Translations under genes and position numbers: made by a program
Notes under the pieces: model-generated
Told to the model about the DNA's origin: nothing
Databases searched by the model: none
Seen by the model: the letters and a program-made list of their open reading frames with translations, nothing else
Source of the DNA: Kiritimatiellia bacterium
GTDB lineage: Bacteria; Verrucomicrobiota; Kiritimatiellia; RFP12; JBMNHG01
Reading direction: 5' to 3'
NCBI GenBank assembly: GCA_050950285.1
Contig: JBMNHG010000003.1
Span: 802,337 to 848,977 of the forward strand
Length of the DNA: 46,641 nt
Part shown: positions 1 through 46,641 of the stretch, piece by piece
Layout of the letters: each line of letters starts with the position of its first letter
Position numbering within the stretch: position 1 is the stretch's first letter

Positions 1-1485
1 GAGGGTCAGGTTCGAGAGGGTCATCGTGTTGACCGTGCCGTCCGGAACGACGACGCACACGCCGCCGACCACATTGCCGCCCGAGAGCGTGAAGGGACCC
101 GCGCCATCGAGGGCGAGTGTGCGGGTTGACGATGTGTAAGTCCAGCCGGGATTCTGAACCAACGAGTCGAAGGCAACATCTTCGCCATTCACTGTCACGC
201 CGGAAGAGCCCACGCCGTCCTCGACCTTCGCCGTGCAGGTGCGCCCATTTGCCGTGAGCACGTAGTCGCCCTCCGGAAGCCACAGATGGATGCAGCCGCC
301 GTCGTCGGCAAAGATGTCGTTCGTTCCGTAGTAGTCCGGAAGGCCCGAGCCGGAGGAAGCGAAGACGACCGGCGCATCAGGCTCGAACCCCGCGACCACC
401 GCGCAGGCGACCGGTTCATCGGTGTTGTTGCGGGGTATGGGACTAGGGGATACACCACCTGAACGGATCGTACCGCCGGTAAAGCGGGTCGTTTCGGTGG
501 TAGGCTGGCGGTAGAGACCGTGCCCGACATCGGGGGCACCTGCCCCCCCCGCCGCCGTCACCATACCGCCGGAAATCTCGATCGTGCCGCCTGCGCCCTT
601 GAAGCCGCCGCCGATGCCCGCGCCGCCGCTGCCGCCGCCCGTTGCCGTCACCCGTCCGCCGGAGATGGTTATCGTGCCACCGCTGCCGCCGGAGTAACTG
701 GTGGTGCTGCCACCGCCGCCGATGCCCGCGCCGCCGGCGTATTGGCTGCTCGTGGCCGTGACCGTGCCCCCGGAAATCTCCACCGTGCCTCCTGCGCTGC
801 GGTAGCCGCCACCGATACCCGCGCCGTTATCGGTAGCCGTCGCGACGAGCGTGCCGCCAGTAATGCGCACTGTACCGCCGCTGCCGCCGAAGGAACCGGA
901 TGAGCTGGTGCCACCACCGCCGACACCCGCGCTGCGGTAGCCGCTCGTGGCCGTGACCATGCCACCGCGGAACGTCACCAAGCCGCATGCGGCCTGGTCG
1001 CCGCCACCAATGCCCGCGCCGCGAGAACCACCCGTCACGAGGAGCGCCCCCGCGTCGTCGCCGGGCGCGTTGGTAATCGAGAGCGAGCGTCCCGCCGCGA
1101 CTTCGATGCCTGCGCGACCGGCGCCCGAGGCGAGCCTGTTCGTCCCCGCGAGGAAGAGCGACACGTCGGCGTTCGCTCCCAGCGCGAAGGCACATTGACC
1201 GCTGCTTCTCGCATAGAGCATCAGGTTGGAGAGGGTGACCGTGTTCGTCACGTTCTCCGAGACCACGACGCACACCGCATTGGCCATGTTCGTGCCGGAG
1301 AGCATGAAGGGACCCGCCCCGGAAAGCGTGAGCGTGGGCGAGACATACGCCCAGCCTTCGCCGGACGAGCCGGCGGAGTCGAGCATGTCGCCGTTGACGG
1401 TGACGCCGACGGGACTGGCGGTGGCGGTGGCGACGATGCATGCCGCCGCCAGCGCGGCGAGGAGGGGGCGGGTGGTGTGCTTCAT
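1..1485 (-). CDS. Secreted Gly-rich repeat (GAGIGGG / GTVTISGGTVTATGG) modular surface protein, paralog 1; 3' part runs off the window
   Basis: ATG at 1485 (MKHTTRPLLAALAAACI.., signal-peptide-like). The same frame is still coding at base 1 (..VVPDGTVNTMTLSNLTL). N-terminus and leader are nearly identical to those of 1723..4923. Confidence 0.8.
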   Translation of the reverse strand, partial: MKHTTRPLLAALAAACIVATATASPVGVTVNGDMLDSAGSSGEGWAYVSPTLTLSGAGPFMLSGTNMANAVCVVVSENVTNTVTLSNLMLYARSSGQCAFALGANADVSLFLAGTNRLASGAGRAGIEVAAGRSLSITNAPGDDAGALLVTGGSRGAGIGGGDQAACGLVTFRGGMVTATSGYRSAGVGGGGTSSSGSFGGSGGTVRITGGTLVATATDNGAGIGGGYRSAGGTVEISGGTVTATSSQYAGGAGIGGGGSTTSYSGGSGGTITISGGRVTATGGGSGGAGIGGGFKGAGGTIEISGGMVTAAGGAGAPDVGHGLYRQPTTETTRFTGGTIRSGGVSPSPIPRNNTDEPVACAVVAGFEPDAPVVFASSGSGLPDYYGTNDIFADDGGCIHLWLPEGDYVLTANGRTCTAKVEDGVGSSGVTVNGEDVAFDSLVQNPGWTYTSSTRTLALDGAGPFTLSGGNVVGGVCVVVPDGTVNTMTLSNLTL

Positions 1486-1720
1486 GGTGGTGTTCCCTTC
1501 AGTCGCGCCTCTACGCCTGTGGGGCAGAGACACACTTTGTCGCGAGCCTTGTCGAAAGCTGTCCCAGTTGGCGAACACGGAGATCCGCCGCAACGATAAT
1601 GGCTTGTGGTGTTACTGTTCACGGCCAGCCTTTAGGTAGGCGAAATAACGAAAGCTACCTAATCAGTCGTCAGGCAATAATCTGCAGACGATTATAGATT
1701 AGACGGCGGGATGGGGAAAG
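1483..1720. repeat. Duplicated ~235-bp promoter/leader, copy 1 (copy 2 at 4921..5160)
   Basis: Near-identical for ~150 bp next to the ATG, diverged further out. Both copies keep TTTCCC-N17-TATAAT on the minus strand. Confidence 0.8.
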
Positions 1721-1722
1721 CA

Positions 1723-4700
1723 TTATTCTGCCAGCACGCGCAGGAAGAGGCGGGGGGAATCGGGCGGGGTGAACGGCACGGTAAGGGTCATGCCGTCGCG
1801 CGCGGTTCCGGGGAGCGTCGTCCAGACGGCTTCCGTGAGGTTGGTGCAGTACTGGACCTCGAATGCCGTCACCGTATTGATCCATTCGTCGAAAAGGTCG
1901 GGCGGGAGCCGTTCGGCGAGCGTGAAGGTGGCCGTGTCATCCGCCAGTTCGAAGGCGGCAATGGTGAAATAGTGGGTTGTCACCGCCGCATCCGCATCCG
2001 CGACGGTCGCGACATAGGGCACGCCGTTGACGACGAAGACATATTCGCCGTTCGGCAGCCAGAGGTAGAGCGTGCCGTTTTCGTCGGCGAAGAGATCGTT
2101 GGTGCCGTAGCCCTGCGGCAACACTTCGAGCTCCGGCGTCGCGCCGGGCGTGAGACCCGGCACCGTCACGCACCAGACGCGCACCGTGCCATTTGAGGGC
2201 ACAAGGGATATGGCGCCGTTGGCGAGACGGATCGAGCCGCCGGTGAAGGTGTTCGCGCCGGAAAGCGTGGCTTTGGCGCCGGGACCGATGTCCGTTGCGC
2301 CGCCGGTGCCTGTCGCGACGACGGTGCCGCCGGAGATCGTCACGGTGCCACCCTTGCCGGCGCTGTTGTAGCTGCCGCCGCCGATGCCGGCGGCACCGTC
2401 GCCGCCGGTTGCCGTGACCCTGCCGCCCGAGATGTCCACGGTGCCGCCTGCGGCGGCGTAACCGCCGCCGATTCCGGCGGCGCCATCGCCGCCGACGGCT
2501 GTCGCCGTGCCACCGGAGATCGTCACCGAACCGCCGGCGTACTGAAGGCCGCCGCCGATGCCGCCGCCGCGATAGCCGCCCATGGCGACGACGCTGCCGC
2601 CGGAGAGGGTCAGCGTGCCACCCGCGCCGTAATAGCCGCCGCCGATGCCGGCGCCGTACTTGCCGCCCGTGGCCGTGACGTTGCCGCCGGCGATTTCGAT
2701 TGTGCCGCCTGCTTTGCTTCGTCCGCCGCCGATGCCGGCGGCGTAGTCGCCGCTTGTCGCCGTCAGCGTGGCCGTGTCGTCGCCGGGCGCGTTGGAGATC
2801 AGGAGCGTCCGGTTCGCCGCGACTTCGAGGCCGGCGCGGTTGTCGCCTGAGACGAGTGCGTTCGCCCCCGCGAGGCGGAGCGACATCCGGGCGTACTGTC
2901 CCAGCGCGAAGGCGCAGCGATCCGCGCCTGTCACCCAAAGCGTCAGGTTGGCCAGCGTGACGGTGTTGGTGGTGCGGTCCGGCACGACGACGGACACGGC
3001 ACCGACCTTGTTCGTGCCGGCGAGCGTGAAGGGGCCCGCACCGGAGAGCGTCAACACACGGCTCGGCGGGTCGTAGATCCATCCGGCGGCGGAATTCGTC
3101 GAGCCGAAGGCGACGTCCTCGCCGTTGATTGTCACACCGACGACGCCTGTCCCATTCTCCACCTTCGCCGTGCAATTGCGTCCGTTCGCCGTGAAGGCGT
3201 GAACGCCCTCGGGGAGCCAGAGATAGATGCAGCCGTCCTCGTCGGCGACGATGCCGTTCACGCCGTAGGGCATGGTGCCCGAGAGGAACGGGGTGATTTC
3301 AACGGCTTCGCCTGGGGCGAAGCCGCTTGTCATCGCGCAACCCACGCGCTCCGTGTCGTTGGACGGCGCGGGTGAGGGGAAGGTGTTGGCGAGGCGGATC
3401 GAGCCGCCGGTGAAACGGTTCAGGCCGCGGATAGCGCTGTTCAGCCCCGGCCCGGCGTCCGCGCTGCCGCCTGCGCCCGTCGCGAAAACGGTGCCGCCGG
3501 AAACCGTCAAAAGTGCGCCGCCGCCTTTGTAGCCGCCGCCGATGCCCGCGCCGCCCGAGAAGGTGTTGTTGTAGTGGCATCCGCCGGTTGTCGTCACCGT
3601 GCCGCCGGAGATGGTCACCGTGCCGCCGGCACCGCCGGGGTTGTAGGTCGAGCCGCTTCCACCGCCAATGCCTGCGGCGTCCTGGCCGCCTGTGGCCGTC
3701 ACGCTGCCGCCGGAGATGGTCACCGTGCCGCCGTCCGTGCGGTAGCCGCCGCCGATGCCGGCACCGTTCTTTCCGCCCGTTGCGGTGACGGTGCCGCCCC
3801 GAATTTCGACCTCGCCCCCGCCGCCGCTTGCGACACTGCCGCTGCCGATGCCCGCGCCGCTTTCGCCGCCTGTCGCCGTGACCGTGCCATTGAAAATGGT
3901 CACGTTGGCGCCGTTGCCGTTTCCGCCGCCGCCGATGCCGGCGCTGCTGCCGCCGCCTGTCGCGGTGACGGTGCCGCCGGAAAGGATCACGTCGCCGCCG
4001 TCGCCTTTGTAGCCGCCGCCGATGCCGGCGCCGTAGGAGGCCGTTGCGTGGACGTCGCCGCCGGAAATCTCCACCGTGCCGCCGTCGGCGTACTGACCGC
4101 CGCCGATGCCGGCGCTGGAGCTTCCGCCTGTCGCGGCGACGCAGCCGCCGGAGATCTTGACGACGCCACCCGAGCCGTTCTCTCCGCCGCCGATGCCGGC
4201 GCCGTAGGCTCCACCGGTCGCGGTGACCGTGCCGCCAGAGATCGTGATCGTGCCGGCGTCGCCGTTGCTGCCGCCGCCGATGCCGGCGCCGTAGGTGCCG
4301 GTTGTCGCCGTGACCGTGCCGCCGGAGATGGTGATCGTGCCGCCGGCGCCGCCGTTGCCGCCGCCGATGCCGGCGGCGGAGGAAGCGCCCGTTGCAGTGA
4401 TGGTACCACCGGAAATCGTCACGGTGCCACACGCACTGTTCGCTCTACCGCCGATGCCCGCGCCGCCGCTCCTGGCCGTGACGACGAGCGCGCCTGCTTC
4501 ATCACCGGGGGCGTTGGTGATCGAGAGCGACGCGCCCGGCGGAACCTCGATGCCCGCATTCCTTGAATCCAGCTTGCTCGTTCCCGACAGAAACAGCGTG
4601 ACGCAGGCGTTGGTCTCCAGCACGAAGGCGCCCTGGCTGGCGTATACCTCCCAGAGTACCAGATCCGCCAGCGTGACGGTGTTGGTCGTTCCTGCCGGAA

Positions 4701-4923
4701 CGGCGATCACCACCTTCCACGACGTGTTCGTGCCGGCGATTGTAAAGGGGCCCTCGCCGGAAAGCGTGAGGACGGGCGAGGCATACACCCATCCATTGCC
4801 GGACGAGCCGGCGGAGTCGAGCATGTCGCCGTTGACGGAGACGCCGACGGGACCGGCGGTGGCGTTGGCGGCGATGCATGCCGCCGCCAGCGCGGCGAGG
4901 AGGGGGCGGGTGGTGCGTTTCAT
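1723..4923 (-). CDS. Secreted Gly-rich repeat modular surface protein, paralog 2 (two modules + C-terminal domain)
   Basis: Start re-assigned to ATG 4923 (MKRTTRPLLAALAAACIAANATA) after GAAGGGAA. Many GAGIGGG..GGTVTISGGTVTATGG repeats (beta-solenoid-like). C-terminus ..YCTNLTEAVWT..PRLFLRVLAE. Confidence 0.85.
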   Translation of the reverse strand: MKRTTRPLLAALAAACIAANATAGPVGVSVNGDMLDSAGSSGNGWVYASPVLTLSGEGPFTIAGTNTSWKVVIAVPAGTTNTVTLADLVLWEVYASQGAFVLETNACVTLFLSGTSKLDSRNAGIEVPPGASLSITNAPGDEAGALVVTARSGGAGIGGRANSACGTVTISGGTITATGASSAAGIGGGNGGAGGTITISGGTVTATTGTYGAGIGGGSNGDAGTITISGGTVTATGGAYGAGIGGGENGSGGVVKISGGCVAATGGSSSAGIGGGQYADGGTVEISGGDVHATASYGAGIGGGYKGDGGDVILSGGTVTATGGGSSAGIGGGGNGNGANVTIFNGTVTATGGESGAGIGSGSVASGGGGEVEIRGGTVTATGGKNGAGIGGGYRTDGGTVTISGGSVTATGGQDAAGIGGGSGSTYNPGGAGGTVTISGGTVTTTGGCHYNNTFSGGAGIGGGYKGGGALLTVSGGTVFATGAGGSADAGPGLNSAIRGLNRFTGGSIRLANTFPSPAPSNDTERVGCAMTSGFAPGEAVEITPFLSGTMPYGVNGIVADEDGCIYLWLPEGVHAFTANGRNCTAKVENGTGVVGVTINGEDVAFGSTNSAAGWIYDPPSRVLTLSGAGPFTLAGTNKVGAVSVVVPDRTTNTVTLANLTLWVTGADRCAFALGQYARMSLRLAGANALVSGDNRAGLEVAANRTLLISNAPGDDTATLTATSGDYAAGIGGGRSKAGGTIEIAGGNVTATGGKYGAGIGGGYYGAGGTLTLSGGSVVAMGGYRGGGIGGGLQYAGGSVTISGGTATAVGGDGAAGIGGGYAAAGGTVDISGGRVTATGGDGAAGIGGGSYNSAGKGGTVTISGGTVVATGTGGATDIGPGAKATLSGANTFTGGSIRLANGAISLVPSNGTVRVWCVTVPGLTPGATPELEVLPQGYGTNDLFADENGTLYLWLPNGEYVFVVNGVPYVATVADADAAVTTHYFTIAAFELADDTATFTLAERLPPDLFDEWINTVTAFEVQYCTNLTEAVWTTLPGTARDGMTLTVPFTPPDSPRLFLRVLAE

Positions 4924-5160
4924 GGTGGTGTTCCCTTCAGTCGCGCCTCTACGCCTGTGGGGCAGAGACACACTTTGTCGCGAGCCTTGTCGCAAGCTGT
5001 CCCGGTTGGCGGACACGGAGTTCCGCCGCAACGATAATGGCTTGTGGTACTACTGTTCACGGCCAGCCTTCCGGTGGGTTAAAGGATGGAAGCAACCTAA
5101 TCAGCCATCGGGCAATTATCTGCGGAGGATTATAGAGTAGGTCGCGGGGACGGGAAAGCA
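4921..5160. repeat. Duplicated promoter/leader, copy 2
   Basis: Direct repeat of 1483..1720; TATAAT on the minus strand at ~5129-5134. Confidence 0.8.
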
Positions 5161-5172
5161 TTATTTCCCCTT

Positions 5173-5260
5173 CTTCGCAGCTTCGCGCCTTCGCGTGAGC
5201 CCTGCACGCGGCTCGCCGGTCACGCCGCGTGGCGGCGTGACGGGGACGGCTCGCCCTACC
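5173..5260. repeat. REP-like intergenic palindromic repeat cluster
   Basis: Short cttcgc(a/g) tandem units, a hairpin gtcacgccgc-gtg-gcggcgtgac, and GTAGGGCGAGCCGTCCC on the minus strand (GTAG-type REP foot). Confidence 0.5.
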
Positions 5261-5385
5261 CTTCGTTTCGCTGTACCGCGAGCTTTCGCCGTCACGGAGT
5301 CTTCGGACGAGCAGACGCTCGTCCCTCCCGCCGGGTGGTTCGGTACAGGCGCCAGCCAAACTTTAGAACTTCTTTCCCTCTTGCC

Positions 5386-8300
5386 CTACTGCTGGGGCTG
5401 ACTTGAGCCGGCCGTCACCTTGAAGAAGCGGCGCGGCGCCGTCGCGCTGATGTCATCGAAGGCAAGGTTGCCGTCCGCCGTCGCATAGACGCTTTTCACC
5501 AGTTCCCAGGTTCCGCCCAGTGTAGCCGTCGCGTAGAGCGTGTACCAGACATCTTTTTTGGCGTTGGCGATCGTGATGGAGAGCGTCGTGCCGCTGAAGA
5601 CGAGCGCCGAGCCGTCCGCAGCGAAGGCCGGTGTCGCAAGGTAGAATGTCGCCGTCGCATCCGCGCCGTTCACGGCGGCCGTGTAGCCGGAGCCGCCTGC
5701 CGTGAAAGTGTAATCGTTATCCGGCAGCCAGAGGTAGAGCCTGCCGGCGTCGTCGGCGAAGAGGTCGTTGACGCCGTAGGAGCCGAGCGAACCGACCGTG
5801 ACCGCCGCATGGGGCACGAGATTCGTCACCGTCACGCACCAGACGCGCGCCTCGCCATCGGTGGGGTCAGTCGCCGCGTAGCCGCCATCGATACGGATGG
5901 AGCCACCGGTGAAGGTGCTTGTGCCGGAGACGTGCGGTGGGGTGCCGCCGTTTCCTACATTGCCGACGCCGCTGCCGACCCCCGGGCCGCCGTCCGCGCC
6001 GCCGGTGGCGAAGACCGTGCCGTCGGCGACGGTCAGGGCTGCGCCTGCGCCACCTTGAACGGTTCCGCCTACGCCGCCGCCGATGCCCGCCGCGCAGTCG
6101 CCGCCGGTCGCCGCGACGCGCCCGCCGGAGATCGACACCGTGCCGCCCGCGCCGGCGGTGGCGTTGGTGCTGGTGTTGTTGGCGCCGCCGCCGATGCCGG
6201 CGCCGAAGTCGCCGCCGGCGGCGGAAATCTCGCCGCCGGTGATGGTCACCGTGCAGCCCCCGCCCTCGTAGCCGCCGCCGATGCCCGCGCCATAGAGACC
6301 GCCCGTCACCGCCACGATGCCGCCGTGAACGGCCACCGTGCCGCCGTCCTTGCGATACTCGCCGCCGATGCCCGCGCCGCAGTAGCCGCCCGCCGCCGAC
6401 AGCGCGCCCGCGTCGTCGCCTGGCGCATTGGTGATGGCGTCCGTCCCGCCGCGACTTCGAGACCCGCCCGGCCAAGGCCGGAGGCGAGGCTGTTCGACCC
6501 TGCGAGGACGAGCGACACAACGGCATTTGTTCCCAGCGCGAAGGCGCACTGGAAATCGCCCGTCGCCTTGAGCGTCAGGTTCGAGAGCGTGACCGTGCTC
6601 GTCACGTCATTCGTGACGGCGATGCAGACACCGCCCATCGTGTTGGCGCCCGAGAGCACGAAGGGGCCTGGGCCGGAGAGCATGGCTATGCGACTCGTTG
6701 CGTCGAAGCTCCATCCGGCGGCGATGGGATCCGACGGGCCGTAGGCGGCCTCCTCGCCGTTGACCGTGACACCGGTCGGCCCAACGCCATCCTGGATTGT
6801 CACAGTGTGGGGTTCTCCATTCGCCGTGAAGGCGTGCGTGCCGTTCGGGAGCCACAAGTAGATGATGCCGTTTCCGTCGGCGACGATATCCGTCGCACCG
6901 TACCCCGGAGGTCCGTCGAGCACGACCGGGTCGCCGGGGCTGAAGCCCGGCACCGTTGCGCAGAAGACCTGCTCCGTGGTGTTCGAGGGCGCGGGGGAGG
7001 CGTTCCCGGCGGCAAGGCGGATCGAGCCGCCGGCGAAGGTGTTCTCGCCGGAGACGATGCCGTTGCGCCCCGGCCCGATGTCCCTTGCGCCGTTGGTGCC
7101 GGTTGCCGTGACCGTGCCGCCGACGATCGTCACCGTGCCGCCGGCGCCGGCCTCGCCGCCGCCGATGCCCGCGCCGAAATCGCCGCCCGTCGCCGTGACC
7201 GCGCCGCCGGAAATCGTGACGGTGCCGCCTGCGCCTTTGTAGCCGCCGCCGATGCCGGCACCGCCGTCGCCGACATCGTAGCCGCCTGCGGCCGTGACCT
7301 TGCCGCCGGAAATGGTCGCCGTGCCGCCGTCGCCGGACCATCCGCCGCCGATGCCCGCAGCGCACATGCCGCCGGTTGCCGTCACGTCCCCGCCGGAAAT
7401 GACGACTGTGCCGCCGTCGCCGCCGGTGGTTTCATTGCCGTCTCCACCGCCAATGCCGGCGCCGAAATCGCCGCCCGTCGCCGTGACCGTGCCGCCGGTG
7501 ATCGTGACCGTGCCGCCGCTGCCGTCGTTGCCGCCGCCGATGCCTCCGGCCTCGGTGCCGCCCGTGGCGGCCACCGTGCCGCCGTTGACGGTCACCGTGC
7601 CGCCGTCTCCATTGTTGCCGCCGCCGATGCCGACGCCGTAATCGCCGCCCGTCGCCGACAGCGAACCCGTTTCGTCGCCGGGGGCGTTGGTGATGGAGAG
7701 CATTCCCTCCGCCGCGATCTCAAGGCCTGCCCGGCTCTCGCCCGAGGCGAGCGTGTTCGCCCCCGCGAGGGAGAGCGAGACGCAGGCGTTCGTCCCCAGC
7801 GCGAAGGCGCACTGATTGTCGTTTGTCGCCAGGAGCGTCAGGTTCGAGAGCGTGACCGTGTTCGTCGCGTTCACCGGGATGCTGACGCCGGCGCCGCCCG
7901 ACGTGTTGGTGCCGGAAAGCGTGAAGGGACCCGTGCCCAGGAGCAAGATGGTGCGGGTCTCCGCATCGAAGTCCCATCCGGCGGCAGGCTCGTCCGGGCC
8001 GTAGGCGGCCTCTTCGCCGTTGACTGTCACGCCGGTCGGTTCGACCGAGGGATCCGTGACTCTTACCGTGTAGTTCTGCCCGCCCGCTGTGAAGGTGTAT
8101 TTGCCGTTCGGGAGCCACAGGTGGATGGCGCCGCCGGCGTCGGCGAAAATGTCGTTCACACCGTAGTATTGAGGGAGCCCCGTGATTGCAACCGCTGCGC
8201 CGGGGGCAAAGCCCGACACCGTCGCGCAGAAGACCGGCTTCGTGCCGTTGCGGGGCGCGGGGGTGATGGACGCATTGCCCAGGCGGATTGTGCCGCCGGT

Positions 8301-9827
8301 GAAGGTGTTCGAGCCGGTATCCTGGCCGCGACGGCCCGGCCCGATGTCGTGACCTTCCTTGCCGCCCTGTGCGAAGACCGTGCCGCCGGAAATCGCAACG
8401 ATGGCGCTGGCGCCGCCGGAGAGACTGGAATAAGAGCCGCTGCCGCCGCCGATCCCGGCGGCATAGTCGCCGCCCGTGGCCGTGACGATGCCGCCGGCGA
8501 TATTGACTGTTCCTCCCGTATAGCCGGATCCGCCGCCGCTGCCGCCGCTGCCGATGCCCGCGCCGCAGTTGCTGCTGCCCGTCGCCGTGACCACGCCGCC
8601 GTTGATGGTCACCGTGCCGCCGCTGCCGTTGAAGCCGCCGCCGATGCCGGCGCCATAGTTGCCGCCCGTGGCCGTGACCGTGCCATCGTTGATGGTCACC
8701 GTAGCGCCGGCGCTTTTGTTGCCGCCGCCGATGCCCGCGCCATACTTGCCACCCGTCGCCGTGACCATGCCGCCGTTGATGTTGACCGTGCCGGCATCGC
8801 CTTCGGTGCCGCAGCCGATGCCCGCGCCGTCGGAGCCGGCGGTGGCTGCGACCGTGCCGCCGGCAATGGCCACCATGCCGCCGACGCTTTTGTAACCGCC
8901 GCCGACGGCTGCGGCGTATTTCCCGCCCGTGGCCGTGACCATGCCATCGTTGATGATCACCGTGCCGGCGTTGCCGATATAGCCGCCGCCGATGCCCGCG
9001 CCATAGTTGCCGCCCGTCGCTGCGACGGTGCCGCCGCTGATGGTCACCGTGCCGCCCGTGCCCCTGTCGCCGCCGCCGATGCCTGCGGCTTCCCTCCCGC
9101 CGAAGGCCGTGACCGTGCCGCCGTTGATGGTCGCCGTGCCGCCGTTTTTGTATCGGCTGCCGCCGATGCCGGCGGCGTAGTTGCCGCCCGTGGCCGTGAC
9201 CGTGCCGCCGACGATGTTCACGGTGCCGCCGTCGCCGAGCCAGCCGCCGCCGATGCCCGCGCCGCCGCTACTGCTGGTCGCTGTGACGGTGGCGGCGAAG
9301 ATGTTGATCGTGCCGCCGTGGCCGATGAAGCCCCTGTAGCCGCTTCCGCCGCCGATGCCCGCGCCATCACGACCGGCCGTTGCGAAAAGAGCGGCCGTGT
9401 CATCGCCCGGCACGTTGGTGACCGAGAGCGTCCGCCCGGCCGCGACCTCAAGGCCCGCGCGGTACTTGCCCGAGTCGAGCGTGTTCGTACCCGCGAGGAA
9501 GAGCGAGACGCAGGCGTTCGTCCCCAGCGAGAAGACGCACTGATAATCGTTTGTTGCCCGGAGCGTCAAGTCCGAGAGCGTGACCGTGCTCGTCACGCCC
9601 TCCTGAACGCCGATTTGCACCTTGCCTGACTCATTGGTGCCCGAAATCGTGAAGGGGCCTACGCCGGAAAGGATGAGGTTCGATGTGGCCGGCTCGTACG
9701 CCCAGCCGGTGTCAGACGAGCCGTCGGAGTCGAGCATGACGCCGTTGACCGTCACGCCGAGGGGGGCGGCGAAGGCGGCGGCGGCCGCACAGAGCGTCAT
9801 CAGCGCGGCGAGGAGTGCATGTCTCAT
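5386..9827 (-). pseudogene. Secreted Gly-rich repeat protein, paralog 3 (three modules), split by a frameshift at ~6437/6438
   Basis: ORF 6306..9827 reads ..LEVAAGRT|PSP and ORF 5386..6549 resumes ..ITNAPGDD. Paralogous modules read GRTLSITNAPGD; 4 nt (AGAG on +) are missing between 6437 and 6438. Confidence 0.8.
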
Positions 9828-9851
9828 GGCAGTGTTCCTTTCAGTTGAGGG

Positions 9852-9913
9852 CGAGAGACGCGAGACGAGAAAGGGGGCTCGCGTCTCATGTCTCTTGTCT
9901 CATGTCTCATGTC
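9852..9913. repeat. Short tandem heptamer repeats with an inverted arm
   Basis: gagacgcgag ... ctcgcgtctc inverted pair, followed by tctcatg/tctcttg/tctcatg/tctcatg heptamers. Confidence 0.6.
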
Positions 9914-9926
9914 CTTCCCCTTTCAT

Positions 9927-12900
9927 TCACTGTGCCAAAACCCGCAGGAAAACACGGGGTTCATCCGTGGCAAAAGGCACGGTAAGCGTCATGCCGTCGC
10001 GCACGGTTCCGGGAAGCGTCGTCCAGGCGGCTTCCGTGAGGTTGGTGCAGTACTGAACCTCGAACGCCGTTACCGTGTTGGTCCAGGCGTCAAAGAGATC
10101 GGGCGGGAGCCTTTCGGCAAGCGTGAAGGTAGCCGTGTTATCCGCCAGCTCGAAGGCGGCGATCGCGAAATAGTGGGTTGTCGCCGCCGCATCCGCGTTC
10201 GCGACGGTCGCGACATAGGGCACGCCGTTCACGATGAAGACATAGTCGCCGTTCGGCAACCAGAGGTAGACCGTGCCGTTTTCGTCGGCGAAGAGGTCGT
10301 CCGTGCCGTAGCCCTCCGGTAGCCCCTCGAATTCCGGCACCGCCGCGTCGGGCGCGAAGACTGGGAAGGTTACGCACCAGATGCGCTCCGTGCCGTTGGA
10401 GGGCGCGAGGGCGATGGTGTCGTTCGCGAGGCGGATCGAGCCGCCGGTAAAGGTGTTCGCGCCGGAGTCTGAAGCTTTGGCGCCGGGGCCGATGTCCGCG
10501 CCGCCTACGCCCGTGGCGAAGATGGTGCCGCCGGAGACGGTCAACGAGCCGCCCTTGCCGCCGGTGTTGCCACCGCCGCCGCCGATGCCCGCGCCGCCGT
10601 CGCCGCCGGTTGCCGTGATCACACCGCCCGAGACCGTGAGAGCAAGCCCCGAGTTGCTGAGGCCGCCGCCGATGCCCGCGCCGGCGGTGCCACCCTGCGC
10701 GACGACCGTGCCGCCGGAGACCGTCATCGTCACAGTGCTGTTGTAGGCGTTGCCGCCACCGCCGATACCAGCGGCATCGGCACCGCCCGTTGCGGTCACA
10801 TGGCCGCCGGAGATGGTCAGCGTCCCCTTGAACACCCCGTTTACGCCGCTGCCGATGCCCGCGCCACGATAGCCGCCCTGCGCCGTCACCGTGCCGCCGG
10901 AGATATCGATCACCGCGTTCCCGCTCGATCCCTGACAACCGCCGCCGATGCCGGCGCCATTTTCACCACCCGTTGCCGTCAGCGCGCCGCCGGAGAGTGT
11001 CAGCGCGCCGCCCGTGCCGCGGTCGCCGCCGCCGACACCTGCACCGCGATAGCCGCCCGCGGCCGTCACGTTGCCGCCGGCAATCTCGACCGTGCCGCCT
11101 GCGTTTCTAAAACTGCCGCCGATGCCTGCGGCGTAGTCGCCGCCGGTTGCCGTCAGTGTGGCCGCGTCGTCGCCGGGCGCGTTGGTGATGCAGAGCGTCT
11201 GGTTGGCCAGCACCTCGATGCCCGCGCGATGCTCCCCCGAGACGAGCGCATTTGCCCCCGCAAGGCAGAGCGAAGCGCGCGACCACTTCCCCATGGAGAA
11301 GGCGCTCCGGCCCGTGCCCGTCACCCGTAGGTTCAGGTTCGCCAGCGTGACGCTGTTGGTCGTGCGGTCCGGCAGGACGACGGAGACCGCGCCGACCATG
11401 TTCGTGCCGGCGAGCGTGAAGGGGCCCGCGCCGGAGAGCGTCAGAACGCGATCCGCCGGGGCGTAGCTCCATCCGGCGACGGCGTTCGTCGAGCCGAAGG
11501 CGACCTCCTCGCCGTTGACCGTCACGCCGACCGGCCCCACGCCATTGGTCACCGATCCGGTACAGGCGCGCCCGTTCGCGGTGAAGGCGTGGACACCGTC
11601 AGGCAGCCAGAGGTAAATCGTGCCGTCGTCGTCGGCAACGATGTCATTCGCGCCGTAGGGCTCGGCACCGGAGAGGAGCGGGCCGACCTCGACCGCCCCG
11701 CCCGGGGCGAAGCCGCCTGCCATCACACAGGCCACCCGCGCCGCGGCGTTGGAGGGCACGGGGGAGATAGCGGAGTTCGCGAGGCGGATCGAGCCGCCGG
11801 TGAAGAGGTTCGTGCCGAAGCCCGTACACTGTTGCCCCGCCCCGATATCTTCGCCGCCGCCGGCGCCTGTCGCGAAGACCGTGCCGCCGGAAATCTTCAG
11901 GATAGCACCCGCGCCGCGGTAGCCGCCGCCGATGCCTGCCGCACCGTAGTAGTAGTTGTTGTTGTCGCGATAGAACCCGCCCGTCGCCGTCACCCTGCCG
12001 CCGGAGATGGTCACCTCGCCGCCCGCGCCGCCGTCGCGATAGCCATCGCCGCCGCCACCGCCGATGCCGGGGGCGCGCTGGCCGCCCGTCGCGACAACCG
12101 TGCCGTCCGAAATCTCGACCACAGGACCGGCACCGCCGCGGCCGCCGCCGCCGATGCCCGCGGCGCACCGCCCGCCCGCCGCGATGACCGCACCGCCGGA
12201 GATCGTCACCGTGCCGCCCGCGCCGCCGTCACTAGAAAAGGATCCACCGCCGCCGATGCCCGCACCCCCTTGCGAACCGCCAGTCGCCGTCACCGTGCCG
12301 CCGGAGACGTTCACCACGCCGCCCGTGCCGCTGTTTCCGCCGCCGATGCCCGCAGCGTAGTAATTGCCTGTTGCCGTGACTGTGCCACCGGAGATCGTCA
12401 CCGTGCCACCGTGGCCACCGTTACCGCCACCGATGCCTGTAGCGTTGCTGTTACCCATCGCGTGGACATCGCCGCCGGAAATCTCCACCGTTCCGCCGTT
12501 ACCGCCGTTGCCGCCGCCGATGCCGGTGCCACCGTTTGCGCCGCCCGTCGCGGAGATCGTGCCGCCGGAAATCGTCACCGTGCCGCCGTCGCCGCCGCTG
12601 CCGCCGCCAATGCCGGCACCATAGCCGCCGCCGGTCGCCGTCACCTCGCCGCCCGTGATGGTCACGACACCGCCCGCGCCGCCGATGGCCTGATAGGCGC
12701 CGCCGCCGCCGATGCCCGCGGCATAGCCGCTGCCCGACGCCGTGACCGTGCCGCCGGAGATGGTCACCGTGCCGCCATCACAAGTGGCACCTTCGCCACC
12801 GCCGATGCCTGCGCTGTTGTTGCCACCTGTTGCCTTAACCGCGCCGCCGGAAATCGTCACCGTCCCGCACGCACTGGAGGATCTGCCGCCGATGCCCGCG

Positions 12901-13361
12901 CCGCGCGAGCCCTTGACGACGAGCGCGGCTGCTTCGTCGCCGGGGGCGTTGGTGATCGAGAGCGACGCGCCCGGCGGGACTTCGATGCCCGCATAGCTCG
13001 AATCCAGCGTGCTCGTCCCCGCCAGAAGCAGCGTGACGCAGGCGTTCGTCTCCAGCACAAAGACGCCTTGGGTGGCGCCTGTCGCCCAGAGCTTCAGATC
13101 CACCAGCGTGACGGTGTTGGTCACTTCCTGCGGGACGGCGATCATCACCTGCCTCATGTTGTTCGTGCCGGCGATCGTGAAGGGGCCGGCACCGGAAAGC
13201 GTGAGCGTGGGCGAGGCGTACGCCCAGCCATCGCCGGACGAGCCGGCGGAGTCGAGCATGTCGCCGTTGACGGTGACGCCGACGGGCCCGGCCGTTGCGG
13301 CGGCGGCGATGCAGGCGATGAAAAAGGCGGGGAGGAGAGGGCGGAAGGGTTGCTTTTTCAC
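9927..13361 (-). CDS. Secreted Gly-rich repeat modular surface protein, paralog 4
   Basis: Probable GTG start at 13361 (VKKQPFRPLLPAFFIACIAAAATA). Two repeat modules. C-terminal ~120 aa nearly identical to paralog 2. Confidence 0.85.
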   Translation of the reverse strand: MKKQPFRPLLPAFFIACIAAAATAGPVGVTVNGDMLDSAGSSGDGWAYASPTLTLSGAGPFTIAGTNNMRQVMIAVPQEVTNTVTLVDLKLWATGATQGVFVLETNACVTLLLAGTSTLDSSYAGIEVPPGASLSITNAPGDEAAALVVKGSRGAGIGGRSSSACGTVTISGGAVKATGGNNSAGIGGGEGATCDGGTVTISGGTVTASGSGYAAGIGGGGAYQAIGGAGGVVTITGGEVTATGGGYGAGIGGGSGGDGGTVTISGGTISATGGANGGTGIGGGNGGNGGTVEISGGDVHAMGNSNATGIGGGNGGHGGTVTISGGTVTATGNYYAAGIGGGNSGTGGVVNVSGGTVTATGGSQGGAGIGGGGSFSSDGGAGGTVTISGGAVIAAGGRCAAGIGGGGRGGAGPVVEISDGTVVATGGQRAPGIGGGGGDGYRDGGAGGEVTISGGRVTATGGFYRDNNNYYYGAAGIGGGYRGAGAILKISGGTVFATGAGGGEDIGAGQQCTGFGTNLFTGGSIRLANSAISPVPSNAAARVACVMAGGFAPGGAVEVGPLLSGAEPYGANDIVADDDGTIYLWLPDGVHAFTANGRACTGSVTNGVGPVGVTVNGEEVAFGSTNAVAGWSYAPADRVLTLSGAGPFTLAGTNMVGAVSVVLPDRTTNSVTLANLNLRVTGTGRSAFSMGKWSRASLCLAGANALVSGEHRAGIEVLANQTLCITNAPGDDAATLTATGGDYAAGIGGSFRNAGGTVEIAGGNVTAAGGYRGAGVGGGDRGTGGALTLSGGALTATGGENGAGIGGGCQGSSGNAVIDISGGTVTAQGGYRGAGIGSGVNGVFKGTLTISGGHVTATGGADAAGIGGGGNAYNSTVTMTVSGGTVVAQGGTAGAGIGGGLSNSGLALTVSGGVITATGGDGGAGIGGGGGNTGGKGGSLTVSGGTIFATGVGGADIGPGAKASDSGANTFTGGSIRLANDTIALAPSNGTERIWCVTFPVFAPDAAVPEFEGLPEGYGTDDLFADENGTVYLWLPNGDYVFIVNGVPYVATVANADAAATTHYFAIAAFELADNTATFTLAERLPPDLFDAWTNTVTAFEVQYCTNLTEAAWTTLPGTVRDGMTLTVPFATDEPRVFLRVLAQ

Positions 13362-13481
13362 GGTGTTGTTTCTGTCAGGCGGGGGTGGAGTTCGGGCTCT
13401 GCGGACTGCAGAACACGCAAAACCAACTGATGTGTTGTTGCTTGTGATCCTCGGGGCGGGAACAACTTGCAGGGCGCGAGC

Positions 13482-13510
13482 ATTATAGGGTAATCGGGAA
13501 AGCAAGGCAA
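13482..13510 (-). promoter_or_regulatory. Sigma70-like promoter for paralog 4 (and possibly 3)
   Basis: TTGCCT-N17-TATAAT on the minus strand, ~120 bp upstream of the start. Confidence 0.6.
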
Positions 13511-13729
13511 CCGACGAGGGAAAAGGGAAGGGAAGAGGGAGGGAAGGTTCGCCGTCTTCGGCAGCTAAAGAGCCGCGCGGGGAGACTGCAAGCGGACAAC
13601 CGCAAAGCCCGCACGCGCCATCGCGCCGCCATCGCGCGGCGCCCTGAACTGCGGGTTGTTGCAACCCCGGGTGGCCTGTGGTATCCTATTCCTTTCCCAT
13701 TCCCCTCATTTTCGTTTGGAGAAATCCCC

Positions 13730-14299
13730 ATGTCGGACAAGAATCAGGACAAACTTGGCGAACGGATCCGGATGTATCGCGAGCGCCTTGAAATGGACGA
13801 GCAGGCGCTCGCCGCGAAGGCCGGAGTCGGCGTGGACGTGGTGCGCGCCGTCGAGTCCGGCGACGTCTATCCCGCGCTCGGCGTGCTCGTGAAGCTCTCC
13901 CGCGCCCTCGGGCAGCGCCTGGGCACCTTCATGGACGACCAGTTCACCCCCGACCCCATCGTGGTGCGCCACGACAAGCGCACCGAGGACGGCATCACGC
14001 ACAAGAAGGCCGGCCCCGGCCCCGGCTTCCACTACTATCCGCTCGGACGCGGCAAGACCGATCGCCACATCGACCCCTTCTACATCGAAATCGACGAGGA
14101 TGCCCCCGCCGCTCTCTCCTCCCACGAGGGCGAGGAGCTCATCATCGTCGTCTCCGGCGAGGTCGAGCTCGTCTACGGCCAGGAATCGCAAATCCTCAAG
14201 CCCGGCGATTCCGCCTTCTACAACTCCGTGGTGAAGCACATCGTCCGCTCCCACAACGGTCCGGCCACCATCTACGCGGCCATCTTCGTGCCCTTCTGA
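13730..14299 (+). CDS. XRE-family HTH transcriptional regulator with cupin domain
   Basis: N-terminal LGERIRMYRE..LAAKAGV..VESG..P HTH; C-terminal SHEGEELIIVVSGEVE..LKPGDSAFYNS..H cupin. Typical partner of an AMP-binding enzyme. Confidence 0.9.
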   Translation: MSDKNQDKLGERIRMYRERLEMDEQALAAKAGVGVDVVRAVESGDVYPALGVLVKLSRALGQRLGTFMDDQFTPDPIVVRHDKRTEDGITHKKAGPGPGFHYYPLGRGKTDRHIDPFYIEIDEDAPAALSSHEGEELIIVVSGEVELVYGQESQILKPGDSAFYNSVVKHIVRSHNGPATIYAAIFVPF

Positions 14300-14369
14300 T
14301 GGGCCGGGCGAAGAGACGCCCCATTCCCCCTTGCGCCGCCACGCTTCATCCCCAATCCCCGGAAGCCCC

Positions 14370-16100
14370 ATGTTCAAGTTGACAGATCCCTTCGGCAGTG
14401 CGCCGGACACGCCACCCTTCACGCAGTCGGTCTCGACCGGCGTGCCGTGGAACGGCCTGCCCATCACGCGCGACTATACGCTCGGCCAGTTGCTCGACCA
14501 GACCATCGCCCGGTGCGGGCCGCAGGACGCCCTCGTCTATGCGGACCGCGACTACCGCCTCACGTGGTACGAGTTCGGGGAGTCGGTGGACCGCCTCGCC
14601 CGCGGGCTCATGGCCCTCGGCGTGAAGCGCGGCGAGAAGGTCGCCCTCTGGGCCACGAACGTGCCGCACTGGATTTCGCTCATGTTCGCCACCGCGAAAA
14701 TCGGGGCGATCCTCCTGCCGCTCAACATCCACTACAAGGAGACGGAGATCGACTTCGCCCTCAAGCAGTCGGATGCCGAGAACCTCTTCGTCATCAACGG
14801 CTATCGCGACTGCGACTACCTGAGCGTGCTCTACAAGCTCATCCCCGAATTGCGCGAGCAGCCCCGCGGCGAACTCCGGTCCGCCCGCTATCCCTGCCTC
14901 AAGCGCGTGATGTTCCTCGGCCCCGAAAAGCATCGCGGAATGTATTCGCTGAACGAGGTGCTCGCCCTCGCCGTGGAAGTCCCCATGGAGGACTACTATG
15001 CCCGCCAGCGCGAGGTGCATCCGGACGATGTCGTGAACATGCAGTACACGTCGGGCACCACCGGGTTCCCGAAGGGCGTCCAGCTCACCCACAACAACAT
15101 CGGGAACGACGGCTTCTGGATCGGCGCCTGCCAGAACCTCTCCGCGCGGGACCGCGTCTGCATCCCCGTCCCGCTCTTCCACTGCTTCGGCTGCGTGCTT
15201 GGCGTGATGAGCTGCGTGAACCACGGCTCCACGATGGTGGTGCTCGAAAACTTCGACGCCGTCAACGTGATGATGTCCATCGAGAAGGAACGGTGTACCG
15301 CCGCCTACGGCGTTCCCACGATGTACATCGCCATCCTCGACCATCCCGCCTTCCACAAGTTCGACTTCTCCTCCCTCCGCACCGGCATCATGTCCGGCTC
15401 CGCCTGCCCCACCCACCGCATGGAGCAGTGCGTGGAGCTGATGAACATGCGCGAGGTGACCAACCCCTACGGACTCACCGAGTCCGGCCCCGTGGTGACG
15501 ATGACCCGCTACTTCGAGCCCTCCATCGAACGCAAGTGCGCCACCATCGGCCAGGCGCTCCCCGGCATCGAGGTGGCCATCATCGATCCCGAAAGCGGCG
15601 AGATCGCCCCGGTGGGCGTGCCCGGCGAAATCTGCTGCCGCGGCTTCAACACGATGAAGGGCTACTACAAGATGCCCGAGGAAACCGCGAAGTGCATCGA
15701 CGCCAACGGCTGGCTCCACTCCGGCGACATCGGCCACATGGACGCCGAGGGATACTTCTACATCACCTCGCGCCTGAAGGACCTCATCATCCGGGGCGGC
15801 GAGAACATCAGCCCCAAGGAGCTCGAGGACTTTCTCGGCCGCATGGAGGGCGTCCAGGACGTCGCCGTCGTGGGCGTGCCCTCGAAGAAGTACGGCGAGC
15901 AGCCCGGCGCCTTCATCATCCGCAAGCCCGGCTCGGACATCATCGAGGCCGACGTGCAGGACTTCTGCCGGGACAAGATCGCCTGGTTCAAGATCCCGAA
16001 GTATGTCCATTTCGTGGACAGCTATCCGATGACCGCCAGCCAGAAGATCCAGAAGTACAAGTTGCGCGAGCTGGCCGCCCGGCTCTGGCCCGACGCCTAG
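14370..16100 (+). CDS. AMP-binding acyl-CoA synthetase
   Basis: YTSGTTGFPKG, YGLTE, GWLHSGD and IIRGGENISP motifs; ATG at 14370. Confidence 0.92.
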   Translation: MFKLTDPFGSAPDTPPFTQSVSTGVPWNGLPITRDYTLGQLLDQTIARCGPQDALVYADRDYRLTWYEFGESVDRLARGLMALGVKRGEKVALWATNVPHWISLMFATAKIGAILLPLNIHYKETEIDFALKQSDAENLFVINGYRDCDYLSVLYKLIPELREQPRGELRSARYPCLKRVMFLGPEKHRGMYSLNEVLALAVEVPMEDYYARQREVHPDDVVNMQYTSGTTGFPKGVQLTHNNIGNDGFWIGACQNLSARDRVCIPVPLFHCFGCVLGVMSCVNHGSTMVVLENFDAVNVMMSIEKERCTAAYGVPTMYIAILDHPAFHKFDFSSLRTGIMSGSACPTHRMEQCVELMNMREVTNPYGLTESGPVVTMTRYFEPSIERKCATIGQALPGIEVAIIDPESGEIAPVGVPGEICCRGFNTMKGYYKMPEETAKCIDANGWLHSGDIGHMDAEGYFYITSRLKDLIIRGGENISPKELEDFLGRMEGVQDVAVVGVPSKKYGEQPGAFIIRKPGSDIIEADVQDFCRDKIAWFKIPKYVHFVDSYPMTASQKIQKYKLRELAARLWPDA

Positions 16101-16117
16101 CCCACCGGGAGGAGCCC

Positions 16118-17395
16118 ATGAAGGCATCCATCGACACCCTTTGCGTCCAAGGCGGCTGGCAGCCCGGGAACGGCGGCCCGCGCCAGCCCCCCATCGTCCA
16201 GTCCACCACCTTCCGCTATTCGTCCAGCGCCGCCATGGGCGCGCTCTTCGACCTCGAGGCCGAGGGGTACTTCTACACGCGGCTCGCCAATCCCACGAAC
16301 GACGCCGTCGCGCAGAAGATCTGCGACATGGAGGGCGGCGTCGCCGCGGTGCTCACCTCCTCGGGGCAGGCGGCGAACTTCTTCGCCATCTTCAACATCG
16401 CCCAGTGCGGCGACCACGTCGTCGCCTCCTCCGCCCTCTATGGAGGAACCTCGAACCTCTTCACCGTCACGATGAAGAAGATGGGCATCGAGGTCACGCT
16501 TCTCGACCCCGAATCCTCCGGGCCGGAGATCGACGCCGCGTTCCGGCCGAACACCAAGTGCGTCTTCGGCGAAACGCTCTCCAATCCGTCGCTCGCGGTG
16601 CTCGACATCGAGAAATGGGCCCGCGCAGCCCACGCCCGCGGCGTGCCGCTGATCGTGGACAACACCTTCGCGACGCCCGTGAACTGCCGCCCCTTCCAGT
16701 GGGGGGCGGACATCGTCACGCACTCCACGACCAAATACATGGACGGCCACGGCTCGGCCGTGGGCGGCGCCATCGTCGATTCCGGCGCCTTCGACTGGCT
16801 CGCCCACAAGGAGAAGTTCCCCGGCCTCTGCCGGCCCGACGACTCCTACCACGGCATCGTCTACGCCGAACGCTTCGGCAGGAAGGGGTACATCACGAAG
16901 TGCGTCGCGCAGCTGATGCGCGATCTCGGCGCAACCCCCGCGCCGATGAACTCGTACCTCCTGAACCTCGGCCTCGAATCGCTCCACGTGCGCGTCCCGC
17001 GCCATTGCGCCAACGCGCTCGCCGTCGCGCGATTCCTGGAGCAAAGCCCCGACGTGTCGTGGGTGAACTGCGCCATGCTCCCCTCGGACCCAGCCTATGG
17101 ACGGGCGCGGAAGTACATGCCGTCCGGCACCTGCGGCGTGCTCTCCTTCGGCCTGAAGGGAGGCCGCGATCGCGCCATCCGCTTCATGGACGCCCTCCGT
17201 TTCGTGGCCATCCAGACCCACGTGGCGGACGCCCGGAGCTGCATCCTCCATCCCGCCTCGCACACGCACCGCCAGCTTGCCGACGAACAGCTCGCCGCCG
17301 CCGGCGTCCCCCCGGACCTCGTGCGCCTCTCCTGCGGCATCGAGGACGCCGCCGACATCATCGCCGACCTCCGGCAGGCGCTCCAGCGCGGATAG
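16118..17395 (+). CDS. metY: O-acetylhomoserine aminocarboxypropyltransferase (sulfhydrylase)
   Basis: GGAGG RBS + ATG 16118 inside ORF 14447..17395. YTRLANPT, VDNTFATP, THSTTKY (PLP lysine), HPASHTH and RLSCGIE motifs. Confidence 0.88.
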   Translation: MKASIDTLCVQGGWQPGNGGPRQPPIVQSTTFRYSSSAAMGALFDLEAEGYFYTRLANPTNDAVAQKICDMEGGVAAVLTSSGQAANFFAIFNIAQCGDHVVASSALYGGTSNLFTVTMKKMGIEVTLLDPESSGPEIDAAFRPNTKCVFGETLSNPSLAVLDIEKWARAAHARGVPLIVDNTFATPVNCRPFQWGADIVTHSTTKYMDGHGSAVGGAIVDSGAFDWLAHKEKFPGLCRPDDSYHGIVYAERFGRKGYITKCVAQLMRDLGATPAPMNSYLLNLGLESLHVRVPRHCANALAVARFLEQSPDVSWVNCAMLPSDPAYGRARKYMPSGTCGVLSFGLKGGRDRAIRFMDALRFVAIQTHVADARSCILHPASHTHRQLADEQLAAAGVPPDLVRLSCGIEDAADIIADLRQALQRG

Positions 17396-17465
17396 CGGCG
17401 GGAATCCAACCCTCCCGCCGCGCTCTTCCCCGTAAACCCACCCCGTCCACCCTTCGAACCGAACC

Positions 17466-18209
17466 ATGAACGAACCCGGCGACCACGGCCTCTACGAGAA
17501 CATGCTCGACTGCATCGCCAAGGCCGGCGGGAAGATCCGCGGCTTCCTCTGGTACCAGGGATGCGCCGACACCTGTCCCGGCGCCGCCGAAAGCTACCTG
17601 AAACGCTTCTCCGATGCCGTCGGCTCGTGGCGCAAGGCGCTCGGCGGCGCGGAACTCCCCGTCGTCACCGTGCAGCTGAACCGCCTCACGAACGGCGAAG
17701 GCGACCACCACTGGTCCATCGTCCGCGAGGCCCAGCGCCGCGCGGCCCATGAAATCCCCGGCGTGGCCGTGGTGCCGTCCCTCGACCTCCCGCTCTCGGA
17801 TTTCATCCACACCTCCGCCATCGGGAACCTGGCCCTCGGCGCCCGCATGGCGCAGGCCGCCCTCGGCCTTGCCTACGGGAAGCCCGTCCCGTGGCGCCCC
17901 GCCGAAATCGCCTCCGCCCGCCGCTCCGCCGACGGCATGTCGGTCGAGCTGGCCTTCGACCACGTCGTCGATCGCGTCGGGACGATGGACGCCACCGGCA
18001 TCCCGTTCGTCGTGGACGACATCCCCGGCAACGTGCCGATCGCGGGGATCGACTACCCCGGCGGCCCCCGCGTCGTCATCCGCCTGCTCCGCCCCCTCCA
18101 GGGCCCCGCGACGGTCAGCGCCGGCGAAGGCCCCAATCCGCCGACGCTCCCGATGGACGTCGAGCGCCTCCTGCCCATCCTCGCCTTCCATGCCTTCCCC
18201 GTCGACTAG
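17466..18209 (+). CDS. Sialate O-acetylesterase (SASA/SGNH)-like protein, apparently N-terminally truncated
   Basis: LWYQG, VTVQL, VREAQ and DxxH (DFIH) are present; the GQSN nucleophile block is absent. Confidence 0.6.
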   Translation: MNEPGDHGLYENMLDCIAKAGGKIRGFLWYQGCADTCPGAAESYLKRFSDAVGSWRKALGGAELPVVTVQLNRLTNGEGDHHWSIVREAQRRAAHEIPGVAVVPSLDLPLSDFIHTSAIGNLALGARMAQAALGLAYGKPVPWRPAEIASARRSADGMSVELAFDHVVDRVGTMDATGIPFVVDDIPGNVPIAGIDYPGGPRVVIRLLRPLQGPATVSAGEGPNPPTLPMDVERLLPILAFHAFPVD

Positions 18210-18222
18210 ACCGGGCCGCAGG

Positions 18223-18711
18223 TTGACACGTCTGCGGCTCCGCCCCTTCTCCGTCCGGCCTCGTGCCTGGCGGAAGGCGTCCGCCGCCGGTTTCACGCTG
18301 GTGGAGGCCTTGGTCGCGGTCGCGCTTCTCGCCATCGCGCTCGTGCCGATTCTTTCCACGGCGGATCGGCTCCTCGCGGCGTCCCGCCGCGCCGGACGGC
18401 GCGCCGCGCTCCACGATGCCGCCGAGGCGCACCTCGCGGACGCGATCGCGCGGCTGGACCGCCGTTCCCCCGGGGACGTCGCGGCTCCGACGGACGCCTC
18501 CGCCGCCCTCCCCGACGGCTGGCGCGAGTCGGGCGTCGTGCCCGGCGGCGCCCTCTGGACGCTCCATGCGCGTCCGGTGGACGTCGCCCCCGGCGGCATC
18601 CAGCGGTGGCGCATCGAAGTGGACGTGCGCGGTCCGGAAGGCCGCTGCTCCGTCTGCCGGGAACGCCTCGTCGCCCCGCGCGAACCCCCGCCACCCCCTG
18701 CATCCGATTAA
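18223..18711 (+). CDS. Prepilin-type N-terminal methylation domain protein (pseudopilin-like); start uncertain
   Basis: Class III signal G|FTLVEALVAVALLAIAL in the frame of ORF 17749..18711; TTG at 18223 just after the upstream stop. Confidence 0.65.
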   Translation: MTRLRLRPFSVRPRAWRKASAAGFTLVEALVAVALLAIALVPILSTADRLLAASRRAGRRAALHDAAEAHLADAIARLDRRSPGDVAAPTDASAALPDGWRESGVVPGGALWTLHARPVDVAPGGIQRWRIEVDVRGPEGRCSVCRERLVAPREPPPPPASD

Positions 18712-18734
18712 AAAAAACGGCGCGCCGTTTTTTT
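18711..18734. terminator. Palindrome with A/T tails, possible bidirectional intrinsic terminator
   Basis: aaaaaaacggcg|cgccgttttttt is a perfect inverted repeat. Confidence 0.45.
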
Positions 18735-18769
18735 CGCGGCGCCCCGGAACCCTCCGGAGGATCCCCACC

Positions 18770-21700
18770 ATGCGGAAACCACCGCTGCTCGCCTGTCTTC
18801 TCCCCTTCGCCCTGGCCGCGATGGCCAACGAGCCGGCCAAGGACTTCGACACGCCCGTGCGGGCCGCGAACCTCGACGCCTCCGCCTACGCCTGCTGGGA
18901 TCCCGGAACCGATCCGCACGAGAAGCCGCTTCCGGGGAAGGTCTCGGACGGCATCTGGGCGCAAGGCCTCCCGCAGCCGCACTTCCAGGGCGTCACCTTC
19001 GGCAAATCGAAGACCCCCGGCGAGCGCCACCTCCGCATCGGCTTCCTGGAGCCCGTCGGGATCGGGTCCGTGCTCGTGCGCGGCGGCGTGCGCGTGAGCG
19101 CCCTCAAGCCGGACGCCCCGTACCCCGGCGACCTCTCCGACGATTCGCTCTGGATCCCCGGCGAGCGGCTGACCGCCGGCGGCGTCACCGCGAAGGAGCC
19201 CGGCGGCCGCGGCGCCGTCGCGCTTTGGACCTTCCCCTCGGTGGTCCCCACGCGCGCCTTGCGCTTCTCCCGCGCCTCCGTTGCCGGGGCCAACCAGATG
19301 GACGCGAACCTCGGCGGCGCCATGGCCCTTTCCGCGCGCTGGGCGAACCTTTCGCCGCTCGCCACCGCCACCGCCCGCTCGAATCCGTCGTCCGCCCGCA
19401 AGATCGTGAATGGATCGGACGACGGCTGGGGCGCCTGGGAGAACATCAAGACCGGCCAGGCCGGCAAGCGCGAGCCCATCTCCGGGGAGAACGCCGAGTG
19501 GCTCCTCCTCACGTGGCCCGGCCCCGTTCCGCTGGGGTCCATCATGACCGAATGGACCGGCTTCCAATCCGCCGACGTCCAGGTCTACACGGGCCCGGAG
19601 ACGGTCCATCCCGTCGACGCCGACGACTCCGCCTGGCGCACGGTCGCCCGCCCCGACGACTTCGTCAGCGGCTATCCGGTGGCCCTCTGGCCCTGCTTCG
19701 AGGCCTTCGACGAGCCGGTCGCCACCCGTGCGCTCCGGTTGCGGATCACCGCCGTCACGAAGGTCTCGCACCCCCACGTCCTCAAGTCGCCCGCCGGCGG
19801 GAAGCGCGTGTGGCTGGGCGAACTGCTCGCCGCCGCCGACCTCGGCGACGCCCCGCTCGCCCCGCCCGTGTTCGAGGAGCCGGAGGAGGCCCATCCGCCC
19901 ATCCCCATCGAGTTCGCCACGCCCGGCGACGGCTACGTCACGCTCGTGATCGAAGACGCCGCCACCGGCCGCCGCGTGCGCAACCTCGTCTCCGAAACCT
20001 TCTTCCCGAAGGGCCGCAACACGGCATGGTGGGACGGTTCCGACGATCTCAAGCGCGACACCGACGCCGCGAGGCACGGCCTCTGGCGCATCCCCGTCCG
20101 CTTCGTCGAACCGGGGACCTACCGCGTGCGCGGCCTCTGGCACGCCGGCGTGGAGCCGGTGTACGAGTTCTCCGTCTATGCCCCGGGGAATCCGCCGTGG
20201 GAGGTGCCGGATCACACCGGCGCGTGGCTCGCCAACCACTCCGCCCCGCAGGCCGCCGCGTTCGTCCCCGCCGGACGCTCGCCCTTCGGCGAACCCGCCG
20301 TCTTCCTCGGGGCGGCCGTCACCGAAGGCCCCGACGGCCTCATCTGGACGGACCTCGACGGCGTGAAGCGCGGCGGCGTGAAGTGGCTGGGCGGCATCTG
20401 GACCGCCGCGCCCACCCTCTGCTGCGACGCTGGGCCCGACGCCTCGCCCGGCATCGCCGTCTTCGCCGCCTCGATTTGGCGGGACGGCGGCAAGCCCGCC
20501 GAACTCCGCCTCACCGCGCTTCGCGGGAAGGGCGGTTCGCTCCAGGCCGACGAGCGCTTCAACGGCGCCTTCCATCCCTCCGGGGAGGGGACCCCCGCCC
20601 CGGACCACGCCTATCCGCTCGCGGGCATCGCCGCATGGAACCGGAACGTCTACGCCACCTTCCCGTCGTTCCACCGCATCGTGCGCTTCGCGGAAGACGG
20701 CAAGACCGCCGCCGAAGGCATCGACGTCCCCGCGCCGCGCGGCATCGCCGCGGAGTCCGACGGCGCCCTGCTCGTGGTGTCCAGCAACGCCATCGTGCGC
20801 CTGCGTCCCGGCGCGGACGGCTCGCTTGCCGGCGTCCGCTTCGAAACGTCGGAGACCGTCGCGAGGGATCTCGACCGGCCGCGCGACCTTGCCGTCGGCC
20901 CCGATGGCCGCATCTACGTCTCGCTCCGCGGCGGGAGCCACCAGGTGCGCGTCTTCTCGCGCGACGGCGCGCCGCTCCACGCCATCGGCCGCAAGGGGGA
21001 ACCCTCCGCCGGACCGTACGACGAGATGCGCATGAACAACCCCGCCGGCCTCGCCGTCGACTCGCGCGGCCGCCTCTGGGTGGCGGAGTGCGACTATGTG
21101 CCCAAGCGCATCTCCGTCTGGGACGCCGCCGACGGCACCCTCGTGCGCGCCTTCTACGGCCCCGCCAAATACGGCGGCGGCGGGGCGCTCGCCCGCGACG
21201 AGCGGGATCGCTTCTTCTACGCGGACGAAGGCCGCGGAACCCTCGAGTTCGAGCTCGACTGGAAGGCCGGTTCCCACCGCCTCGTGAACGTCCCCTACCG
21301 CGCCGCCCCGGACGACGCCAGGGCCCGCATCGGCGGCGCCGCGCCCGAGCACGTCTTCACCTTCCGCCGGCGCCGCTACTACTCGAACTCCTACAACTCC
21401 CACCCTTGTGCCGGCCCGTCCTCGGCCATCCTCTTCATCGACCGCGACGGCCTCGCCCGCCCCGTCGCCGCCGTCGCCTCCGCGAATGCCGGAACGCTCC
21501 TCGAGACCGCGGAGTTCGCCTCCCTCCGGCCCTCCGGCCCCAAGGCCAAGCCCGGCGCGAAGCCGTCGTCCAAGACCCCGGCCTGGTTCCTCTGGTGCGA
21601 CCGCAACGGCGACGCCGACGTCCAGCCCGGCGAAGTCGAAGTCCGCCCCGGCCGGATGCAGGGCGTCCTCGTGCAGGAGGACCTCTCGTTCGCCATCGCG

Positions 21701-23152
21701 AACCTCGACGGCGCCTCCTGCCGCCTCCCCGCGGGCTCGGTCGCCCGCGACGGAACCCCCTCCTACACCCTCGACGCCCTCGAGACCGTCGCCACGAACG
21801 TCTCGCTCTCGCCCTCTTCCGGCGGATGCCAGATGCTCGTGGGCAAGGATGGCCGCACCGCCGCGCTCACCCTCGGCGTGAGGCCCTTCAGCGCCTACTC
21901 CGTGAGCGGCGTCGCATCCGACGGCTCCCCCGCCTGGAGCCTCCCCAATCCCTGGCCCGGCCTCCATGCCTCGCACCACTGCGACACCCCCAAGGAACCC
22001 GGCCAACTCATCGGGGTGACCCGCCTGCTCGGCGGCCTCTTCGAGCCGAAGGGCGCGAAGGTCGGCCCGCTCTGGGCCGTGAACGGCAACATGGGAAACC
22101 TCTACCTCCTCACCCTCGACGGGCTCTTCGTCTCGACCGTCTTCAAGGACGTGCGCCAAGGGCAGCTCTGGCGCATGCCCGTGGCCGAACGCGGCATGAG
22201 CCTCAAGGGCATCACCCTCCACGACGAAAACTTCTGGCCCACCATCGCCTGCCCGCCCGATGGCAAGGTCTACGTGGTGAACGGATGCGAAAGCGCCATC
22301 GTGCGCCTGAAGGGCCTCGAAACCCTCCGCCCCATCCGCCCCTTCGACATCGTCGTCACCGACGCGCATCTCCGGGCGTCGCTCGATTTCGCGGCGCGCC
22401 GCGAAGAACTGCGGCGCGCCGCGCGCGGCTCCGGCGTGATGCGCGCCCGCCTGCTCGGGGAGGCGCCCGTCGTCGACGGCGCCCTCGACGAGTGGCGCGC
22501 CGCCGAATGGGTCGAAATCGACACGTCCGGCCGCGGCGCGAACTTCAACTCCGACGCCAGGCCCTACAGCTTCCATGGCGCGGTCGCGGCGGCGGACGGC
22601 CGCCTCTACGCCGCGTGGGACACCTCCGAGGCGAAGCTCCTGCGAAACTCCGGCGAGTCGCCCGACCTCCTCTTCAAGACCGGCGGCGCGCTCGACCTGA
22701 TGATCGCGTCGGACCCGGAGGCCGACCCCGGGCGCCGCACGGCGGCGGCGGGCGACAAGCGCCTGCTGGTGACGCGCGTGGACGGCCGGACGCGCGCCGT
22801 GCTCTACACCGCGGTCGTCCCCGGCACCCCCGAAGACGCCCGCACGCCCTTCCGCTCCCCCTGGCGCACCCTCTTCTTCGACCGGGTCGAGGACGTGAGC
22901 GACCGCGTGGAGCTGGCGGACGATGGGAAGGGCGCGTACGAGATCTCCGTCCCGCTCGATGTGCTGGGGCTTTCGCCCGCGCCGGGCCTCCGCCACGGCC
23001 TGGACATCGGCATCCTGCGCGGCACGGGAACGGAAACCACCGCCCGCGTCTACTGGAGCAACAAGGCCACCGGCATCACGGCCGACGTCCCCTCCGAAGC
23101 CGAACTCCAGCCCGCCTTCTGGGGAACGGCCGCGTGGGAGCAGGGGAAATGA
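18770..23152 (+). CDS. Large secreted protein: FlgD-Ig-like domain, NHL/beta-propeller repeats, C-terminal CBM9/DOMON-like domain
   Basis: GGAGG + ATG 18770 and a signal peptide. GYVTLVIED..RVRNL..WWDGSDD; PRDLAVGPDGRIYV and NNPAGLAVDSRGRLWV; PVVDGALDEW..YEISVPL. Confidence 0.7.
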   Translation: MRKPPLLACLLPFALAAMANEPAKDFDTPVRAANLDASAYACWDPGTDPHEKPLPGKVSDGIWAQGLPQPHFQGVTFGKSKTPGERHLRIGFLEPVGIGSVLVRGGVRVSALKPDAPYPGDLSDDSLWIPGERLTAGGVTAKEPGGRGAVALWTFPSVVPTRALRFSRASVAGANQMDANLGGAMALSARWANLSPLATATARSNPSSARKIVNGSDDGWGAWENIKTGQAGKREPISGENAEWLLLTWPGPVPLGSIMTEWTGFQSADVQVYTGPETVHPVDADDSAWRTVARPDDFVSGYPVALWPCFEAFDEPVATRALRLRITAVTKVSHPHVLKSPAGGKRVWLGELLAAADLGDAPLAPPVFEEPEEAHPPIPIEFATPGDGYVTLVIEDAATGRRVRNLVSETFFPKGRNTAWWDGSDDLKRDTDAARHGLWRIPVRFVEPGTYRVRGLWHAGVEPVYEFSVYAPGNPPWEVPDHTGAWLANHSAPQAAAFVPAGRSPFGEPAVFLGAAVTEGPDGLIWTDLDGVKRGGVKWLGGIWTAAPTLCCDAGPDASPGIAVFAASIWRDGGKPAELRLTALRGKGGSLQADERFNGAFHPSGEGTPAPDHAYPLAGIAAWNRNVYATFPSFHRIVRFAEDGKTAAEGIDVPAPRGIAAESDGALLVVSSNAIVRLRPGADGSLAGVRFETSETVARDLDRPRDLAVGPDGRIYVSLRGGSHQVRVFSRDGAPLHAIGRKGEPSAGPYDEMRMNNPAGLAVDSRGRLWVAECDYVPKRISVWDAADGTLVRAFYGPAKYGGGGALARDERDRFFYADEGRGTLEFELDWKAGSHRLVNVPYRAAPDDARARIGGAAPEHVFTFRRRRYYSNSYNSHPCAGPSSAILFIDRDGLARPVAAVASANAGTLLETAEFASLRPSGPKAKPGAKPSSKTPAWFLWCDRNGDADVQPGEVEVRPGRMQGVLVQEDLSFAIANLDGASCRLPAGSVARDGTPSYTLDALETVATNVSLSPSSGGCQMLVGKDGRTAALTLGVRPFSAYSVSGVASDGSPAWSLPNPWPGLHASHHCDTPKEPGQLIGVTRLLGGLFEPKGAKVGPLWAVNGNMGNLYLLTLDGLFVSTVFKDVRQGQLWRMPVAERGMSLKGITLHDENFWPTIACPPDGKVYVVNGCESAIVRLKGLETLRPIRPFDIVVTDAHLRASLDFAARREELRRAARGSGVMRARLLGEAPVVDGALDEWRAAEWVEIDTSGRGANFNSDARPYSFHGAVAAADGRLYAAWDTSEAKLLRNSGESPDLLFKTGGALDLMIASDPEADPGRRTAAAGDKRLLVTRVDGRTRAVLYTAVVPGTPEDARTPFRSPWRTLFFDRVEDVSDRVELADDGKGAYEISVPLDVLGLSPAPGLRHGLDIGILRGTGTETTARVYWSNKATGITADVPSEAELQPAFWGTAAWEQGK

Positions 23153-23191
23153 ATCCCGACGGCGTAGCGCCGACGGCGGAAAAATGATATC

Positions 23192-25672
23192 GTGGCCGCC
23201 GTCATGACCTCCTCCGACCGTCTTCGCTATCGGACCGTCCGAAGCGGGTTGCGGCTGAACATCATCGCCGGCAACCTGGGCACCGTGTGGAGCACGATCG
23301 CCCTGGGAATGCCCTTCGTGATGTTGCTCGAGAAGCTGGGCGCCAGCGGCGTGGCCATCGGCATGACGAGCACGATCCGCCAAATCGCGCTCGTGCTGAC
23401 CATCCCCAGCTCGCTGCTGATCGAGAGCCTTCCGCGCCGCAAGCCGTTCTGGGCGACCTGCGCGCTCATCCACCGCTTCCTGTGGCTCGTGCCCGCCTGG
23501 CTCGCCTGGCGCATCCCCGATTCGCCGAACGTCGTGGACCTCATCCTCGCGGCGGTGGTCGTCTCCACCGTCATCGAGAACTTTGCCTCCCCCGCCTGGC
23601 AAAGCTGGATGGCGGACCTCGTGCCCGAACGGATCCGCGGCAAATTCTGGAGCAAGCGCCAGGCCATCGTGATGACCACCTACCTGCTGGTGAGCGCCAT
23701 CTCCGGCGTCGCGCTCGACCGCCTCGCCGGCGCGGGCGGCAAGGTGGACGGCTTCGCGCTCGTCCTGGCCCTGGGCGCCCTCTTCGGCATCGCCGACATC
23801 GTCGTGCACACCGGCGTCCCCGAGCCCCCGCCGCAGCCTCGCCTCCGCGACCAGTCCCTCCTTCGCCGCCTGCTCTTCCCGCTGCGCCACCCCAGCTTCC
23901 GGAACCTCGCGCTCTCCATCGGCGTGTGGACCTTCGCCAACACCATGGCGGGCACCTTCAACGCCATCTACCTCCGGCGCTTCTTCGGCACCACCTACAC
24001 CGGACTCTCCGTCCTCACCGTCGCCGGCACCGTGAGCACCATCCTGGGCAGCGTGGTCGCGAGCTTCCTCGTGGACCGCATCGGAGCGCGGGCCTTCGCC
24101 GTGGTGATGATGATCCTGGCGCCGGTCACCAGCGTGGCCTGGTTCTTCGTGACCGATACGCCCGTCACCTTCACGCTTCCCTTCGCGGGGACGGTCGCCA
24201 CCACGCAGGCGCTCGTGCTGATCTGCGCGACGTCGCTTCTCGGCAGCGGCTTCTACGGCACGATCGGCCTCTGCCAGATGAGCCTGATCGCGTCGCTCGC
24301 GCCGAAGCGCGGACGCACGCTCGCCATGGGCGTGCACTGGACGATCGTGGGCATGACCGGCGCACTGGGCCCGGTGATCGGCGGAGCCGTGGTGGACTGG
24401 TTCACCGAAAACCCCACCGGCATCTTCCTCTTCGGCGGGACGGAACTCTCCTATGCGCAAATCCTCGCCGCCGCCGCGATGCTCCTCATCTGGTTCGGCG
24501 CCGTGCCGCTCATGCTTCGCGTGCGCGCCCGCCGCGACCCGCTCAGCGCCCGCCAGGCCTTCCAGCGCATCGTGCTCGTGAACCCCCTCCGCCTCGCCGC
24601 CGGCATCTACCACACCCATGCCCTCGCCTCCGCCACGCGCGGCCGGCGCGAGCGGCAGGCCGCCGCCAGGGCCATCGGGAAGTCCGGCGCCGAAATCGCC
24701 ATCGACGAACTCGCCACGCGCCTCGACGACCCCTCCCTCGACGTGCGCGAGGCCGCCGCCCTTTCGCTCGGACGCATCGGCTCCCCGCAGGCGCGCGCCA
24801 TCCTCCTCCACCGCCTCGGCGACCCCGCCACCGACATCGTCGGCCCGCTCCTGCGCGCCCTCCGCCTCGCCCCGGACCCCTCCGCCGCGCCGCGCGTCCT
24901 CCCGTTCCTCGGCCATCCCGACGCCGAAATCGCCCGCGAGGCCGCCCATACCCTCGGGCACCTCGGCGATCCCGCCGCCGCGGAACCCCTCATCGACGCC
25001 CTCAACCGCTCTTCCTCCGTCCCCTTCACCCTTGCCGCGGCGGAGGCCCTCGCGCACCTCGGCGACATCTCCGCCACCTACATCATCCTGCCCCGCATGC
25101 GCACGTCGGACGTCCCCTTCCAGCGGATCTCCCTCGCCGTGGCCTGCGGCGACCTGCTGGGCGCCCGCGAAGGCTTCTACGACATCGTCCGCCTCGAAAC
25201 CGCCGCCCATACCTCCGGCATCGGCCCGCTCCTCGCCCGGACTCGAAGGGCCGTGCGCCAGGCCGCCCGCGCCGACGCCGCCTCCCCGCTGCTGGACGAG
25301 ATGATCCGCCGCCTCGACGCCATCGACACCGCCTACGAGGCCGCGGACATCCCCGCCTGCACCGCCCGAAGCCTCGAACTGGGCGTGCTCGTGGCCCGCC
25401 TCCGCCACGGACTCGACGCTCCCGGCGCGGACGTCGTCGATTTCCTGGAGGCCTTGAACCCTGTCGACCCCTGCCTCACCGTCGGCCTCTGGACCCTCGC
25501 CATCCTCGACGGCCGCTTCGCCCGAACCGGCGGAAGCCCCGCCATGGCCCCCGCTTCGGACCTCCTCGAAGCGCAGCTCGCCATCCACCTCGCCGCCTCG
25601 TGGGCGCAGCAGGCCGGCAGCTCCGACCTCCCCCGCAACCGCCCTTGCTCCCTTTCGCTCTTCGGACACTAG
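23192..25672 (+). CDS. MFS transporter fused to C-terminal HEAT-repeat domain
   Basis: About 12 hydrophobic segments including WQSWMADLVPERIRGKFW; then LDDPSLDVREAAALSLGRIG and REAAHTLGHLGD HEAT/PBS repeats. Confidence 0.8.
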   Translation: MAAVMTSSDRLRYRTVRSGLRLNIIAGNLGTVWSTIALGMPFVMLLEKLGASGVAIGMTSTIRQIALVLTIPSSLLIESLPRRKPFWATCALIHRFLWLVPAWLAWRIPDSPNVVDLILAAVVVSTVIENFASPAWQSWMADLVPERIRGKFWSKRQAIVMTTYLLVSAISGVALDRLAGAGGKVDGFALVLALGALFGIADIVVHTGVPEPPPQPRLRDQSLLRRLLFPLRHPSFRNLALSIGVWTFANTMAGTFNAIYLRRFFGTTYTGLSVLTVAGTVSTILGSVVASFLVDRIGARAFAVVMMILAPVTSVAWFFVTDTPVTFTLPFAGTVATTQALVLICATSLLGSGFYGTIGLCQMSLIASLAPKRGRTLAMGVHWTIVGMTGALGPVIGGAVVDWFTENPTGIFLFGGTELSYAQILAAAAMLLIWFGAVPLMLRVRARRDPLSARQAFQRIVLVNPLRLAAGIYHTHALASATRGRRERQAAARAIGKSGAEIAIDELATRLDDPSLDVREAAALSLGRIGSPQARAILLHRLGDPATDIVGPLLRALRLAPDPSAAPRVLPFLGHPDAEIAREAAHTLGHLGDPAAAEPLIDALNRSSSVPFTLAAAEALAHLGDISATYIILPRMRTSDVPFQRISLAVACGDLLGAREGFYDIVRLETAAHTSGIGPLLARTRRAVRQAARADAASPLLDEMIRRLDAIDTAYEAADIPACTARSLELGVLVARLRHGLDAPGADVVDFLEALNPVDPCLTVGLWTLAILDGRFARTGGSPAMAPASDLLEAQLAIHLAASWAQQAGSSDLPRNRPCSLSLFGH

Positions 25673-25675
25673 ACC

Positions 25676-26986
25676 ATGGACTCCCCCGCCCCCCCCCGTT
25701 TCCCCCTTTCCCCGGACAACCTGCTGCTCTACGCCGTCACCGACAGCGCCTGGTTGCGCGGCCGGACCCTCGAAGAGGTTGCGCGGCTCGCCCTCGAAAA
25801 CGGCGCGACCTGCCTCCAGGTGCGCGAAAAGGAGATGGACACCGCCTCCCTCGCGGCGCTGGCGCGATCCTTGCGCCCCACAGCCGCAAAAAACGGCGCG
25901 CCGCTTTTCGTGAACGACGACCTCGACGCCGCGCTCGCCTCGGGCGCGGACGGCGCGCACGTGGGCCAGTCCGATACCGACGCCGCCACCGCCCGCCGAC
26001 GGCTGGGCGGCAGGCTGCTGGGCGTCTCCGTGAAGACCGTCGAGCAGGCCCTCGCCGCCGAGGCCGCCGGCGCCGACTGCCTGGGCGCGGGCGCGGTCTT
26101 CCCCACCTCCACCAAGCGCGATGCGGACGCCGTCTCCGCCGACACCCTCCGCGCCATCTGCTCCGCCGTGTCCATCCCCGTGGTCGCCATCGGCGGCATC
26201 ACGCTGGAGAACCTCCCGCTCCTCGCGGGCACGGGCATCGCCGGCGTCGCGGTGGTCTCCTCCCTCTTCGCGGCGGACGACATCCCCGCCGCCGCGCGGG
26301 CTCTCCGCGCCCAGGCACAGGCGGCGCTGCGCCCCGCCCCCGGCGTGGAACGGCTGCCCGTCGAGCGCATCCGCTGCGCCATCTTCGACATGGACGGCAC
26401 CCTGCTCGACTCGATGGCCCTCTGGGAGAATGCCAGCGACCTCTTCTGCGAGCGGTGCGGCATCCCCGTGGACGCCGCCCTGCACCGGCGCCTGCTCGAG
26501 ATGAACATGGGCCAGTTCGCCGAATTCCTGCGCACGGAACACGGCGTGGCGAAAACCGCCGCCGCCATCATCGACGAGGCGAACGACCTCCTGTACGACG
26601 CCTACGCACACGCCGTGCTCCCCAAGCCCGGCATGATCGACCTGCTCCACCGGCTCCATCGAAACGGCGCACGGATGTGCGTGTGCACCTCCACCGCGCG
26701 CCCGCTCGCCGAAGTCGTGCTGCGCCGCTTCGGTTTCGACCGCTTCTTCGAGTTCATCCTGCCTTCCGACGAATTCGGGAGCGGGAAGAACGATCCCGCC
26801 ATCTTCCGCCATTGCATGGGGCACCTGGGCGGGGAGCCGGAGGCCACGTGGGTCTTCGAGGACGCTCCCTACGCCCTCCGCTCCGCACGCGCCGCGGGTT
26901 TCCACGCCTGCGCCGTGCCGGATGATTCCTCCCTCACCCGCGACGTGGATCTCGCCTCCCTTGCGGACGTGGTCCTGCACGACTGA
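25676..26986 (+). CDS. thiE: Thiamine-phosphate synthase fused to HAD-family phosphatase
   Basis: LYAVTD, QVREK, VNDD, GAHVGQSD, FPTSTK and VAIGGI (ThiE); then IFDMDGTLLDS, K.DP and FEDA (HAD). Confidence 0.88.
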   Translation: MDSPAPPRFPLSPDNLLLYAVTDSAWLRGRTLEEVARLALENGATCLQVREKEMDTASLAALARSLRPTAAKNGAPLFVNDDLDAALASGADGAHVGQSDTDAATARRRLGGRLLGVSVKTVEQALAAEAAGADCLGAGAVFPTSTKRDADAVSADTLRAICSAVSIPVVAIGGITLENLPLLAGTGIAGVAVVSSLFAADDIPAAARALRAQAQAALRPAPGVERLPVERIRCAIFDMDGTLLDSMALWENASDLFCERCGIPVDAALHRRLLEMNMGQFAEFLRTEHGVAKTAAAIIDEANDLLYDAYAHAVLPKPGMIDLLHRLHRNGARMCVCTSTARPLAEVVLRRFGFDRFFEFILPSDEFGSGKNDPAIFRHCMGHLGGEPEATWVFEDAPYALRSARAAGFHACAVPDDSSLTRDVDLASLADVVLHD

Positions 26987-26997
26987 CCGTTCGTCGC

Positions 26998-29900
26998 ATG
27001 CGCATCCTCCACGCAGCCTGGCTCCCGAGCGAACTGCTCCTCTGGGGTACGACCTCCGAGGCCGACGAGCCGTTGAGGGTGTCGTCCGCGGCGGAACTCC
27101 GGAGCGCGCTGCGGTCCATCCCGGGCATGGCCTCCGCCGCATCCGCGCCCGTCGAGGCCGTCACCGCCCGGTTGCCGGTGGATGGCGGGCGCATCGTGCG
27201 CGACGGGAGGCGTCCGGCCAAGCCTTCGCGCGGCGCGCCCGCATCCTTCTCCCGCCTCCGCGTGGAGGCGCTGCGCCTCCCATGGGGGGCCTGGGGCGAT
27301 CTGTCCGCCGCGATCCCGCTGCCGGGCGAAGGCGCGGCACCGGTGTCGCGTCGCGTCGCGACGCTCCTCGCGCGCGGCGTGCAGGCGGGGAACGACGTGC
27401 TGGCCTGGACGGCGCTGTGGCGCTACGCCGGATCGCTCGTCTGCCGCCAGTGCTATCTTCCCGGCATCGAGGAGGGCGCCCGGGGCGTCTTCGAGGCGCG
27501 GTGGCGCCCCATCCTCGTCGGCCCCGAAGCCCCGCGCCTCCAGCGGCTCGCCTCGGCCCTTCCGGATTGCGCGTTCGCGCTGGGCGACGCCGGCGAAAGC
27601 CGCGAATCCGGCGCCGAGGCCTTTCTCGGCGCCGCCCTCGACTTCCTCGTGCGGCGCGCCGCCACCACCCCCCTTACGCGGGCGCACGCCGCCCGAGGCA
27701 TCTTCGCCTCGGCCCACGACGCCTGGCTCGCCGCGCTGCGCGCCGACTCCCCGCGCATCGAATGGGAGTCCGCCGCCGACCTCGAAGACCTGCGCGCCCG
27801 CCTGTTCCGATGGAGCCTCCCCGCAACCGTGGACGCCGCACGCCTCCGGATCCGCCTGGAGGATCCGGCTCCCGGTTCGCCGGGCGACTGGCGTCTCGCC
27901 GTCTCGGTCGCGAAGGAGGGGGAGGAGGCCGGCGCGCCGTTCGCCTCCCTCCCGCTCCGCGACCGGGTGGCGGCGCTGATGGCGTGGGGCCAGGCGGCAA
28001 AGCTCTGCCCCCTCTTCGAGGAAGCGTTCGACGGCGACGGGGATGCACGTGCATCCGGCCGCTCCGGCGCCCTGTCCGCCCGGATCGGCGCAACCCGGGC
28101 CCACGCCTTCCTCCGCTCGTTCGCGCCGCTTCTGGCCTCCGCCGGCTATTCCGTGCTTCTCCCGGACTGGTGGCGCCCCGCCGACGGCACCCCCCGCCCG
28201 CGCCTCGAACTCCAGGGACGCGTCGTGTCGCTCGAAGGGGCCGCGGACGACGTGGACGGGGGCCCGGCGAAGGCCCGCCCCGCCGACGCCGCGCCGCTTT
28301 CCGCGACCGTGCGGTGGGAGGTGGCCCTGGGCGACGAGACCCTCACGATCGAGGACATCGACGCCCTCGCCGCCGAAGGCGCCCCCCTCGTGGCCTGCCG
28401 AGGACGCTGGATCGAGGTGGACCGCTCCACCCTTTCCGCGGCGCGCCGCATGCTGGAGACGCCGCAGGACGAGCGCATCTCCATGGCGGACTTGCTCCGG
28501 CTCGCGCTGGGAGGCGGCGCCCGCCGGGGGCTCCCCGTCGCCGCCATCCGCGCCGACGGTCCCGCGAAGCGCCTCCTGGAGCACCTGCAGGGAGGCGCCT
28601 CCGCGCCGGCGCCCGCGTCCCAGCCCATCGACTTCCAAGGCGAGCTGCGCCCCTACCAGCTGCGCGGCCTCTCGTGGATGCTGTTCCTGCGACAGTGGGG
28701 CTTCGGCGCGTGCCTGGCGGACGACATGGGCCTCGGCAAAACCATCCAGGCGCTCGCGCTGCTCCTCGCCGTCCGCGCCGCCGGCGAGCGACGCCCCGCG
28801 CTGCTCGTCTGCCCCACCACCCTGATCGGCAACTGGCTCCGCGAGGCCGGGCGCTTCGCACCCTCGCTCGACGCGATCGCCCATCACGGCCCCGACCGGC
28901 TCGAGGGCGAGTTCTTCCGCGACGAGGCCGCGCGCCACGGGCTGGTGGTGACCAGCTACGCCCTCCTGCAGCGCGATTTCGCCACCCTGCGGCGCGTCGC
29001 GTGGTCCGGGCTCCTCCTCGACGAGGCGCAGAACATCAAAAACGCGGACACCCGCCAGTCCCGCGCCGCGCGCGCCCTCAAGGCAGACTACCGCGTGGCC
29101 CTCACCGGAACGCCCGTCGAAAACCACGCGGGCGAGCTGTGGACGCTCATGGATTTCCTGAATCCGGGGCTTCTCGGGGATCGCGCCAGCTTCCGACGCC
29201 ACATCCAGCTCCCGTTGCAGACCGGCACCGACCTTTCCGCCGGACCCCGCCTGCGGCGCCTGGTGCGGCCCTTCATCCTGCGCCGGATGAAGACCGATCC
29301 CGGGATTTGCGCGGAGTTGCCCGAAAAGATCTCGCAGAAGATCTACTGCCCCATCACCCGCGAGCAGGCCGCGCTCTACGCGGCGGAACTGCGGCGCCTC
29401 GACGAAGACCTCGCCTCGGCCGCCTCCTCCACGCGGCGCGGCATGGTGCTCGCAACCCTTACCCGCCTCAAGCAGATCTGCAACCACCCGGCGCATTATC
29501 TGGACGACGGCTCCCCCCTGGAGGGCCGCTCCGGGAAGCTCGCGCGCCTCGAGGCGATGGTGGGCGAGATGCTCGAAACCGGCGACCGCGCGCTGGTCTT
29601 CACGCAGTTCGTGAAGATGGGCGAGTTGCTCCGGCGCCATCTCGACGACCTCTACGGGTGCGGCGCGCCGCTTCTCCACGGCGGGCTCGGCCGCTTCGAT
29701 CGCGACCGCATCGTGGAGGATTTCCAGTCGCCGGACGGTCCGCCCGTGCTCATCCTCTCCCTGCGGGCGGGCGGAACGGGCCTCAACCTCACCGCCGCCA
29801 ACCGTGTCGTGCACTTCGACCGCTGGTGGAATCCGGCCGTCGAAAACCAGGCCACCGACCGCGCCCATCGCATCGGGCAGACGCGCACCGTGACGGTGCA

Positions 29901-30078
29901 CGCGTTCGTCTGCGCGGGGACGCTCGAGGAGCGCATCGACGAACTCATCGAGCGGAAGATCGCCCTTGCGGGGGACTTGCTGGAGGAGGGCGAATCCTGG
30001 CTCTCCGAACTGGACGACCGCGCCCTCCGCGGCGTCCTGGAACTTTCCGCCGACGTCGTCCCCGGCGATTCCCTGTGA
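26998..30078 (+). CDS. SNF2-family (Swi2/Snf2) DEAQ-box helicase
   Basis: LADDMGLGKT, LDEAQNIKN, ALTGTPVEN, GLNLTAAN and WWNPAVENQATDRAHRIGQ. Confidence 0.92.
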   Translation: MRILHAAWLPSELLLWGTTSEADEPLRVSSAAELRSALRSIPGMASAASAPVEAVTARLPVDGGRIVRDGRRPAKPSRGAPASFSRLRVEALRLPWGAWGDLSAAIPLPGEGAAPVSRRVATLLARGVQAGNDVLAWTALWRYAGSLVCRQCYLPGIEEGARGVFEARWRPILVGPEAPRLQRLASALPDCAFALGDAGESRESGAEAFLGAALDFLVRRAATTPLTRAHAARGIFASAHDAWLAALRADSPRIEWESAADLEDLRARLFRWSLPATVDAARLRIRLEDPAPGSPGDWRLAVSVAKEGEEAGAPFASLPLRDRVAALMAWGQAAKLCPLFEEAFDGDGDARASGRSGALSARIGATRAHAFLRSFAPLLASAGYSVLLPDWWRPADGTPRPRLELQGRVVSLEGAADDVDGGPAKARPADAAPLSATVRWEVALGDETLTIEDIDALAAEGAPLVACRGRWIEVDRSTLSAARRMLETPQDERISMADLLRLALGGGARRGLPVAAIRADGPAKRLLEHLQGGASAPAPASQPIDFQGELRPYQLRGLSWMLFLRQWGFGACLADDMGLGKTIQALALLLAVRAAGERRPALLVCPTTLIGNWLREAGRFAPSLDAIAHHGPDRLEGEFFRDEAARHGLVVTSYALLQRDFATLRRVAWSGLLLDEAQNIKNADTRQSRAARALKADYRVALTGTPVENHAGELWTLMDFLNPGLLGDRASFRRHIQLPLQTGTDLSAGPRLRRLVRPFILRRMKTDPGICAELPEKISQKIYCPITREQAALYAAELRRLDEDLASAASSTRRGMVLATLTRLKQICNHPAHYLDDGSPLEGRSGKLARLEAMVGEMLETGDRALVFTQFVKMGELLRRHLDDLYGCGAPLLHGGLGRFDRDRIVEDFQSPDGPPVLILSLRAGGTGLNLTAANRVVHFDRWWNPAVENQATDRAHRIGQTRTVTVHAFVCAGTLEERIDELIERKIALAGDLLEEGESWLSELDDRALRGVLELSADVVPGDSL

Positions 30079-30190
30079 AGGCGGGCGGGAAGGCGGCGCG
30101 CCGCGGAACCGCCTCCCCCGGGCGGGAGAAAAGCGGCGCGCCGCGAACGGCGGAGGCGGGGGAGGGAGGTCCTGCCGGCGGAGGGAGGGG

Positions 30191-32044
30191 TCAGCGGCCC
30201 ATGCGGCGGCGCATCTGACGGGTCATCTCCGGATGGCCTACGTCGACAACCGCCTGCGACGCGGGCACGGATTTCTTGGCCGCGCGCTGCTGGAACCACG
30301 TCTGGCCGATGGCGAGGAGGTTGCTCACCGTCCAGTAGAGGACGAGACCCGACGAGAGCGGGTAGAACATCAGGAGCATCATCACGGGCATCAGCCACGT
30401 CATCATCTTCTGCTGCGAGGCGTCGCCGCCCATGCTGGCCGTCGAGAGCTTGGTCTGGAGGATCATGGTGGCGGCCATCACGATGGGCAGGATGTTCAGG
30501 CTGTAAAAGAAGGGGATTTTGCCCGCGAAGAGGTTCTCGGCCTCGCTGAGGTCGGCGATCCAGAGGAACGGCGCGAAGCGGAGTTCGACCGCGCTGCGGA
30601 GCACGGTGTACATCGCGATGAGCACCGGCATCTGGAGCAGGAGCGGGAGGCAGCTGGACATCGGGTTCACGCGGTTCTCGCGGTAGAGCAGGAGCGTCTC
30701 CTGCTGGAGCTTCTGCGGATCGTCCTTGAACTTCTCCTGCAGCTCCTTCAGTTTCGGCTGAATCTCTTGCATGCGCTTCGCGCCCTGCGTGCCCTTGTGG
30801 GTGAGCGGCCAGAGGAGGAGGCGGATCAGGAGGGTCAGGAGGATGATGGCGACGCCGTAGTTTCCGCCGCCGATCACCGCGAGCCCGTTCAGCAGGGGCA
30901 CGAGCGCGAGGCAGATCCAGGTGAGCTTGCCGAATTGCATCACCTGGTAGCGACGCCCGCCCATGTTCCAGAACGACGAGAGGCGCTTGGGGCCGAGGTA
31001 GAGGCTCGACGTGCGGACGGCTTCCCCGCCCGCATCGATCTGGACGGGCTCGTATCGCACGGTGGCGGCGACGCTCTCGAGGGAGAGGCGCGCGTCGCGC
31101 GCGTCGCGCGAGACCTGCATCGTGTAGCCGATGTTCGGCTGGTCGCCGGAGAAGAGGGAGACGAAGAAGCGGGACTTGATGGCAATCCAATCGCAGGCCC
31201 CCGGGTAATCCCTCGTGACGGACTCGGGCAGGTCGCGCGCGTCGGGGGGGCCGCCGCACCCGCCGCCGCGCGCGCCGAAGAACCCCGCCAGTTTCGTGTC
31301 GAAGTGCTCGGCCTTGGACGTCCCGGAGCGGAGGGCGTCGATGCCCAGGGACGGGGCTTGATAGCGCGATTGCCTGTTGGAACTGCCGCTGCGCTCCACG
31401 TGCATCACGCCCAGCGAGACGGTGTTCGTCGGGAGGACCATCGCGTTGGAGGTGGTGTTCCGGAAGACGTCCCGCACGGACACCTCGTAGTTGGGGAGCA
31501 GGGTGATGGTTCGTTCGAAGACCAGTCCGGAAGGCGTCGTGCGGCGGAGGACGGCATTCGTGCCGCCTTCGTCGCCTTCCAGTTCGAAGGCGGATTGGGG
31601 GCCGACCCCGGGAACCCCGGTGACGGCGAGGGCGGGGCTGTCGGTGAATTCCAGCACGACGTTCCCGCTGTCTTTCGCGACATCCTTCTTGTACTGCAAG
31701 AGCGTTGCGCGGGTCAGGACGCCGCCGTGCGAAGAGATCTCCAGCTCGATTTCGTCGGAATGGAGGGCGAGCGTTTTTTCCTCCACCCGCTCTTCCTCGG
31801 GTTCGGCTTCCGCCTCTGCGGTTGCATCGTCCGGCGAAGCCGTAAGGACGGTTTCGGAACCGCCGGCCGCCGGCGTGGACGTTTCGAGGAAGGCTTGGCG
31901 TTGGGCCTGTTGCAGGAAGGCCTGTTCGGCCCGTTGCTTCGCGATGGCTTGGGCACGCGCCGCGGCCTGCCGCTGCTGGAGGTGCATGATGCCTACAAGG
32001 AGCGCGAAGAGCAGGAAGACGATGAGTTTTTCAGTCTTGTTCAT
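30191..32044 (-). CDS. yidC: Membrane protein insertase YidC
   Basis: [49 protein letters not shown] and GLVLYW; operon context. Confidence 0.95.
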
Positions 32045-32322
32045 GGAAGAGGTCTTTCCCCTTGTCGGGAGGGAGGGACGGGGTCGAAGCCGGAGGGCCC
32101 GAAGGGGCGGCACCGCATGAGCCGCCGGAGGGTGAGACAGGAGCCGCGCAGCGGGCCATGCGCGCGAAGTGCCTCGATGGCGTACTGGGAGCAGGAGGGG
32201 GTAAAGCGGCAGGAGGGCGGCAGAAACGGGGACAGGACCACCTGGTAGGCGCGCACGAGGGCGATGAGGACGGAGGCGAGCAGGCGGCCCGGCAATCGAA
32301 GCAGCGGCAGCATGGTGGTCAA
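32041..32322 (-). CDS. yidD: Membrane protein insertion efficiency factor YidD
   Basis: [33 protein letters not shown]; lies between rnpA and yidC. Confidence 0.93.
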
Positions 32323-32714
32323 GCCAGGATGCCCGCCTTGCGGCAGGCCTTTTGGAAGTCGGCAGTCAAGGCGGCGAAGTCCAGGGAACGGATGCGCGGA
32401 CGAGCCACCAGGACCAAATCCACGCCGGGCCGAAGGAAGTCGCGGTTCAACCGGAAGATTTCCCGCATGCGGCGGCGCGCACGATTGCGGTCCACGGCGT
32501 CATGGAAGGAGCGCTTGCTGGCGACTACGCCCAGGCGGATTTCGCATCCGTCGGCGGGAGTCCACCACAGGACGATCCCCCGGCCCGCCACGGACTTTCC
32601 GCCGTCGAAGACGCGCTTGTAGCCCGCCGGGTCGAGACGGCGCTCCCGCGGGAGCCGCACATCGCGCCGAATCTCGTGGGAGACGGGATCCGGACCGGTT
32701 TCCGGGTCGTCCAT
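32319..32714 (-). CDS. rnpA: Ribonuclease P protein component
   Basis: [25 protein letters not shown] (RNR motif). Confidence 0.93.
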
Positions 32715-32732
32715 GCGCACGGATCCAGTGGA

Positions 32733-32867
32733 TCAGACCGTGAGGCGGGCGCGGCCCTTCTTGCGGCGACGGGTGATGATGGCGCGGCCACCCCGGGTGG
32801 CCATGCGGGCGCGGAAGCCCAACTTGCGGGCACGCTTGATCTTGGAGGGTTGCCAAAGCTGCTTCAT
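32733..32867 (-). CDS. rpmH: 50S ribosomal protein L34 (44 aa; below the ORF-track cutoff)
   Basis: [44 protein letters not shown]. Confidence 0.95.
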
Positions 32868-32940
32868 GGGGTTCTACCTTATGGAGATGAATGGAGTCGA
32901 ACAGCGTACCATCCCCCCCTGTCCCCGTCAAGCCTTGCGG

Positions 32941-34378
32941 GGACTTTCCCCAAAAAATCGGGTCATTCCAGAAAGACCAGCCCGAGCGGGTTTGATTCGA
33001 TGTCTGGCGGCTTGTAGCCGTTCCATTTCCCGTGGCGCGTGAAGAGCCTCCCGAGGCCGTCGGCGACGGCGTAGTGGAGGAACTCGGACACTCCGTAGAT
33101 GCGCTTGGCGGCGTGGGCGATGTTGGCCGTCAGGATCTCGCAGCGCAGCCGTCCGGCCAGCCAGACGCAGTTGAAGCAGATGACGGCCAGCAGCAGCGCG
33201 ACCATGTTTTTCAGGCGCCGGTACGTCAGGACCCGGACGTCCTCGAGGTTGTAGCTCTGCTTGACGAAGCGGATCGCGTCCTCGACGCGCCACCGCGTCA
33301 GATAGCCCTCGACGACCTGCCACAGGGACTTGCGCGACGTCGTCCCGGCCAGCGTGGTCAGCAGGAGCATCGGCTGTTCGCCGAACCCCTTCACCACGAC
33401 CATGCGCAGGGGCTTGTCGGGCCTCTGCGGCAGGGCGACGGTCATGGCGCCGAACTCCAGCTTATAGCTTTTCACCCCGTCCCCCGTCTCCCTCGTGACG
33501 ATCTCGATGTGCTTCATGGGGCAGGATGCCGCCAGTTCTTCGGCCAGCGCGGTCCGCCGGCCGTGGAGCAGGTTGCGGTTGCCCACGAGGCGCACGATGT
33601 AGTCCAGTTTGCGCCGGTCCAGGCCGTCGAACAGCCAGTCTCCGTCGCCTCCGCGGCCGATGACGTAGATGCCGCGCTTCTTCGCGCGGGAGCTGATCTG
33701 GTCGATGACGCCGAGCACCTCGTCGTTCTGGCTGATGAAGCCCTCCGCCTCGCTCGACCACAGCCGCATGTGCAACGGCGTGATCCGGCGGCCGCCGCTC
33801 TCGCAGGCGACCGCCAGGCAGGCGCTGTATCCGTTGCCGATCTCCCCCGTGCTCCCGTCCCGGACGCGGGCGAGATATTCCATCTTCTTCGCGTACAGCT
33901 TACGGATGTCGGTCGGGTCGATGACGATCAGCGTGTCCTGATGGACGTGACGCGAGCCCAGACGGGCGACAGCGTCGGAAATCCCCTGCTCGATGCCCTC
34001 GCTCCCGAGCATCCGGCTCAGCCTGTCCTCCAGTTTCTTCATCGATATCGGCTCGTCGAGCGCGCGGGCGATCCGGCTGAGCTTCACGTCCTGCGACGCC
34101 TGTATCCCGTAGACCATGTCGCCCACGAACTTGCCGAGCGGCTTGGAAAACCGGGGGGAAAGTTCCCCCAAAAAATTCTTGAGTTGCTCTCGCGCTTTGA
34201 ACGCCGTTGCGCTATGATTCATGTCGGTTTTCCTTTCCGGTTTTTGGTTGAACCGCCATTTTGGCAGAACCGGCGGAGGAAAACCACTTTTTCACTTTCA
34301 GGCACGCCCGTCAGAGACGCATCCCCTTTGTTTTCAAGGACTTAGATATAATTGCCCCCGATTTTTTGGGGAAAGTCC
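32941..34378 (-). mobile_element. IS4-type insertion sequence with 22-bp perfect terminal inverted repeats
   Basis: ggactttccccaaaaaatcggg (32941-32962) and cccgattttttggggaaagtcc (34357-34378) bracket one transposase ORF. The true ends may extend 2-3 nt further. Confidence 0.85.
32963..34222 (-). CDS. IS4-family DDE transposase
   Basis: IVIDPTD; YREK signature YLTRWRVEDAIRFVK; the second acidic motif reads IGRGGD. Confidence 0.85.
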   Translation of the reverse strand: MNHSATAFKAREQLKNFLGELSPRFSKPLGKFVGDMVYGIQASQDVKLSRIARALDEPISMKKLEDRLSRMLGSEGIEQGISDAVARLGSRHVHQDTLIVIDPTDIRKLYAKKMEYLARVRDGSTGEIGNGYSACLAVACESGGRRITPLHMRLWSSEAEGFISQNDEVLGVIDQISSRAKKRGIYVIGRGGDGDWLFDGLDRRKLDYIVRLVGNRNLLHGRRTALAEELAASCPMKHIEIVTRETGDGVKSYKLEFGAMTVALPQRPDKPLRMVVVKGFGEQPMLLLTTLAGTTSRKSLWQVVEGYLTRWRVEDAIRFVKQSYNLEDVRVLTYRRLKNMVALLLAVICFNCVWLAGRLRCEILTANIAHAAKRIYGVSEFLHYAVADGLGRLFTRHGKWNGYKPPDIESNPLGLVFLE

Positions 34379-34390
34379 TTATGCAAGGGT

Positions 34391-34798
34391 CTATCCAAGC
34401 ACACCGGGGCGAATGCCCCGAGGGATGGAGCGAAGCGACGTAGTCGAAGGGCTTCTCCCGAGTTCGTCGCATTGCCCATGGTCTTCTACGTCTACATCCT
34501 CCACAGGCGCGACGGTCGCATCTCTGATTCTCCATCCCCAATAAGCAGAAATGCCTTTGGCGCCAAGTTCCTTGAATCCGCCGATGAGCACCCCTCGGGC
34601 ATCCTCACTGTTTCGGATTTTCCAGTCGGGTTTTGCGTCAAGGTAGTAATGAACATAACAAAACTTGTCTTCTTTCTTTGTTACAATTTTCCGTTCGGCT
34701 ACATCGGGTGTGCTAGCGGGGGTTCCCTTTACGTCACTATTCCCTGGGCTAGAACAACCGGAAAGAATAAGCGGAAACAGCAATACAATGAGTTTCAT
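34391..34798 (-). CDS. Cassette 3 gene: putative lipoprotein, probably 3'-truncated/chimeric
   Basis: MKLIVLLFPLILSGC lipobox directly after the attC R' site. Below ~34522 the sequence turns GC-rich and no attC follows. Confidence 0.6.
   Translation of the reverse strand: MKLIVLLFPLILSGCSSPGNSDVKGTPASTPDVAERKIVTKKEDKFCYVHYYLDAKPDWKIRNSEDARGVLIGGFKELGAKGISAYWGWRIRDATVAPVEDVDVEDHGQCDELGRSPSTTSLRSIPRGIRPGVLG
34478..34522 (+). pseudogene. N-terminal remnant of a GIY-YIG nuclease-like gene
   Basis: MVFYVYILHRRDGRI resembles the (F/Y)YVYIL..DG..Y start of small GIY-YIG proteins. Preceded by a gagcgaagcgacgtagtcgaaggg REP-like stretch. Confidence 0.45.
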
Positions 34799-34831
34799 TT
34801 CATTCTCGACTACATGAAGTTGTGGTTGAGT

Positions 34832-34962
34832 GTCTAACGTTTTGGCTCACTTGCGGCGGGATTGATGTGCACAAAACTTCAAAAAGCAAACAGAACGTAA
34901 TGAAACCGAAATCTTCAAAAAACCGCACAGCCCCCGCCGTCAAGTGCAGCCAATTGTTAGCC
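34832..34962 (-). other. Integron attC site (131 bp)
   Basis: Minus strand: R'' GGCTAAC, 5-nt spacer, arm GGCT[G]CACTTG[A]CGGCGGG pairing with CCCGCCGCAAGTGAGCC (two extrahelical bases), R' GTTAGAC. Starts 5 nt after the res stop. Confidence 0.9.
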
Positions 34963-34967
34963 CAAAT

Positions 34968-37490
34968 TTACGCCCCATTTTTTTCTAACTCTGCATCAAG
35001 TTTAGAACTGAAATTAAAATTCCCGTTTCTTAAGTGATCAAAATAATAGTCGTAATCTTCAGGCGTCAAAAAGTTAAAATAATATTTCAGTTTATCTTGC
35101 TGTTCGTTTAAAGTTTTAAAATGATTTTTAGCCGCTTTGTATTTTGCCTTATTTTCATCCGATGGTTCTCTGATTTCTTCATCTCCCTTTATTTCAATCA
35201 CCAAAATACTATCACCTATTTTTATAAAGAAATCAGGATTGAATCTTCCTCTTTTGGGATGTTCGCCTTTTTTCCATGAATATTCAATAGGATAAAAATC
35301 TTGATCAGTAGATTTAAGCCATGAGTCAACGGCTTTGGAATTTTCTTGAGCAATAAGCCTTCTGATAAACAGGCGTTCTGGTTTATGATCAGAAATAGCA
35401 AGATTCAATGGCGATTTGAAATTGTAAATATTATCGATCTTTTCCATGGCTGAAACAGGTCTGGTTTCATCCTCCTCAAGGTCTTTAATAAAAGTTACAG
35501 TTTCCTCGTCACTTAATTTTAAGGTCAAATCGTCAAAAAATACAGTCGCATCGCCGCGCTTAATGGCAGCATATCCAACACTATTTCTATTTCTGTTTTT
35601 TGTATCCACTTCAATCAATGCTTTTGGTGACATTCTATATCGAACTGCTTTCGCAGCGGCACGGTGAATGACGCCGAATGCCTGATATATTTTCTGCCTG
35701 TTTTCATCACTGATCTGATCCCTGCTTTCGCCAATACGATCCAGTGAATTCCTGATGAGTTTTTTCAACCAATCCAAATCATATTTTTCTGCATAGTTAG
35801 TGGGATTTTCTGTTTCTGCTGTTTCCATATCAATGGATTTGAAACGATTGTGCAGTTGTTCGGCAATTTCATCAATTGAAAACATTTTGTATTTGACTAA
35901 TGTTTTTTTTCTGCGGCTTTCACCTGTAGTTGCCCGCACATATTCCGTTTCCCGTTCCAAGGCTGGCGACTGGCGGATAAGGGTGATAAATCCTTTTGTA
36001 AATTCGTATTCCTTTTCCTGTTTATATTCTTCGGTTTCGGTGAGTTTTTCGTAGTCGATGTTATGTATGGTGAAATGATAGTCTTGTTCCTTTTCAACAG
36101 GGTAGGAATAAACCCGTTTTTCGATCTCCAACACTTCATCAACAAGATGCTTGATTCTACCTGACCAGCGGTCATGATTAAATACAGTGACCACTGGTTT
36201 TTGGCCCAAATAAACTTCGGGTATGCGCAAGCCTCTGCCAAGCACCTGCGCAATGAGTAGTTTGCTGTCAAATGCTCTTTCTTCATGGGGCACGATCTGA
36301 AAAACATTTTTTACGTCCCAACCCTCGGTCAACATACTCACCGATGTGATCCATTCAACAGGGCTGTCTTTCCTGTCCACGCCTTTCAATTTCCTGACAT
36401 TCTCTTTATGCTTTGGCGACGATGTGACTTCCAAAACCTTTTTGGCGGCATCTTCTTCTGAAATGCCTTCGGTCTCCGCCAAAAATCGAATGAGATCATC
36501 GGTCAGTTTATTGCAGGCTCGAATGTCTTTGGTTATTAAAATTGTTAATGGTCTGACCAGACGATATTTTGTATTCTTGTTTTCGATGTGGTTGTCATAG
36601 ATTTTTTGAAGTTTTTCGTCCTGCGTATTGGATGAATCTTCCGCAACATAATCGATAATTTTTACAAAGCCCTGTTCAATGGCTTCCCGCAAAGAATAGC
36701 GGGCGATGACGTCAGTAAAGTAGTCGTCGCCGATATAACACGTTCCAGAAAGCCCGACGATGTAATTGAATCCAAAATCTTCATCAACTAAAAACTCTTT
36801 CCACTTTTTAAAGGATTTCCCTGTCTGGTTGTAAACATGATGAGTCTCATCATTTACGACCAGCGTTCTGTCGCCTTTGCCTGCCAGACTCTCACGAATC
36901 GATGATTTGACATGCTCATACAGCGCATGGCAGTTTTCAACACAGATGGTTCCCGTGGTGATACTCTCGGTGGCATTGATGATATGCGGATTTTTGATAA
37001 CCGCCTCGTCAGGTAAAAGATTTCGCAAGGTATCATCACCAGAAAGCAGTTTGAACTTTTCCATCAGCCCTTCTTCTATGGTTGTTGACGGGCAAACCAC
37101 CAAAACATAATCCACTGCGCCTTCTGCCAGCAGAATGCGGGCAATGCCATAAATAACATAACTTTTGCCCGTTCCCGTTGCCATGTCCAGTGAGCAGGAT
37201 AATTTATCGGGGAATTGCAGGTGTTTCTTGAACTGTTCAAATGTGCCGTAAAACGTTTGCAGCGTCTCATTATTATGATAATTTTCTTCGGCAAGGTCGG
37301 TTACATTCTTATAATTTCCGCTTAAAAGGTAAGCAAGTGTATTGCGGATTGCCGTTTTCTGATATTCCCGTTCACCGCACAGGGCGTCCAAAAAGCCTTC
37401 GTATTTATTAATATCAAACACAGCGGGATTGACACTTTTGCTGACGTTTAAAACAAGATCCTGGTTGAGAAAGCGTTGATGATCCAGCAT
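34968..37490 (-). CDS. res: Type III restriction-modification Res subunit (SF2 helicase + PD-(D/E)xK nuclease)
   Basis: MATGTGKS, DETHH, MLTEGWD and QVLGRGLR; C-terminal PDFF..IEIKG. ATG 37490 follows GGAGG, 1 nt after the mod stop. Confidence 0.85.
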   Translation of the reverse strand: MLDHQRFLNQDLVLNVSKSVNPAVFDINKYEGFLDALCGEREYQKTAIRNTLAYLLSGNYKNVTDLAEENYHNNETLQTFYGTFEQFKKHLQFPDKLSCSLDMATGTGKSYVIYGIARILLAEGAVDYVLVVCPSTTIEEGLMEKFKLLSGDDTLRNLLPDEAVIKNPHIINATESITTGTICVENCHALYEHVKSSIRESLAGKGDRTLVVNDETHHVYNQTGKSFKKWKEFLVDEDFGFNYIVGLSGTCYIGDDYFTDVIARYSLREAIEQGFVKIIDYVAEDSSNTQDEKLQKIYDNHIENKNTKYRLVRPLTILITKDIRACNKLTDDLIRFLAETEGISEEDAAKKVLEVTSSPKHKENVRKLKGVDRKDSPVEWITSVSMLTEGWDVKNVFQIVPHEERAFDSKLLIAQVLGRGLRIPEVYLGQKPVVTVFNHDRWSGRIKHLVDEVLEIEKRVYSYPVEKEQDYHFTIHNIDYEKLTETEEYKQEKEYEFTKGFITLIRQSPALERETEYVRATTGESRRKKTLVKYKMFSIDEIAEQLHNRFKSIDMETAETENPTNYAEKYDLDWLKKLIRNSLDRIGESRDQISDENRQKIYQAFGVIHRAAAKAVRYRMSPKALIEVDTKNRNRNSVGYAAIKRGDATVFFDDLTLKLSDEETVTFIKDLEEDETRPVSAMEKIDNIYNFKSPLNLAISDHKPERLFIRRLIAQENSKAVDSWLKSTDQDFYPIEYSWKKGEHPKRGRFNPDFFIKIGDSILVIEIKGDEEIREPSDENKAKYKAAKNHFKTLNEQQDKLKYYFNFLTPEDYDYYFDHLRNGNFNFSSKLDAELEKNGA

Positions 37491-37491
37491 A

Positions 37492-39381
37492 TTATTTGCC
37501 TCCCCGTTTAATTTGCTTTGAACCACCAAAATCTTGCAGCGCCTTTATTTCCCGATATTCATTTCCGTATATATCCAGATAAATAATCATGATCTGCTTT
37601 TTAATATTTTCCAAAGGTAATAATACCTTCCAGCCGTTTTTCTCAATTTCGCTGGCGTAATAGGATTTATCCAGGTTGAATATTTCGCCATCATAATCAA
37701 AATCCACCATGATCATGGAAAGCGATTCCCGATTTCCCAATTGACTTGCGCCTTTTAGCATGGCTTCGCTTTTGAATGTTTTGATTTTAATAACCGCATA
37801 TTCAAGCAGTTGATCTTTTGGTTTTTCTATTGAATAGGCACATTCCACTTTAGGCTGGCGAATAAAATCAAAACCGACGGCGTCCACCGTATCATTGACC
37901 TGACTTTCATCAATGGGTTGTTTTATGGCTTCAAAGTCTTTGCTGTGCAGTTCATTGATAATTGAATAGGGAATACGAAGGATATAATAGCGCACCGAAC
38001 CCTTATCAATGTAATCCTCCAGAAAGGTGACGCTGGCGGCAGGGGCGATAATAAAAAACTGGCTGCCGATTTTGGAACCGATCATCGAATGCAGGTCGTC
38101 GATAAAACCGTAATCCAGCACCACGCCGCCCTCTTTTTGATAATCAAAAACCAGCACGTCGGAACGGCCCTTGTAACCGTCCAATTCAATGCCTGAAACG
38201 GTGTGCTTGCTGTCCCGGCAATTAAAAAGCAATAGGGCGAATTTGCGCCATTCTGGCCAGGGCAATTTTTTCAGCATGGCGAAATCGTAAAGCCCTGCAT
38301 GATACAAAGTAAATGGTTTTGGTTTTAATTTTTTGCCCTTGTTGCCGATCTCGCTTTTCAGATTGAGCAGGCGTTTTTGCATGGTGTAAATGGCCAGTTT
38401 GCCGCAGTCGATGCCGATCCAGCGGCGACCCAATTTCTCGGCAACGGCTAATGTTGTCCCTGATCCTGCAAATGCGTCTAATACAATGTCACCTTCGTTT
38501 GATGAAGCCTTTATTATTCTTTCATGAAGGGCTTCTGGTTTTTGAGTAGGGTAACCTATTCTCTCTTTTGCCATTGAATTGATATAAGGAATATCATGCC
38601 ACCAGTCCTTTGCTCTTGCTCCATCTTTTTGATATAATTTATATTTTTTACCATTTAAATATTGCCATCTATATTTCCCATTTTCATCTTCTTCTGTAAA
38701 ATGAGAGCCTTCATCTGCATAAGCCTCATACACATCATTCCAAATATATTTATCTTTCTTTGAATAAAATAACAATGTTTCATGCGATTTCTGAAAGGCT
38801 TTTGATGCAGCAGTCCAGCGTCTATATCCCCAAATAATTTCATTTCTAAAATTATTTTCAGAAAAAATCTCGTCCATTATAATTTTTGCATAGTGCGTTT
38901 TTTTCCAATCAAGATGAACATAAATACTCCCATCATCTGCAAGCAATTCTCTCAAAAAAATTAACCTTTTTCTTAAAAACTCAACAAATTTTGCCCCAGA
39001 AATTTTATCCTGATAAGCCTTCTGATCCTGACTTCCCCGAAATTCCTGTTTAGTCGCAAACGGTGGATCGATATAGATCAGTTTTACCTGTCCTTTCACT
39101 TCAGGATCATCGAGCAGGGATTTAATTACCTGCAAGTTATCACCGAAAATTAGTTTGTTCGTCCAACCGTTGCCGTTTGTGCCAAAGGTTTTAATAGGCT
39201 GCAATGGCACGGCCATGGTATCGGCCAAAATATCTTCTTCCCGCTCCTTTCCCGCATACACCAGTTCGTATTCCTTTTTTTCAGGCGGAAACAGGATATG
39301 CTTGTAATCCAAAGGCAGGTCTTCGCCTTTTTCCAGCAATTCAATTATTCTTCTTCTGTCTCGTTCGTTCAACTTTGCCAC
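37492..39381 (-). CDS. mod: Type III Mod-like beta-class adenine DNA methyltransferase
   Basis: GDNL, IYIDPPF (motif IV), YPTQKPE and DAFAGSGTT (motif I). GTG 39381 after AAGGAG. Confidence 0.88.
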   Translation of the reverse strand: MAKLNERDRRRIIELLEKGEDLPLDYKHILFPPEKKEYELVYAGKEREEDILADTMAVPLQPIKTFGTNGNGWTNKLIFGDNLQVIKSLLDDPEVKGQVKLIYIDPPFATKQEFRGSQDQKAYQDKISGAKFVEFLRKRLIFLRELLADDGSIYVHLDWKKTHYAKIIMDEIFSENNFRNEIIWGYRRWTAASKAFQKSHETLLFYSKKDKYIWNDVYEAYADEGSHFTEEDENGKYRWQYLNGKKYKLYQKDGARAKDWWHDIPYINSMAKERIGYPTQKPEALHERIIKASSNEGDIVLDAFAGSGTTLAVAEKLGRRWIGIDCGKLAIYTMQKRLLNLKSEIGNKGKKLKPKPFTLYHAGLYDFAMLKKLPWPEWRKFALLLFNCRDSKHTVSGIELDGYKGRSDVLVFDYQKEGGVVLDYGFIDDLHSMIGSKIGSQFFIIAPAASVTFLEDYIDKGSVRYYILRIPYSIINELHSKDFEAIKQPIDESQVNDTVDAVGFDFIRQPKVECAYSIEKPKDQLLEYAVIKIKTFKSEAMLKGASQLGNRESLSMIMVDFDYDGEIFNLDKSYYASEIEKNGWKVLLPLENIKKQIMIIYLDIYGNEYREIKALQDFGGSKQIKRGGK

Positions 39382-39398
39382 AAGCAAACTCCTTATGC

Positions 39399-40133
39399 TT
39401 ATTTTATTGCCTCAATCTCATATTCTTCAATTAAACCTTCATCGGCAAAACTAAAATATGAATTTTCTCCAATGATTACATGATCAAAAATCCGCAGTTC
39501 CATTGCCAGAGCGGCTTTTATCAGATCTTTGGTCAATCTTTTATCGGCATCACTAGGCTTTATATTTCCCGATGGATGATTATGCGCCAATATCATGGCG
39601 GGAGATTGATATTTCAGCGCTGTCAATAAAATGTCCCGAACCGATGGATTCACCCGATCAACTGTGCCCACATCTATATCAATGACTTCTGATACATGAT
39701 TGCCTTTATCCAGTAACAATATTTTAAATAGTTCCTTCTTTAAATCCCGCATCAGGGGCATCAGAAAATCCACCACATCAGCAGAAGATTTTACCACGCC
39801 ATGAAACGCCTTTTCCTCACTCATCATACGCCGTCCCAACTCAATTGCCGCTTTTAATTGGGCAATTTTGGCATCTTTCAATCCATTAATTTCTTTAAAC
39901 TCCGATATATCAACCCCGCTCATTGCCCGCAACGATTTGAATTTATTCAATAACTCCCTTCCCAAATCAATAGCGCTTTTACCAGCCGTTCCCGTTCTTA
40001 TTAAAATAGCCAGCAATTCGGCATTGCTTAAAACATGCTCGCCGTATTTTAATAATTTCTCCCTCGGCCTGTCATCTTCAGGCCAGTTGCGGATGGAAAA
40101 GGGATATTTTTTAATTTTTGACTTTTTGTTCAT
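39399..40133 (-). CDS. radC: RadC-family JAB-domain protein
   Basis: DRPREKLL..LSNAELLAILIRTG; HhH region; HNHPSG..PS.AD..DHVIIG JAB motif. Confidence 0.92.
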   Translation of the reverse strand: MNKKSKIKKYPFSIRNWPEDDRPREKLLKYGEHVLSNAELLAILIRTGTAGKSAIDLGRELLNKFKSLRAMSGVDISEFKEINGLKDAKIAQLKAAIELGRRMMSEEKAFHGVVKSSADVVDFLMPLMRDLKKELFKILLLDKGNHVSEVIDIDVGTVDRVNPSVRDILLTALKYQSPAMILAHNHPSGNIKPSDADKRLTKDLIKAALAMELRIFDHVIIGENSYFSFADEGLIEEYEIEAIK

Positions 40134-40146
40134 GATTTTTATAGTG

Positions 40147-40241
40147 GGCTAACGCGGAAGCTCACCCGCCCGCGCCCACCACAAAACCTGAAAGCACCAA
40201 ACAGCTTGCGGGCGCGGGTCGGGTGGAGCGCAATGTTAGGC
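40147..40241 (-). other. Integron attC site (95 bp)
   Basis: Minus strand: R'' GCCTAAC, 5-nt spacer, GCTC[C]ACCCG[A]CCCGCGCCC pairing with GGGCGCGGGCGGGTGAGC (extrahelical G and T on the bottom strand), R' GTTAGCC. Confidence 0.92.
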
Positions 40242-40254
40242 GATTTTGCCGCGT

Positions 40255-40680
40255 TTACTCTACAAGATCATTCTTGTCGCACTGACGAATTGCGCTAGAC
40301 ACGACTCGCGCAAACAAGCGAAGCGCAGATACAATTTGAAAGGCCGGAATGCCTTCCTCGAATGGAAGATAATAATCTGCTATCAACATATCCGGTCTTT
40401 GTTCAGGGATAAAAAATCGGCCTAAGATTATGTCGTCGTTCATCCTGTTGGTGAAAGCGTACTTCATATCTAGGGGTGCGGATTCCTTGACACCATAAAT
40501 TGACATAAACTCTATCAGTTTATTGTCCTGATTAACGGTCACTATGACTCGCGGCCCATCGCTGTGAACGACCAAATCACCATCGTCATCAAGGGACGTT
40601 TTGAAGAAGGCGCGTTTGAAAATCTGGGCAAGGTTAGATGTTGTAACTTCATTTTCTGCGATGACTTCTGCTGTTGTCAT
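40255..40680 (-). CDS. Cassette 1 gene: YbjN-like domain protein
   Basis: GAGG RBS. 141 aa with DDDGDL.., N..N..I..RF and a C-terminal amphipathic helix reminiscent of the YbjN fold. Flanked by GTTAGGC and attC. Confidence 0.6.
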   Translation of the reverse strand: MTTAEVIAENEVTTSNLAQIFKRAFFKTSLDDDGDLVVHSDGPRVIVTVNQDNKLIEFMSIYGVKESAPLDMKYAFTNRMNDDIILGRFFIPEQRPDMLIADYYLPFEEGIPAFQIVSALRLFARVVSSAIRQCDKNDLVE

Positions 40681-40708
40681 TAATTACCTCTTTTGGTTGA
40701 GTTGAAAC

Positions 40709-40725
40709 GCCTAACAGTGTTATTG
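40709..40725 (-). other. attI-like recombination site
   Basis: Minus strand CAATAACACT/GTTAGGC (AAC-N3-GTT as in attI1 AAACAAAGTT). Its core is the exact complement of R'' of the next attC; there is no attC-type hairpin upstream. Confidence 0.65.
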
Positions 40726-40768
40726 AGCCTACTTGGCACAACGGCTCCCTTAAGAAAAAACAATGCAG

Positions 40769-40797
40769 AGTATAGGCCTCATTGCGATCCCAGTCAA
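40769..40797 (-). promoter_or_regulatory. Pc-like sigma70 promoter facing the cassette array
   Basis: TTGACT-N17-TATACT, ~55 bp upstream of the attI-like core. Confidence 0.7.
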
Positions 40798-40842
40798 GTT
40801 CAGAAAAATCTTTTGAAGGCCGTATTTTGGGGTTGTTTTTAG

Positions 40843-41067
40843 AAGGAGAAACGGGGTCGTAGTTTGACATTAGACAAACAGCAGAAAGGCGAAGACAAGG
40901 AGAAACGGGGTCGTAGTTTGACATTAGACAAACAGCAGAAAGGCGAAGACAAGGAACGGTGAAATGATAGCGGCTCGGCTGAAAACCAACGGGTCTTGTA
41001 TCGGTCGGTTGCGCACGTATCGAGGGTGCTGGAAAAATGAAATGTCTCATGTCAAACTACGACCCCG
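40843..41067. repeat. 54-bp tandem duplication plus inverted copy; MITE/REP-like element
   Basis: 40843-40896 = 40897-40950. The core cggggtcgtagtttgacat (40852, 40906) recurs inverted as atgtcaaactacgaccccg at 41049-41067. Confidence 0.8.
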
Positions 41068-41089
41068 ATAACCACTGCTTGAAAGGCTG

Positions 41090-41530
41090 ATGTCGCTGAC
41101 GCCCTCGAAGCGCAGGCTCGCGGCCCTGCGCAAGCCGCTCCTCACGCCGCCAGGGGACGTGATGGCCCGGGAATCCTCTGACACCCTTGCCCACGCGAAT
41201 CCCGTCATCCGCCACGCGCTCGTCTTCATTCACGCGAACCTCGCGAAATCCTTCGGCTCACGGGAGGTGGCGGAGGGCATCGGCATCGACCGTTCAAAGC
41301 TCGACCATCTTTTCGCGGCGGAAACGCACCGCTCGGTCGGCGACGAGATTCGCCGCCAGCGTCTTATTCGAGCGAAACGCCTGCTTAAAGACCCCTCCGT
41401 CCCGATCTATCTCATCGCACACGCCTGTGGTTTCTGCAATTCCGCCTATCTCACGAATACCTTTCGCCGTGAAACCGGCTTCACGCCCAAGGCCTGGCGC
41501 CAATCAAACCTTAAGTCTTTTCGAACGTGA
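41090..41530 (+). pseudogene. AraC/XylR-type regulator C-terminal HTH region (sensor domain missing)
   Basis: PPGDVMARESSD..VIRHALVFI..RLIRAKRLL..IAHACGF....YLTNTFRRETGFTPKAWR; begins right after the inverted repeat. Confidence 0.7.
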
Positions 41531-41674
41531 CGCCTTGGAGATCTGCCTTCGCCTGGTCGATATCCAGACCGCGTCCGAGCAGGATGCCCACAATAGGTCC
41601 TTGCCGCAGAACGCGACTTCCGTCTGGTCGTGCGCAACCAGCTCGTAGCTCGTGCAGGGGCCGCCGATCGCGAT

Positions 41675-41911
41675 TCAGCGGACCACGATCGTCGTTCCCA
41701 CAATCTTCTTGGTGTTGAGCCGCTGCGCCGCCGACCAGTCGGTCGTGAAGCTGCGCGTGTCCAGATCCCGCTCCTCCGCATCCGCCACGGCGCTGATCGA
41801 GCGCGTGTCCAGCAGCGCTTCCGACGACACCGCGCTCACCTCCGCGCCCGCCAGCCCCGCCAACAGCGCCCCCGCCGCCAGCGCGGCCATCATTCCGTTT
41901 ACCGTTTTCAT
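41675..41911 (-). CDS. Small secreted protein with repeated L(D/N)T(R/K) motifs
   Basis: AAGGAA RBS, signal peptide, LDTRS x2 plus LNTKK, ends GTTIVVR; directly downstream of RT/TR. Confidence 0.55.
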   Translation of the reverse strand: MKTVNGMMAALAAGALLAGLAGAEVSAVSSEALLDTRSISAVADAEERDLDTRSFTTDWSAAQRLNTKKIVGTTIVVR

Positions 41912-41979
41912 CGTTTGGTTCCTTTCGTTTCTCTGTTTTTACCCGGTTGAAAAGGTTCCGGCACGGCTTTTGCCCCACC

Positions 41980-43245
41980 TCAAACGGCGGGGCTACCGGC
42001 CGCCCGGAGCCGGGCCTGTTCGTCCCCGCCTGAGCGGGGCGCGGGCGACGGCGGATGGGACCCTGCCTGTCCTTTTGGCCGCATGGTGCTCACAAGGCGG
42101 AAGCCGATGTTGTTGTTCCGGTTCGACGGGTCGTTGTTGTTGCGATACGCCGAACGGCAGTTCGACGCGGTGTTGTTCCAGCTTCCGCCCCGTTTCACGC
42201 GGTTCGAACCCGAATCCGCCCCTTCTCCGCCCGCCCTAAGATTTTTCCCGACAGTCAGGGTTGACCGAAGGATTCCCCTGAACCCGTACCAGCGCACCCC
42301 GCCTTCGGCTGCCGCCGCGCACATCGCCAATTGTTCGCTGTCTATCTCGCCCGACTGCCACTGGCGTTCCCGCAGCCTGAACTTCCGCCTCGTCCGCTGC
42401 AGACGCGATCTTTGGAAGCGCCATCCGCCGGGAAAAATCCTGAGCCCCAAAAACGCCAGGCCCTCGGACACCGGCGCGGTCACCGTCCGCTCGCCCTTGA
42501 TCTCCAGCCCGCGCTCCCTCTCGACCCATTCGCACACGCCGTCGTGCAGCCGCCATATTTCGGCCTTTCCGTCCGCGAAAAGGACGATGTCGTCCATGTA
42601 ACGGACATAGCCCGGAGCCCCCAACCCCTCCTTGGCGTAATGGTCCAGCCCCGACAGGTAGAAGTTGGCGAACCACTGGCTCGTCAGATTCCCGATGGGC
42701 AGCCCGCGCCCGTCCGGCAGCCCCGGCACCGGATGCCGCACGATCATCTCGATCACCCGGCGGATTTCTTTCTCGCGGAACATGGGCAGGAGCAGCTCCA
42801 ATAGCCTGTCGTGCGGAACGCTGTCGAAATACCGCCGAATGTCCAGCTTGCACGTCCAGCCGTGCCGCCGCACCAGCTCCCGCGCCCGCGCCGCCGCCCG
42901 GTGCGTACCCTTGCCGACGCGGCACGCGTAGCAATCCTCCGTGAACCCCCGCTCCAGCAGCGGCGCGATCACGCCGCACAGCGCGTGGTGCGCCACCCGG
43001 TCCCTCACCGGCGCGCAACTGATCGTGCGCGGCTTCGGGTCCGTCACCCGGAACTGCCCGTACGGCCCCGGCCGCCACGCGCCCGACAGCAGTTCCTCCC
43101 GCAATGCCGCCAACTCCTCTTCCCGCCGCGCCGCGAACGCCGCCACGTCACGCTTGGTGCCGCGCCCCTTCATCACGCGCCTCAGCGCCGCCGCCAGATT
43201 CTCCGGCGACGTGACCCGCTCCCAAAGCTGTCCGTACGATCTCAT
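41980..43245 (-). CDS. DGR reverse transcriptase (ORF extends through the TR)
   Basis: KPRTI..APVRDRVAHHAL, YACRVGKGTH, KLDIRRYFDSV, GLPIGNLTSQWFAN (DGR-type SQ), YVRYMDD and FLG. No maturase or endonuclease domain. Confidence 0.93.
   Translation of the reverse strand: MRSYGQLWERVTSPENLAAALRRVMKGRGTKRDVAAFAARREEELAALREELLSGAWRPGPYGQFRVTDPKPRTISCAPVRDRVAHHALCGVIAPLLERGFTEDCYACRVGKGTHRAAARARELVRRHGWTCKLDIRRYFDSVPHDRLLELLLPMFREKEIRRVIEMIVRHPVPGLPDGRGLPIGNLTSQWFANFYLSGLDHYAKEGLGAPGYVRYMDDIVLFADGKAEIWRLHDGVCEWVERERGLEIKGERTVTAPVSEGLAFLGLRIFPGGWRFQRSRLQRTRRKFRLRERQWQSGEIDSEQLAMCAAAAEGGVRWYGFRGILRSTLTVGKNLRAGGEGADSGSNRVKRGGSWNNTASNCRSAYRNNNDPSNRNNNIGFRLVSTMRPKGQAGSHPPSPAPRSGGDEQARLRAAGSPAV
42089..42222 (-). 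ncRNA. DGR template repeat (TR)
   Basis: 134-bp ungapped match to VR. 33 adenines on the coding strand and 11 AAC codons in the target frame. Confidence 0.93.
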
Positions 43246-43811
43246 TCTGTTTTCGAAAGAATCGAAAGATTCGACCGAATCGATTCATCCGATTCCATGA
43301 TTTCCTTGTCGGTCTCATCCGCCCCGCCGCCGTCCGCCCCTTCCTTCTCAGGCGCGGGCGCGGTCACGTCCGGCATCAGCCCCAGCACCTCCGCCCCGTA
43401 ATCCCGGCAGAACGCCTCGCCCACGCCGTCGATCTCCTTCAGCCCCGCCAGCGAGCGCGGCACCCGCCGCGCGATCTCCGCGAGCTGCGCGTTCCGCGCG
43501 ATCGCGTACGCCGGCTTCCCCTCCGCCCGCGCCCGGTCGTTGCGCCAGCGCTTCAGATCGCGGTACAGCGGTCGCCGCGCCTCCTCCAGCCCCTCCTCCG
43601 GGTCAGGCCCCGCGCGGCGGCGGAACCCGTCGCCGTCCGTCGGGGCGTCCCCCAGCAGCAGCGTCAGAGACAGGTGCGGCACGTTGCCGTGCGTGAAGAA
43701 ATGCTCGCGCGCCTCCAGCACCTCCCGTCCGGAGATCGCCTTGCGCAGCGCCTCCTCCGGAAAGCCCTGAAGCCCTTCCTGGTATCTCAGCGTGATCACC
43801 CGCACGTCCAT
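43242..43811 (-). CDS. HRDC-domain DGR accessory protein
   Basis: LYRDLKRWRNDRARAEGKPAYAIARNAQLAEIARRVPRSLAGLKEIDGVGEAFCRDYG is an HRDC pattern. GGAGGA RBS; ATGA overlap with the RT start. Confidence 0.88.
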   Translation of the reverse strand: MDVRVITLRYQEGLQGFPEEALRKAISGREVLEAREHFFTHGNVPHLSLTLLLGDAPTDGDGFRRRAGPDPEEGLEEARRPLYRDLKRWRNDRARAEGKPAYAIARNAQLAEIARRVPRSLAGLKEIDGVGEAFCRDYGAEVLGLMPDVTAPAPEKEGADGGGADETDKEIMESDESIRSNLSILSKTE

Positions 43812-43856
43812 ACTCATTTCCTCCGCAGTCGGCGGCAAACTCGCCACACTGACGGG

Positions 43857-43886
43857 ATACTAAGCCCGCCCGCCCGCCTCAGTCAA
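43857..43886 (-). promoter_or_regulatory. Candidate promoter for the HRDC-RT-TR transcript
   Basis: TTGACT-N18-TAGTAT. Confidence 0.45.
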
Positions 43887-44044
43887 GCGCGGTTTTTCCG
43901 CCGCGCGTTTAGCGCGCCGGAAATGCGCGCCCCCCCGCCATCCGCAGGGGGCCGCCGCCCCCTGCGCGACCCCCGCAAGAACCGTCCGTGTGTCGGCCGG
44001 GCGCGGGCTGCCGCCCTCGCGCCCGGTCCGCACACTCCCGGTCT

Positions 44045-44087
44045 CCCTCTCCCTCTGGGAGAGGGCCGCCTGCCTGCCGCAGGCAGG
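44045..44087. repeat. Two GC-rich hairpins downstream of VR (candidate DGR target-recognition cruciform; REP-like)
   Basis: cctgcctg-ccg-caggcagg (44069-44087) and ccctctccc-tct-gggagaggg (44045-44065). Confidence 0.65.
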
Positions 44088-44109
44088 GGGTGAGGGGAGC
44101 CGTACCCGG

Positions 44110-45433
44110 CTATGGCAGGGTCCTCACAAGGCGGAAGCCGATGCCGTTGTACCGGTCCGACGGGCCGCTGCTGGCGCGACACGCCGAACGGCAGTCCGAC
44201 GCGGTGCTGTTCCAGCCACCGCCCCGCACCACGCGGGACGAACCCGAATCCGCCCCCGTAGGATCTTCGGCCGGACCCGTCCCGAGATTCCCGACGTACC
44301 AGTCCAGGCACCACTCCCACACGTTGCCGTGCATGTCGTACAGGCCCCACGCGTTCGGCGCGTACGAGCCGACCGTTGCCGTGGCGTTCGCCGCGGTGCA
44401 TTCCGTCGCAGGATCGACCCACGCCGTGCCGTTCCACACCCTGCCGCCGTCGTACATGTAACGTCCCAACAGATCAAGCCGCGCGTCGGACGTGGTGTTC
44501 GTCAGGTTCACCGTGCCGTCGTTCAGCGCGCCGGTCGTGCCCGCCCGGCAGGCGTACTCCCACTGAGCTTCGGTCGGCAGGTCGAAGCCCGCCAGTCCGG
44601 TCTTGGTCCGCAGCCGCCCCATGAAGGAACCCGCGGTCACCGCGTCGTTCGCGGGCCAGTCCACGGCCGCGTCGTCCGTGTTGTTGATGTTCTCCCGGAT
44701 GTCGTAGTACGACACCTGCTCCACCGGGCGGGTCAGCCTGTAGTCGTTGTTACTCCACTTCGCAGGCCACGACCGCACGTCGCCCATCACCTGCTGCCAC
44801 TGGCTCTGCGTCACCTCGTAGACGCCCGCGTAGAACGCCTTGGTCAGCGTTACCTTGTGCCAGTCCTCCCGCGTGCCGTCGCGGCCGGTCTCGTTGGACG
44901 GCGAGCCCATCATGAACCCTTCTCCGCCCGTCGGCGGGATCTGGCGCATCAGGATGTGAACCGTCTTATACAGGTCGTTGGTCACACCCCCCGGCACCGC
45001 CTCCGCGCTGGCGTAATAGTAGACGGGATAGCTGTTCGTGGACGGTCCGCCGGTCACGTCCACTGCGCAGTACTGCGGCGGCGCGTTGGTGGACCACGCG
45101 GTCACCCGCGCCTTGGCTGGTCTCCGTCACGTTCTCCGGCCAGTCCGCGCCCGCGTTCCAGACGATGTGCCGATCCGTGCCGGGCTGGATCACCACCGAG
45201 ACGTCGCCGGAGAGGCGCGTCACCGCCGAGTCCGGGATCGCCACCCCGTTGGTCTCGATGCCGAGCGTGACGATGGCCGCCTCGCCCGCGAGGTCGTACA
45301 GCACATCCACCACGCGCGTGCCCGCGCGCTGCGCCATCCGCACGTTCGTCACCTGCGGCACGGCATACGCCGCGCCCGCGCCCATCGTCACGGCGGCCGC
45401 CACGGCCGCCGCTGTTTTCGTTATGCCTCTCAT
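44110..45433 (-). CDS. DGR target: secreted formylglycine-generating-enzyme (FGE-sulfatase/CLec-fold) domain protein; +1 frameshift near 45118
   Basis: Signal peptide at 45433. FMMGSP, YEVTQSQW, PVEQVSY, LPTEAQWEYACRAG, NAWGLYDMHGNVWEWC, RVVRGGGW and GFRLV. Removing 1 nt near 45118 joins ..NVTET to AKARVTAW.. Confidence 0.85.
44123..44256 (-). repeat. DGR variable repeat (VR)
   Basis: Near the 3' end of the target (~45 codons, ending 4 codons before the stop). 19 differences from TR, all opposite TR adenines. Confidence 0.93.
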
Positions 45434-45611
45434 TTCGCTCTCCTCCTGTTGCGGCGGCCGTGTGGCCGCCTGATTTTGTGAAAGTTCTTGGACACTCGAC
45501 GCTCGCCCCCCGACGCTCGGGGAAGGTTGCCGGTTGCCGATTGCTGATTGCCTCTTCCTTATAGTAGGTCCGAAGTCACTAGCATCCCATAGGGATGTTT
45601 GAAATTATTTC

Positions 45612-45749
45612 CAAGGGTAACCTCGCTTCGCTCGGTGGCTTTCAGACAGGAAAGAGCGCGAAGAACAGCCCTTGTTTCTTCAAGGGTAACCTCGCTTCGC
45701 TCGGTGGCTTTCAGACAGGAAAGAGCGCGAAGAACAGCCCTTGTTTCTT
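45612..45749. repeat. Perfect 69-bp tandem duplication
   Basis: 45612-45680 = 45681-45749. Confidence 0.9.
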
Positions 45750-45868
45750 GTACGTTACCTTTTCACCTGCACCCACAGGCAGACCGAACGAATCCTTTCT
45801 TTCCTGCTGACCGGAACCATATTACCTTTACCGACCAGTGTCAAGCGCAAAAATCAATTATTTTTCGG

Positions 45869-46641
45869 TCAGATCGCCAGAGTCAGTTGCCTGTAAACCG
45901 GCGACAGAGAAACCGCCGGACAATACGTCACCGGCGCGGTGCGCGCAGACAGGTTCCCGCCCCATTCGTAGACCACACCTTTCGTCTTGGTCCAGATGCG
46001 GATCAGCAGCATGTTCGCGGAGCCGCAGGCAGGGCAACGTATCTCGCCCTTGGCAAAACGCTCCTCCAGTTTCCGGCTGTCCGGCTGTCCGGGGCGTTGG
46101 CGGGCAAAGTACTGCGCCACCTGTCCGGCGCGGCGCACCAGAACCTGCAACGCATCGGCGACCAGGGCATGAATCTTCTTCCGCACCGGCCGGGCATAGA
46201 TGCCGTAGTAACGCACCATCCGGAATCCCTTCGGCGGGAGATGCCGTATCATCCGCCCGATGAACTCGGACGCCGGGATTGTCTCATGCACTTCGCCCTT
46301 GCGATGATCCTCGTACCGGTACGTGACATTCTGTCCGTCGTAGTTCTCGATGCGCCGGATCGAGATCGGCGGGGCGCTCACGTACTTGCACAGGTAGATT
46401 ACCAGCCGCTCCACCGGGCCTGACTCCGGCATGCAGTCGCAGTCAAACCCCGTCGGATACTTCGGAAACATCGAGCCCAGCCTGGCGTGCCAAGCGGCTT
46501 CATAGGCCGTGCCGCGCACCGCCTTTCTCAGAGCCGTGAGAACATGGTACTGCCACTTCTTGCGCAGTTTCTTCGTGTCGAAGAAGTTCACCTGCCGCCA
46601 GGCGTTGTCCTTGTCAATGCCGCCCTCGCTGACCACAAAGC
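45869..46641 (-). mobile_element. IS91-family (Y2 rolling-circle) transposase, 5' part outside the window
   Basis: YLCKYVSAPPIS (YxxxY), VTYRYEDH, EFIGRMIRHLPPKGFRMVRYYG and a C-terminal CPACG. Confidence 0.8.

What the first reader, a model, noticed from the sequence alone, without database searches (positions are those of the whole stretch)
41980..42260. TR lies downstream of the RT core and is translated in-frame as the RT C-terminus
Seen: the RT ORF has no stop before TR. It reads through the whole TR in the same frame as the target VR (Asn-rich tail) and on through GC hairpins (ccccgc-ctga-gcgggg 42024-42039; gcccgg-ag-ccgggc 42002-42015) to 41980. Known: in the Bordetella prototype, TR is non-coding and lies between avd and brt. 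Inference: here one RNA would be both RT mRNA and template, which could enforce cis-preference or require translation/template switching. Alternatively a stop codon was lost, giving an ~85-aa dispensable tail.
Basis: partly seen in the sequence, partly recalled or inferred. Interest (0 to 1): 0.72.

Follow-up and report, generated by a model that had tools for sequence, protein, structure and literature searches.

The report
Mutator enzyme translated through its template
The reverse-transcriptase gene of this bacterial gene-diversifying element has no stop codon before its RNA template and runs in frame through it; most relatives keep that frame open while the tail's amino acids drift, so selection likely acts on ribosomes crossing the template, not on the extra protein.

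Summary
Confirmed. The 421-codon RT ORF (43245-41980, minus strand) reads through the template repeat (TR, 42224-42081) in the target's frame and stops in an RNA hairpin loop. It is not an assembly error: contigs from four RNA runs bridge 42230-42300 without an indel.

The layout is already known (Schillinger 2012, group 3), and this scan found similar DGRs on other DNA.

It is an old clade trait. 97 of 116 scorable RT clusters (54-100% identity, ranked on the core alone) keep the frame across 17 spacer lengths, against 7-9 losses (binomial P about 0.002 or less). The tail shows no protein-level constraint outside the TR (pN/pS 0.8-1.05, core 0.24) and has pLDDT below 50. The RNA under it covaries like the Bordetella spacer RNA. 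Relatives that stop before, inside or just after the TR still have adenine-specific TR/VR pairs, so read-through is favoured but not required.

Best reading (0.45): ribosome passage protects the untranslated-looking template on an hrdc-RT-TR transcript. Alternatives are cis-loading or gating (0.2), a neutral passenger (0.2) and a functional peptide (0.1). No mechanism was tested.

The parts
44110..45433 (-). DGR target gene (N-terminal part plus FGE-sulfatase/C-type-lectin domain), split in this assembly by one extra base near 45118
   Evidence: Pfam PF03781 E 6.5e-40. A one-base deletion at 45118/45119 is seen in contigs of 4 of 4 DNA runs and 3 of 4 RNA runs. The two halves are in one frame in 8 of 8 loci where both were found.
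44115..44258 (-). Variable repeat (VR) at the 3' end of the target
   Evidence: 22 A-mismatches and 1 other against the TR. The only VR in the genome. Variant positions in two runs map to TR adenines in 19 of 20 and 16 of 17 listed cases.
43857..43886 (-). Sigma70-like promoter candidate in front of hrdc
   Evidence: Consensus match, 9 of 12; 3 sites found in the region against 0.3 in shuffles. Not shown to function.
43242..43817 (-). HRDC accessory gene; its stop overlaps the RT start (ATGA)
   Evidence: PF00570 E 2.7e-18; junction shown
41980..43245 (-). DGR reverse transcriptase ORF, 421 aa: core about 1-328, tail about 329-421
   Evidence: RVT_1; IGNLTSQ and YMDD motifs; best Foldseek hit 8UB7, Bordetella DGR RT, E 8e-23, rmsd 2.3; residues 328-421 have pLDDT below 50
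42237..42261 (-). Hypervariable spacer between the RT core and the DGR RNA; length varies almost only in whole codons
   Evidence: 21 haplotypes in 36 close loci; pN/pS 0.78 with no codon-position bias; 17 in-frame lengths in 97 clusters
42226..42236 (-). 5' strand of a predicted long-range duplex (cPRT-Stop-like)
   Evidence: Pairs with 42055-42043; 99% of cells paired, 2 compensatory pairs; also in the single-sequence MFE fold
42081..42224 (-). Template repeat (TR), translated as RT codons 341-389
42043..42055 (-). 3' strand of the predicted duplex
42024..42039 (-).
   Evidence: 98% paired; same order of elements as the Bordetella cPRT Stop
41954..42011 (-). Long interrupted stem (likely the RT-binding element); the RT stop codon (41982-41980) lies in its cap loop; a T-run follows at 41953
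   Evidence: Outer helix 97% paired with 3 compensatory pairs, inner helix 83% with 5

Best explanation
This is an HRDC-type diversity-generating retroelement whose RT gene reads in frame through its template repeat and the folded RNA behind it, and the open frame is likely kept so that ribosomes cover the template, not for the extra peptide. Shown: the read-through, its spread across the clade, the bias toward frame-preserving indels, amino-acid drift outside the TR, and covarying RNA helices. Inferred: one promoter makes an hrdc-RT-TR-spacer transcript. Ribosomes finishing the RT core run on across the C-rich TR, which would shield it from Rho-dependent termination or decay until the structured spacer RNA has been made. 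A ribosome-free or processed copy would then fold the duplex across the TR and be reverse-transcribed by cis-priming, as in Bordetella. The tail is a likely disordered by-product, and read-through is favoured rather than essential.
For: (1) Core-only search: 97 of 116 scorable clusters read the TR in the VR frame, including 24 of 26 at 50-60% identity. (2) 17 spacer lengths (14-58 codons), 24 changes on the tree, all in frame, against 9 losses (7 forced by well-supported branches). With the minimum 16 in-frame events against all 9 losses, P = 0.0016 for p = 1/3. (3) A palindrome-like insertion of about 100 nt in L008/L108 is in frame and stop-free, with 2-4 stops in each other frame; shuffle P = 0.08. 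(4) pN/pS in 17 distinct read-through loci: core 0.24, spacer 0.78 (0.46-1.31), post-TR 1.05 (0.48-3.49). The TR's 0.21 equals 0.18 in 8 TRs that the RT does not translate in that frame. (5) The tail ends 7-111 aa after the TR's GFR motif. (6) Among 19 distant groups (under 54% identity) full passage occurs in the VR frame 3 times and in other frames 3 times, which fits passage rather than peptide. (7) The host encodes Rho. The last 90 nt of the TR are 37% C and 23% G, against 26% and 42% in the RT core. No promoter-like site lies between the hrdc promoter and the TR. (8) RNA helices: 95% of cells paired, 10 compensatory pairs, 0 of 500 shuffles reach the covariation score, slid controls 39-49% paired.
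Against: No experiment or ribosome data shows that the tail is translated, or that Rho acts here. 10 of 36 close loci and 19 of 116 clusters lack VR-frame read-through, and several still have clean TR/VR pairs: L003 18/0, L006 16/0, L007 22/2, L097 18/1. 12 of 19 distant RT-TR groups stop before the TR. Pure passage should tolerate the second open frame more often than seen (3 cases: L101, P0132, P0117). The TR folds as stably as RT coding sequence (-55.9 against -55.1 and -65.5 kcal/mol), so it is not a clearly unstructured Rho site. Frame bias in the linker after the TR is not significant on the conservative count (6 against 5, P = 0.12). Stop avoidance by point mutation in the close clade is only marginal (P 0.04 on 70 substitutions, and the sample was chosen for having no stop). 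Tree counts may be inflated by recombination: the window and L083 are 99% identical yet carry different spacers.
Confidence: 0.45

Rival explanations
1. Tether or gate. The tail is a sequence-independent linker long enough to let the finished RT core leave the ribosome and fold next to its own TR-spacer RNA (cis loading, perhaps replacing Avd). Alternatively, ribosome traffic keeps the RNA unfolded and limits mutagenesis to times when translation stops.
For: Same frame bias as above. Apart from contig-cut P0046, VR-frame tails reach at least to the TR end, about 60 aa past the core, more than the recalled 30-40 aa held in the exit tunnel. The stop lies in the cap loop of the predicted RT-binding stem. 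No bAvd family match in the 99%-complete genome.
Against: HRDC elements with a stop before the TR (L007, L013, L097) keep TR/VR pairs. The stop position is not conserved in the wider clade. RT and TR can lie on opposite strands in other DGRs.
Confidence: 0.2
2. Neutral passenger. An ancestor lost the RT stop. The TR is stop-free in the VR frame by necessity and the GC-rich spacer RNA rarely holds stops, so the tail persists by inertia.
For: The TR is open in the VR frame whether or not the RT reads it. 7-9 losses. Five different endings among six basal lineages of the close clade. No amino-acid constraint outside the TR.
Against: At least 16 in-frame length changes against at most 9 losses (P = 0.0016). 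A rough model expects 5-37 stop gains on the tree, depending on assumptions, while only about 4 groups stop before the TR, one of them by a frameshift.
Confidence: 0.2
3. The TR-encoded Asn-rich lectin fragment does something as protein, for example binding HRDC, the target or RNA, or acting as a degron.
For: The VR frame is preferred over the other open frame within the clade (97 against very few). TR pN/pS is 0.21.
Against: The same constraint holds in TRs not translated in that frame (0.18). pLDDT is below 50, although only 9 of 27 alignment rows covered the tail in this frame. It is only about 45 aa of a domain. Distant elements pass through in other frames.
Confidence: 0.1
4. Assembly error or strain-specific stop loss.
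For: The assembly does carry an apparent one-base error in the target gene near 45118.
Against: Four runs bridge the site without an indel. 26 of 36 close loci share the state.
Confidence: 0.01

Closest known systems
DiGReF structural group 3 DGRs (Schillinger et al. 2012, PMC3521204; parts 3-4 of the text and part 1 of supplement S2 read)
   Same: [quoted passage not shown]
   Different: In the parts read, the paper gives no frame, conservation or selection analysis, and it concludes that arrangement is irrelevant and that RT and TR RNAs are probably transcribed separately. Group counts are in a figure that I could not see.
HRDC-containing DGRs, Architecture C (Wu et al. 2018, PMC5758913, passages), e.g. 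Treponema denticola (PMC4891356, passages)
   Same: hrdc gene overlapping the RT gene, FGE-sulfatase/CLec target, C-terminal VR.
   Different: In T. denticola the order is TR-hrdc-RT. Here it is target-hrdc-RT-TR, with the TR inside the RT ORF.
Bordetella phage BPP-1 DGR RNP (Handa et al., bioRxiv 10.1101/2023.10.23.563531, part 1, passages and section 10; PMC6182149, passages; PDB 8UB7)
   Same: RT fold. Same order of RNA elements: upstream/downstream duplex, stem-loop plus adenosines, single strand, long interrupted stem. The upstream duplex strand is coding sequence in both.
   Different: No Avd found here. TR and spacer lie downstream of the RT core and are inside its reading frame. Handa's conservation survey covered 278 DGRs that have Avd. 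The priming adenosine could not be assigned here.
Trichodesmium erythraeum DGR (PMC4143802, passages)
   Same: TR downstream of the RT gene.
   Different: Its TR RNA has its own start site and accumulates as a 265-nt RNA. No promoter-like site was found before the TR here.

Membership tests
Diversity-generating retroelement | RT of the DGR clade with GxxxSQ and YxDD motifs | tested here: met
   IGNLTSQ and YMDD; top PDB hits are Bordetella bRT
Diversity-generating retroelement | TR/VR pair differing at TR adenines | tested here: met
   22 A-mismatches and 1 other over 144 nt
Diversity-generating retroelement | VR at the 3' end of a CLec-fold target | tested here: met
   PF03781 target, VR ends at its stop
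Diversity-generating retroelement | Adenine-specific VR variation among populations | tested here: met
   19 of 20 and 16 of 17 listed VR differences map to TR adenines; the TR is 37/144 A. These are between-strain differences, not a measured rate.
Diversity-generating retroelement | Mutagenic retrohoming shown experimentally | not testable with these tools
   needs culture or heterologous assay
HRDC-type DGR (Wu Architecture C) | HRDC accessory gene in the cassette | tested here: met
   PF00570 next to the RT; present in the close loci that have room upstream
Schillinger group 3 | TR overlaps an end of the RT ORF | tested here: met
   TR lies within RT codons 341-389
Bordetella-type bRT-Avd-RNA system | Avd accessory protein | tested here: not met
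   0 matches to PF22296 in the genome, 99.35% complete; a single profile was used
Bordetella-type bRT-Avd-RNA system | cPRT-Stop duplex, stem-loop and long RT-binding stem around the TR | tested here: met
   the structure was drawn from these sequences, and its function is inferred by analogy
Bordetella-type bRT-Avd-RNA system | TR:spacer primer duplex with a priming adenosine | tested here: inconclusive
   no convincing conserved pairing seen in the alignments

The most novel reading that the evidence does not exclude
A large Avd-less DGR clade couples retrohoming to translation. The RT is made on the very RNA it copies, and ribosome passage through the template acts as a cis-loading tether or an on/off gate, so that hypermutation of the target starts when translation ends or stalls.
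Probability: 0.2. Interest if true: 0.75.

Novelty: new variant of a known kind. Interest (0 to 1): 0.42.

Why it matters
How DGR activity is regulated, and how DGRs without Avd recruit their RNA, are open questions. A clade in which selection keeps the RT frame open across the template, together with natural relatives that stop before, inside or just after it, gives a ready allelic series for testing whether translation controls template supply. Practical point: such RTs get a spurious FGE-sulfatase domain call (P0083 is named SUMF1/EgtB/PvdO family), and one survey added a filter that removes overlapping calls, so this class may be undercounted. The Bordetella-like RNA architecture in an HRDC, Avd-less element extends that model beyond the Avd-bearing set surveyed.

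Tried and rejected
Assembly error: rejected.

My first reading, a purely neutral tail (75%), was lowered after the core-only search.

The full-length search favours tail-bearing proteins, so counts come only. Its 178-567 aa window leaves out P0078 (VR frame) and P0117 (other frame). 4 of 120 rows with an unaligned core end were dropped.

Three different stop codons occur at the cap-loop site. I considered this as proof of translation and dropped it: the triplet also stands in L003, L006 and L095, which do not translate it, and the stop moves in the wider clade.

High contig depth over the TR in RNA runs was not used. It also appears in DNA runs, and contigs cannot rank expression or show RNA ends. 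Those contigs do not prove transcription.

Rooting of the close clade is unresolved: basal polytomy, AU p = 0.53. The wider protein tree and the relic open VR frame in L007, L095 and L097 suggest that stop-before is derived there.

No remote targets and no second DGR in the genome.

The single-strand fold of the post-TR RNA is not significant on its own (z = -1.5). RNAalifold on the post-TR piece alone cannot see the long-range duplex.

Literature: searches found no paper analysing frame or selection for 3' read-through. Subscription papers are not searched. Supplements of Wu 2018 and Handa, and Schillinger's Figure 7, were not seen and may list such cases.

The sequence look-up in earlier findings returned nothing.

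Full report
Observation. On the minus strand the window holds a complete DGR: target gene (45433-44110), VR (44258-44115), hrdc (43817-43242), RT (43245-41980) and TR (42224-42081). TR and VR differ at 22 TR adenines and one other base. The RT ORF is 421 codons without a stop, and codons 341-389 are the TR in the VR's frame. The core matches the Bordetella DGR RT. Residues 328-421 have pLDDT below 50, with thin alignment depth there. Contigs from four RNA runs bridge 42230-42300 without an indel; three of them are biogas runs of 2016-17 and may be one campaign. VR differences in two runs fall on TR adenines in 19 of 20 and 16 of 17 listed positions. The closest relatives are MAGs labelled mainly Kiritimatiellia, and the runs that hold the stretch are from digesters, bioreactors, wastewater, landfill and soil.

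Close relatives. 160 loci were fetched. 39 loci at 74% identity or more (the window included) covered the RT 3' end, and 36 had a locatable TR. Of these, 22 read through the whole TR in the VR frame (3 stop right behind it), 4 are open in that frame to the contig end, 3 shift frame and stop 29 nt into the TR, 1 reads through in the third frame, and 6 stop before the TR. Members of each stopping class with enough sequence have adenine-specific TR/VR pairs (L003 18/0, L004 21/1, L006 16/0, L007 22/2, L097 18/1). Read-through is therefore not required for the DGR signature.

Wider clade. A search with the core alone gave 120 clusters at 54-100% identity, 116 of them scorable. 97 carry the TR peptide in frame, 13 end within 12 aa of the core, and 6 have another tail. 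The spacer between core and TR has 17 lengths (14-58 codons) among in-frame members: 24 changes on a FastTree tree, against 9 losses of the state (7 forced). Neutral indels should shift the frame at least two times in three. Taking the minimum 16 in-frame events and counting all 9 losses as shifts gives P = 0.0016. The count is at protein level, and recombination may inflate the tree figure, which is why the minimum was used. After the TR, 80 of 97 keep the frame up to the duplex strand, 9 stop, 6 shift and 2 are unclear. The conservative test there is not significant (P = 0.12). Beyond that point, frames and ends vary freely (7-111 aa). Among more distant RTs (under 54% identity) with a downstream TR, 19 groups: 12 stop before the TR, 3 pass in the VR frame, 3 pass in other frames, and the 19th group's mixed member L017 stops inside it while its partner L117 is one of the 3 VR-frame passes, so one group is counted in both.

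Protein or RNA? In 17 distinct read-through loci, pN/pS is 0.24 for the core, 0.78 for the spacer and 1.05 after the TR. Only the core and the TR show third-position bias. The TR's 0.21 is matched by 0.18 in 8 TRs that the RT does not read in that frame, so it reflects the TR's role as template for the target. The RNA, in contrast, is conserved in all classes. On 21 loci, four helices give 95% paired cells and 10 compensatory pairs; 0 of 500 shuffles reach the covariation score, and slid controls are 39-49% paired. The structure was drawn from these same related sequences, so the controls are lenient. The order is: duplex between 42236-42226 and 42055-42043, stem-loop 42039-42024 with adenosines behind it, single strand, long interrupted stem 42011-41954. 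This matches the cPRT Stop, Thumb Ring and bRT-binding elements of the Bordetella RNP. The RT stop sits in the cap loop of the last stem. The priming site could not be assigned. No Avd was found.

How it most likely works. One promoter candidate lies before hrdc and none before the TR, and hrdc and RT overlap by ATGA. The template RNA is thus probably the 3' end of the RT mRNA (inferred). The host has Rho, and the distal TR is C-rich. Ribosomes running on over the TR would protect it from polarity or decay until the spacer is transcribed. A ribosome-free or processed copy would then fold and be copied by cis-priming (inferred from Bordetella). This explains selection on frame without selection on peptide, and allows repeated loss. 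A possibly related hint is that about 300 nt of avd upstream of the TR are needed in vivo but not in vitro in Bordetella. Against this reading, the TR is not unusually unstructured, shifts into the second open frame are rarer than passage alone predicts, and nothing here shows translation. Tethering or gating, neutrality and a functional peptide remain open.

Comparison and novelty. It is a true DGR of the HRDC type. TR overlap with the RT 3' end is Schillinger's group 3, and RT-TR orders are catalogued. The layout is therefore known, and earlier notes of this scan report it on other genomes (unchecked, not used as support). One of those notes read it as a harmless by-product, and two proposed selection on ribosome passage for an overprinted frame, a reading I reuse. 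What I did not find in the papers searched is evidence that the frame is under selection across a deep clade, or a Bordetella-like spacer RNA in an Avd-less HRDC element.

Verdict: a real feature and a new variant of a known kind; interest 0.42. The novel case, translation-coupled loading or gating, has probability 0.2 and interest 0.75 if true.

Noticed in passing
window 45118-45119: An extra base splits the target gene. Contigs in 7 of 8 runs lack it, so it is probably an assembly error.
   Followed up: yes
P0045 (also P0047): The TR-encoded tail of this RT looks like a diversified VR rather than an Asn-rich TR. It could be cDNA homing into the TR itself, a decayed TR or a chimeric assembly.
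   Followed up: no
L008:819-948, L108:580-709: An insertion of about 100 nt with internal repeats and inverted symmetry sits in the RT-TR spacer, in frame and stop-free.
   Followed up: partly
L095, L097, just after the RT stop: A GTG follows the RT stop in the VR frame and could restart translation across the TR. It is not seen in L007, L013 or L099.
   Followed up: no
window 41675-41911 (-): 78-aa ORF with a signal-peptide-like start and no Pfam match, right behind the cassette; tblastn hit in 23 of 38 close loci.
   Followed up: partly
window 44045-44087 (-): Two GC-rich inverted repeats follow the VR, as in other DGRs (read).
   Followed up: no
window 45610-45748 and 45869-46641: A 69-bp perfect tandem duplication lies next to an IS91-type (Y2_Tnp) transposase fragment at the contig end.
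   Followed up: no
window 32963-40133: A transposase-like ORF and ORFs that look like a restriction-modification pair and RadC (by eye, not scanned) flank the DGR, suggesting an island.
   Followed up: no
window 500-13200: Large arrays of 87-nt (29-codon) glycine-rich repeats, probably surface proteins.
   Followed up: no
L018: A relative at 48% identity has the TR upstream of the RT and two VRs, so cassette order changes within the lineage.
   Followed up: no
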